Source: Marsupella aquatica
Lineage: Eukaryota; Plantae; Marchantiophyta
Reading direction: 5' to 3'
Assembly: GCA_973895155.1 (NCBI GenBank)
Contig: OZ316894.1
Span: forward strand, 24,922,709 to 24,986,708
DNA: 64,000 bases
Shown here: in pieces, positions 1 to 64,000 of the stretch
Position numbering within the stretch: the first letter of the stretch is position 1
Layout: each line of letters starts with the position of its first letter
Program-made: the position numbers and the translations under genes
The notes under the pieces: generated by a model
Databases searched by the model: none
Told to the model about the DNA's origin: nothing
Seen by the model: only the letters and a program-made list of their open reading frames with translations

Positions 1-695
1 GATAGACAGGGCCCGGCATACCATTTTGAATCCGCACACCCTGCCCTGTCGATCTCCAAACAAGTCCACGTCTGCCAGTAGAACCACAACCGAACCACCG
101 ATACCACCTGAACATCCTCAATCCCGCTGAAACATCGCAACATATGAAATGGATCCTTTGATCTCCTCCTTCTTCCCATTCAGGTACGAAATGCTCCGTT
201 TTCAGTCCGCAGCCTCGTTATCGACCTCACTGACGGCCCCTCCATCCGCAATCGCACCGCCGAGCCTTTTCCATTACAAACCTAAAATGGCAAACGAGAC
301 CGCATATCCCGCTTGTTTACCCCCCCTGCCCGAGTGGTCGTCCCTTGCTGCTGATTCGTCGGAACAGAAGAAGCTTCGTCACCTTCGTCTCACACCGAGA
401 CAGGAACATAACAGCTAGAGAAAGGCTCATCCACGAACATAATCATGAATAGATCCAATCCTAGAAGCACATCTCGAATGCCACAGAAACCATCAATCGA
501 AAAACGCATCATCGCTAGCTTCTCCTCCCCTCCCCACCCTGTCCCTTTTCCTTCGCTTCGCTCTGGCGAGAATGAACATCAGTGCAAGGTAAAACCCTCA
601 CTGGCTCAGAAGCCCGTGCATTCAAATCATGGAGTTCTCCAGGGCTGCCATAGCAATCCCACCGAGGTTGCAACTGAGATCCCCTAGAATGTGAA

Positions 696-858
696 GCTAG
701 CTTTTTCTTTTCCTCGAAAAAACGCTTTGAATGAAATGCCATTTGCTTTAGATTTCATCAGGGCGCTTTGTTTCGAGTCATAGGACAGGTTTGGTTTCAC
801 ATGGATATTGAGGTGTCATTTGTACCACAGAAAATCTCAATAAATGGAGAGTAGAAGG
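696..858. repeat. ~170-190 bp local repeat, copy 1 (copies 2 and 3 at ~4702-4875 and ~4898-5075)
   Basis: GCTAGCTTTTTCTTTTCCTC...TTTAGATTTCATC...GGACAGGTTTGGTTT...TATTGAGGTGT...TGGAGAGTAG recurs at 4702 and, more diverged, at 4898. The LINE lies between copy 1 and copy 2. Confidence 0.75.
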
Positions 859-898
859 TATATGTTAGAGTGCCAAAGGGCAAAAATGCCTAGCTGGG

Positions 899-3800
899 CA
901 CCGATCGCTTCTTTAAATCCTTTCGGAGCTTAGCTATCAACAACACGATTCATCAACTGTTCAACGATGAGGACCAGCTAGTCCACGAATGGGATGACAT
1001 GGCTGTAACTGCGACCACTTTTTTTGGGAAAATCCTTGGGCACTCAGCTGGCTTACATCCTGAACAACTGGCGAGGGTACTGGCGTTGCAAACTGAGTCC
1101 ATCTCAGAGGAGGATAGGGCACATTTGAATGCACCGCTCACATTGGAGGAGCTCAGGCTGGCGGCTTCTGCTCTAGCGAAGAACAAATGCCCTGGTCCCG
1201 ATGGTGTCCCAGCAGAATTCTTTGTGGCAAACTGGAATACAGTTGGAACTTCACTGCACAGGACCCTGCTCTTGGGTATGTCATCCGAAGGTTTCTTACC
1301 GGAATTTACCAGAGGCCTTATTGTTCTATTGAGCAAGAAGGACGATCAACGTCGTCTTACTAACAAGCGGCCCATCACTCTACTGAACGTGATCTATAAA
1401 ATCGGGGCCACGTGATCTATAAAATCGGGGCCACGTGATCTATAAAATCGGGGCCAAAGCCTTTCAGATGCGCCTTACACCAATTCTCCAACATTTTATT
1501 ACGCCCCAGCAATTCCCCTTTCTCCCGGGCAGAAATATACACCATTCACTTATGTTACTCAATGAGTCAATACATCAAGCGTCATCTATTGGCCTCGATT
1601 ACATCTTCATGAAACTGGATGTTACTAAGGCTTTCGATAAGCTGGAGTGGAGCTTTCTCTTATCTCTCCTGGAGAGGGTGGGCTTTGGTGGGCAGCTCAC
1701 ACAGTTTTTGTAGGCAACTCATGCCTCGGCTACATCGTCAATACTCCTCAATGGTAAGATGGCTACCCCATTCGGACTTGCACGTTCCATCAGACAGGGC
1801 ACACAGTTTTTGCAGGCAACTCACGCCTCGGCTACATCGTCAATACTCCTCAATGGTAAGATGGCTACCCCATTCGGACTTGCACATTCCATCAGACAGG
1901 GCTGCCCACTATCGCCACTGCTGTTCTTGATAGCCATCGATGCCCTCAGTCGCATGATTCTTTGGGAAGCTGAAAGGGGATCCATTTAGGGGGTGTTTTT
2001 TCCGTCAGTGAATGTTCATTACATACACAACCTTTTTGCTGATGATCTAGCTATGATCATCAGAGCTGTGATGGATTACGTCAATGCTTGCAAAAATATT
2101 CTAGAATTGTTCGGCATGGCGTCTGGCCTTTTCTGCATGTGGGAGAAAGCAAAAGCGGCATTTATCTCTCCTAGGCGAATTCCCATTGAATTTCGACGTC
2201 TGCCCTGGCAATGGGAGGACGCCTCCACAGCCACCAAGCTATTGGGGATCCACTTTGCTCATGGCATTTCGGAGCAGCGGATGATTCTTGCCCTCTCTGA
2301 GAAGCCCGAATCCCGATTGGATAAAATCAGGAAGGCTTCTGGTTCTCTCATCACCCGAGTTACATTCGTCAACCATTTGGTATTGAGCACCTTGTGGTAT
2401 GTGCTTACGGTTTGGGCGGGCCAACAAAGCACTCTGGATGCCTTACAGAAGAAAATCACAGCCTTCATCTGGGCTGGGCAGAACATCCAGGCTTGTCCTC
2501 GGGTCAATTTTGCCACGATTACCCGGTCCAAGCATTTTGGGGGGCTGGGCCTAATATCACTCTCTGCACAATTATGGGCTCTCACAGGGAATTTTATTCT
2601 CTGGGCGCTGGCTGACGGCGACCACCCCCTCCGTCGCATCCTGCAACAGAAGATCAAAATGCTGTCAAGTCAGAAATGGGGAACGAAAGACTACTCATGG
2701 GTAGTCTCACGGTGTAACACTCTCCCGCAGCAAGGTTCGCAAGTCTGGAGAAATGTCTGCATTGGTTGGAATGTTATTAAGCAGAACTTGAGACCTATTG
2801 CACCCGCACACCTTGAGGAATGGTTGGACCTCCCACTCTGGCACCCGCATCTAAATCACATACGTGCTAATCAAGCAAAATGTTCTCGGAACCCTCAATG
2901 GCGAATCAGGAGGGCTGGAATTAGGCAGATGCAAGACGTCACGACATTGGAGGGGACCTTCATCCGGTGGGAGGATGGCCCTAATAGGATTTTTCCAGGG
3001 AATTGTGCCACGGCCTATAGACAATTGATTGCCAATCTGGTTCGTGTGCCCAACATTCATGGTAATCCTCGACAGCGCATCCCGGTCTTCATGGAGGCGA
3101 GACTACAAAATGGAACGCATTTCATATGGGAGTACAAGCTTCAACGAAATCATACGACTTCCAACTGGCAACTTTTCCCTGAGGCAGCGACCCCTCTGAG
3201 AACCTTTAGTGTCAGTAACGGGGCCCTTCGCAAGCTGGAGCACTCTGCTCCCCCGCTCGATACCTTGCTGCACCGAGTGGTGATTCGCTCAGACAAAAGG
3301 TCTGGGGTCTCGCATCAACGTATTGGGCGGCCGGTTGGCCTCTTACAGATTTTGCTGCAGCACGAATGGAAGGATGGCACCCCATTCCTGGAAACCAGCA
3401 CTGCTCATCTACGGGAGATTCAGGGCCCACTGCGAACCATGACACATAAGGCTCTCCGGAAGTGGGCTAAACGCTTGAATTGGAGCCCAAACCTGAAATT
3501 GTTGTGGGCTAATACTTGGCTACCCTTTCGTGCAGCGGCAGAAAACTGTTTCTTATGGCAGCTTATTTATCGGATCCCGGCTACCCAGCATTGGAGGATG
3601 CCGACACTGCCAACAACAAACCCACTAACCTGGTGCACCCGATGTGATCTCAATATACAGGAGGATCTAATACGTTGTCTCTGGAGCTGCCCCATTTCTT
3701 CATCCGTCTGGCGTTGGGTACAGTTCATCCTACATAGTGCATCCTCCACAAGGAATTCAACCATCTATCTGCAGGCTGCACACATTTTTTTGGGTGCCCC

Positions 3801-4426
3801 CCTCCCGGATGTTTGGGACACTCCTCTTAAACTTTGGCATACTTTGCGGGCCATTGTTGCTTGGATCCTTTGGAAGGATAGGAGTTCACATTTCATTGAG
3901 CATACTTGTTCGTGTGACCAAGTGGTCATCCGAAGATCCTGGCACCGCCTGGGGATTTACATCCGAAGAGATTGGGCCAAACAGCAATTCAAAATTAAGA
4001 CCGGTAAAACCTCCTTAGGCGAAGCCAGCAATTACATGGCCCTCAACTATGGATCTTGGGATGGATTGTGGGAAATCCATAGCGATACCCTACAAGTACC
4101 GCCAGTGCCACCCCGTCCCCCATGATTTAGGTGTTGGAGTCAGGAGTAGAAGCTTGACTGCAGGCTAGACTGATATTGTTTTACTTTATCACAGACCCAC
4201 TGTTGGGTGCCATGCCGGCACTCCTCACTGGCCGGTCTTTGGGGTGTGCCGCTCCTTCTATAGTAGTTAAATTTCTGGTTTGGCTCCCTTCGTGCTGGGC
4301 CTGCTTCTCTTCTGGTGCCGGCCTCTCCGGTCTCATGGGCAGCTTGACCTTTGGTCCCCCCTGGGTGCCGACCCCCTTTTGTATGCTGGCTTTTTGGATG
4401 AATTTCAAATTGTTTTTTCAAGGCAA
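899..4426 (+). mobile_element. 5'-truncated L1/Tx1-clade LINE (non-LTR retrotransposon)
   Basis: 17-bp TSD AAAAATGCCTAGCTGGG at 882-898 and 4427-4443. ORF2 remnants carry RT motifs. ~300-bp 3' UTR ends in a short A-run. No ORF1 or endonuclease present. Confidence 0.92.
960..4125 (+). pseudogene. LINE ORF2 reverse transcriptase plus C-terminal zinc-knuckle, disrupted
   Basis: Motifs KCPGPDG, RPITLLNVIYKI, KLDVTKAFDKLEW, SIRQGCPLSPLLF, LFADD, and C-terminal WCTRC...CLWSCP. Broken by a triplicated 23-mer (1387-1455), a 102-bp duplication (1698-1901) and TAG stops at 1711 and 1987. Confidence 0.9.
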
Positions 4427-4701
4427 AAAAATGCCTAGCTGGGAGACAGGGTCCCAATGGCCAAGCAGACCAGTAATAACAAAGGGGAAAAGGAAGGGAA
4501 AAAGGCCCCAAGAACGCTGGAAGGTCCAACAAGCCAAGGAGTCACTCACAACAACAAACCAACACAAGGACAAAAACAAAGAACTTACAAGCAAGCCAAG
4601 AAAATTAACATTCTATTGGGTGGAGAAGTGAAAAGTCGGATAGATCTTGGGAGTACACCTGATAGGAGAAGGCTTATGTAGAGGGCTGGATGATGGACAA
4701 G

Positions 4702-5075
4702 GCTAGCTTTTTCTTTTCCTCAAAAGGACCCTTTATCTGAAATGGCATATGCATTTAGATTTCATCCCAGCCCTTCCTCTAAAGTCACTGGACAGGTTTG
4801 GTTTTACATGCTATTGAGGTGTTGTAGTACAATAAAAATCTGAATCCTGAATGGAGAGTAGTGGGTCCCCCAAAATGCTTATAGGGCCAGGTGAGGTTAG
4901 ACTTTTCTTTTACTTGACAAAACATTGTACATGAAATGACATTTGTTTTCAGATTTCATCAAATTAAAGCCCTAACTTTCAAGTCACTGGCATCTTTGGT
5001 TTTACACTCTATTGAGGTGTCATTTTTAAAAGAAAAATCTCAGTCCTAAGTGGAGACGAGTGGGTCCCCCAAACT
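4702..5075. repeat. Two tandem diverged copies of the ~190-bp repeat seen at 696-858
   Basis: Both copies share AGATTTCATC, GGTTTTACA, TATTGAGGTGT and AGTGGGTCCCCCAAA. Confidence 0.7.
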
Positions 5076-5350
5076 GTTTAGCCTTGAATAAATAGACCTA
5101 GCCTTGAATAAATAGACCTACCCCCAATCCCTGTTGTCTGCTCCGACCCCCATTTCAGTCATTACACTAAACTTGGGTTACACCCGAGTCAGTGTGTGGA
5201 GATGATGGCACCCAACTTGGGTCATGCCCAAGTCACCATCTTGTCTAGAGACTCTCTCGCGGTAGGCCATGAGGAGTACTTTTCAATAAAGATTATTTGG
5301 TTCCCCAAATAATAATACCGGTTAGTTTGGGGAACAGGTATTACTAACCG

Positions 5351-5800
5351 GTATTATTTACCTGTCCCCCAAACTATTTTTTCCTAAGTCGACCGCCATT
5401 GTGTATATGGGTTACTCTAACTCTTGTGATAACCCAAGGTCATTTTAGATTGGTCGTCTGTCACGTGGCAAGGCGCTATTGGCCACGCTGAACCCCAACC
5501 GATAACGCCCTAACCCAGGCCAGCTCATTCCCATTATGAAAAATACAGGAGTATTGGACCGGCTCCCTCACATTGTGTAAGGGCAGGCCCAAGCCTGGCT
5601 CCCTCCCCAACGTCAACTTTGAGCCAATAGAGGCCCGATGACAGGGCCGTCCCGTCAGTGTGGCCAATAGCGCCTTGCGATGTGGCAGACGGCCAATCTC
5701 AAATGACCTTGGGTGAAATTGCACATGAGTTAGATTAACTTGTATATAAATGGGGGTTGATTTAGGAATAAAAATAGTTTGGAAAACAGGTTAATACTAA
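5351..5800. mobile_element. Foldback / MITE-like element with ~140-bp inverted arms
   Basis: 5351-5491 is an imperfect reverse complement of 5655-5800 (e.g. CAAGGCGCTATTGGCCAC vs GTGGCCAATAGCGCCTTG; CCCAAGGTCATTT vs AAATGACCTTGGG). No TSD resolved. Confidence 0.7.
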
Positions 5801-6521
5801 GAGTGTTTAGTTTGGGAAACTAAAGCCCTCCACTTTGTCTATGAAGCCCAGATGGACTGGAAAAACTTGGATGGATTTGCACAGAAATTTAAATTAACTT
5901 AGATAACATTATTTACACTTTTGACTGAAATACGACCTATAAACGGTTTCCTTACAGTTTGCCCCCGGTTTCAATCACATTATTGAACTGGTTTCCTCGG
6001 TAACTTGCAACCTTGAACCTGGACTACTTCAAGACATCATGTCATTACTCAGGATCACCATGAGTTCTTGACTATTTTCCCAAGGTAGTCAAAGTAGTCA
6101 ACTATGATCCAGGTCAACATCCACGACTGCTTATTTCTTTTTTTGGTGTAAAAGCAAGGATGGCTTCATGGAACTCTCTCTTTATGGAGTCCATCCGGGT
6201 ACAACGATCGCTTTATGGAGTCCATGGGGGTGGGCAGGGACAATGTCTCGTCCATCCGAGTTTCGGTTTGTGAGTTTGGGGGACACGTTAGTAAACGAAG
6301 GGACATGTTTGTAAACGACGGTTTGGTTATATCTCTTTGTTCCCTTGTTCCCTTGTTCCCCCAGGAGGGTGGATCGCCCACACGCTGATACAGAGTAACT
6401 GTGTGGAAGAGATCTCGATTGGGCAGACAGAGGGCGACTGATTCATTTGGAGGCGAAGACACAGCTTCAGTAGACTCGGAAAGAAGCAGAGCGCAGACAA
6501 GCAGGCAAGCAGGCAGGCACG

Positions 6522-7150
6522 ATGAGTTGGTTGGAGACTATGCCGCCCTTGATCATCATCGGCGGGATGCTTTGTGTCGCGGGCACTTCCCAACATGTCT
6601 TCAACAAATTGCTTCATGGCAAGGTATGAACTCACTCACTTTCTGGGTCTCTGTCTCTTTGTTGCTGAGTCGTGGCTTTACTGCCGCCCGCCATCGCAAT
6701 TGAACTCTTTTCCAGGTTTTCATCTAGCTGATCGACCGATGTCAAGGACAGACCCTAATTGTATGTAATCTTGCCATGGTTTCGGGTGGCCGACTAGACA
6801 GGTTCATGCATAAGTTCGAGGTGCTTCCTCGCAGTGTATTTCCTTATTCGGTTAGGTCATATTTCTTTCCAGTGTACGCTTCAAGGCACGGGCCTTGTTT
6901 GGTCTCGGGTAGGGCTACCGTAGTCTGCACCAACCCAACCAGTGAAGGAACATTGGATAATTGAGTCAGGTAAGCTCAATGCATCACTGTAGGGGAAACC
7001 GATCTATCGACATGAGCCTAAAATTTGCTTCTGTTGTTGGAAATTTGAACTTTACAGCCGAAGCATCCTGGATCGGATCTTTGGGATAAGGCCATGGAAC
7101 ACAGAGACGCGCGTCTACTCGAGGAAGTCGCAAGGAAGCAAAAGCAATAA
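6522..7150 (+). CDS. NDUFA1: NADH dehydrogenase (ubiquinone) 1 alpha subcomplex subunit 1 (MWFE), 64 aa, exons 6522-6623 and 7058-7150
   Basis: Spliced product MSWLETMPPLIIIGGMLCVAGTSQHVFNKLLHGK/PKHPGSDLWDKAMEHRDARLLEEVARKQKQ* matches the plant MWFE pattern (WLE..PL.IIGGMLC...HG.PKH...D.WD.AME.RD). GT-AG intron 6624-7057. Absent from the ORF track. Confidence 0.93.
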
Positions 7151-9389
7151 AGTTGTGAGCAACCTCGATTATTCTTCAATGGTTTGAATCCATGGTAATT
7201 TCTTTCTGCCTCAATAGTTTTATGGTTTAATGCGGTGAGTGATTTGGCCCTGCTTTGGCCGCTTTCACTCATGAACCTGCTTAAAGGAATTAAATAACAG
7301 CTCCAGTGACTTATTTGGATCCCTTTTATTGATGTGTCTGACGTGCCCTGCAGAATTCTTGTGTTGTTTCTCCCCCAAGCTACACAACTTTATGAAAATA
7401 ACTGGACAATTGAAGTCTAGGCTAAAGCTCGGGTGATTGACTATCGTAGAGTCTGTGCATGGAGCTCCTTGATTTAGTCACGGGTAGCAACCACAGCAGG
7501 GAGATTTTGTGAACCTGTTTTTGAGGATTTGAAGATGAATTCTGAACGTAAAATATTCCTCTATTTTTCGGGCAATTATTAGACGGAATCAAAATGATAC
7601 TGGTCTCAAGAAATGGAAAGTTTACAAGTCACTGCGATATTGTAGCAGTTAATGTCACATGGAACGAAGGTATGCAAAATTAACTGGACCTCGTTCTTGT
7701 AACCAATGGGAGAAGTCTCTTGTAGAACTACAGAAGGTGACAACAAACAGTCTGCACCATTCTGCATATGGATAGCTAAGGACTCTGGCTTTGCCTCTTC
7801 AAACGTGGATCCGAGAGCGCTACCATTTATTCGTTTGGTTGAATGTGAGAGATGAGTGGGAATTGCCTCGAAAAGAAAGTGAGTTTGTGGAAGAGAATTA
7901 TAGATTCATCGCGACGGGTCATTGATTTACTCAAATGATTTGTATAAACTGCAAACTAAGGAAGTCAGAAAATTGAGGAAAACAAGGCTCTTTGTGAAAG
8001 GCTTCCGCATTAGGTATCAACCCCTGCAGTAACATTCAGGCTTTGAGTTCCAGGATAATGACGTCAGCCAGTTGCGTTGAGGTTTATAATGTCCCAAGTT
8101 CATCTGCATGAAGCTCTTCAAGGTCCTTTGCTTGAATCTGTTTTGAGGGTCGTTTTCGGAATTTATGATCCTGGTGTGAAGATGAACTTTATATAGCACC
8201 CGTCGGGCATGAAACAGAGACGCGGTCGCAGCTTTTGAACGTAAGCTTGGAGATAGTTCCTCTTCCTTATCAGGGACAGATACAGACATCGTGGGACTAC
8301 CTCCTCCATTTTAGTACCTCCTCTTTCCTGCCTCATCTGTATGTCACTGTTTAAAAGACCAGTTCGCAAAATCTTTCGCTTGACGAAAAGCTTCATTGAA
8401 ATTCCTTGTTGTGGAACACTATTATGTATTTTCAAGGATAGGCTAAGCAGACCAGGCAGTAGGCAGGAATAGCTTTAAAATACCGATTTCTTGGCCAGAA
8501 GTCGTAAAAACATTTCATGGCGTCTATGCTTGAATTATACAATGCTCACCAGTCCTGCATGCTTACAGTAAGCTTGGGAGGCTGAGATGGAATGGAAAGA
8601 TGAAAGAGTAGGTGATTTGTAATCAGCTTCCTCTTCAATGTTAGTGCTCATAGCAATCTTTCCAAATTTCTCTCGCAAATAGAGACAGTTCTTTTAAATC
8701 AATGTTTTCTCCATCAATTATCGGATTCCACCTCCTAATAGCCCGAACGTACTGATGATGTGCTACCTCGAAACATTCATTAGATGCTAACCAAGTTGTA
8801 TTAGCTTTCTTGCACTACTGGAGATTCGAACCCATTGGTCTACATGGTTACTCTACAGCTTTGCTTATAAATACTTTTCTTCAGCAATGAACGAGATTGT
8901 ATGGATGACGAGTTCCTCAGGGCTCCTGTGTGTACTTCAGAATTTCCAAGATCTGCTCGATAGAAACAAACTCGGGGATAGTACTAAACTGAAGGTCAAC
9001 CGGTCAATGCTGAGAAACATCAGTCCCTTCAGAATGTCGCAAAGGGTGTAAGATCATTTCAAATGAATGGAGGGTCGCCAAAGAAGAATGTTCGGTGCAC
9101 ACCAGTTGCGGTTCTCTCCCCCATCTAGGTGCAAATGCTGCTTTTGAGAAACGAACTAGCAATGTGTAGACCTGAGGTTACAGAACTGTGACCTGTGCTC
9201 AAATGACTGAATAGTAAGTCCCTCTTCAGCACAAGCCCCAGTAATTCCCTTCAGGCCACCAACTGTTCCATCAATCCCCATCACTTGGTGCACAGCCTAT
9301 GACCTTCTTTCCATCAATTTGGCTTTAGAACCTGCAATGCCGACGAGATCTCAGCTATGTATCAGAGTCAATGCAAACTACAGAATTGT

Positions 9390-9655
9390 ATTTGAACCAT
9401 GTCCTGAACAGCTATCTTCACATGACATCAACACATGTGGCTACAAAGCTATTACTCTACGTGCCTTAATGATCCAAATGCTGACGTAGTGCTCCCCATA
9501 AAAAGTGACAAATGCTTTCACCTTACACTTGAATAACATATTTAAACCATGTCGCTTAATTAACAGCTATCTTCACATCACATCAACACAGTCATGTGGC
9601 TACAAAACTATTACTTTACGTGCCTTAATTATCAAAATGCTGACGTAGGGCTCTC
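9390..9655. repeat. Near-tandem ~105-bp direct duplication
   Basis: AACCATGTC...ACAGCTATCTTCACAT.ACATCAACACA...TGTGGCTACAAA.CTATTACT.TACGTGCCTTAAT...AAATGCTGACGTAG at ~9390-9495 and ~9540-9655. Confidence 0.8.
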
Positions 9656-10804
9656 GCAGAGAAGAGTTCGTCATGCACTATGGAAACACATCTGAATATT
9701 GGTTGATTCCCAAACTTTTCAAGGAGGAATTTAGAAAAGTGGAATCAAGTTATGAACTGGACAAATAACACTAGAGTATAACCATACTATAGCTACACCA
9801 ACACTGCATCCAAGGGTGACTTGACCACCAAGCCAAGCGTAAGCAAGGCAATCGACAAGAGTTTAATTGTCACAAGTCAGTTCAAATTCATCAAATGGCA
9901 ATTTACAATCTGATATACAATTCATGGTGACGTGCATTTGGCGATAGAACAATTGGGATTCTATATATCAATACATCTTCTTTGCAAGCAGGCCTCAAAA
10001 CCATATCATCACATGCAAGCTGTGCGAATACGTTAAAAAAGTGGTGTCAAAATTGTATACGAGTAAAGACACTGGGACTTGGTGACATTATTAAGGCATG
10101 CTGAATTCATTACCGTCAAGCTCATGCATGGGATCGACGATCGTATTGGTGTAGTTAAGGTGTGGGAAAGACCATGGCCGTCGATCTCATTTTCACTCGT
10201 ACAAAGGCTTTAATGAAAACCTGGATGACCTGCAAAACGTGTCCTGCGCAAGCTGAGGAGTTCGGTAGCAGCAACAGTCGAACGAAGCTTCAACATTGGA
10301 GAGCTTCCTGCTTTCCAATTGCTTGCAGGCTGCTGCATTACACCGACGAGGATGGACCTTGTCTAGTCAAGCCACTGCCTCTTAATGTAGTACTCCCATC
10401 CAGGTCAATGTAAGGGATACTTTACAAGAATACTCGACAAGAGATACTGGACGTCAGGTTTGATCCCAACCGTTACTTTACGGTGACCGGTCTTTCTTGA
10501 CTGGAGAAGAGTTTTGGCGGACGTCTCGGCTCTGGTTTCCCAAGTCTGATGGTAGTTGGTGGGTCCGTCCAGGTGAGTAATGGCCTCATCGTAACCAGTA
10601 CGTTGCTTTTGTGCTCCGTCTCCTGGAAGCATACATTTTAGGCTGAAAATTTAGCCCCACTCGGTTTGGCCTGGGAATTCAAGCTCTTCTTGTAAAGTGC
10701 CCCTAATCTAAACATGCTCCATCTTTTACATGAACTATTAAGGGAGTGCGCCTAATCTAAACACTACAATATGCAATCACTAGCTCAATACCCGTGCGTT
10801 GCAC

Positions 10805-12480
10805 AAAAGATGTCGTGACGGCCAAGATGTCGTTGAGAACAAAAGAGGTCATGTCGGCCAAGAGGTTGTTGAGAAGAAAGATGTCGTGTCGCCCAAGAAA
10901 TTTTTGAGAACAAAAGATGTCGTGTCGGCAAGATGTTGATGATAAACAAAATATGTCGTGTCGGCCAAGATGTAGTTGAGAACAAAAGATGTCGTGTCGA
11001 CTAAGATGTCATGTCGGCCAAGATTTGGTTGAGAAAAAAGATGTCGTGTCGACCAAGAGGTTGTTGAGAAAAAAAGGTGTATTGGCCAAGAGGTCGTTGA
11101 GAAAAATGATGTCGTGTTGGCCAAGATCTCATTGATAAAAAAGATGTTGTGTGACCGGCCAAGAAATCATTGAGATAAAGGATCTTGTGTTGGCAAAGAA
11201 GTCGTTGAGAAAAAAGATGTCATGTCGGCCAAGACGTCGTTGAGAGAAAATATGTTGTGTCGGGCAAGACATCATTGTGAAAAAAGAGTCGTGTCGGCCA
11301 AGACGTCGTTGAGAAAACAGATGTCGTGTTGGCCAATGTTGAGCATAGACGACATTCGCAACGGCAAGCCCATGAACCATCCAACGCACAATAGTCGACA
11401 CAGAGAGATACGTGGTTCACCTCCACATGAGGCTACGTCCACGGGAACACACAAGAGCTTTACTGCACTCTAGGCCGACCGGCCATACCAAGCATCCACA
11501 GCACAAGCTCTCCCTATCTCTCAACTAGCTCCATAACAATGAGCCTAAGTTCCACCAGGGTCTGGCATCAGCCCTGGCTATATGCACAACAGCACTACCG
11601 CTAACATTAGCTAAGTCCTAACCCGAGTTAGACTAACTGTGGTTAGCTCATGAGTCACAAGACTAGAGCAATATCTAACAGCCAAGACGTCATTGAGGAA
11701 AAATATCAGTGCATTGCACAAAAGATGTCATGTCGCCCAAGATGTTGTTATCTGAAAGATGTCATGAAGTAAAAAGATGTCGTTAAGAAAAAAGAAGTCA
11801 TTTTTCCAAAGATGTCATTATGTGAAAGATGGCGTTAAGAAAAAGGTGTCATTTTGCCAAACTAAGTGATTGTGAAGTAAAAGATGTTATAAATAAAAAG
11901 GTGTCGTTTCACCCAATATGTCATTAATATGTGAAAGATAGCTCAATACCTGTGCGTTGCACAAAAGATGTCGTTAAGAAAAAAGATGTTGTGTTGCCAA
12001 AGATGTTGTCATGAAAAAAGGTGATGTTGCCAACAATTTTGTTAAGTAAAAACATGTTGTGTTGTCAAAGTTTTTTTAAGAAAAAAGATGTCATGTTGCC
12101 AAAGATGTCGTTAAGAAAAAAGATGTCATGTTGCCAAAGAAGTTGTTAATATGTGAAAGATGTTGTGAAGTAAAAAGATGTCATTAAGAACTATGATGTC
12201 GTGATGCCAAAGGTGTCGTGAAGAAAAAATGTTCTTATGTGAAAAATGTTGTGAAGTAAAAGATGTCGTTGCACCAAAGATGTCTTTATGTGCAAGACGT
12301 TGTCAGGTAAAAGATGATGTTTTACGAAAGATGTTATTAAGTATTTTTTCGTTAAGTACAAAATGGTCGATAAGTAAAGGGATGTCATTAGACAAAGATG
12401 TAAGTTGTGAAGTAAAAGATGTTCTTAAGTACAATTGAAAATATTGCTAGTAAACCATGTTAAGTAAAAAAAGTTGTTAA
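10805..12480. repeat. Degenerate minisatellite (~35-40 bp; AAAAGATGTCGTGTCGGCCAAGATGTCGTTGAGAA) inside the Helitron
   Basis: Dozens of AAAGATGTC(G/A)TG units. Interrupted by the solo LTR at 11337-11680. A second Helitron-end-like motif occurs at ~11940-11965. Confidence 0.88.
11337..11680 (-). mobile_element. Solo LTR (344 bp) related to the Copia at 40934-47504
   Basis: TG...CA ends and 5-bp TSD GCCAA (11332-11336, 11681-11685). 11337-~11550 is the reverse complement of the 3' part of the Copia LTR (AACGGCAAGCCCATGAACCATCCAACGCACAATAGTCGACAC). Confidence 0.93.
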
Positions 12481-12501
12481 GTTGTTGCCACTTTTTTGCC
12501 A

Positions 12502-13035
12502 CCCCTTGCATCCTGAAGCCCCATTGATAACCCAAAGTTTTTGTTACTTTAAGCTTTTTACTTAAAGTTACCATGGCTGCTTACTTGGCTTTGGCCGCCC
12601 CAATGCCGAGCGGGATGCCAAGACCCCTTGGGATAATGACACGGCTTGGCTGACTTTTCAACAACTCTTCACTACCCCTTGCATCTTAGAACTCCATTGG
12701 GCCCAAAGTTTTGGCTACCTTATAATTCTTACTTAAAGTCGCCGCAATAGCTTAATTGGCATTGGCCGCCCCAATGTCAAGACCCCCTCGGGTAACGGAG
12801 CAGCTTGGCTGACTTTTCAATGGCCCTTTCCCTACCCTTGCATATATCTTGGAACCCCATCAGTAACCCCAATTTTTTTGGTTACTTTAAGCTTAGTTTG
12901 CTTAAAGTTGACCGTGGCCGCTTACTTGGCTGTGGCCGCCCCAATGCCAATTCCCCTTGGGGCAACGGCACGACTCAGCCCACTTTTCAACAAAACAATT
13001 TGCCTACCCCTTGCATGGAACCCCTTTGGTAACCT
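12502..13035. repeat. ~165-175 bp tandem repeat, 3+ copies, inside the Helitron
   Basis: CCC(C)TTGCAT...CTTAAAGT...TGGCCGCCCCAATG...ACTTTTCAA recurs from ~12502, ~12676, ~12835 and partially ~13007. Confidence 0.8.
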
Positions 13036-14870
13036 CATCCAAGTTTACTCGGCTCCTTACTCGCCAATACCATGCCCCCCTGGGGTGGTGGTGTGGCTTG
13101 CAACACTTTCCAACATTGGAGGACCTGCCACCACCGGACCAACTTTGGTCCAGATATTTTGGCCCCCACCCCATGCCTCTTCCTGTGCTAAGCAAAGTGG
13201 CAAGACATAACAACAACTGAGGGGTTGTTGGGGAGTTGGAACCCGGGGCAAGATTGAGTTAGGTTGCGGATGGGACCTTGGGGTCTCGGGTTTCATTCCA
13301 CCCCGGGATGTTGGGTCTAGCATTTTTTACAACATTATTTTTTGGTTTTTGGCCAGTGTGACAAATGTCAGCCTCTCAAAGGAAGGAAATGCTATGAGTA
13401 TTCTTCAACAAATTTTCTTGAATTATATCTTCTTCATCAGATATCCCTAGATTGACGTACAATGGTTAGATTTTGGCAAATGGGGTCCATGATTTGGTGG
13501 GAGAGTGGCCAATGGTATGCAAAGAATCTAGCAATTTTTTGGCAAAAGTGACGGAAAAAATGGTGAACATATTTTGGGGAGATGAAATTTGGCAAAAGTT
13601 TGCACCTAAAAACTACGTTGTTTGGATGAGGCCATGGCCAGGGTAGTCTCAGGAGTCATCATCCCTTCCTCTTCACTCTCCCTCATAGCTCTCCCTCTTC
13701 TAGCTATTGGGTAATGGGTATTGCTCCTCTTCACACTCCCTCTTCTTGCCATTGGGTAGTTGTTGTTGCTTAAAAGTACTCATTAAATGCCTGGAGCCCT
13801 TATAAGCTCACATAGGCTTGGAATAGAGAGCTCCAAACTCCAAAAGGAAAGAAGCTACTCTCTTCCCTCTCTCTTAAAAGTTGTACTCTGATGGTACAAT
13901 TGTACCTGCTTTTACAGGACCTCTATCCCCTTTGTACCTTGTACCTGGGGCTCCTAAGAGTAATGAGCTCATATACTGTACCTGAAGGTACAATAGTACC
14001 TGAAGGTACAATAGTACCTGTCTTGTGCATCTTTGTGTACTTGTTTTGTGCACACCAAGCCCTGTACCAGGTTTCCTCACGTTCCTTTTTTTTTCCCCCT
14101 TATTGGTTCCATATTTACAGGTTTCAATTATTCTCACCCAAATGAACACTCCAAATTTCAATTATTCTCACGCAAAAGAACACTTCAAATTTGAATGATG
14201 AACACGCCATTTTTTGGCGCAACTGTGTATTATAGTTTAGGATGCTCCATCTTTTACATAACTATTCATGAAGCGTCCTTCCGATGTGGTGCTCATGTAT
14301 GGGATCGAAGATCGGATTGGTGTTAGTCAGGTACGGTAGTGATCGATCCCATCCAGAAATAACTCACTCGCAACACCTAAGTCGACCAGTGTTCTCTCAA
14401 ATTTCAGGACCAGTGCCGTGTAATACAAAGACTTCACAACCTCTGTGAACTGGTTGAAGACGACAGTCAGCAACTCAAGCAGCTCAAATGGTGGCCTCAT
14501 TTATTTCGAGCTCAAGTCCAACCTCCTTCAGTTCTCATTGCAGTCCACAACAGACACTCCTTGCTCAAGACAGTCAGTTCTCCCCCAGTTGTCACGTTGA
14601 TTTTGAGATGTTCGTACACGCCATTTAGAGTATTGAACTCGAGTACTTGCAATCATGCACCCTGGCCACAGCAGCTCCTGTGCAGCGCACTTCATGATCG
14701 AGCTCACTGACCAAGCACGTGAAGAGCTCCGGGTAGCAGGATTTCAATCCGAAGGACGCGCGGGTTTATATGTAGCAGAATGGACTGGACAGAGTAATAG
14801 CATTGGAAAGAGTGAGATCTCGATAAGTGGAGGTCCCTAGTTTGCATTCATAGCAGCTCGAACATTAGCA

Positions 14871-17468
14871 ATGCGGTCCCATTTAGGCCCTCCATTCGGT
14901 GCCGTGGTGAAGACTGTCGTGGCTGTGGCAATGCTATGGATGTACGCTAATAATACCGCTCAGGCATTCACATGTCCCCCGGGCTTCATCAGTTTTGGAA
15001 CTTCGCTCAGTGACACAGGCACCGTGGCGTTTGCGTTCCCGGGACTATCACCGTCTGAGAATCTACCATACGGAGAGACCTTCTTCGGCTCCAACGCATA
15101 TCGCTTCTCCGATGGACGCCTCGTGGTCGACTTCCTCGGTCAGCTTATCGGCCCCTCCCTTTGCTTGCTCAATGCAAGCCCACTACTTTGCATTGCATAT
15201 AATGTGCGGTATCATTATTGTCCTGCACTCCAGCTTTCACTGGTGCTGTGAATTACATTCTAATGGGAGGACACAAACGTTGAATAGCATCCGAGAATAA
15301 TCTGCTACAATTGCCAACGATGTCATCCCACTACACTCTCTCCCATGACAATGATTGAGCAGAATTAATCACAGTAGACCGAGGTCTACGAGCCAGACAT
15401 TGTTCCACACAGAGCATCTTCAGGAATGCATCACGAGAAATGTAACCGAAGATATGGAATGAACAGAACCAAATAGGGAGGCAGTAGCAGCTCTCCCATC
15501 GCATTTCCTGATGAGCTGGACGTAGCTCAAACAGTGAAGTCTTCATTGGTTCCTTCTTCAAAACCTTGAAATGCCTCTCTGTTTTTCTGTGCCTGAAGTA
15601 TCTTTTTACATTCATGTCCGCCTTGTTTTGTGGTGCAGATCTGGCTTTTGGGTATCCGTTGCTCAGCGCATATCTGCAGAGTGTTGCACCGGACTTTCGG
15701 CGTGGGGTGAACTTTGCAACGTCAGGAGCAACTGCGCTACCTGAAGCACCTCAGGTACCCTTCTTTTTGGGTTTCCAAGTGAGGCAGTTCTCGAGGTTTA
15801 AACGGAGCACGCAGGTCGCAGAGCAGGCTGCTGGTGAGAACTCATTCATTCCGTCCCTCTCCCAGCACACCACTGTAGCTTTCTGCAAGTTTAACTTGTT
15901 CAGACCATTGGTCACAACGAGAAAGAATCAAAGGGAGTGAGTGCCAACACGAGAGGATCAAACTTGCCCTTGCCCTCCAGTCATCATACCCGCTTCTAAT
16001 TTAGGCGTATCTCAATCACATTTACTACAAATGTTGTACTCTTTCCAGATTATCGAACTGAGTGGAAGGCTCATCCGCCAGCTTAGAAGTGAGTTTGTTG
16101 AAAGTCATATGTACAGCGTCATCATCGTAACATCTTTCATTACAAATGTGCAGGGGTCGCATATCAAATCAAGACATTGCTTCCGGACAATTCTGTCTTT
16201 ACCGATGGTCTGTATATCCTTTCATTCGGAAGAAACGACTTCACTTTTGGGTATACATTGCAAGGATTCAACCCAGCTACAGCCATTTCAATTCTTGCGC
16301 CTACAATTGTGTTATCCATTGTTAATGGCATCGAAGTGAGTAACAGCTGGACTTCTTACTCTCCCTTTTTTCACAAAGTGAAATCGTGCTCTGCCTAGTT
16401 TACAGTGTGGAAATTCTGTTCACTGGAAAAATACGAGCATGTGAGGTTTGAATTCACTTGTCTCTTACGACAAGACGAACAAAAATCATGGTGAATCCCC
16501 TTTTAGTGTGTTGGAGTATCATTACTGTGTACATTTCGCAGCATCTCATTTCAAGCCAGAGTTATGTGAACTGGACTAGGATGAGGTTCTTGAGAGCTCA
16601 TGTTTTGGCTTGCTTGATTTTCCATGAGAACGAGATGACAACGCCGTAAGGATTGTTCGATCATATCTAACATATATTCGGAAATTGAAGACTCTGTACG
16701 CAGAAGGAGCAAGAAACTTCCTTGTTTTCAATGTTCCCCCGCAAGGATGCTCTCCTCAATATCTCACCATCTTCGGATCTTCAAACTCGGCTGACTATGA
16801 CGCGAATGGGTGTTTAATTGCATACAATCAAGCAAACGAAATTTTCAACGCTCAATTAAAAGCAGCTATCGATGGATTGACAGGCTCTTTGAGCGGGTCG
16901 ACGATTTTGTATTTTGATTATTACCAAGCGACGATTGCTGTGATTAAAGATCCAGGATCATATGGTAAGATTGATTTGCAGCTCACACTTCCAGAAATAT
17001 ATAACTCGGAAAGTTTTGACAGCTTAACAAGTACTTGTATTCGTTGCTCGCAATTGGCATTTGTTTGAAGTAACTAATGGTGTCTAAAACGAACTTTCTG
17101 ATTGACATTCTGACTAATGTGAGGCTACTGTAGGCTTTGCAGCGGCGACTATACTAGATGCCTGTTGTGGTATTGGCGGAAAATATAATTACAATCCAGT
17201 TGTGCAATGCGCAGCAACTGGCAGCCTCAACAATATCACAGTATCAGTGGGGTCTTGTAGCAATCCAAACGAGTACATTAATTGGGATGGTATACATTTC
17301 ACTGACGCTTTCAATGGAGTAATTGCAAAACTTCTGCTATCTGGACAGTTTTTAGATCCCCCCATCAATTTGCAAACAACTTGCAATCTTGATTTTAGCA
17401 AATTCACAGGGTTCAAATTCTCTCAAGCTTACCCTAGTGGCTACATTATAGACCCTCCCAGCTCCTGA
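14871..17468 (+). CDS. GDSL (SGNH) esterase/lipase, secreted; exons 14871-15138, 15639-15833, 16154-16335, 16691-16964, 17134-17468
   Basis: Signal-peptide-like N-terminus, then FGTSLSDTG, PYGETFF, RFSDGRLVVDFL, GVNFATSGA, FGRNDF, LYAEGARNF, ACCG and WDGIHFT. All introns GT-AG and phases join; 5-exon layout typical of plant GDSLs. Confidence 0.95.
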
Positions 17469-19133
17469 TAGCCTGATTGAGTTGGACGGCTGACAAGGTG
17501 GTCCTCACCACACGTCCAGCATTAGCAAAATTCACCAAGTGGAAGCTCAAGGCATGATCGTTTGACTTGGTGCTCCTACTTAAGATAGGTGCCATTCATA
17601 GCTCATGATTCTTGCAGCTAAAACATTCCAGAAAGAATTGTAAGGAGTTGTGCAGAACTCATCACCAAATATTCATAAATTTCAGCAGTGACTTTGGAAA
17701 TGATCTCAAACTCCAGTTGTTAAGTTATTAACTATGCTTCAAAAGCGTCATAAACGTCCATATATACTTCATACTGTGCTGTATTAAATTCCATTTTGGC
17801 ACATTTTTGCAAGTTTGAACACACCATGGGTGGCCAGTAAAGTAGCTGACAGTGGAACTCTTGAAGCGCCACTGTCCACCATCATACCTGGATCCATGGG
17901 ATTCCACTATCAATCTTAATATTTTCATGCAATCTTGGAGGACACTGGGACAAGGTGCCGCTCAACTATGTGGTTCAATTTGTCAGGAGGATATCTAAAC
18001 AGCTCATATTTGTAGGGTAGCATCATTTCTACCTTCTTACCAAATGAAATTTTTTAGTTTTTTCCCAACAGTGTGCACACGGCTCAAAAGCTCTGCAGAA
18101 TGAAGTGCAAAATGGAGTAACTTTACTACAGTACTTGTTGGCCATAGTTAAAGTACCTACCCAAAGTGACTAGCACCACAGCAGACCATCTCACCCCCAC
18201 TGAGAAAAATAACTATTTAAGTGCTGTGACATAAGGCACATTGCACAATTTCAACCATTGATCTGACAGATGTTAATTGATGAGTGACTTCAGATTGTTT
18301 CAGAATTTCTAGATTCTGAAGTCTTATATATCACGTTGCCAAAGAACAGAAGGTGCCCAATGAGGAAACAAGATCCTACAGGCAGAAAACCCAATCAAGG
18401 GGAAACAACAGACAAGCCCAAAGGCCCCACCTACTGTACATTGGCTTTACAAGAACTAGGGGCCAATGAATGTATGGTGTCTACCGAACTTACATGGCAG
18501 TCAGTGAACCCAAGGAAATGCTAATATGACATAAGTGCTTATTTTTTCTAGAAAAACATTTCAAACTTTGACTCCTTCATTCAAGTGATTTGTATTTATT
18601 GAAAAGAAAACATACTTGTTTGGAGTTTTCTTAAGAAGAAGAAGTGGTGATAAAAAGTCACAATGCACCGCATCTTGTAATACACCCTAATTGGACCAAT
18701 AATAAATGAGGAGTACAGTATGGGTTTCAATCCATATCTCAGTGGGCCTTTAAAGTTCTCGCTTAACACAAAAGAACACAAAAGTTTAACTCCAAGTGAC
18801 ATATTCTTTATGTAAAATCTCAGCCAAACTTTACGTAACTGAGATATGAGACCCAACTGAAAAGTACATTGTTCTAGTGTCTCCATGTGGGCTTCCTTGG
18901 CTGTATATGGTAAAGTCCTGTTCCTATAGGAAAGCTTCCTACTTTGTGATTAGATTGTGTTGTGGGATATACTGCCCAAAAACAAAGGCTATAGTCCAAG
19001 GTGAGGGGACACTATGGCCCACATTGCCACTAACCTGAATCTGATTTAAATAAAGACCTCGGAGAGTTTTGGAAAGAAACCCCCCAAAAATTAAAATACT
19101 TGAAATCAAGTCATGCATTAGTGTGTAGAGAAC

Positions 19134-19520
19134 AAGAAGACAAATGCCAGGATTTTGGCCATGCACATTATGTAACCATGTCTCAAACCTTACTTTTTCT
19201 GTTACATGTTACATAGTGTGCTCCTCAAATAAGGTGTGTAGAAAACAAATGTCCTCAAAATACAAACCCAAAACTAGCAACACTCTTTACATAAGAAAGA
19301 AGAAGACAGAATGCCAGGATTTTGGCCATGCAAACACTCTCAAACCTTAATTCTTGTTATACATCGTGACATAATGTGCTCCTCAAATAAGGTGTGTAGG
19401 AAACAAATGTCCTCAAAAATGCAAACCCAATACTAGCAAAACGCTGTACATTTCTGTTAACAATAATCAATGTTTGGGAATATAAACCCAAAACTAGCAA
19501 AACGCTTTACATTTCTGTTG
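19134..19520. repeat. ~170-bp tandem duplication plus shorter sub-repeats
   Basis: AATGCCAGGATTTTGGCCATGCA...CTCAAACCTTA...GTGCTCCTCAAATAAGGTGTGTAG.AAACAAATGTCCTCAAAA occurs twice; AAACCCAAA.ACTAGCAA occurs three times. Confidence 0.75.
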
Positions 19521-20652
19521 CACTTTCCAATAAGTGCCTATGAAAGCCTTTTTGCACTTCCACAAATTTCTTGTCAGTTCATACACATCTATTTCTCATA
19601 CCCAGAATACTCATAGTGCACTATTTAAGTGCATGAAACTACAATGTGTAGTTGTTTGTTGCACTTATCAATCAATATTTCTATCATATGTGTTGCAATC
19701 ATTGATTAATGTATCTGTACTCTTAACTCTTATAGACAGAAAATGCCCTTATATATTTGTCGTTTAGTGACAGCCAATATGCACTTACAGAAGGTTCGTT
19801 TACAAAAGAATTTGTTTTGTATTATTGAGGGACTACACGACCACCCTGCAGTTACCAACGGAATGCAGTTATACAAGGTGCACTTATCCACGGTACACTG
19901 TAGACAGTTCTGAAGATTACAGTCGGGGCAGAGAACGCGTATGCGCAATAGCGTTTCCTCTCTCTTGTGCTCTCTCTCTCTCTCTCTGTGTCTCTGCTTC
20001 TCTAGTCAGTCTTTGGGAGCACTCGTTTCATGGGACGAATTGGTTTGCAAGTACAATAGTAGTAGGTTGAAGCATTGTGTTTCATGGTCCGCGCAGCAAT
20101 CGTAGTTCTGTCTCGGTCAAGTCGTTTTCGCAACTAGGTCGAAGCATTGTTCTCAAAAAGCTCTCGCAGAGAAAGAAATCTTACAACTCCCTCTCCTCTC
20201 TCGTTTTTGTTCGCTACTTTGTACATTTGGTTTGTAGCATTTTGGCAACAGCTCAGCACAGAAATCCTTGCTTTACGAGCACTCTGTCTGTGCTGTGCTG
20301 TGCTGTGCTTTGCTGTGCTGTGCATGAGCTTTTCGAGCATTCAGTGATCTTCAAATGTGACGGTCTAAATTTTCTGCGATGACGATGGCTCCTGCATTTC
20401 ACTTGAACGTCTCTGAGGCAATCGGGACTTCCGTTTGTCATGGTCTAACAAGCAACTGACTAAAATTAAGAATCTCGCCCTGTTTCTTCTCCTGTCCCCA
20501 TTTCTTCTTCGTGCGGACGGACGGACAACAATTTTGCTAGGGACAGCCCGCACTTCGCTACGGAATGGGTGTGCGACTGAAATATGCAGCAGCAGCTGGT
20601 TTGGAGCGGGCATCTGGTTTAGGTCTGGATAGGTTCGTGTTATTGAGCTGAG

Positions 20653-21137
20653 TTATTCAACTTGTTGCACAGAGTAGGGTACTTGATGCTCAGGGTGGAG
20701 CTGGAATGGTGCTCTCTGTGTGCAAACTGGCAGATTGTTCATCCCTGGGATAGGCAGAGGGGCCACATTGGTGAAAATATCTGAATGTCTTGGAGCATAG
20801 GTGACCTGACAGGGGGACCGCATTGCTGGAAACATCCTGCATGTGTTGGAGCAACGGTGATCACTTGAGGCCTGGTCCGGGGGGTTGGGGAAGGCGAAAC
20901 ACAATGCTGAATGTATTGGAGCACTGGTGAAGGCGGGTTTAGGTCTGGACAGTCTTCGTGTGATTGACGTCTGTTATTCAACTTGGGGAACACAGGATAG
21001 TTGCTGCTGTACTAGAGATGGAAATGTGGGCTCCATTTGCAAGGTATGCCGTTCGGTCAACCTTCAGGTAGCCGGGGGGCCACATTGGTGAAAACATCCT
21101 GAATGTATTGGACCACCGGTGATTACTTGAAGCCACC
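20653..21137. repeat. Degenerate ~60-bp repeats immediately upstream of the kinase ATG
   Basis: CACATTGGTGAAAA...TGAATGT.TTGGA.CA..GGTGA-like units at ~20762, ~20820, ~20900 and ~21080. TTATTCAACTTG at ~20653 and ~20974. Confidence 0.6.
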
Positions 21138-23291
21138 ATGCGGCGGGGCCCCTGCTTCATGGCTGCATTGTGTCCACCATGTCTGTTTTTGGCATGTGTA
21201 TTTCTCGGAAGTTTTGGACATTGTGCCATTCTCCATGTAAACAGTCCGGCTATTTTATGGACTGACAGCTCTACGAGAGTGAGGAAGCTTGTAGCCCCTC
21301 CCTCCCCGCTGTCAATGCCTCCACAAACAATAATTGGTAATTGCAACCAAATCTGTGGCGTTGGGTTCATCCCTTTGCAGTCTACCTCAGGATGTGGATG
21401 CGTGATACCTATCTCAGTCGGACTTGAGCTTGAGGTTACGCTGGACATTTTCTTAACATTTGTGATGGAACTTGGCAAGGAGCTAGCAGATGGCACGTTC
21501 TTACAGCAGCAACAAGTTATTATCCAGTCAGCCAACCCAGTCAGCAACCAACCTGATAAAACAGCTGTCATGGCTTATCTTACTCCGTTGGGTGTTGCGT
21601 TTGATGCCCCCACTTGTGAACTGGTTGCTGAAAGATTCTGGACCCGGCAAATCTTCATAAACGAGACTCTCTTTGGCAACTATACAGTTGAATATGTGAC
21701 TTATCCAGGCCTCAATCTTGGTCCACCTGCCCAACCTTCAAATGGAACTACGGTTGGTGCACCAAGCTCAGCTATCGGAATTGGGGGTGGAGATGGCGGA
21801 AATGTCAATGGAGGAGACAAGCTCGACAGTAAATTGATTGTATTAATTGCGTTGTTATCTGGATTTGGTTTTGTGATTATTTTTGGGGCCATTTCAGTTG
21901 TGTGTATTGCACTGAGTACAAGGGAACATAATATCAGAGTCTCTTTCGATCAGGCTCCTATGTCAAGCAGTTTCAGATCAGGCGACTGTTCCAGGATTTC
22001 AAGTGTGTTGGCAAATTCTACCTCAATGTCATTCATATCCAGTATTGCAGCATATGCTGGATTCATAAGGACATTCACATTGTTTGAAGTTGAAAGAGCG
22101 ACTGAGAATTTCAGTCCCGAAAATGTTGTTGGAGAAGGTGGGTTTGGCCGCGTTTATCGAGGTCTGCTAGAGGATGGCTGCAAGGTGGCTGTGAAAGTCT
22201 TGACAGGGGAGGGGAGTGAGTTTGTGGCAGAGGTGGAAGTACTAAGTCGTCTGCACCATCGAAACTTAGTCAAATTGATCGGTATATGTACAGACAATTG
22301 TACTAAATGTCTCATTTATGAACTTGTGTCAAATGGGAGTTTGGAATCACATCTCCATGGTGTTGACAGGCTGGTGGCACCATTGGACTGGAAAACTCGA
22401 GTCAAGATTGCACTAGGAGCTGCTCGTGGTCTTGCATATTTACACGAGGATTCCAATCCATGTATCATACATCGTGACTTCAAGGCTAGCAATATTTTGT
22501 TGGAGGATGATTTCACAGCTAAAGTGTCAGACTTTGGATTGGCTAAAGTTGCTACAGAAGGAGGAAATGAGCACGTCTCTACAAGGGTCATGGGAACGTT
22601 TGGATACGTTGCGCCGGAGTATGCAATGACTGGCCATCTTCTGGTCAAGAGTGACGTGTACAGCTATGGTGTTGTGCTACTAGAGCTGCTGACAGGAAGG
22701 AAACCTGTGGATATGGATCAGCCTGGGGGGCAGGAGAATCTTGTGACTTGGGCTCGCCCTTTGCTCATCAATAGAGATGCGTTGTCCTTGTGTCTTGATC
22801 CTGCCTTAGAAAATAGCTACCCACCGGAAGATTTGGCAAAGATGGCAGCGGTTGCTCACAGGTGTGTACACCCAGAAGTTTCCCAACGGCCATTTATGGG
22901 AGAGGTAGTCCAAGCACTTAAACTTATCTATCGTGAATCAGGATTACTTGATGATAATGTATCTCTTGGCATGCTGAGTCGAGAATCATCACCCACTCAG
23001 GGAAGTACTACTTTTAGGTATCTGTCACCAGATCCTTGGGGCATGCAATCACAGTATGCGTCTGATGGGATGCTATTAATGACTGGCGATCTTGACCGTG
23101 AACCTTCTTGGAACTCCTTCACCTTCGAGTCAAATAGACCACTGTCAGCTTCCGCTGCACTACCCAGCTCGAGCATTTCACTTCGGCAGTTGTCTGGTTC
23201 ATTCCAGAGACGCAGTACTTCTGGCCCTCTCACAACGTCTAAGAATCAATTCCCCTGGTATAAAGTCAGGCATTCGGGCCGCCCAACATGA
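21138..23291 (+). CDS. ALE2-like receptor-like Ser/Thr kinase, 717 aa, single exon
   Basis: Cys-containing ectodomain (C...C...SGCGCVIPISVGL) resembling ALE2, one TM helix, and a complete kinase domain: GEGGFGRVY, VAVK, HRDFKASNILL, DFG, GTFGYVAPEYAMTGHLLVKSDVYSYG, GQENLVTWARPLL. Confidence 0.92.
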   Translation: MRRGPCFMAALCPPCLFLACVFLGSFGHCAILHVNSPAILWTDSSTRVRKLVAPPSPLSMPPQTIIGNCNQICGVGFIPLQSTSGCGCVIPISVGLELEVTLDIFLTFVMELGKELADGTFLQQQQVIIQSANPVSNQPDKTAVMAYLTPLGVAFDAPTCELVAERFWTRQIFINETLFGNYTVEYVTYPGLNLGPPAQPSNGTTVGAPSSAIGIGGGDGGNVNGGDKLDSKLIVLIALLSGFGFVIIFGAISVVCIALSTREHNIRVSFDQAPMSSSFRSGDCSRISSVLANSTSMSFISSIAAYAGFIRTFTLFEVERATENFSPENVVGEGGFGRVYRGLLEDGCKVAVKVLTGEGSEFVAEVEVLSRLHHRNLVKLIGICTDNCTKCLIYELVSNGSLESHLHGVDRLVAPLDWKTRVKIALGAARGLAYLHEDSNPCIIHRDFKASNILLEDDFTAKVSDFGLAKVATEGGNEHVSTRVMGTFGYVAPEYAMTGHLLVKSDVYSYGVVLLELLTGRKPVDMDQPGGQENLVTWARPLLINRDALSLCLDPALENSYPPEDLAKMAAVAHRCVHPEVSQRPFMGEVVQALKLIYRESGLLDDNVSLGMLSRESSPTQGSTTFRYLSPDPWGMQSQYASDGMLLMTGDLDREPSWNSFTFESNRPLSASAALPSSSISLRQLSGSFQRRSTSGPLTTSKNQFPWYKVRHSGRPT

Positions 23292-24013
23292 GCAGTGAAG
23301 CAGTTAGTGTTATATAAGCAGCAAGCAGGCTCGAATGTGAGCAGTGGGACATTATGTACAGAGGTCTGGACACCCTCTTCTTTAGCAAATAGGTATTCAC
23401 TTTAGACACTACTTCCTGATTTTGTTACCATTTGAAGCAATGAGAAAGAAGTCTGCCATCAGTGCCCATTGAAAATGACTGTATTTCATCAGATTCAGTT
23501 CTTGACCATAACCTTGATTGACTTCGAGGCTGTCTTATGAAGGTCTGAAGTAGAACCTTCATGGTTGAGAAAAGCAATTATCGTTGATTAGCGTCACTTG
23601 TCAGATTCAAGTCACGATTGTATGCCCTGAAGTGCCGAGACTCCGTCAAAGGCTGATCACCAAAGGCCTGAAGACGAACCATACTTCACGAGTCAAGCAA
23701 AACTCATCAGATTCAAATTATCACTTTAAGCCGAAGCAAGGAGATCAATTTAAGGCTGGGGTCTGAAGGCCTCACTGATAGTTAAACACAATCATCTACG
23801 GAAGATATAATCTTGCTTGTCGAAAGATTGTCATTGTTTCGTGAAGATGAAAGATATAATCTTGCTTGTGTAAAGCTTGCCATTGTTAGCTGAAGACGAA
23901 TTAAAAACGACGGAATTCAATAAGAATTCTAAAACCCTGAACCTTTTCCCAGGAGGGTGTTGTCGAAGTGTCGAAGAAAATTGCGTACCCCAAACGAGTG
24001 CAAGTACAGGACC

Positions 24014-24913
24014 TTAGCAGACTTGAGTTTTGCCACAGAGCACATAGAGCGCGATGCGAGAGCTGCGGAAATCCGGATGCCAATCGTCCTCGGGCACGAG
24101 TCCGACCACAAAATCCTTGATGGCTCCATCTAAGAAGCACTCAAGAACATCATCGTTCCTCAGCTCACCGGCAATGAACACAGTCGAGTGGGCGGCACAG
24201 AGAGCTCGTAAGGAATGCAAGAGATCCGTCACCACGTCCTTGTTATAAATGACATCGGATGCAACCACGAAATCTGGCTTGGAATCCACAAGAGCTCGGT
24301 CGGGCTCTTCTCCCCACGTAAACTCCATCACCTCCGCAGTAGCAGCAGAAACAGCGACACCACCAACCCTCTGTGCTCGAGCATTCCCTCTGAGATTCTC
24401 TCGGACATTCTTACTCCCTCTGACATTCTCTCGGACATTCTTCTGCAGGAGCTTGAGGCGGTCGGGGAGGTCCGTGAGGATGACATGGGCGCCGAGGAGG
24501 GCAGCCACGCATCCCACGAGGCCGCATCCAGAGCCCAGCTCCACCACCTTCTTGCCATGGAAGTCGACCAGATGGGAGTCCGCACTATGCTCCAGAAACT
24601 TGGCGAGAATCACTCCACTGTCCCACATCACACCTCCGGTTACCCCTATTTGCGAGAGGGAGGAAGGAGCCTGAGAGATTGAGAGTTCGTGGCCACAGGC
24701 ATCCAGGCGCAGTTGCAAGCCCGCCTGCTGCACGAATTTGTTCGGCCTGTGCGTTGTGGGTTGCTGTAAGCCCCACAGCAGCATCACCTCTTCACTCCCG
24801 TCCCTGACGAGGGCTACGGGCTTTGGCCACGCCCCCACCACTCCGCATTGCCGCTCGTCTTCTTCCTCCGTCTCCTCTTCTGCCAGTGACTGCTTACTGA
24901 CCGAGACTTCCAT
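24014..24913 (-). CDS. METTL21-like protein-lysine N-methyltransferase (Methyltransf_16), 299 aa, single exon
   Basis: TGGVMWDSGVILAKFL, SAM-binding VVELGSGCGLVG, ILTDLPD, FTWG, VASDVIY. N-terminal LLWGLQQPT...LRLDACGHELSI is typical of the plant METTL21A-like clade. Confidence 0.92.
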   Translation of the reverse strand: MEVSVSKQSLAEEETEEEDERQCGVVGAWPKPVALVRDGSEEVMLLWGLQQPTTHRPNKFVQQAGLQLRLDACGHELSISQAPSSLSQIGVTGGVMWDSGVILAKFLEHSADSHLVDFHGKKVVELGSGCGLVGCVAALLGAHVILTDLPDRLKLLQKNVRENVRGSKNVRENLRGNARAQRVGGVAVSAATAEVMEFTWGEEPDRALVDSKPDFVVASDVIYNKDVVTDLLHSLRALCAAHSTVFIAGELRNDDVLECFLDGAIKDFVVGLVPEDDWHPDFRSSRIALYVLCGKTQVC

Positions 24914-25439
24914 GATTGGGGTTTGGAGTTTGGAGCCCCCAACCAGAATATTAGAGCAAAGTTGCGCAATGTTTGGGGCCTAGGGTCTACAGTTCACAGA
25001 GAATGACTGACTGGTTTTAGAAGTCGAGCCCCTTTGTAGCAGCGCTTTCTTTTGGGCATCCCGTGCTCCGATTTCGAGTATGTCAATTCTTCGTCTATCA
25101 GATAATACATTTCTGCAAGGGGTACACACAAAGAGCATGCCTCCTGTCTAGACCCGGCCGGCAATTTCGGAGGGGGAGATTCAGGGGTATCTCGACCCGG
25201 AGTATGATGATGCTGGCTTGTCATTTCTACCTAGTTCGACATGCTCGACCATTTGCGCGCAGAATAGAGAGACGCAAAAATAGCTGAACAGGAACAATCG
25301 GTCTCCAATATTGCTAGTAAAATCCTTCGTGGGGAAACAGCTTGAGACACCAAGAGCAGTCCGGAGGACGTCAAACGAGTCGCACGAAAATGGCACGATG
25401 GAGGCAGGTGGGGAAACGGGTAGAGTTGTACTAACAGTA

Positions 25440-25855
25440 AATTTGTCGATGAGAGCAGTCTAGGCATTGCAGGACCGCACTCTTACATTTAAGATGAGAC
25501 AGTGTGTCGAGTATCACATCAATCATGAAATCATACCTCTCCTCGACCATGCGAATTTGTCGATGCGGGCACCCTGGGCATGGCAAGAGCGCGGTTCGCA
25601 CATTTAAGATAAGACAGTACCTCGAGCAGTTCATCAATCGTTAAGTTGCAAGCGCAACCGATGAAGTCAACCTCCTCATCGACCATGCGAATTTGTCGAT
25701 GAGGGCACTCTGGGCATGGCTCATCGACCATGCGAATTTGTCGACGAGGGCACTCTGGGCTTGGCAAGAACCTCCCTAGCGCATTTAAGAAAAGACAGGA
25801 TCTCGAGCATTGCACCAAGTCAATGAAGTCAAGCCCCCACCTCGACCATGTCAAA
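25440..25855. repeat. Degenerate ~110-140 bp tandem repeats
   Basis: TCGACCATGCGAATTTGTCGA occurs three times (~25543, ~25679, ~25724); CATTTAAGA.AAGACAG-like motif occurs three times. Confidence 0.75.
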
Positions 25856-26851
25856 GCAACGTAGAAAGCAACCCCCTAGTGACTGGAGTACCTACTACTG
25901 GCTTGCGTATGCTAACAGCCGTTCCAATTTTAGAAGGACAGAACCCGAAACGTGGGATTATATTTTGGTGTGTCGTGGAATCTTTGTGGTGGAGCCGTCT
26001 CTTAAATTTCACATCTTTCACAGCTCGACGTGACGCTTGCAAGTTACGTCTTCTGAACCCCAAGGAGCCAATACAAAATCTGAGACCAAATCATATAGAA
26101 GTCTTGCAACCTCACTTCATCAAGGCTGCCTTTGAACTAACAGGAATTTGGGAACACGACACCATAATCCGCTTGTTTCAAGCCAAGTACTGTAGATGAG
26201 CCCGTTAGTCCTTCGTTCTAACTGCACACACTAAATGGTCCAAACAGCGGACAACTTTGCGGAGTGGCCAGAAAGATGGACAGGAGAAGTCTGGGAAAAT
26301 CAGTATTTGGAATAAGTGAAACAACCACACTAACGATTGTGCCGGTTTCATATATCACCGGTGTATCAAAAGGAGAGTCGAGAGTCTTTACAATTTCTAA
26401 ACCCTAAGTCTTTTCGTAGCCTCAAAGTGAATTGTTCACAACTCACTGAACATAGCTAAGGTTGCGATTCGGTGCATTGGGATGCCCTTCCCCCCTAGCA
26501 CGTACTGTGAGTTTACGTCAAGCACGCGAATGCTGTTTCTTTCGTTAAAACACACATGGATGGAAAGAGTTCTGTAGCTCGTAATCTAAATGCACAAGCT
26601 TTCCTTACATAACGGAATTTCAATCTGACGTCTACCAGCTTCAGATGCTTACTACTCGATAGAACCGAGTGCTCAACGGTGCAAAAACTTTTGTAAACCC
26701 GGCCCCTGGTGTAGTTGAATCTGCTGGAGTGAACTGTGGTATCAAAATCCGACCCATACTGGTCGGGGCGTTGCGTTGGATGCTTCATCTCTACCTGTGC
26801 TCAAAAAAGTGGTCATCAAATTTGTTCCCTTTTCCGGCGAGTTGGATTGCC

Positions 26852-29804
26852 TTAGTGCTCTGTAGCCGACTTTTTTTCCCAGACAATGAAGTCATTTCCA
26901 AGGGCTGCTACATTGTAGTCATTCAGGGAGGGAGCCAAATCTCCAATTTCCAACTTGGGACCAATTTTAACTACCACAACATCATTTACTCTGGCCAAGT
27001 AGAAATCATCGTGTGCTGCCACAATCTCTACCTTACTATCAGCTTTGATACCATTTCGCTTGCGAACTTGTATAAGTTCCTTTATTGCCGTCTGCAAATT
27101 CCAGTCAAAATAATGGTCGTAAAACTGCAGGCGCCACACAATAATTGGAGTTCAGGTGACGATGCACATACTCTAGTAAAATTACGATGACTGTTCTAAC
27201 TCTATGCTGGAAACAGACGTCTGACTTACTTCTTGAGACAACTCCTACAACCAACTACTCAAGAGTCCTACATGAGAGACTTCATGCCATTCATTCCTTG
27301 AGAAAAGAACGGGTAGGAATGAGGCAATGATAAAAATGCGAGTCCATCAAACAGACCATTTGAGACGAGCAATTTCTCCAACTCTGACCATAAAGCTGTG
27401 TCTTTCTAAAGGACTAAAAGAACAATACTGAATGAATGAGTTTTGAGAGATAAAAAGAACTGAAACCAGAGGTAGAAGACGAACTTACAACGCAGGGAAC
27501 TCCTGGATGCGTCAGGATGTAGGCATATCCCTGCATCACTTTATCGGCAGGGAATGCCCAGTGAGCCTGTGTGGAACCAGTGTCGTGATTATCTAAAAAA
27601 GTGACAGCTTTAGTAGGTAACCACCCGATCAACCCAGGTGGCTGGCCACGACTATCTCTGAGCCTTCCTAGTTGGCCTTTGACAGCTTCCTGCAAGATTC
27701 CCTTGGTGGTGAAGTCGAAGGCTGTTGACCTCCCACCAGTAGCATTAATCCAGTCCAAGATTCCTTGGCGATGACTGTTTTGGTCATATCTCAACCCCTC
27801 GTTTCCATAATTCATGTTATTCCAAACTTCTCCAACACTGAACAAAGGCTCTGTTTTCTCAATGTATAGACCAACAAATGTCCCCGAGTATCCCTTAGCA
27901 AAGTCAAATCTCCAGCCATCAAAGCCAATATCCCTCTTGAGCCATCTCAGCCATTCAGCTAACTCTTTCTGTACTCTTTCATTAGTGTGGTCAATATCAG
28001 GAGCTGCTCCAAAGTCATCTCCGGTATCGGCTGCCCCAGTCCCACCATAACTGTCATTACCTGTGATCGCCCAAGGGCCCCAATCGAGTTTCTCATCTGG
28101 AGTCCCACCTTCAAATATGCACCACACCCCCCTCGCATCTTGTTTGTCAGCACACCTGTGATTGATGACCACATCTGCCAAACATCGTACTCCTTCCTCA
28201 TGGAAAGCGTCAATCAGGCTCTTCAATTGCTGTTCATTTCCATACTTTGAGGCATTCAAGTCGTATAGTCTTCCGGGCATGTACCCTGTGACAGTTTCCA
28301 AAACCGGTGCACGATCACGCAAATCATCAAACGAAAGCATGGGATACCTACAGCAGTGGAAGGTGAATAGGGTGCCTACTCTTCGTCAAGTAGGATATCA
28401 TACTCTAAATACAATCGCCACCTGTTAAGAGTAAGGAAACATAAACTATTGCGGATTTCATAATTTTATTTGCTGCCCTTTCCATCCGGTTTGCAGGGAA
28501 TGTGCACAAGCAACTTTCACTCACGAAAGAAATTCAGCTGAAGAGAAAGGAATCAAAGGTCCATCGTTGACTACCTTGCGGTGCAACTGAGTGACTGGGA
28601 GGAGGAAGCCACACATCTGTAACGCCAGCTTCAGCTATCGCTTTTACTTTCTGGTGGAGCGTGGTGTACCAATTTGGATTACACCGCCATGACTCCCAAT
28701 TGAAAGCCTGCATCCTTTCCAACGAAGGTTTACAAATTCAGGTAGCCTTCTCATTCAGCATGGAGACACACAACTAACGAGCGACTGCTTATGTTGCATG
28801 GGTCAAATCTTAATGCGCGTGTAGCTCTTATGAATCTCCGTTGAACGAACATAAATTTCTCGTCACGGTTCCACTGACGATTCAATCAACAAGAGAGGGA
28901 AGTTGATTACTCGTATCTTGCTGACCACTTCGAATATTATTTTGTATCGTATGGTATTCATGTTCTGGCTATTGGCTCCTTCCGATTTCTATCCTAAGGA
29001 GTGTGGCGAACAGGCAATCGTTTTTCCGTAGTCTCAATTAATTCAATTATATCAAGCTCACTTCAAATGATTGAGATCGATTGAGACCACTTCGAGTCAA
29101 TGTCTTCGACTTCGTTTGGCTTCCTTCACTCATATCCATGAATTTGACGAAAATGAACTTTACATCGATTCAATCCAGGGTTCTATTGATACTCTCGTCC
29201 CAAAGCAGTATACACGTGTACATGTAACATGATTTGAAATTAGCACAATAGAAGAGGATAATTACGCGGCGTAAGAGGCTATCTTTTCTATGAATAAGCA
29301 CCCGATATGATTACCCTTCAACATATTTTAAAATTACATAGAATTACAAACTGAAAAAGAGTATCAATTCTCCAGAAATGGCAGTCCGGGCCTTAGCAGT
29401 TTTTCCCTCACCTGGAACATCACAACTTTGAGAGGATCGGCGTGGATGTTTCCCCCTCTGTACATGGGCTTCGGCGTCTCGTCCACTTTTACATCTTCAT
29501 CCCCAGGCACCAGTTGCACTCCTCCTTTCGCTGCTTCCGGCACTAGCATTGCGTAGATCCTCGTGCTCTTACTTCGCTCCGAATTACAGCCAACCCTGGT
29601 GAAACCAGCGCTCTCAACTGCAAGACTCGGAATTGGGGAGACCATACAATTGTCGAATTTCAAAGAGGTCGTCTGAGCGCCATTTTTGGTGGTTGGCGAT
29701 GATGTCGACGCCACTGAGCGCTGCTGCTGCTGCTGTTGCTCTTCCACCGTTCTGCCATGCAAGCAGGACGGAATCAAACCCGCTGTGAGGCTCGCTGCCG
29801 CCAT
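26852..29804 (-). CDS. Alpha-amylase (GH13, plant type); exons 29804-29412, 28707-28575, 28285-27489, 27124-26852
   Basis: [97 protein letters not shown] junctions keep frame. Confidence 0.95.
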
Positions 29805-29857
29805 CTTAAATCCCGCGAAACAAGCCCGCGCTTTAAATTTAAAAGCCGTTTTACAAA

Positions 29858-30350
29858 CACAGAATGCTCAACACCCTCACTCCCCACACACTTGAATTCC
29901 TCCAGACACACTACCGAAAACTCGGAGACCAACTTGGATCTGCCCCAGCAATGTGGAAGAAAATAAAATCAAACGCTCACTCTACTCCTATAATGCATCT
30001 GGTTTACAAGCACAGAATTCTCTAACACCCCCACTCTCCGCCGCACTTCAATGACGCTAGACTCACTACCGAAAACACGGAGACAGGCTTGGATCTGTCC
30101 CAGCAATGTGGAAGGAAATGATATTCAACCTCACTCAACTCCTGTAATTGCATCTGGTTTACGAGCACAGAATGCTCCACACCCCCACTCTCCGCACATA
30201 CTCCACTAACTCCAGACTTGGATCTGCTCCAGCAATGTGCATGAAAATAAAATCAGACCCTCACTCACTCAACTCCGAGAATTGCATCTGAATAGAACAA
30301 GACTGCCTACAATTGACTCCCTCAACTCCGAGAATTGCATCTGGATACAA
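29858..30350. repeat. ~150-bp tandem repeat (3 copies) in the amylase 5' region
   Basis: CACAGAAT...CTTGGATCTG.CCCAGCAATGTG...TGCATCTG recurs at ~29858, ~30011 and ~30166. Confidence 0.82.
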
Positions 30351-30705
30351 CAAGACTGCATACAATGAAGGTACGTCACAATTCGGGTGGCGAGAGACTA
30401 CTAATAAGAGTTCTTCCTCATTTCAGTTCAAGACCACACAAAAAGACGGCCCACAGACAGCCAAGAGAGTGGACAATGCCGGTGTAACGGGCCGCGCGCC
30501 TCGAGTTCCTCCGAGCACAGCAATTCTTCCCAGGATCCTCCCTCCTTCCCAGGATCCTCCTTCGTACGACGACAATGGTTGCAATCTGAACTGCTTTTGC
30601 GCCCGACGAATCGATCGATTTCACGAGGGAAATGCCAATTGTTCGAAGCCCACGGCCCCAACCGTCCTTCCCTCGTGTTTCTGTTTGGTCTAATAAGTGT
30701 GTCCA

Positions 30706-30970
30706 GTACTAGTAACCAGGAACGTGACCACACCTGCAGCATGTGACTAACTACACTAGAACCAGAAACGTGACCACACCTACAGTATGTGACTAACCCG
30801 TAACCAGGACCGTGACCACACCTACAGTATGTGACTAACTAGTAACCAGAAACGTGACCACACCTACATTATGTGACTAACCCGTAACCAGGAACGTAAC
30901 CACACCTACAGTATGTGACTAACTAGTAACCAGGAACGTGACCACACCCCTACAGTATGTGACTAACCAG
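30706..30970. repeat. ~41-bp minisatellite, about 6 copies
   Basis: Unit GTAACCAG(G/A)AACGTGACCACACCTACAGTATGTGACTAAC. GTGACTAACC reappears at ~31786 and ~31824. Confidence 0.9.
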
Positions 30971-33294
30971 CTGGCTTTGGTCGGTTGGCCAGGGGATGAG
31001 CCTGAACCAAGAGGTCCTAGGTTCAATCCCCCTTCCACACACACCACACGCAAGGGGTGTGTAGGGTATGTGTGTACAGCAAACTCTCATGAAGTGCAAT
31101 CTTTGGGGAAGACTATTCTGGCATGCACTAAACCGGGTGTGGCATGCCTTGATAAGCGCACATCCCACAACTAGTGCTCTAATAGATAAGTGTGCTTCAT
31201 TTAGATTTCTTTGTTAAATGTGTATGGGCCATGGACCCCTCTGTCAGTGAGTAGTCAGCCTCGTACCTCGTATCCCTGCCCTAATTATGTGCCCACACTC
31301 CTTAAGTGCATTCTATACTCTACTAAGAATGGGCATGCATTTATCGGTAAATGAGATTTCTGGAGTTTATGTGTTTACATATAAGCGCATACAAAACACT
31401 TATCAAGGGTATGCCCTTATAAAGTTGTCGTTCGGAAAATTGATTTTAGCCCTGTGTGTGCTTAGAAAAAATGCTTAAAAAGCGCTTATCCCGTGTAAAA
31501 AGAATGGGAAGAACAAGATGGCATGCACTAATCAAGGGTAAGCGCTTATGGAGTGTGTGCTTAGCGAGAGTTCACTGTATGTGTGGGTGGAGTGTTGTGG
31601 TGAGAGTCCTGGTTACGGGCCCTGGTCCATCCCTCCTGGTCTAGGTCCCTGTTGGATCCCTAGGTATCATCCCCAGGTATCATCCCCCCTTGTGGGCTAC
31701 CCAACAGTGGTGCATACTCTGAAATCGAGCATATATCCTCTGTTGGATGGGTCTACTTTCGGCTTTCAAGGCAAACCTACGATATGTGACTAACCAATGT
31801 CACCGGGCACATGACCAAACCATGTGACTAACCAACTTGCCTGATTACCAGTTCTTTGAACGGAAACAGGGATGAGACAACAACAAAAATTGAAAGAAAT
31901 ATCGTTAATTAAGTATTCTAAATTTGAGGTATTCATTGCTGGCTCCAAGACAGGGCACTCTGCTGTAGACGGGACATCATTTATTCTTCCAACATGCAGA
32001 CTACGATGTGGCAATATCACTCTTGAATGTAGCAATCACTCCTTCGTCTACATGTTGGAGTAAAATCAGCCTTTTCTCGAGACATACTATATCATTTCTG
32101 AGCATGTTATAAGTGCACGAGCCCAATGCCAGTGCGTTGCACTGTGCAAGGAGGGCCGGTCCCATAGGGAGAAAGCGCATGGAACGTAAATGTGGGAAGG
32201 GAGGCGAGCGAGGCAGGCAGCCAGGAGGGCACGAAGCCCTATGCACGGAAGGGAGGCGTGGCGAGGCAGGGCCCTAAGCCCTATGCACGGAAGGGAGCAA
32301 TTACATGGGCCTGCGCCTGCCTGTGTGCGTCGTTCCTGGCATGCGTGTCTCGTTAAACGATCGGACGGATACGAAAAAAGAGATGCTTTAATTTGACGGT
32401 TCAATTTCATTCCCGCTGATATTCAAATTCATAACGGGACGACGGACGAAAGTGGCCAAATGGGCGGGATTGCCTATTATAGTGTTAGATAGGTTTTGCA
32501 GAAGGTGTACTACCGATCTTCCCTTTGGCAGCCTGAGGTACCACTTCATTCCCTTCGATTCAGACAGATTCGGTCTCAACGTCACTGACAAGCTAGATAG
32601 GTCTAGTAATTATTTAAGTGAGTCAAATCTGCACGGGAAGAATGTACTACTACCCTCTCGCACTTGCATAATATAAGCTCAGAATTTGCATTGTATAGTT
32701 ATATTGGCTCTAAGCAGGATAACTGTTGCCAAGTTCTATAAGTGCAACACGTCACTAGAACATACCAAAGTTTTCTCCTGTAATAAAGATTGCTCTATAA
32801 GTCATCACAGGCACTGATGAGTGGGATGAACGTATTCATGCAAAATACCTTGTTATCAATTTTCCATTTGGGCTTTAAGCTGACTAAAAATTTGACCTAC
32901 TCCTTCATGGATTGTCGCCTGAGGACCTCTTTGCAATCTCTGATCAGATAGAGATGATCGTTGTGCTGTGAGTTTTTGAATATCACTTTGTAAACCCTGG
33001 AATTACATACTAACAGCTCACAAATCGTATGAGAAAGACAGACCTCAGTAACAAAATGGTAGGCCAGTCCTTGCGTCTAAGCTTTTAATTGAGATACAAT
33101 GGAAGTATGGGTCATCTAGATCATATAGGCTGATTCAGTACTGAGAGAATATTGTACATATGGACTGGCTCCAAACGAAGTCGAGGAGAGTAGCAAAAGA
33201 GGCAGCTCATGAGTATAATGCAAAATTAAAGGTAAGATTTGATGTGATTGAACCATTTCAGGCAAATAAGGACAATCACTTGGGAACGTAATAT

Positions 33295-33546
33295 CTCGGG
33301 GGCCTCACTCCAAGGGAGGTCCCATATCACGCATGAAGTTTTCAAGTAATAAACATACTAAAACTTAATAAAATAAAGTAGATATTTAGTATTTTTTAAC
33401 CCTTATAATTCTTTGTAAGTCTCAAAATTGGATTAAAACATCCTATATTTCTTTAACAAAACTTTTAAAGTCTCTGCACAATTGAATTAGAAAACCCTTA
33501 ACTTCTTCGTGCGATGGGTCGGAAGAAAAGAAGTGAGGACCCTGGG
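33295..33546. mobile_element. MITE family B, copy 1
   Basis: Ends CTCGGGGGCCTCAC / GTGAGGACCCTGGG. Near-perfect 8-bp TSD CGTAATAT / CGTAGTAT. Colinear with 37392-37683. Confidence 0.8.
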
Positions 33547-34599
33547 CGTAGTATTCTACATTTTGGCCACATCTTCTATACTTACAGAGCAGTGGTTGGT
33601 ATCTGGAAAGTAGCTACAATAGGTGAGTTGGTCGAGGTAAAACATATTTTTGCGACATTGGAGGAATATGGAAATAATTCTCTTCACCCGTAAATGTATG
33701 TGAAAGGGGATCTGGGTGACCATACATGCAAAAGGAGGTAGGAATGGCACACTTGTTCATGGTTTTTGTGCCAATCTTTATGCTGAATGATATCTTCCAT
33801 GGGCAGAAACAATGAGTTTGCCTTGATTTCTCTTGTTCAGTTTATCTAATTGATTGGCAGTGTTTGCCAAAGATTAATTGGTGGTCACTATGGATCTCCA
33901 AGAAGAAGAAGAAACTCGAAACCCGCTCCCACCCTTGTCCGCACAACTAAACTGACTCACACCATTGACCCTCCTTTTGCCTTGGCAGGGCCTTCTAAGG
34001 TCACTCATAGCATGGCCCTTAGTTTCAGTTGCAATAATGATGTGTAACCCTATGCCAGGCTGCCCAAAATTTGTCTAGATGGTAAGGCATCTCTATTTAT
34101 GGTTATTGTGTTGCATAGACTTTTGTAATGTTAAATGTTGACCAATCCAATATGATAACATTGGGCCAAAAAGGTCATGGCTTTTTGGTTGCATTTTAAT
34201 CCATATTCAATGGATTTTGGATTTGCATTTTGTCATACCATGCTTGCTACAAACTGTTGATGTTTATATGCTGCAAGGGAACTATCCTAGCTAACTATCT
34301 CAACGCAGTTAATAGCTCAGTCAAGGTCATAGCTATTACCTTATGTTGATCTCTCTCTCTTGGTCTTGGTTGTTTCTCCTGCGGCATTGCTTGTGTAAAC
34401 CTCGTCTTGGTCATTTCTCCTGCAGCATTGCTTGTGTAAACCTTGTCTTGGTCGTTTCTCCTGCAGCCTTGCCTGTGCATATTAACTCTTCTTGCTAATT
34501 TCTCTTGCTGTCTGGCTTGTGCATGTTCTTCTTGGCCGTTTCTCCTGCGCTCTTGCTTGAATGCTGAAGATCCTACCCAACTGTGGACTCAACTGCGGG

Positions 34600-37180
34600 C
34601 TCAACTGAAGAAACACTTGAGGCCAACTCTAGCTACCATAGATGGACCATGCTCAAGAGACAACTATACAGATTTCCTTTCTCCAAGCAGCAACGTAAGA
34701 CTGAAAACTTTCAGAGTATTGGCACACCAGTAGAAGAATTGGCAGCTATTGGTTATAGCCCGGTGACTCTCAACTTGTGGACATCCTAATCCATGCTTCC
34801 AAATAGTTGGAAAATGTTTGGCACAATCTGTGATGGAGAGAATAGGTACCACCCTTCAGCTTGAGAATTGATTCCCAGTGAAGAAATATGGAAAAACCCA
34901 AACTGATCAACCATGGATGAGAGCTTATGCTTTCTTGGACTGATCCTTCTGCAATGTTCAACAATGAATTGGCCCTTTCAAAGACAGGTAAGAAATCATT
35001 TTGGATGTGAAAGAATTTTTGGAGGAGGAGCCCACCACTATGGGAAACATCAGTGCCATGGATACAAATTAAAGGAAAGCTTGCAATTACTATTCACAAG
35101 GCCATTTTGAACAGGACATTGAAGCATGTGGAGCAGACTTGTGAGCTTCAGTTCAAGGCTGGTGGCCTAAGCAGAACAAATGACAAGCAAATCTGATTAA
35201 ATTTGAGGACACTAAGGATATGTTCCTAGGTCATGATCAGGTACTTCATGCTTGCTTAGAAAATTGATTATGATGACAGCCAATACAAGTCTTGGATACT
35301 AGACAAAGGTGCCAGCACACATCTGAATGGAGACAAGAACCGAATCTTTCATTTTGTAAGTATCAATTGGTCCAACCAATGATCTAATCTTTCATTTTGT
35401 ATCATACCAATTGGTCCAACCTTGAAGGTAACCAATGTTGGAGAGGCAAGTTACTAATCTAGGTCCTATTATGGGTCTTGCTGTTGGACTTGGTTGGGGC
35501 AGCACACCACATGGACATCATCATAATTGCAATTTTGGATGAAACATTAGAGGAGACAATCCATATGCTTCTACCTTGCACCCCCCCCCCCCCCCTCTCC
35601 CCCTCAAGCGGTTTTGAGGTGGAGAGAGATCTGAGCATCTTTTCCAGAAAGCTTGCAACTTGCTGTATGGATTGAAGCAATCTTCATGTGCATGATTGTA
35701 TTATGACACTATTGATCTTTACCTCCAAAAGATTGGCTAGAATCAAAGTGTTGCTAATAACAACTTATATACTTTTGCAAGATGAGTCTATGAGCATCAT
35801 TCTCATTGTCTCCGTTGATGGTCTATTTTCTATTGGCAACAATGTTGCCCAACTTTCAGCCATCCAAGATCAACTCAAGGCCATACTACATAAAATGAGA
35901 GATTTGGGGTTACTCGTTTTAGTTGGATTCAGTTGTACTCCTCTTGGCATTGGCATACATCAGACAAAATATGCTTATGTCAACATACTGACTACATAGA
36001 TGTGATGTGATGGTGGCATGGAAAATTGTAGCCCAGTCATCTGTCCGCTTCTTGATGAATTTCCCTTAGAAGAATAGGCTGCAACTCTTGTTGATCTTAG
36101 CTAACTATCAATACTGCTTCATAGTCTAGAAATTGTTTTATCTAACCAACATGCAATGGAGAAAACATTATATATAATTATGTTGTCAGCTTAAGGGATT
36201 AACTTTGTGTATATTAGGAATACTATGTGTGATCTTAGCCTAATATAAATACTCTTATTGAAAAAAACTAAGAATGTTTTTAATTTCAATTTTAATAACC
36301 TATTTTACTTTATGAAAGTTATATAATAAAAATCTCTATACATTTAAGTTTATAATATATTTTTTCCTCCTACTTATTTTTTTTGGAATACAGTTTCCGT
36401 TACAGTTTATTTTTATATTGATTATATAGTTTGTACAGTTGTTGGTCATCGATCCCCCCAAAGTTATGAGTTGTGCGGGGAGTTGTGTCAGTTGAATTAT
36501 GCAACAACCACATCAAGCACACTTAGATACCATCATTGAATATATATTTTGCTACAAAAGCACTATGGATTATGACCTGGCTCATCTACTTATGAGATGT
36601 CCATCTTAATCTGATTGGCTTTATAGATGTTTAATGGGCAATGAGATGAGAAGCAGTTCCAAACACTCAATCTTAAGTGATACTGTATAAATAATGTAAT
36701 TTCAACTTAATAAACGACTAATAACTTGAAGCAACAAGAGACAATCTACAATACATATCCAAATTGACGACAAAAATTTAGAATATAACGCTTTGCCGTT
36801 TGGCTCACAAGAAGCAATCGATGTATGAAGTCTACTTTTGAAGCTAATTAAGGATTCCAAAAATCTATTTTGTTTGGGTAGAACTCACTAAAAATACAAA
36901 AAATCCTAGAGAACCTGCCTCTGGTCACCTTAAGTAAAGGATCAATTAAGCCAGCTAAAAACCTGACATTCCATCCCGCATCCCATACACAAATTAAGCA
37001 CATAGAAGTGCATCACACTCAATCAGAGAACCAGTACTTGTATGTGATGTTTAAGTTTAAGACTATATCTCAATAGAGCTCCAATCAGCCAACATGCTTA
37101 CAAAATCTTTATTAAGGTCTAAATTTGAACAAAATTCTCAAGTCTAGAATTAACCTCAAACCATACACTTCTTGACAACC
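34600..37180 (+). pseudogene. Highly decayed Ty1/Copia remnant (gag, protease, RT and RNase H fragments)
   Basis: Translated fragments in Copia order: EELAAIGY (gag), WILDKGASTHL (~35293, protease), LIVSVDGLF...KMRDLG...HQTKY (RT), KHIEVHH (~36997, RNase H). Many stops and frameshifts; boundaries approximate. Confidence 0.7.
36190..36462. mobile_element. MITE family A, degenerate copy
   Basis: AT-rich and colinear with 40389-40677 (TTAACTT.GTGTATATT...GATC.TAGCCTAATATAAA...ACCTATTTTACTTTAT). Decayed ends. Confidence 0.6.
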
Positions 37181-37391
37181 CGCTTGACAAAGACAAGGGC
37201 ATTGGTCAGGTATGACAATCAAAGATTGAGATTGTGCTACTATAGTCAAAGATAAACGTATGTACCTAGCAACTATGCCACTACCGGGGCGACTACCAAC
37301 TGAGATTGACACCTACCTTATGGGCAAACAATTTTTGGACATCCAAGCCTTACTGGATTATTTTACCGGTATCCATAAAACTACTTTATGT

Positions 37392-37683
37392 CTTAGGGGC
37401 CTCAATCCAAGGGGTGTCCCATATCACACATCAAAATTTGGGGGAATAAACACCCAAAAACTTAAGTTAATAAAGTTTTTTTGAGAATTTTTTTTACTCT
37501 AATCTAATGGAATATTCAAATTTGGTTTTAAAAAACCCTTTGATTCTTATAATTTTCAAAACTGGATTAAAACAACCCTAATATTCTTCAACAAAAATTT
37601 AAAAGTCTTTCACTAAACCCAATAAAAAACCCTATACTTATTCACACGTGATGGGTTGGAAGAAAAGAAGTGAGAACCCCGGG
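37392..37683. mobile_element. MITE family B, copy 2
   Basis: Ends CTTAGGGGCCTCA / TGAGAACCCCGGG. Perfect 8-bp TSD CTTTATGT (37384-37391, 37684-37691). Confidence 0.85.
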
Positions 37684-37943
37684 CTTTATGTCCTTGAACG
37701 TAAGTCACTTACAACCCTACTATGACACGCCCTTATGATTTTAAATTAAAAAATGACCCCATAGCATCTAGCATTGTCCAACACTGTCCGATGAAGCTAG
37801 AGAAGTAGACATGTAAAAATATATAGATAATATACAACAAAAAACTTATAAATATAATTATTATAACGGATGTAAACATCCAAATTTGCATTTCATCTAG
37901 GTTGCACAATTCATCTGGGATTTTGGCCAAAGTTAGATATCTT

Positions 37944-38220
37944 CTTGGGGGCTAGATCACCAAAAATTGTAGGAACCATGTGCAATAAAAAATATACATT
38001 TTTTTATGGAATTTAGCTAATTTTTTTAAAGTGTATGAGGTATTACAAACTAAAATTTATAGAATATTATTTTATATATACCTTTTAAAAAGTAAAATAG
38101 AAAATTAATATTTGAAATAAAGAATATTCTTAGAATTGTTTTTAATAAAATAAAAATAAAAATATTAAGCTATGATTGCAAGTGATTATCTCTAAATATA
38201 CACTAAGTTAACCTCCCGAG
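37944..38220. mobile_element. MITE family A, inverted copy
   Basis: Reverse-complement match to 40389-40677 (TAGGAACCA, TTAGCTAA, AATATACACTAAGTTAACC). Degenerate TSD GATATCTT / TATGTCTT. Confidence 0.72.
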
Positions 38221-40388
38221 TATGTCTTGTAGGGTTCTTTTTCAACTTCTAACAATACCAATCAAAATTTCTCAACATAAAAATTTGTGGACAAAGAAAT
38301 AGATATGACCTCATAGCTTTGAGTTTGCTTCCCTGGTTGGGGCAATGAATACTTAATTGCTCATGGAATCTTGCAGTAAATTACATTGGAACTTTAATTG
38401 TTACTAGAGAGGGCAGGCATACACAAAGCGGGGTGAGAAAGTATTTTTGTTCATCCATTCCCTTAGGAGTGCCCCTTCCCAGTAAAAACTTTGCATGGCA
38501 AACCTCTATTGTTCCTTTGTCTGTTTGTTTCTTTCTGGGGTGACCTTCATCCCCTTGTGTGTTATTGATTGCCCAACGCTGTTTTTTGAAAAACATATTT
38601 AAAAAAATACATCTATATAGTGTATAACTAGCATTTGTCAACGTGACTTTTGAGAAGCCAATTTTTTGACAAAAATTTGCGTAGGAATTGAGGACTGGTA
38701 GTACTCTTCGCCCATATTACATAGAGCCTGACCCTTAATTAATACCAAGGGAATGAGTATTGGAGCTCTCGTCTATTGGAGCTCTTGTCTCTCTTTACAC
38801 CCGCAAAACATGGACCTGTGGTACATTTCTCTCCACTCTCATCACGAAGGTGATTCTTATTGAAGTTGGCCTACGATAGCTTGCCACATAACAGCTTTAT
38901 ACTTCAATCATAATATTGTAGCATATTTTGGAGTATATTTGTACGCAGGTATAGATATAGCTGTCAAAATTCAAAAACTGCAAAATAGGGAGAAACCACA
39001 CGGTAGGAATCAAGCTTTAGTGATATTTGAAAGTTTTAGTAACAAATGACTAATGTGAGCCTGAATGAAGAACAATATGAATGGTCTCAAGAATGCCTAC
39101 ATGGAGATTCTATGACAAATATAAAGAATGTCCATAATTTACATGTCTGGAAGTAGCTGTCTATAATCTATAGTAATAATAGATCTCCAAGGAATCTTTA
39201 TAATAATGATAGTATATGTCTATAATGTGCATTATTAGATTCTATTTCATTGTATGCAAGGCTCACATGCATTTACTACAACAAATTACTATGTAAATGG
39301 TGAACCAAATCCTCTTTCACCAACTCCTCCTCTAGACTGCCCTCCACCACCTCTCTTTCCTAGTGGTGCCCTGCCAGGTCCTTCCTGGCTCATCGTGCAG
39401 GCCAAAATGCAAACTAAAAGTGCAGCCATTCAGAGTGCAGTTAGTTATAGCCTTTACACCCGCCTTTACATTGTCAAAAATGGTGTTAACAACAGGATTC
39501 ACAACAGTCACATTTGGCAGAGAACAAATGCCTTGAACCTTGAATGAGAGGAATTCAAAGCATCCCAATCTATTGAATTTAAAAAACATTATATGTCATT
39601 AAAAACCGGCTCTTGATGAAAGCGTATGGGATTCTCTGCTTCAAAAACTGGCTCCACCACTTCTGCCTCCATAACAATAGCCTCAATCACAACTCATCCA
39701 GTTCCATCGACCACTGCCTCAGCTTCTTGGATCGGAAGCGATGTGTGAGACTCAATGTCGATGCTAGAACATCTGCTTGACTCTACAGCAGACTCAGCCT
39801 CTGCACACTCATTCTTGTACGTTAGACTTTGCAAAAGTACACAAGAAAAAAAAACACAAGAAGGAAGTTTTGTGCGCTATAGTAGCCTCCAAGAAAAAAT
39901 AGAAAATCTATTGTACATTCTCCAAATTAATACAACCTTCTTAGTTGAAGGCTCTTCAATTGTAAGATCAACCTCCAAGCAAACATTCTTCTGCTAACCA
40001 CCATCGATGTGGATTTCATCCCCTTAGCAGTCTCCTCTGTGACAGTTGTAGAATAAGGTGTGCCATCAGCAGCACACCTCGTAGCCGCTCAAACTTATCT
40101 TTTGCGCTTTGATCATACCTTTCATATGCATCCTAACTCTTGTGTCCTGAAATTTTCATGCCAGCCTTTGGGGGCACACCCTCCGCAGATATCAATGAAA
40201 TGCATGTAGTCCTTCCAGACTTATTAGAAATATCATACCATTAGTCTCAAGACCAACTTCCTGGTGCATAACTCTCAAGCAACCGCCTAGAGTCTTCTCG
40301 CCAAGTCGAGAGATAGAATACCATCCCAATACTATGCATAAGTCCTAGGATTTTTTATACATTGGTAAAACAAAAAAGTAGCACTGGC

Positions 40389-40677
40389 CTCGGGGGGTTA
40401 ACTTAGTGTATATTTTGGGGTACCACGTACGATCCTAGCCTAATATAAACACACCTATTTTATAATGAGAATATTCCAAAAACATTCTCTATTTTCAATC
40501 TTAATGACCTATTTTACTTTATAAAAAGTATATATAATTAGAGAATATTCTATAAATATTGGTCTATAATACCTTCTTTTGCTTTCTACGTTTTTTAAAA
40601 ATTTAGCTAATTTCTATGAAAAATACCTATTTTGGATCGCACGTGGTTCCTAAGATTTTTGATAGTCAACCCCCGAG
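40389..40677. mobile_element. MITE family A, best-preserved copy, inserted in the recombinase gene
   Basis: TIRs CTCGGGGGGTTAACT / AGTCAACCCCCGAG. Perfect 8-bp TSD GCACTGGC (40381-40388, 40678-40685). Confidence 0.9.
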
Positions 40678-40933
40678 GCACTGGCCCTGATGTAGTCAAT
40701 GATTGCTGGCCAGAAGTGCTCTTCATGGCCGTAGTGATCCATAGTGATACGGTAGTTCTTACTAAGTTGCTCATTGTAACGCACGAGTTGTCCATGGACA
40801 TCAGTTGCAAACTCAAAATCAGACTTCATTAAGCCATACAATTCCTTTCCACCTCTAATACAATATTGATTCAACAGATAGAACACTGCCCTCTGCTGCA
40901 GCCCTCTGGAGTGCGATTTCACAGTGCAAGAAT

Positions 40934-41392
40934 TGTTGGGTATTTACTCTTACGTCTAGGTTAGGTATGACATGGTTGGTACAACAACGTGGGTTGGTAC
41001 AACTACGTGGTTAGGTACAACTACGTGATTAGGTACAACTATGTGGTTAGGTACAACTACGTGATTAGGTACAACTATGTGGTTAGGTACAACTACGTGA
41101 TTAGGTACAACTATGTGGTTAGGTACAACTAAGTTGCACACTATATCATAAGAGGCATGTGTGCTTGGAGAGGTAGAACCAAGGCTCATTGTTATGGAGC
41201 CACTTGAGAGAGATAGGGAGAGCTTACACTGTGGAGACTCGGTATAGCCGACGGGCTTAGAGTTCAGTAAAGCTCTCTTGTGTGTTCCCGTGGACGTAGC
41301 CTCAAGGAGGTGAACCACGTATCTCTTGTGTCGACTATTGTGCGTTGGATGGTTCATGGGCTTGCCGTTGCGATCGTCGTCTATGCTCAGAA
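40934..41392 (+). repeat. 5' LTR containing an 18-bp tandem array (GGTACAACTA(C/T)GTG(A/G)TTA, ~9 copies)
   Basis: Starts TGTTGGG. Direct repeat of 47046-47504. Confidence 0.95.
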
Positions 41393-41394
41393 AT

Positions 41395-41406
41395 TGGTAT
41401 CAGAGC
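41395..41406 (+). promoter_or_regulatory. Primer-binding site for initiator tRNA-Met
   Basis: TGGTATCAGAGC, 2 nt after the 5' LTR. Confidence 0.93.
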
Positions 41407-42546
41407 ATGCTTGGGAGGTGACGTGTGTTCGTGACGGGATTTCATGACGGTTTTTCCAACGTTGAGTGTTGGTGGATTTTCCAGAGTTCCATCGCATGGA
41501 ACTTGGAGTTTATGGGCTCAACGGATAGATCAGGGCAAGAGCTTTCTAACGGTGTGAAGAAATCGTTGAACGGAGCTCGTGGTGCAGAGAGATCTAAGTT
41601 TTCGTCGTTCTGGATTTTGTGAAGAAAGTTGGCAATCGACTCGGAGGGAGAAGCGTCAAGTGTTTTGACTCAACGGAGAGATTGAGGCAAGACGATTGTT
41701 TTTGAGTCCGGGATTGGCTCTTTGATGCAAAGAGGAAGGCTAAGCAAAATCAATTACCTTGTTGGACTTGGTGACGGCACCAAGTGCAATTGATCAACAT
41801 TCGTTGTTGACAAGATACCATTTTTTTCTCTTTGAAAAACTGATTCGAAATTGGCTATGGCAATTGAGAGAAATCTGTCATCTTTACCAATTTTTTTCTC
41901 CCTTGTTCTTTCCTCGTTTTGGGTGCTTCTTATATCGATCTTCATCGCCTCGGAGTCTAGTTTCCAAATCTGAAATCGGATCTTGATTTCGTCAAAACCC
42001 GAGTGAGATATCTTGCGTTTGGTGTCGAGGGGTACATTCTGCCGTGTGTATTTTCTGCGCGCGCGACCAGATTTCGACGACGAAGGGTGGTAGGGGGTTT
42101 TGGGGGTTCGAGGACACATGTCAGCCCCTCGATTGTTCTTCCAAAATTCCCACAGGGCCTGTACAAGGGTCATAGAATATTCCAAAAAACCAGAGAGCTA
42201 TTTTTTGACCGTCCGACAAAGATTTCATCCGTCGAACGGTAACTTTTTTGGTTATTTTTTGGCGAGGTCGTAGCCATTGAAGTTGGCAATGCAGCGCACC
42301 AATCACATCGCAATTCCGACAACGGGTTGTACTTGGTATTTTGGTTATTCCCTGAGGTGGTCAAAACGGGGGAGTTTCCCAAGGTTTTACCCACCTCGAC
42401 CGAAATTTGAATAACTTTTCCGTCAAATTTCGATTTTGATTTTGGTTTTCAGTATTGGACTCCTAGCTTTGTGGGCTTGGCGGCGGTGTTGAGTTTCGAG
42501 TTTTTTGAGAAGTTGTGAAAAACAACATTTTTTGTGACTTTCTCAT

Positions 42547-43581
42547 ATGAGTGATTCGGAGGAGTTTTTTGAAGACGTGGAACTTGAAGCACGAGGATCA
42601 CCGCGGAGGTTTCAGGGGCAGAGAGAGGAGCAGGAGGAAGAGCACGTGACACCGATACCATCACCGGTGCGGCGTGTGGTGGAGGAAGCAGTACTACTAC
42701 CGGAGCTCACGGTAAAGAAGAAGATGGGGACTTTCAAGCTTGGGGGACCCAAGTATGAAGTGACAAAGTATGATGGGCGCTCTGACTACTTGCTATGGGA
42801 GAAGCAGGTGAAGGGAGTGCTTTATGCGTCAGGGATGGGCCAACTGCTGAGCCCTCGTGAAGACGATGTTGATGAGAAACAATGGGACCGCATGCAGGAG
42901 CAGGGAGTGTGGTGTGTTACACTCTATCTCATGCCTCCCATCATCAAGCAGTTAGGTGCACATAAGGATTGCATGTCCTTGTTTGCGGAATTGCAGAGCA
43001 AGTATCACCGCAAGGAGTTGTCGAACCGGCTCTACACTTCCTACAAACTGATGAGTTTCAGGATGAAGGAATCTGGTACGAAGTTGCAAGACCATGTGGA
43101 TGCTTTCAACGACATGGTCGTTGACTTGGAAAACCTTGGGGAGACTTTGAATGATGAGACGAAGGCTCTGCAGCTTCTTAGTTCATTGCCTCCATCTTAC
43201 CAGTCCCTATCACGAGTGTTGTTGCATCGTGATAGGGATACCATTTCATACAATGACGTGGTAAGTTCTCTGCTTAGTGATGATCTTCAGCAGAAGATGC
43301 ACATCACGTCACAGCCTTCATCATCTGGTGCTGCCCTCAATGTTAACCATGGGAGGAGTATGCAGCGACCAACTGGGGACCGTAGAACCCAGTTTAGATC
43401 TAAATCCAGATCTAAATCCAAGGGTAAATCCCCTCAGAGGAGGCAGGTGACATGTTGGAAGTGCAACCAAGTTGGACACTTCAAGCGAGACTGTAAGGGA
43501 AAGGCATCGGAAACTTCATCGGCAAATGTGGCTAGGGCTGATGGAGAAGCTGATTTACTCAATGATGAGTATGTTTTATGA
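42547..43581 (+). CDS. gag: Copia Gag, 344 aa
   Basis: KYEVTKYDG...LW, UBN2-type region (DHVDAFNDMVVDLENLG...LLSSLPPSY), CCHC knuckle CWKCNQVGHFKRDC. Ends at TGA 43579-43581. Confidence 0.92.
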   Translation: MSDSEEFFEDVELEARGSPRRFQGQREEQEEEHVTPIPSPVRRVVEEAVLLPELTVKKKMGTFKLGGPKYEVTKYDGRSDYLLWEKQVKGVLYASGMGQLLSPREDDVDEKQWDRMQEQGVWCVTLYLMPPIIKQLGAHKDCMSLFAELQSKYHRKELSNRLYTSYKLMSFRMKESGTKLQDHVDAFNDMVVDLENLGETLNDETKALQLLSSLPPSYQSLSRVLLHRDRDTISYNDVVSSLLSDDLQQKMHITSQPSSSGAALNVNHGRSMQRPTGDRRTQFRSKSRSKSKGKSPQRRQVTCWKCNQVGHFKRDCKGKASETSSANVARADGEADLLNDEYVL

Positions 43582-46500
43582 AGCCGGGGGTATGCCCTGT
43601 GCACGTCATCTAGGAGAGCAGATGATGTGTGGATTCTTGATTGTGCTTGCTCTTTTCATATTTGTTACATTCGTGAGTTTTTCAGTTCTTACTCTGTTTC
43701 AAACGGTTCAGTTCTGATGGGAAATGATCACTCCTGTCAAATTGAGGGAATTGGGTCTGTGAAGATTCAAATGTTTGATGGCGCTGTGCGCACAGTGTCC
43801 GGAGTCAGGTATGTACCTGGCATGCGTAAGAATCTGATTTCACTCGGTGTGTTGGATTCAAATGGTCATCAATGGAGCGTTATTGATGGTGAACTTCAAG
43901 TCAGGTCGGGAGAGACAGTGATTTTGAAGGGGAGTAGACAAAAGAATTTGTATGTGTTACAGGGCAATACTGTATGTGGAGAGGCCAATGTAACCAAGTC
44001 TCACGAGGAGATGACTCAACTGTGGCATTCACGGCTAGGCCACATGAGTGAGAAGGGTTTGGCTATCTTATGGAAGAATGGACTCATTTCTGATTTGCAA
44101 TCTTGTAAATTAGAGTTTTGTGAGCATTGCATTCTTGGAAAGCAGCATCGTCATGCTTTTGGTGTTGGAACTCATCGTTCCAAAGCGGTTCTTGAGTACA
44201 TACATAGTGACGTGTGGGGTCCATCCCCGACTCCCTCACACTCTGGAAAGTTGTACTATGTATCATTTATTGATGATTACTCAAGATTTGTGTGGATTTA
44301 TTTCATGACGCATAAGTCTGATGTCTTGTCCATTTTTAAGAAGTGGAAGGCCCAGGTGGAGAATCAGACTGGAAACACGATCAAGTGTTTGGATACAAGG
44401 GTAAAGAGTCTGAGGTCAGACAACGGCGGGGAGTACACTTCAATGGAATTTGAAGAGTACTGTTCAGAACAGGGGATAACTCGCCATCTCACCACAGTTT
44501 ATACTCCGCAGCAGAATGGTGTCGCTGAGAGGCTCAATCGGACATTGTTGGAGCGGTCACGGAGTATGTTGAGCCAATCAGGTTTACCACAAGAATTTTG
44601 GGCAGAAGCTGTCAATACCGTAGCTTATTTGGTAAATCTTTCTCCTTCTAGTGCTATCAATTTCAAAACGCCGTTTGAGATGCGCTATAAGCGGCAAGCA
44701 GACTATCATGGCTTGGTAATTTTTGGAAGTGATGCATATGCTCTCACACCAAAGCAGAATAGGACCAAGTTGGATCCTACCTCCAGGAAATGTGTTTTTC
44801 TTGGGTACCAGAGTGGTGTGAAAGCCTATAGGCTATGGGATCCTATTGCCTGTAAGCTCGTTGTCAGTAGGGATGTTTCCTTCAATGAATCCAGATTATT
44901 GAAGGAGGAGGAGAATACTCAGGTCTCCCGTACTGACAAAGGAAAATCTCCTATCCCGGATCTCGTTGAGGGGGAGATTGGTTATGAGGTGCATGACCGG
45001 AGAGAAGGAGTTGCTCCAATTATGGAGCTGGTTCCTGTGCCAGAGGAACCAGAGGAGTTTGTTGATGCTGGTGAGCAACAAGTGGATGTTGTTGAGCTTC
45101 AAATTGTACCAGCACACGCAGATCAACCGGAGTCATCGGCTAGAAGAACATCTGGTCGCACTGTACGCGCTCCATCAAGGTATGGACAGTGGGTTGATTC
45201 ATCTCAACTGCAAGAGGATGATTTTACAGCTGATGATGAGGGTGATGCGTTAATTTTGGAAGAAGGAGAACCTTCTTCATTTCATGAGGCAAGTGCTTCA
45301 AAAGAGAAGCAGAAGTGGACTACAGCAATGCAAACGGAGATGCAGTCACTAAAGGACAACAAAACTTGGGAGCTTGTTAAGCTGCCTAAGGGTCAGCAAG
45401 TGGTGGACAGCAAGTGGATTTACAAGCTGAAGGATAATTCCATAGGAGGTGGATCGAAGGTCTACAAGGCTAGATTGGTAGCAAAGGGATTCACACAAGA
45501 GAAAGGTGTGGATTACAATGAGGTCTTCTCACCAGTTGCTAAGTACTCTACAATACGACTATTGTGTGTACTTGTTGTAATGTTTGGTCTGCTCCTAGAT
45601 CAGATGGATGTTGTCACAGCTTTCCTCTATGGCACATTGGAAGAGGTGATCTTCATGAGACAACCGCTAGGTTTTGTAAAGAGAGGACAGGAGGAATTGG
45701 TTTGCAGATTGCTGAAATCCTTGTATGGGTTGAAGCAGTCACCAAGACAGTGGAACAAGCGGTTTGACGATTGGATTCGGTCACAAGGTTTTCACAGAAG
45801 TGTATTTGACCCTTGTGTGTATTTGAAACCGGTGAAGAATGTTGTCTTTGGGTTCATTGTTTTAGTACTTTATGTGGATGACATGCTAATTGCAGCCAAG
45901 GATAGGTCTGAGATTGTTAAGCTCAAGGCACTGCTTAGTGCAGAGTTTAAGATGAAGGACTTAGGGCCAGCTAAGAGGATTTTGGGTATGGAGATCACTA
46001 GGGACTTGGAGGCTGGCAAGCTATGGTTGACGCAGAGCAGTTATGCGAGGAAGGTAATTGCAAGGTTCAACATGGAGAATAGCAAGCCAGTAAGTACCCC
46101 GTTGGCTCCACACTTCAAGTTATCATCAGCGTTCTGTCCTACGGATGACACAGAGAAGGGGTTGATGTCAAAGGTTCCATATGACAAGGCAGTGGGGAGT
46201 CTCATGTATTTGATGACTTGCACTAGACCTGATCTTGCCATGGCTATGGGCAAGGTGAGCAGGTACATGTCGAATCCAGGGAAGGTACACTGGGAAGCAG
46301 TGAAGTGGATTATCAGGTACTTGAAGGGTACCGTGGATCATGGTCTTTTATTTGATGCGAATGCAAAGAATGCTAGATCATTGATTGGCTATGTAGATTC
46401 TGACTATGGACAAGATTTGGACCGAAGGAGATCAACAACAGGATACGTGTTCACACTTGGCGGTGGATGCATAAGTTGGAGGTCTACTTTGCAGAAGTGT

Positions 46501-46854
46501 ATTGCTCAGTCTACTACAGAAGCGGAGTATGTTGCAGCTGCGGAAGCAGCAAAGGAAGCGATTTGGTTGGATAGACTTATCACTGAAATGGGATTGCCAC
46601 AGGGGAATGTGAAGCTCCATTGTGATAGTCAAAGTGCGCTCCACCTTGCTGTGAACCAGGTGATGGATAGCAGAGTGAAGCACATTGACGTCAGGTACCA
46701 TTTTATCAGGCAGGCTGTGTCTGATAATTTGTTTGAGCTAGTCAAGATTGATGGTAAACTCAACCCGGCTGACGCATTTACCAAAGTGATTCCTTTGGAG
46801 AGTTTCTCTAGACACCGTGACGTATTGCAGGTTTTGCAATTGCATTACAAGTAG
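43582..46854 (+). CDS. pol: Copia Pol (protease, integrase, RT, RNase H), in the same frame as gag
   Basis: WILDCACSFH protease; WHSRLGH...CEHC; IHSDVWGP, RSDNGGEY, QQNGVAER integrase; KARLVAKG, LYVDDML RT; YVDSDY, EAEY, CDSQSA, KHIDVRYHF, NPADAFTK RNase H. Open throughout. Confidence 0.95.
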   Translation, partial: SRGYALCTSSRRADDVWILDCACSFHICYIREFFSSYSVSNGSVLMGNDHSCQIEGIGSVKIQMFDGAVRTVSGVRYVPGMRKNLISLGVLDSNGHQWSVIDGELQVRSGETVILKGSRQKNLYVLQGNTVCGEANVTKSHEEMTQLWHSRLGHMSEKGLAILWKNGLISDLQSCKLEFCEHCILGKQHRHAFGVGTHRSKAVLEYIHSDVWGPSPTPSHSGKLYYVSFIDDYSRFVWIYFMTHKSDVLSIFKKWKAQVENQTGNTIKCLDTRVKSLRSDNGGEYTSMEFEEYCSEQGITRHLTTVYTPQQNGVAERLNRTLLERSRSMLSQSGLPQEFWAEAVNTVAYLVNLSPSSAINFKTPFEMRYKRQADYHGLVIFGSDAYALTPKQNRTKLDPTSRKCVFLGYQSGVKAYRLWDPIACKLVVSRDVSFNESRLLKEEENTQVSRTDKGKSPIPDLVEGEIGYEVHDRREGVAPIMELVPVPEEPEEFVDAGEQQVDVVELQIVPAHADQPESSARRTSGRTVRAPSRYGQWVDSSQLQEDDFTADDEGDALILEEGEPSSFHEASASKEKQKWTTAMQTEMQSLKDNKTWELVKLPKGQQVVDSKWIYKLKDNSIGGGSKVYKARLVAKGFTQEKGVDYNEVFSPVAKYSTIRLLCVLVVMFGLLLDQMDVVTAFLYGTLEEVIFMRQPLGFVKRGQEELVCRLLKSLYGLKQSPRQWNKRFDDWIRSQGFHRSVFDPCVYLKPVKNVVFGFIVLVLYVDDMLIAAKDRSEIVKLKALLSAEFKMKDLGPAKRILGMEITRDLEAGKLWLTQSSYARKVIARFNMENSKPVSTPLAPHFKLSSAFCPTDDTEKGLMSKVPYDKAVGSLMYLMTCTRPDLAMAMGKVSRYMSNPGKVHWEAVKWIIRYLKGTVDHGLLFDANAKNARSLIGYVDSDYGQDLDRRRSTTGYVFTLGGGCISWRSTLQKCIAQSTTEAEYVAAAEAAKEAIWLDRLITEMGLPQGNVKLHCDSQSALHLAVNQVMDSRVKHIDVRYHFIRQAVSDNLFELVKIDGKLNPADAFTKVIPLESFSRHRDVLQVLQLHYK

Positions 46855-47045
46855 AGTTTTCTTAAACATTCATTGTAATTACTGATATATGCTCTTCCTC
46901 ATTCCTATGTATTAGGCTACGGCTTAGTTCTGGTTTGCTCTAGTTAGAGAGGGAAACCGGTTTGGTTTCTGTCCAGAACTTCCCGCTGAGGGATCATATA
47001 CATTGGCAGTATTACTCTCCCCTAGACCAGAGTCAAGGGGAAGAT

Positions 47046-47504
47046 TGTTGGGTATTTACTCTTACGTCTAGGTTAGGTATGACATGGTTGGTACAACAAC
47101 GTGGGTTGGTACAACTACGTGGTTAGGTACAACTACGTGATTAGGTACAACTATGTGGTTAGGTACAACTACGTGATTAGGTACAACTATGTGGTTAGGT
47201 ACAACTACGTGATTAGGTACAACTATGTGGTTAGGTACAACTAAGTTGCACACTATATCATAAGAGGCATGTGTGCTTGGAGAGGTAGAACCAAGGCTCA
47301 TTGTTATGGAGCCACTTGAGAGAGATAGGGAGAGCTTACACTGTGGAGACTCGGTATAGCCGACGGGCTTAGAGTTCAGTAAAGCTCTCTTGTGTGTTCC
47401 CGTGGACGTAGCCTCAAGGAGGTGAACCACGTATCTCTTGTGTCGACTATTGTGCGTTGGATGGTTCATGGGCTTGCCGTTGCGATCGTCGTCTATGCTC
47501 AACA
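47046..47504 (+). repeat. 3' LTR
   Basis: TGTTGGG...CTCAACA, followed by TSD AGAAT. Confidence 0.96.
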
Positions 47505-50479
47505 AGAATGTGCCAAGAGAGCGGCCTCGTTTGAGAATGTGATCACAACTGCTTTTTTCCTTGGTAGATTTGCTCTAGTATGCTTTTCCATTGCAAGGAC
47601 ACAAGCAATGGCAACTGGTTTGAAATTGGCAAGGATTTCATATATATCAAAGACCACCTCCTCTTTACCTATCTCAATGATTTCTTTCAAAGTATTTGGT
47701 CGAAGGCTCTATAAAGCCCCATCAGAGTCTGCAATGGGTAAAGATGTACTCCTGCATTTTTTACAAACTTGCTCAATAAACTTATTATTCAGGGCCAGAC
47801 AACTCCTTGAGTTGATTACGAGTCTCTAGGCCTTTAAACTAGCAATACTTTTGCAGGCAATTTCTAGCCCATCGATCCACATCTAGGGGCTCGGGTTGCT
47901 CCCTCCCTCGGCAAGGGTTTGTTGGAATTGAGGCTCCTCAGGAAAAAATTCAAAGGAATTGCCTCCTAGGAGATTGACAACAAGTGGTGCGGTAGTATAG
48001 TCTGAGTGAGCAATCTCAAGATCAAGATCTTCATTATCTTGGTCAGCATTGAGGCTCTGAAGCATTCCAATCAAAGTGAAATCTCCACCAGTAGGTTCCA
48101 CAGTTTCAGTGGCAAAGACAAACATCCCGAACGAGAAAGTTGGAGTGTTACTTCTTACTCCATCTGGCGTTCCAATATATATGTACAAATAGTCGATCAG
48201 CGCCTCCAACATTAAAAGTCTATTAATTCAAAAAACCTCAATTGACTTGAGCACCTAGACCATCAAAAATATATAATCCAAAGTGCCTCAACGGGCTGTA
48301 TTGCATCTAACAACTCTAGCACCTCCATGAAAAGCAATTAAATCAGAAACACCTTGGTTGGCTTCAAAATAAACAAATTAAATAGACTCAGTCGGCTTCC
48401 ACAATAGCCTTGATTGACAATAGCCTTGATCGACAATAGCAAAACGGACACATTGACAAACACAGTTAGTCTGCATTTTCAACAAGGAAAGTGCGCAGAA
48501 AGAAAAATATGATAATATCCGGTCGGTTTTTATGTAAGTTCTACCTGATTTGCATACCAAAGTTAAAAAGCATCGAACCTGCTAAATTACGTTTACTCAT
48601 CTTCAAACAACGATCCAACAAATGAATATATCACATATTTAAAACAAGATCATCACTAAAAGGCTATCAATACAAGTTGGCAAAAAGCAAGAACCTAGCT
48701 ACAAGTCTATGCAGATTACAAGAAACCTGGTTGCAGCGTGACAACTAATAAAAAACTTGATCCTCAAAAGCAACTGACAACACCTTGATTCTCATAAAAG
48801 TTGACTGATGACAACAACTTGATTCTTAAAAGCAGCTGACGACACAATCCAAGAGCAACTCACGACGCCAAAGAAATACAAACAATGAAACAAAAGAGAG
48901 AGCGATGATTGGCAGCTGCTCCTGCCCGATGAGTAAACAGGGAGTAAAATTCACAGCCTGACAGAACGACTATAGATCCAACTGAAGAAAGTGGCAACTG
49001 CTTGTGCCCAATCACCAGATCCAGCCTGATAGCAAGTCCAAATAAGTGAGAAGTAGGAGCTTCCCGTTGGTCAAGTGCCCTAAATCCTATTTCGATTGGA
49101 CACATGCAGTTGGGTGGGATGTGAAGGACGTTAAATCTAAGCTATCCATTTTAAACCAACCGCCAAGATCACACATTGGGAGGGCGATCAAGTTCCTGCT
49201 GTCACTTGGACACGCGCCTGTAAATCTTTGTCGTCGGATCATATACTTTAACGATATGGATCTTGTTAGGAGGCTGTGCATATGTACTATAATCATAGCC
49301 CTTTTGTCCAGTATGGTTGGCCATCCAATCTTGGTAACAAGATGTTGTCGATCCAATCCAATCCAATCCAATCCAATCCAATCTTTAATGTATGTTTAGG
49401 GCCGCTCTCTGTCCCTTCATGAGGTATTGGGCTTCCGTATGTCTCCCCGCATACATCATGGATCAACATACTGTCACCCTAATACCCCATTACAGGGCAC
49501 GACGAGACCATAAACATACACGTTAAGGTCATTGGGTGGTTTTAAAGTTTGTTGGGCCATTCACACTTTGCCATGTTAGCACTTTTTGGGTTTCCTTTTT
49601 GGGAGGATTCATACATTATAAAATAATAAGATATAATACTCCCAAAAAGTGAAAATGAACTCCCATAGAAAATGAAAACTCCCGCAGTGGAGAGACTTGA
49701 AACTTTATTGATAACAAGAAAAAAGTGCATCAATAAGGGTAGTCTGACAAAACCCATGTTCAAGCTATAATATCTAATGTTTCTCACATCTATGTCTAAT
49801 ACGCCTTGTAAGTACTGTGCATAAGTGCCATGCTAGCCAACTACAACATTCAAGATGGTATAAGCCTATGTCTACATGTAACTACAACATTAGTTCCCCA
49901 ACTTCCTGATAGAAATCAAAATAGTGCAGTTGTTGATGGACTGCACTTTAGTGAAGAGTACCTACAGTGGATTCACAACAACGGAGCTAGGCTGCAAGCT
50001 CTCAAAATGCTCATCCTAGTTGTAGTCATGAACCCAACTGTCATTCCTCCAGTCGACCTTACCATTTGCATTTCAAATCACAAGATAATTCACTCTCAGT
50101 CATGGGAGTCAACTCAATCACCATAGCACCATCTCATTTAGAGGAGTTGTCGTCTCAGTTGTGGTAGGGGTCTGGATCATTGTAGGAATCTCTGCTGGAC
50201 CAGCTGCTGGAGCCATGTCTGCACGAGGCAGAGCCATATCTGCACCAGGCGGCAAAATTATACAAATTAGTATGGCTACAGATATTTAACAAAAAATATC
50301 AAAAGGCTGCAAGCTACAGATCAACATTACATAGATTGTACAAGATTCCCTTCATCTCCCTTCTTGCGTTTGTTAGGCAGGACATCATCATCATCTCCAT
50401 TGACCACCTTTTGCTTGAAGCGTTTGTCGCCTCATGAAAATTTGCTTCAAAACTGGATGAGCCACGCACATGTTTGGGC

Positions 50480-50975
50480 CGCTATAACCTTTGACTCTGT
50501 GCTGCAATCTCATCGGGCATAGGCACCTTGGCTCTTATGGCCTGTAATAATCATCCAAACTTTTGCAAGAACGCCTTCAATCACCATACAAGTAACACAT
50601 GTGGTCCTGCCAGATTTGTTAGTGACACTATCTAAAAGCAAACCACACTCCCTATGAATTTCCTTGAGAATGCCACTCAACTTCTTCACAGACATGTGCT
50701 GAGTTGAGTACCATGCATGAGTGCGTGGACTATCAATGCATCGGTAAAATAGAAATATGCCAGCAACAGGCAAATGAGAAATCAAACTCTCGACCGTCTC
50801 AACCATGGAAGTATCGTGACTAGTTATAGCAGTACAAAAATGCTCATCCTGATACCGACCAAGACCAACTTTGTAGTTCTTGGATAGATGTTCATCATAT
50901 CTTACAAACCGTCCATTCTCATTGCAGCCGATTTTGAAGTCTATCTTTGCCAACCAATGCAACTCATCAACAATC
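50480..50975 (-). pseudogene. Crypton-like (DUF3504-type) tyrosine recombinase, copy 2 (catalytic-domain fragment)
   Basis: ELHWLAKIDFKIGCNENGRFVRYDEHLSKNY...FLFYRCIDSPRTHAWYSTQHMSVKKLSGILKEIHRECGL..DSVTNKSGRTTCVTCMVIEGVLAKVWMIITGHKSQGAYAR* is colinear with copy 1. The RG motif is missing upstream, and a stop lies where copy 1 has its final Tyr. Confidence 0.8.
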
Positions 50976-51678
50976 AAAGGCAAAAGCAATGCGAGTATCA
51001 AAATCAATCGACCAATAGTGAGTCACTGACAACACGAAGGATCTACACAATAACTCGAGAGTGCACCACAAATCTACGAATCTACAAAACGTCAGCGGCA
51101 TAATGACAAATACCTGAATAGTGAGCGCCATACAGCTGGCGGCCTCTGGTCGACATTTGATCTAAGCCATTCGATCGGCCCGCCCTAGGGCCTTCAATCT
51201 GAGCTGTCCATCAGTTTTCACAACCCTGACACAACACGACGCTCGGAAGGCCGTCCGTTCCTTCCCGATGTAATCTCCGCCATTCCTTTTGATCATTAAC
51301 ATTGATTAGGGGCTAGACTCTCCCCATAATGCATATGCATATAGGGTAATGACAGTTTGGTCTGGGGTTACTAGTTTATAACCCTGTGACCAGAAAGTGA
51401 GAAAATGCTGATTGGCAGCAGCCGGAAAATGTTTTTGAGGAACAGGTTTGAGAGTAGAACCCCAGCCAAATAATCATTATCATACCTAATACGGGGAAAA
51501 GATTACTCGTCAACATTTTATGGACAGTTATGGAAATAGTGGCACCTAGTAAAACAGATTACACATGGGTAACCTGAATTATGTCGGGACCATAGGGCCT
51601 CCACATGAGCTCGACCCTATATCCCGTTATGGGACGGGAAGAGCCCTTAATCCTATACATATTTTCGAGCATTTCGCG

Positions 51679-52675
51679 ATGGCAGCTATGGTCGCTTCGC
51701 TGGCCTCGGCGATGAGCAATGTCACCTTCGGAGGTTCCCCTTCCACTTCATGCGCTGGGCTAGCCCGCCCTCGCTCAACCGGCGTCGCAATCTCTTGGCC
51801 TTCTTCGTCCACTCGCAAGGTATTGACCTCGACCGAGCTCCGGCTGTTCGCGCTTGTTTTCTTGCTGGTGTACGAGCTGTCGCGGCAGGTTTTCATGTTG
51901 ATTGGCTAGTTGAAATCGAGGGATGAATTTTTCCCATTGTTGTACACTTGCGTGAGTTCTGTTTTCGTTTTCCGTTCTTCAGAGTTGGCCGATTACGGTT
52001 GGATGAACGTTTTGAAGTGTGAGAGAGGAATTTGCGAGTTTGGTTAACTTTGGCCCCGCCTTCCGGCGTTCTGCTCATCAATTGTCGCTGTGGTTTTGTT
52101 AGAGTGTTGGCTTGAATATTAGAGGTGCTCGTGTTGGGGGAGTGGAGGTTCCGAATTCGAAGAGGATAGAGATTTCTCTGCAGTACATTCATGGAGTGGG
52201 CAAGACGACTGCCCGCCAGATTCTGCTGGACGTGGAGCTGGAGAACAAGATGACCAAGGAGCTGACTGAAGAAGAACTGACCATGCTCCGTGATGAGGTC
52301 ACCAAATACATGATCGAGGGAGATTTGGTAAGAATTCTACCCTAAAGCCTGAGATACCTTGATTGTAGCGATTGATCAGGGTTGCCATGATCTCTGTAGA
52401 CCCAGAATAATGAACAAAGGAACTATGGTGAGGAAACTAGTGGAGTAACCTAAGAATCTCTCTATGGGCTCCTAAGCTCAGACTTTATTGATATGTTGTG
52501 GCAGCGGCGGTTCAATGCTCTTGCCATCAAGCGTTTGAGGGATATCCAGTGCTACAGAGGGAGAAGGCACATCATGGGTCTTCCGTGCAGAGGGCAGCAC
52601 ACGAAGTGTAATGCTCGCACCCGTAAAGGCAAGAAGGTAACAGTTGCCGGAAAGAAGAGTGCCCCTCGGAAGTAA
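51679..52675 (+). CDS. rps13: Nuclear-encoded plastid 30S ribosomal protein S13; exons 51679-51819, 52103-52327, 52505-52675
   Basis: Ser/Ala-rich transit peptide, then [29 protein letters not shown]...[54 protein letters not shown] introns. Confidence 0.96.
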
Positions 52676-53707
52676 GCCATAGGACATGATCTTCTAGCGT
52701 CCATGCCAAGACAGTTGTAGTCTCGGTTTACTCAAATGGATATGATACTTGAGGGACAATGCTTAAGCATATTTAATGTAACATTTTGTTGAGCAGTCTG
52801 CTGAACCACACATTTATGTCCGGTTAGTGAGCGTCGAGAATGTTGTTTCAATGGTAGTGAAAATAAACTTCCTCTGAGATTCAAAGACTTCCGGTTCCTT
52901 CATTTTTCACTTGCTGGGTCAGAACCGGCCCGTCTTTTCAAGTTGTCAACCTTTCTGCCCTTCCCCATGTTTTCAAGTTCTCCTTCCCCTCGTTCTTTTT
53001 CCCACCTGGAACCGGTCCATATGTACTTTAAACTACATGGCTCTGGAACTCTAATCATCCACCCTAATTGCAGCATACTGTGTACTCTTTCTGTCACTTC
53101 TGATCTTCGTAAATTCGAGGAAGTTTGCTTGACATTCTTAGCATGTGTATGAGATACATAATTCCTCTATGTCTGGAATGATTGCAAGTCAAATTCAGAA
53201 GGTCAGGTGTGTGCAATTACGGCAGCAAATAAGTTGCAGGAAAATCGGCATGAGTTTCTCATTTGTGGCAAGTTGATGGTCCTAACATTATTAACGAAAC
53301 GATGCGACGAGTACTGCAGTCATCTGATTAACGATTAAACATCGGTGCCGATAAACCGATTTGAATTGCCAGTAAACATCTCCTCTTCAGAATGTACAAT
53401 GATGTGCATCTACCCAGGTCACTCCTCAATAGAACACGCCAACTACAGCAAGATAATAATCATGCATTCTGCACTCGGCCATTTTGTATTCATATAGATC
53501 ACTTCATACTTGATAGAAGACAAGAAGAGACAGTGTTCTGCAGTGTTTCCGTTTCTGTCCGGCATCTTTTGCAATTGCAAGCTGGACCTTTGCTCTCGTC
53601 TTTGTGGTAATAATCCCTGTGGAGTTTGCAGTGCACTCAGATGCGCTACTGTAGTTGATAGTGCTTGGATTGTAAAGGGACTCTCGGGATCACTCCCAAG
53701 TGCACTG

Positions 53708-53868
53708 AAGACTGTGTTCAGGTCTTTACTTGACTCACTGGAAAGTCAACACTTCTTGTCACAATGATGTAAAACTGTTCCAGTCACAAAGACTGTTCAG
53801 TTCTTTACTTGACTCACTGGAATGTCATCACTTCTTGTCACAATGATGTAAAACTGTTCTAGTCACAT
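53708..53868. repeat. ~82-bp tandem duplication
   Basis: AAGACTGT...TTCAG.TCTTTACTTGACTCACTGGAA.GTCA.CACTTCTTGTCACAATGATGTAAAACTGTTC.AGTCACA occurs twice. Confidence 0.85.
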
Positions 53869-55266
53869 TTAGAGAAAGACCATCTCCAATATTAAGAATT
53901 TCCTGACGTGAGAAGCCGTGGCCAGGAATCCTGTGGCAATCGGGAGTGTCCAATTAATGGTTAAATATGAGATGATATTAATGAGTCTCCAACTATGCTC
54001 ATCATGTTCAAGCAGCTTTTTGTAAGTATGCATATATATGAGTAAATTCAACAAAACAAATACCAATGTGTGTATTGGATTTCATGCTACATTTATCCAA
54101 ACCTAACAACGCTTTCAATTGTGTTTGGGAGTTAAAATTGTGGTTATTGGGTTTCATAGTATACTTATCTAATGCCAATGAGCCTGAATGCCCTTTCTTT
54201 GAATTATAATAGAAATGATAACAAAAATCATTATGCTTATCATCATTTTGACATAATATTCTAGTTTTTTTATCATTCACATAAATTTTGGTGAGCCCTA
54301 GAGTCACCATCTAGACACCCTAGACCCCAACTCTAGCTTCTTATAGCCATTAGTTATATAGATTGGTGCCAAAGAAAAGCTAAATGTTATGTAGAGATAA
54401 AGCTACTGATGAGAAAACAATTAAAGTTAAAATTTTGCCATTTGATTCTTTTGAGGAGGTTGCTTTTGCTTTGACAAGGAGGTAACGGATCTGGAGGATA
54501 ATTAAGGATTGAAGTTCAACACCTCATTACTCTAATGCAAGAGTTTTATAATGTGTACTTTGCATCATCAAAAATATGCTTATTTTCTTTCTTCAAGTAT
54601 AGATTAAATGTTTCTTTTGCCTGATACTCTTCTTGCAAATATTCAAGTGTCATTTAACTTGCGCCTTGCTATGCTGGTATTAATGAAGCCCAGGAACATG
54701 CTTACTAGCATCTTGAAAACCTATGTTCTCAAGATATGAGTGTTTCGATTTCTCGTCAAGATAGCAACGGCAATTGAGTGCAGTTGCTTTGAGCTTTGGA
54801 AGTCTATAATTGAGTTACGTTTCGAATTTGGACACTGTGATTGTGACGATCCGTTTTATCTAGCAGTCTAAGCATTTAAAGTATTGAGACACACATCATG
54901 TCCTTTTGGATAACCGAGGACTTCAAGTGCAATCATTGTACAGTTCTTTTGAGATTCAATTACACAACAAAGGTTTACTACAGTAGTTCTGACTGAGATT
55001 ATACGAAATTTGCATTATGCCATATTTTTAGCATATCGATCGCTTTGCACAGTGTAGATAAATACAGTACTAGATTCTCTACTCTCGTGGTTTAGCTAAA
55101 CCTTGGTGCCTTTTCGAAACTTTAGTACTATACGTTTCCCGCCAACACCATGGATAATCAGGACATGGGAATTTCGATCGGGGAACCTCGAAACCAAGCC
55201 AAACAGTAGAGAGAGAGAGATATTGGCTGGAAGAAGCTTATCTTCTGAGCAGACTCAAAGGGAAGA

Positions 55267-58112
55267 ATGAAATTCAAGGCCACCCTCACAGATTATGGAG
55301 TGGCTCTTCTGGAGCGCCGTAAGAATTTCTCCAGCCGACTCCTTGTTTTTCTCTGCACTAATTTTCCTCTCTGCTGTGAGTTTAATGCGCTTACAAATTC
55401 TCGAGCGAGCCTTGCTTTTAAACAATGGACGAGAAGAGCTGGCTCGAGACGGATTTGTAGCATCTGTTGTTGCGTGCGCAGGTTTTGTGCCAGCGTTTGA
55501 GAAAATTGGGAAGACCTGTCACCTTTATTTGACACCTCGCCACTTCATACTCCTGCACAACGTGCTGAATGTCAATGGCGTCCAGGCTATTGCCCAGTTC
55601 ACCAAGGTTAGCTGCTGTACCCTAAATCCCCAAAACTTGACTGGACTGTGGAATGTGGACCATGGACGTTGATTATTCTGAGAAATTCAGCTTCTCAACA
55701 AATGTACATGTACACTGGTACATTAACGGTACCTGTCGTAGGCGGATTGTCAAGTCCTTGACAGGGTCTTCAGATATACTTTCCTGACGGGTGGCGAAAA
55801 ATTCGAACCGGGTTGGTCCACTTTTCGGTCCAAGTTAAGTCTTGTAGGAGTTCAGATGTGTAACAAGTAACTAATCAATGCCTGCTTGTTGTTGAGTTCT
55901 CACTTTCCATCTGAAGATCTTGGTACCTTTCATGGGCCCTTCCCGACTAGTGGAAAGAAGCACCTGATGTAAGCTCTCAATCGAATCCTGACAATTTGCT
56001 CGTGAGTTTTTTGCGCAGGAAACGATATTTGACGAGTACATGATCTCCAGTCAGAATGATAACTGTATTGCCATCACTGTGGATTTGGGTTTGCTCTCTC
56101 GAGCGCTGAAAAGCAGTGTGAATATGGATGGTGACCAGCTGATAGTGAAACTTGTCAAGAAGGGGTCGTCAATTTCGCATCATAGATTGCCTTACTTGAC
56201 CTTTGAAAGCAAGGTGCGGCAAAGCTTCTAAAATTCCAACTGGATGTCTTCTTTGCTCAGCTTACTATCATACTAAGTTACTGATGTTGGAGTTTCCAAA
56301 CCTAAGTGAATTGTAAGCCATAGTTCCATGGCAAAACCCCTTATTCGTCTGGCCATCAAGTCATTTACGAAACACCTTTTGAAAATTGGGAACCACTGGG
56401 AGGCGTTTGTCGAGGGAAAGCTTTAGGTATTTGAATGCAATACTTACATGCACTCGAAATTCTATTCTTCAAAACATCAGTCTCCAATGAAAACCAGCTT
56501 TTTCGGGAAGCCGAGTAAATTAGTTCATGGTTCGATTCATCATTCATTTATGGTTTGAAAGGGGAGATTATCCATGGAATTTTGCACAGGGCAACTCGAT
56601 CTGCCTTATAAGCAAGTGAAACTATCTTGACACCTGATATCCTTGAACTTGAGAGAAACTGGCTCTAGAAACCCTGTCCAATATATGCTGGAGAAGAACT
56701 GGACCGCAGAGAGGATCTGACCCCACAAACGCCTGAGCTATAAAAGGTGGAGACGATCTGAAGCTGGAATTGCCGCAGATTCATTGTCGAAGACTTGACT
56801 GCATGAAATCCAGCTTGTGACCATTTTCTGATATAACGCGTAAACTTATAATCTCTGTATTTCTGACAAGCATTTTTCAAATTGTGCTCTGTAGTAGGGC
56901 TTCAGGTCTGCGATTGTGCAGGATGTGCCAATTTCAGAGCCATTGAGCCGAGCAGATGTAGCAGATATCCAGGCTGCTCTGGACCTAGCTCAGACTTTAC
57001 CGCAGGTAAGAGTTTAGTTTTCCCACCGACGATGAGTACACTTTTATCAGTATCCAGCAGCAGTCTCCATGAAAGAATGATGCTAATCCCATTGTTCTTT
57101 TATCAGATTTCTTTTTAATACCAATTTTATTTTGTCCTTAATGTACTTTCTGAGCAGACTTTGGTCCAAGTCCCAGACATCGTCAAGCTACAAGCTTTGG
57201 TGGACCGCCTTAAGAATGTGGGAGAACAACTAGATGTTGGAGTGACTCAGTGTGGAGATCTACATCTTAACGTATCAACAACGTCAGTCAAAATTGGCTC
57301 CGAGTTTAGAAGGCTGAGAGTCGTTGGAGTTCGTGGTAAATTTTTTATACCTGCATCAGTGACATTTAGGCAATACTTGTGCCTTTGGAACCAAACCAGT
57401 TATTGACATTTCAGTAATGCCAATGGGTTGATTATTGCAGCCGATGAGCCAGCGGTAGACCCAGACGCAAATTCCTCAACTCGCCTAGAACAGGCTATAC
57501 AGAGATCAGAAGCTTCAAGGGTTGTAAGTGACAGAAACATCTGAATGCCACGCTGCGGTTTGTCGTGCTTTCAGAGGATTGAGTACTGCATGTGGGTGAT
57601 TGATGAGGCTCCGCTGGTCCCTCCCTAGAAGGAATGCGGGAGGACATTAGCAGTGCTTCGTAACATTGAGTTCGAATTCTTAGCCAACACCATTATCTGC
57701 CTGACCTGATTCGATTGTCCTACGGTCTTTGATTTACAGAGAGTCAATGTCAAGCACTTTGCCAAGAGCCTACAATGCAACCTCACCAAGCCTGACGCAT
57801 CCTTCTGTGGTAAGTTCCTCAATTAAAATTCCCGCTCCGTTCCTTAGAAGCAAATTATTTACCCGGTAGCAGTAGCCTGTACCTTGCCCGTTTTCAATTT
57901 TAGTCTAGATCTTTGCACATTGTCCTCCTGATCAGAAGAAACATTCATGGTTTTAAGCATTCATGCTTTCACGTGTGGTTCCGTGTGCAGGAATTTCTCC
58001 AAATAATGGTTGCTTGCTCATGATGTTCCAATACTTTATTCCGGGAACAAGACAAACTGATAATTCCCTCAGCCTTCACTACAGATTGCCAGTGATTATA
58101 GACGAGAACTAG
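55267..58112 (+). CDS. HUS1: 9-1-1 checkpoint clamp subunit HUS1; exons 55267-55318, 55482-55606, 56019-56213, 56898-57005, 57158-57335, 57441-57523, 57740-57809, 57991-58112
   Basis: MKFKATLTDYGVALLERRFVPAFEKIGKTCHL...GVQAIAQFTK/ETIFDEYMISSQND...LVKK...LPYLTFESK/GFRSAIVQDVPIS...VKHFAKSLQC...CLLMMFQYFIPG...SLHYRLPV matches plant HUS1. All introns GT-AG with consistent phases. Confidence 0.94.
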
Positions 58113-60847
58113 TGTCAGTATATTTTCGAAAGAGCCTTGTTTTGTTCAAACTTGTTACTTGTTACTTCAAGAGATGATATTCTTAGCCTCGTACAATATT
58201 GTAAAATGCATAGGAATTGTTGAACGCTGTTAGATATGGATCATCAGAAATTTGTCAAGAAAGCAAACGCCCTTGTGATCCTCATTGTTCTTCATATTGA
58301 GGACTCCCTTGAGCTCAACTGAAGAAGAGACGAACTCCTTCGGATCTTGTTTGGTAGCCCAATCTACTTAATTAGTGTACCCTCAAAGTCTTGATTGTTT
58401 CGAACCATATCTTAAAGGTGTTTTCCAGTCAGGGGCAATCGTTCTTACATGACTTCTGCATATGGCAAGGGCAATTTGCTCAATTGCATTGTGGCACATA
58501 TTGAAGCTCGAATGCACTAACCGTGAAACTGACAATTAATTGTGAAGGTAGACATTATGAATATCTTGATGGCAGAAGAAGACTCTTACTTGGACACCCG
58601 AATTTGGTGTAATAGTTCAGCTCCAGCCAATTTGTTCACATAGCTACGTGCCTGTAGCCCTTCAGGTTTGGGTCAAGCACTACGTGTCTATTGGTGTCGT
58701 CCAGACCCACAAAGTTCAGCGTGGGCCATAGGGAATTATAGTTGAATGGAATGCCAGAATAGCGAAGTCGTAAGGTAAGCCCGGCGTGCTTACGAACGGT
58801 TAAATTCTTGTTGTAGACTCTTCTCACCAGACAACGGGCATAATATTTTATTTACCACCCTACAATTGGCACTCTCTACGAGGCCGAGAGGGCGATAATT
58901 CCTGAACTCACAGTCGCCCCCCGGGTTGGGTGAATGGGAAAACTTGTGGTTTAAAGATTACTGGGAAGCCCAATGTTGCAAGGCCCATCAGCCAACCAAG
59001 ATCCTTTCATTCCCTTGGCCTGGGCCTCAACATGGGCCCCACCCTTGCCACTTTTCCCACAGCTGGTAGAGTAGAGTAACTCTGGTCATTTGGAATGATC
59101 CAACCTGTCAATATCCTATCCATTTTCAGCATTGGACAATCCAACCTCAACGCCCTTGCTCATCCTCGACCAAGGGAGACAGGAGAGTGGGGCAGTAACC
59201 AGAACGGGACTAGAGCAAAGTAAGAGACTCAACCCAATGCTCAGGGCCTTGGAAAGGGTGCTGCAATTAGGACAGATGACAGGCATGACCACAGGATGAC
59301 GACCAACAGATTTTTTAAGTTAACTATGGTTATTTGCTTAATCAGCCAGGGAAAACAATGACAAACTAGTCATTAAACTAAAAAGAGTTGCAAAGTATAT
59401 ATTCAAAGAAGAGTGTCAATGTAGTGAATCTCTCTCTTGATTAATCCCAAATAACAAACTCTCTCACCACCTGGCGTTCCTGCTCATGAAAGCGGATTGG
59501 GTCCTCTGCTGCAGCACCGTCCACCATCATACATAATCCTGGGTCCAGGACAAGCAGGATGACGAGACAGACAAACAGCCATCATGGTTGGAGGACCTCT
59601 TCTTCCTTTGTTTATCCACATTTGAGATTGCAACCACATCCTGCATGCAGATGTATACTGTTATCCTGACTTGATTATTACTTGATTTGCACACAAATTT
59701 ACCAGAAAGTGATTGAGGTTATTGGTTAAGTGTCGAGTGCATGGGCTTTATTTGTAGAACTACTGAAAAGTTTGCTATGTATCTAGTAGGCCAATCTTTA
59801 AATGTAGCTCTCAAAGAATGAAATAAAAGTTAAGAATCCGGCGGGAATTTGATAAGGAACAAAGGCGCTACATCACCATCAATTCATAATGCGCAATCAA
59901 CCTCCACTACAGCAACTGATGCAGTGTTGTGGACGTCCTCCTTCTCGTTCTTCTTGTTTTCTTCTTGCTCGACATCCGTTTTTGCATCTGCTTCCCTCAA
60001 TCTGTTCAGTCCTCCCTTCGTTCAAGCTCATTTGCGGACACATTTTCTTTCAAGCTTGTACGTGCCCTCTTGTTAATGCCCGGCCATTGCGCAATACAAT
60101 GAAGCTCCGGCCATTTCGTATTACCTCAGCAGCATGATCGAGATCAAGCAAACGATCACACGCACTTAAAAACATCAAAGTAGAGCATTACCTGCAAATC
60201 AATAGGAAGCTAAGAGCTAAGAGCTTTTCGGACATAAGAAGAGGAAAAAGAAACGCGTTCTAACTTTTCAACAAGCGTTGCGTCTCCGTTGTTTTCACTT
60301 CCAGTTTAAAATTGCAACAAATTGCGTCTCCACTTTGATCGCTGGAAGAGGGAGCTAGTAGCGGCTGCTCCTCTGCATATTACGGTCCTCAGTACCATGC
60401 CATCACACAGCTGCGTGGACGGTCTCAAAACGCGGGCCCTCCATTGTAATTCTCGTTCCCAAATGCCAGGTATCGAAGAAAACAAATTGCAAAGGGAAGC
60501 AAAATTAGGATTCGTTCCGGAAATAACATTACCGCAGTGAAATGAAATGCTCTTCCTGTAGTGCGAGCGCCGAAGTGGCAGCAAGAAGAAAGAGACGAGA
60601 ACGATCAGGGTCCAAACTCCACATCAACCAACCAGCAAACCAGAAGTCCTCACAACAGAACGTGCACACCTTTCCCTGCTCGGAGTCAAGCCTGTCCAAA
60701 AAGATCGACAGATGATCAGTAGAGTTTCCCAAAAGACTAAAAAGTGTGGGAATGAAGGAGCAGACTTGCACAACCGACTGCACACATTTTTACACGTCTT
60801 CAAATCCTATTGTCCAACGAGGGCATCTGGGTTACAGTATGTACAGG

Positions 60848-60990
60848 GGGTCCCAAGGTTAGGGACATACAAAATTATGTACTACCAAATTGTATAGTAC
60901 TAGCCCAGACTACACCTTCTTTGGGTCCCAAACTTAGGGACATATAAATTATGGACTACCAAATTGTATAGTACTAACCCAGACTACCCG
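60848..60990. repeat. ~75-bp tandem duplication
   Basis: GGGTCCCAA..TTAGGGACATA.AAATTATG.ACTACCAAATTGTATAGTACTA.CCCAGACTAC occurs twice. Confidence 0.85.
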
Positions 60991-61225
60991 TTAGTAGAGG
61001 AAAGCACAATAAAATATAACAATATATATATAATATATATATGTATATATATTTTTTGAAATTACATTAATGAAATAAAGATTAAATATTTATTCATGTA
61101 TATACATATATTTTTTATTTTTCTTTACATGCACATATAGTTTGGCGGGGCCCTAGAGTCACTGTCTAGAGTCTTCAAAGCCTATACCCTGATTCTAGCT
61201 TCCCCTTTACAAGTAAAATGTGTCA

Positions 61226-61490
61226 CATGTCACTACCATAAGTCACTATAGAGGCTAGCGAAGAAAACAATTGTACACAAACCTTTGAAAAAACTATGGC
61301 TGGTTGTTTATACCCAAAAGCTATCATCCATAACTAGGAATGTCGCTACCACAAGTCACTGTAGAGGCTAGCCAAAAAAAACTTGTACACAACCCCTTGA
61401 AAAAGCTATGGCTGTTTGTTTATGGCCAAAAGCTAGCATCCATAACTAGGAAGCTTTGAGATGCTGTTATGGAAGCTTTGAGATGCCCTA
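61226..61490. repeat. ~115-bp tandem duplication
   Basis: TGTC.CTACCA.AAGTCACT.TAGAGGCTAGC...TTGTACACAA.CC.TTGAAAAA.CTATGGCTG...CCAAAAGCTA.CATCCATAACTAGGAA occurs twice. Confidence 0.82.
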
Positions 61491-64000
61491 ATATGTTTGA
61501 TGCGGGCAGTTGAGCCATTAGAGTCAAACCAAGGACTTTGGGGTCCGCTTCCAAATTAGCCCACTTCATCTTTTTGAGTCACAAACATGAAGGAAATTGT
61601 TAAAAAAAAAAATGGTGTCCCGTGTCTTGTTTATGGTGTTTTCTTCATAGGACAAAACAAGAAAACACAATATTGTAGCATGTACAACTCGAGCCCAGAT
61701 GTATCATCTCAGAAATTAGATTTGGATAGTATTTGATACATTTTTGACTTAGTCAGGGTGTCCTGAGGTAAAACATGGCTCATGAGTAAAGTATCAGCAA
61801 CAACACAATGACAAAGAAGCATCCTTTGCTACTCACGCTGTGCTTCTCAAAATTATATCCAAACTCAGTCAATCCCTTTCTCTTTTTGATATGAGCTAGG
61901 ATGATGACTTTACACAATCCATGGGGATGAGAAAGGACAATGTGGTCGGTCCAACTGACCTTAGCTTTTCATCACGGCCCTATGGTTTTATAGGAACCTG
62001 CATAAATTTTTATTTATTTTTCCTTGAATGGAACACTTTACTGATGAGAAAAACCCCAATAAAAACAGGGAACAACAGGCCCTAACCAAAAAGGAACACA
62101 GGCGAAAGACAAGTTTCATAAAATTCGCAAGAAGCCAAATCTCGAGGTCACTCCGTGACTGTCCTTCCAAGAGGAAAAGACAACTGATGGAGTACCGGTC
62201 ATAACGAACAGCACACTTTATCTTGTAGCGGATACCAGGGACGAAACGAAAAGGGGGCCAAATTTAGCAGTAGATCTGGGTACAGTTGAGACCGGCTCCG
62301 TTTTCTCCTGTACTACAGTCGACGGTGCCCCTAAACAGACAAACAGTACTCCGTAGTATCTTTTAGGCGATCTTGGCGGCGACCTCCACGGTAGGAATGC
62401 TAACACAAGGGGTTCCCTCAAAGCTCACCTCGTATTCTCTTGTGGCTGTAGAGTACGTACGCAGGACAAGACTGTGTTGACCGCCAAAGACAATTCAACG
62501 GTCGCCACAGTCCTGTAGCCTCCTTTTCACAACCGTCACCAAGGATACGGTAGTGGAGGACTCGTGTCTGGGCGAAGGAATCGTCCCTTTAGCTTTTCTT
62601 TCTTTCTTTCCTATCTTAACGGGAAAATATGAGTCTTTATTTCATGATGCCGAGGAAGAGAAGTGCCTATCCAGGAAACAGGATCCCAAGCACTGGAGAA
62701 TCAATAATAGAGTTTTCCACAAATTGCCAGAAGGCGGGTGAGTTTTTCATCATTTTGACTCCAGGCCGGGGTGATTAAAAGGGTTCCAACTTGATATGAA
62801 CTTGATATGATTGCCCTAGTGCTTCCAAAAGTGACTTTACCTTAAGACAGCCAGAATTCTTGTGTTCTATTTTGCGGGCTACCATACATTTAGAGTTCAA
62901 CTTTGTGAGCTGCCCCAGATGTCGTGGGCTGCCATGGATTTCAGAGTCACGAGCTCCATTCAATTGATTTCAAATATATTTCCTGACAGGACTGGTGAAT
63001 TGATCTACAATCATTCCTGATGAGTCTACAATGTTCTCCATGCACGCTTTGTGGATATGCACTGAATCCCACTTCAGCCTGCTCCTGGCAAGACTGCAAT
63101 GAAAGACTATGTTTCAATTATGTGAAGTAGTGTGAGTTCCATAAATTAGGGAGCAAAACAACTGTGGATCAGTTTCACCTCAACTATTCCTAGGCTGTTG
63201 GGTACTGATGAAAGACCCACCAAAGAAAATCCAAAGAAGGAGACGGAGAAATTTCTCAAAGGAAATTTTATTATCAAATAGGACTCCAATAAAACCATCC
63301 AAAAGGCAGCATAGGTGACTGTTAGCTCAACTTATGCCAAATGTGTCGGACACATATATAGACTAAAATAGTGATAAAGATACTCATAGACATTCAAATG
63401 CCTTCCTAGCCCACAAGAGCTCACTATGACTTCCAGTCTCAGGATAGAATAACATTCTGGCAAAGAAACCTGAAAAACTTGTAGTTGGGAGTCGCATCTG
63501 CTTTGAGGGGAAAACCCTCAGTTTTATATATTTTGTAATTTTTTATACGGTACCTAAGTATCATTATCCACACGTAAGCCACCACTGAGGACCATAATAA
63601 CATGTGCAGTGGAGACATGTCTGCAAAATCATTGCGGAACCCTTGAGATATATACATGAAGTGTGTGCGTAGTTGCTCACTTGTCTACCATTCTAGTGTT
63701 GTGAAGTAGCACTATTATGTTCTTTGTAACATCTGGAAGCAAATAAAAATATTTTTTCGCCATCAGGAATTGCAAACGAAGTTTACCAGTACGGTACGCT
63801 GTGGTCACCCTACCAGCCTTTTGTGGCCACTCCCCCTGTCCTACAAACTCCGGGAGTGCTAAATATTAAACTCCCACTTCTTAATTATTTGCTGGATCCT
63901 CTTTCTTTCTCCTATTTGCTGTAGTTGGACTCTTGGGTGTGTCACTTACTGTTATCTTTCAACTCTGTAGTTACTCATTGTCGTTTACCCTCATGACTGA

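Follow-up and report, generated by a model that had tools for sequence, protein, structure and literature searches.

Two decayed tyrosine-recombinase genes of a likely Crypton-type transposon lineage in the liverwort Marsupella aquatica

The recombinase remnants and their surroundings

Analysis of a 64,000-nt stretch of Marsupella aquatica contig OZ316894.1 (the window; assembly GCA_973895155.1, positions 24,922,709 to 24,986,708) showed two adjacent recombinase gene remnants, both on the minus strand, as the first-pass annotation had reported; the remnants, the Copia, the MITE and every motif quoted there were recovered in place. The placement held but the extents did not: both genes reach past the coordinates first given, copy 1 spanning ~48170-39400 and copy 2 extending as far as ~49890. 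The features were as follows:

39400..39813, minus: C-terminal tail of copy 1; weakly similar to those of P0005, P0109 and P0024 (E 0.04-1.6)
39814..39936, minus: likely GT-AG intron of copy 1, 123 nt, judged from sequence; 32% GC, T-rich
40014..40388, minus: rest of the copy 1 catalytic domain; four tblastn pieces against P0110, 56-79% identity
40389..40677, unstranded: high-copy MITE bounded by short inverted ends, inserted in copy 1 with an 8-bp target duplication (GCACTGGC)
40686..40933, minus: start of the copy 1 catalytic domain; 65% identity to P0110 residues 251-327
40934..47504, plus: young Copia LTR retrotransposon in copy 1; LTRs ~459 nt
47510..48170, minus: 5' coding part of copy 1, interrupted by stops and frameshifts; N-terminal motif, then a predicted core-binding (DNA-binding) domain
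48877..49179, unstranded: non-coding repeat lying upstream of copy 1; run X3 has a second contig that differs at 48 positions
49385..49526, unstranded: small self-inverted element on the 3' side of copy 2, from self-alignment
49890..50335, minus: intron-like stretch (~50331-50240) and C-terminal tail of copy 2; tail matches P0005 (E 9e-4)
50336..50968, minus: catalytic-domain remnant of copy 2; matches Calypogeia P0109 residues 272-460 at 60% identity (E 7e-67)
50969..51303, minus: non-coding sequence in place of the missing 5' gene half of copy 2; no family-profile match
51304..51652, unstranded: MITE-like element on the 5' side of copy 2; 26-nt imperfect inverted ends

Copy 1 was a whole-length but decayed gene in which all six catalytic codons were present. 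Its 5' part matched P0110 residues 3-248 at 39% identity (tblastn, E 3e-31) and the family profile at 48068-47490, with the family N-terminal motif at 48146. Codons for the first Arg (40856) and the Lys (40760) were followed by those for a Lys in place of His (40222), the second Arg (40213), His (40144) and the catalytic Tyr (40117), and the stretch 40014..40388 carried two stops and three frameshifts. The putative intron contained an in-frame stop, and the terminal motifs of the family were found in the tail. The rebuilding proposed earlier, by deletion of 40934-47509 and 40389-40685, proved correct, since the copy 1 frame continued across both sites; beside the MITE, copy 1 was without ~14 residues relative to P0110. 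The Copia LTRs were identical over 456 nt, with differences confined to the last bases; the element was flanked on both sides by the 5-bp target duplication AGAAT and held Pfam gag, integrase (rve) and reverse transcriptase (RT; RVT_2) domains. The MITE had a summed contig depth of ~1000-fold, with relatives elsewhere in the window at 37948-38220 and 36195-36380. Copy 1 would have been inserted and then decayed, and would later have been struck by a MITE and a Copia. Its subfamily was low-copy, with one further contig (~87%) in runs X3 and X4 and none listed in X1. The upstream stretch 48877..49179 held a 19-nt inverted repeat (arms 48995-49013 and 49094-49112) and possibly lies near the 5' end of the copy 1 element.

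Copy 2 matched the family profile at E 3e-70. It was truncated on its 5' side at 50968, just past the first catalytic Arg motif, so that this motif and about the first 230 codons were missing. The catalytic Tyr, the second Tyr after GHKS, was a stop codon in copy 2 (50512-50510), and a Lys stood in place of the HxxR His (50617). The intron-like stretch is a candidate intron by its sequence. The sequence replacing the 5' half was repeated elsewhere in the genome, with further contigs at 51103-51331, and contigs with other letters at single copy 2 sites numbered 5 in run X1 and 11 in X3. No RNA data set was listed as containing copy 2, a result without bearing on its expression. The small self-inverted element adjoined a (CCAAT)n run, the repeat at 49351-49385. 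The arms of the MITE-like element lay at 51304-51329 and 51627-51652, and part of it was high-copy, its summed depth in run X1 being 1266 as compared with 9-21. The high-copy segment 51340-51411 was considered as an end of the recombinase element and rejected, being more likely part of this separate MITE-like element. A Harbinger-type TTA duplication around 51304..51652 was also considered, but the inverted repeat runs past the TTA, and the element was therefore given no superfamily.

The two copies, described earlier as alignable yet diverged, gave a protein score of 109 against a shuffle maximum of 52 (1000 shuffles) and are homologous beyond chance. Identical residues numbered 22 of 50 and 23 of 44 in the aligned pieces, and the catalytic parts shared ~61% nucleotide identity. 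The copies belong to different subfamilies, and copy 2 would likely be a deletion derivative from another subfamily than copy 1. Both recombinase copies are broken and dead here, and the locus is a fossil.

Homology, active site and predicted fold

The HMMER-type check proposed for the locus failed on the window itself: its ORFs gave no match to PF12012 or PF00589 at E up to 10, and Pfam scans of window ORFs and pieces returned nothing for DUF3504 or Phage_integrase. A relationship to the DUF3504/CryptonA tyrosine recombinases was supported through whole relatives. When 1.84 billion representatives were searched with copy 2 (phmmer), 104 matched at E up to 0.001, and DUF3504 was matched at E up to 0.01 in 28 of the 102 relatives scanned, 16 of which exceeded the cut-off. 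The best close relatives (16-27 bits) did not reach the curated DUF3504 cut-off of 29.7 bits; P0087, a distant protein, was the only one above it (30.1 bits) on the near, non-His side of the tree described below. The plant-side profile aligned with the DUF3504 protein P0077 over 282 columns at a probability of 99.5%, and the positions of Arg, Lys, Lys/His, Arg, His and Tyr coincided.

The canonical R-H-R-Y tetrad of active CryptonA/DUF3504 members was not found in either copy, the His position being Lys in both. In the near-side tree rows filled at this position, Lys occurred in 55 of 59, Arg in 3 and Gln in 1. The change from His to Lys is not one of decay, because Lys is present in both copies and across the family. 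The catalytic residues were kept in most Lys-side rows (Arg-I 24/28, Lys 63/63, Arg-II 84/93, His 60/61, Tyr 53/55).

The fold was modelled on the relative P0005, not on a window protein. A first model, built on just 10 aligned rows, was of low quality (pLDDT 46) and gave only weak Cre rows; the model from a 109-row alignment reached pLDDT 76.5, with 318 residues at 90 or more. Its best structural match was Cre (PDB 2hoi, 1pvr; Foldseek E 3.5e-8), with Z 19.3 and rmsd 3.8 over 292 residues of both domains at 14% identity. A whole relative is thus predicted to be Cre-like, and with the residues in register and the codons present in copy 1 the family is predicted to encode a tyrosine recombinase. 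A search of the family profile against solved structures by sequence found no relative.

The pentad His and Trp of Cre correspond to Lys and His in this family, and type IB topoisomerases likewise have Lys and His at these positions (PMC2747268). The topoisomerases differed in giving a weaker fold match, over the catalytic domain only (Z 11-12.5), and in the N-terminal domain, which is predicted to be Cre-like in this family. The Lys common to both may be convergent. The family-wide change from His to Lys offers a natural test of the role of that position in a recombinase.

Relatives and distribution in land plants

The tree was built from 78 of 143 rows, each with no fewer than 125 of the 205 core columns filled, after removal of P0063 as a chance SET-domain match; it used 208 columns, the His/Lys column among them. 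One long branch (support 100/99) split 62 non-His rows from 16 His rows in this unrooted tree, which was without a curated Crypton reference and whose far side was only the tail of one search. The named members of the far, His-bearing side were molluscan. On the near side most proteins had no species name, and all 12 that were named came from a liverwort, moss or fern, namely Calypogeia (4), Ceratodon (1) and Adiantum (7). Calypogeia proteins occupied three or more separate positions in the tree, and three Adiantum paralogues, 98-99% alike by branch length, lay on three different contigs. Metagenome contigs (two scans) and viral contigs (one scan) contained no locus with a relative.

The family had been proposed to be multi-copy, and this was borne out by several diverged contigs per run for copy 2 and by several paralogues per named plant species. 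Repeated copies were dispersed, the Adiantum and Calypogeia paralogues lying on separate contigs. Counts of differing contigs were used for this argument because contig depth is not a copy number.

The view that such elements are poorly documented in land plants stood for this lineage, of which no description was found in the literature searched; it did not stand for the label Crypton, which appears in plant repeat tallies (PMC4438587, Table 2; PMC8245426). Table 1 of a Crypton survey gives no plant host (PMC3212892), and a 2022 review's table of land-plant transposon groups has no tyrosine-recombinase element (PMC9033089, Table 1). For the inventory of plant transposons, a lineage common to liverwort, moss and fern would be an additional group. 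Annotation of its members as hypothetical proteins may be explained by the family falling below Pfam cut-offs.

Type of element and alternative explanations

The earlier claim that the element has no RT of its own was upheld: RT families were matched by none of the 62 open frames around the copies (52 aa or more, 34500-40933 and 47505-51900, a scan that could miss a decayed RT), and the only RT between the copy 1 pieces was that of the Copia. The likely intron fits movement at the DNA level. The two dead adjacent copies are probably remnants of Crypton-type DNA transposons, from a lineage belonging to seedless land plants. The single protein of this lineage is a predicted tyrosine recombinase that would resemble Cre but has Lys for the HxxR His. 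On the Crypton model, the N-terminal domain of an intact copy would bind both element ends and the catalytic Tyr would cut through a 3'-phosphotyrosine link; the element would excise as a DNA circle, which would integrate by recombination at a short matching site. Neither an RT step nor a true target duplication would be expected.

No ends, terminal repeats or empty sites of the element were found in the window, where flank repeat searches gave short chance-level pairs; the term transposon therefore rests on copy number and kinship. Comparison of upstream with downstream flanks for inverted terminal repeats or split direct repeats, as in DIRS, Ngaro and VIPER elements, gave no match above shuffles, the copies being old. 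Twelve flank comparisons were made to look for an internal mirror of the end junction. In 11 of them, 35 or more of 300 shuffles did as well; in the remaining one, which concerned a 25-nt motif lying upstream of the two copies, 10 of 300 did, a result unconvincing after 12 tests. The upstream stretches of the copies folded no better than shuffles.

An unlikely alternative for copy 2 is that it is a captured fragment within an inverted-repeat element with related ends at ~49385 and ~51655, and was not moved by a recombinase. Related inverted-repeat elements lie on both sides of it, their outer ends show a weak inverted similarity (score 29, with no shuffle control), the gene breaks off at 50968, and contigs of other copies extend into the right-hand element up to 51331. 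Against this, the whole unit had no surrounding target duplication, each flanking element had its own pair of inverted ends, and a 2202-nt contig (X1, X3) matched only 50569-50924 and continued ~1580 nt toward the 5' side of the gene. Capture would leave the source of the gene unchanged.

Descent from an RT-bearing retroelement of DIRS, Ngaro or VIPER type, with the RT part lost from both copies, is very improbable. In its favour is P0037, in which an RVT_1 domain lay behind the recombinase; this was the single RT fusion in the 102 relatives scanned, the other 101 (many of them short fragments) having no RT match. By its motifs P0037 may be a Ty3/gypsy gene-model fusion. One Atlas look-alike set was ALOG/Phage integrase, a DIRS-type architecture (PMC3537659), whereas the top sets were DUF3504. 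None of the 62 frames around the copies matched RT, the likely intron speaks against an RNA step, and the start of copy 1 carries the N-terminal motif of the family and lies ~1.2 kb from the neighbouring element.

Equally small is the probability that the family is not a transposon but comprises host genes domesticated in the manner of animal ZMYM/QRICH1, or pseudogenes of such genes. The tetrad His is replaced, loss of tetrad residues is given as a mark of domesticated DUF3504 genes (PMC3212892), and the QRICH1 structure 9hjt was among the fold matches (Z 12.8); but the His has given way to a conserved Lys, and most rows covering the remaining five positions keep their residues. A domesticated DUF3504 gene, such as ZMYM2/3/4, QRICH1, KCTD1 or KIAA1958, would be intact, conserved and single-copy with most catalytic residues lost, a profile this family does not have: the two window copies are broken, the family has many diverged copies, and the Calypogeia proteins are scattered on the tree.

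Contamination or recent transfer from an animal or mycorrhizal fungus, suggested by the nearest characterised relatives (animal CryptonA and the Glomeromycota Glomhoppers, themselves proposed as transferred from animals; PMC13465315) and by the unnamed near-side proteins, is the least probable reading and is largely refuted by the Copia with its target duplication inside copy 1, by neighbouring plant genes (ALE2-type kinase and S13), by the presence of the locus in runs of two studies, one of them possibly its source, with 0-1 differences across 1.8 kb, and by relatives at 64-69% identity, a Calypogeia protein among them, compared with ~20-25% identity to the His side. Early land plants may nevertheless have received the lineage by an ancient transfer.

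The family resembles CryptonA as characterised by Kojima and Jurka (2011; PMC3212892) in having one protein with core-binding and catalytic recombinase domains and no further recognised domain, and the animal Cryptons of that survey in that no terminal repeats were found and deletion derivatives occur. It differs from CryptonA in its land-plant host, the Lys for His in HxxR, scores below the DUF3504 cut-off and the long separating branch. Glomhoppers, a Glomeromycota CryptonA subfamily, were compared by description, no named Glomeromycota protein being in the tree; they too are reported as mostly truncated copies amid nested insertions, many with introns and with boundaries hard to define (PMC13465315). 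They are also reported with R-H-R-Y and were found by the DUF3504 profile, neither of which applies here (PMC13465315).

A more far-reaching reading, possible but doubtful, is of an undescribed tyrosine-recombinase transposon lineage present in land plants since before the bryophyte/vascular split, still mobile in seedless plants and lost in seed plants, whose Cre-shaped enzyme would have a topoisomerase IB-type site (Arg-Lys-Lys-Arg-His-Tyr) and chemistry or a substrate unlike known Cryptons. The present locus adds a further example, not a mechanism; intact relatives could yield a plant-native site-specific recombinase and a system for testing the Crypton circle model. A known trace of a tyrosine-recombinase element in early land plants is the ALOG domain of streptophytes, reported to derive from a DIRS1-type element (PMC3537659). 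Unlike this family, ALOG is a domesticated DNA-binding domain alone, from an RT-bearing element (PMC3537659), and it was matched in none of the 102 relatives scanned.

Structure and decay of the two recombinase copies

Six-frame translation recovered on the minus strand all of the motifs quoted in the first-pass annotation. The two gene remnants that carry them are homologous well above the chance level (score 109 against a shuffle maximum of 52, n = 1000) yet were diverged as had been described, with a protein identity of about 45-50%. No third copy emerged when the window was searched in six frames with the family profile.

Features at the two recombinase copies (window positions)
About 48170 to near 39400, minus strand: copy 1, a whole gene when compared with its closest relative, database protein P0110, running through the catalytic domain to the C-terminal tail
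40934-47504: Copia element in copy 1, flanked by a 5-bp duplication; its LTRs show no difference over 456 nt, and Pfam identifies gag, integrase and RT
40389-40677: 289-nt MITE in copy 1, with an 8-bp duplication
50968 to about 49890, minus strand: copy 2, with its start directly past the first catalytic Arg motif; the far limit is the end of its tail
49385-49526 and 51304-51652: related inverted-repeat elements on either side of copy 2

The reading frame of copy 1 continued across the insertion sites of both the Copia and the MITE. A 123-nt GT-AG intron, judged from the sequence, is likely at 39936-39814. Decay was evident in both copies: copy 1 was broken by five or more stops as well as by several frameshifts, with all six catalytic-position codons still present, and in copy 2 a stop replaced the catalytic Tyr codon. 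Neither copy is able to encode a working enzyme.

The near-identical LTRs indicate that the Copia is very young; its gag (347 aa) and pol (1090 aa) shared one frame with a single stop codon between them (42538-46854). An inverted 3' fragment of a related LTR was found at 11333-11556. Several diverged MITE-like relatives of the MITE in copy 1 lay less than 8 kb away from it (33291-33547, 36195-36380, 37388-37684, and 37948-38220), and the one at 37388-37684 had a very high copy number in all four public DNA runs compared.

Protein identity and active site

Direct profile searches of the window ORFs gave no match to DUF3504 or Phage_integrase, and the proposed tyrosine recombinase akin to Crypton/DUF3504 was supported through relatives. 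With the copy 2 frame as query, phmmer returned 104 proteins within an E-value of 0.001, 38 of them at 1e-10. DUF3504 was matched at E up to 0.01 by 28 of the 102 relatives scanned, and 16 of the 102 passed its cut-off, 15 of these from the weak tail of the search. Homology was demonstrated with P0077, a DUF3504 protein from that tail, which aligned with a profile of 30 near relatives over 282 columns (99.5% probability), with both domains aligned and the catalytic residues in register. The fold was demonstrated for one relative, P0005 (no species name), whose whole-protein AlphaFold2 model (109 rows, pLDDT 76.5) had Cre as its best match (Foldseek E 3.5e-8; Z 19.3, rmsd 3.8 over 292 residues). 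The Atlas gave DUF3504/Phage integrase clusters at 0.98, which served as a lead only.

At the His position of the catalytic HxxR motif, the first 104 hits carried Lys (61), His (21), Arg (4) or another residue (2), and 16 did not cover it. Lys was present in 55 of the 59 filled rows on the near (Lys) side of the recombinase tree, and the remaining five catalytic residues were preserved in most Lys-side rows covering them. According to PMC2747268, the His and Trp positions of Cre are occupied by Lys and His in type IB topoisomerases, a pattern that is the same as that of the plant family and unlike the His/Trp of Cre; a basic residue at the HxxR His position is therefore compatible with catalysis. 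A second change at this site, to Arg, was seen in a sub-branch of four proteins (P0097, P0139 from Calypogeia, P0050, and P0103).

Repeat status and proposed mode of mobility

The expectation of a multi-copy family held, as contigs differing at single copy 2 sites numbered 5 in run X1 and 11 in run X3. Summed depth in X1 was 164-181 over copy 2 and 9-21 in the flanks. The copy 1 subfamily was rarer, with one additional contig of about 87% identity over 39464-40225 (X3 and X4). Flank comparisons around the copies within the window revealed no element ends.

A Crypton-type DNA transposon is, with good probability, the best reading of the two copies. An intact copy would encode one recombinase. 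Excision would pass through phosphotyrosine intermediates and release a circle, which would then insert at a short matching site. For the plant element, this circle, the ends and any present mobility are inferred from the Crypton model as summarised in PMC13465315.

An RT-bearing element as the source of the copies was the first alternative, and one relative, P0037, was a recombinase fused to an RT; around the copies, 0 of 62 open frames matched an RT family, in line with the earlier remark that no RT belonging to this family is visible. Alternatively, and less probably than the main reading, copy 2 may have been captured by an inverted-repeat element. A family of domesticated genes would have to accommodate both the many differing contigs and the decay of the two copies. 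Contamination or recent transfer was the weakest alternative, the locus at 47505-49342 being matched with 0-1 differences by public-run contigs from two studies (one possibly the source of the window itself).

Within the MITE-like element at 51304-51652 (region 51342-51621), the stretch 51340-51411 was far more repeated than the remainder and many contigs ended at 51340; this stretch is possibly a second, nested small element. Each copy was preceded on its upstream side by a similar 25-nt motif, identically oriented in the two cases (49125-49149 and 51187-51211); 10 of 300 shuffles matched this similarity, so it is no more than a hint that the copies share a subterminal site.

Lineage, placement and neighbouring features

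The tree took 78 of 143 rows, those in which 125 or more of the 205 core columns were filled, and was unrooted and built without curated Crypton, Glomhopper or DIRS references. A single branch (100/99) divided 62 rows from 16 His-bearing rows. Copy 1 paired with P0110 (69% identity, support 100/98) and copy 2 with Calypogeia P0109 (64% identity, support 100/91), so the copies belong to different subfamilies and do not represent a local duplication. The 12 species-named proteins of the near side came from Calypogeia fissa (4), Ceratodon purpureus (1), Adiantum capillus-veneris (6), and A. nelumboides (1), while those of the far (His) side came from Mytilus, Mercenaria, and Haliotis. Thirty hits were looked up by cluster and further names added; most hits had no species name, so the named hosts may be only part of the true range, which could extend to seed plants. 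The neighbouring genes mark the host of the window as a land plant, and the nearest named relatives make a liverwort likely.

The presumed mode of action would be like that of CryptonA. The family was not placed there because it fell below the DUF3504 cut-off, lacked the canonical His, and sat in an unrooted tree. The family is a distinct plant variant within the Crypton/DUF3504 kind; in the window it is represented by two dead copies whose ends are not defined.

In the literature searched on plant Cryptons, DUF3504 and the active site, no description of the plant lineage was found; the family may already be recorded in Repbase or Dfam, in subscription papers or in the supplements of preprints. 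In the parts covered, the Crypton survey PMC3212892 had no plant among its hosts, PMC13465315 named no plant host, and PMC9033089 (including Table 1) made no mention of Crypton. Six plant names had 0 matches in the PMC13465315 supplement, and the term was absent from PMC8226300. Passages of PMC4438587 (Table 2), which counts Crypton among the groups present in every taxon, land plants included, and of PMC8245426, which applies the label to Brassica repeats, count against the novelty of plant Cryptons; those passages describe no element.

A ribosomal protein S13 gene with introns was located at 52103-52675, 450 bp from the MITE adjoining copy 2, and a diverged form of it, whose intron length differs, occurs in run X5. 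Other host genes, at 21123-28385, 15515-17065, and 55271-55669, comprised an ALE2-type receptor kinase (one 722-aa frame), a Methyltransf_16 frame, an alpha-amylase exon, GDSL lipase pieces, and a Hus1-like piece. A 711-aa open frame at 1990-4125 had no Pfam match; by eye, it is presumably a LINE ORF2 reduced to its C-terminal half, as it opens with an apparent RT motif and also carries a zinc knuckle. Degenerate tandem arrays occurred at 10787-12434 (about 35 nt), where the LTR fragment at 11333-11556 interrupts the array, and at 30708-30969 (about 42 nt).
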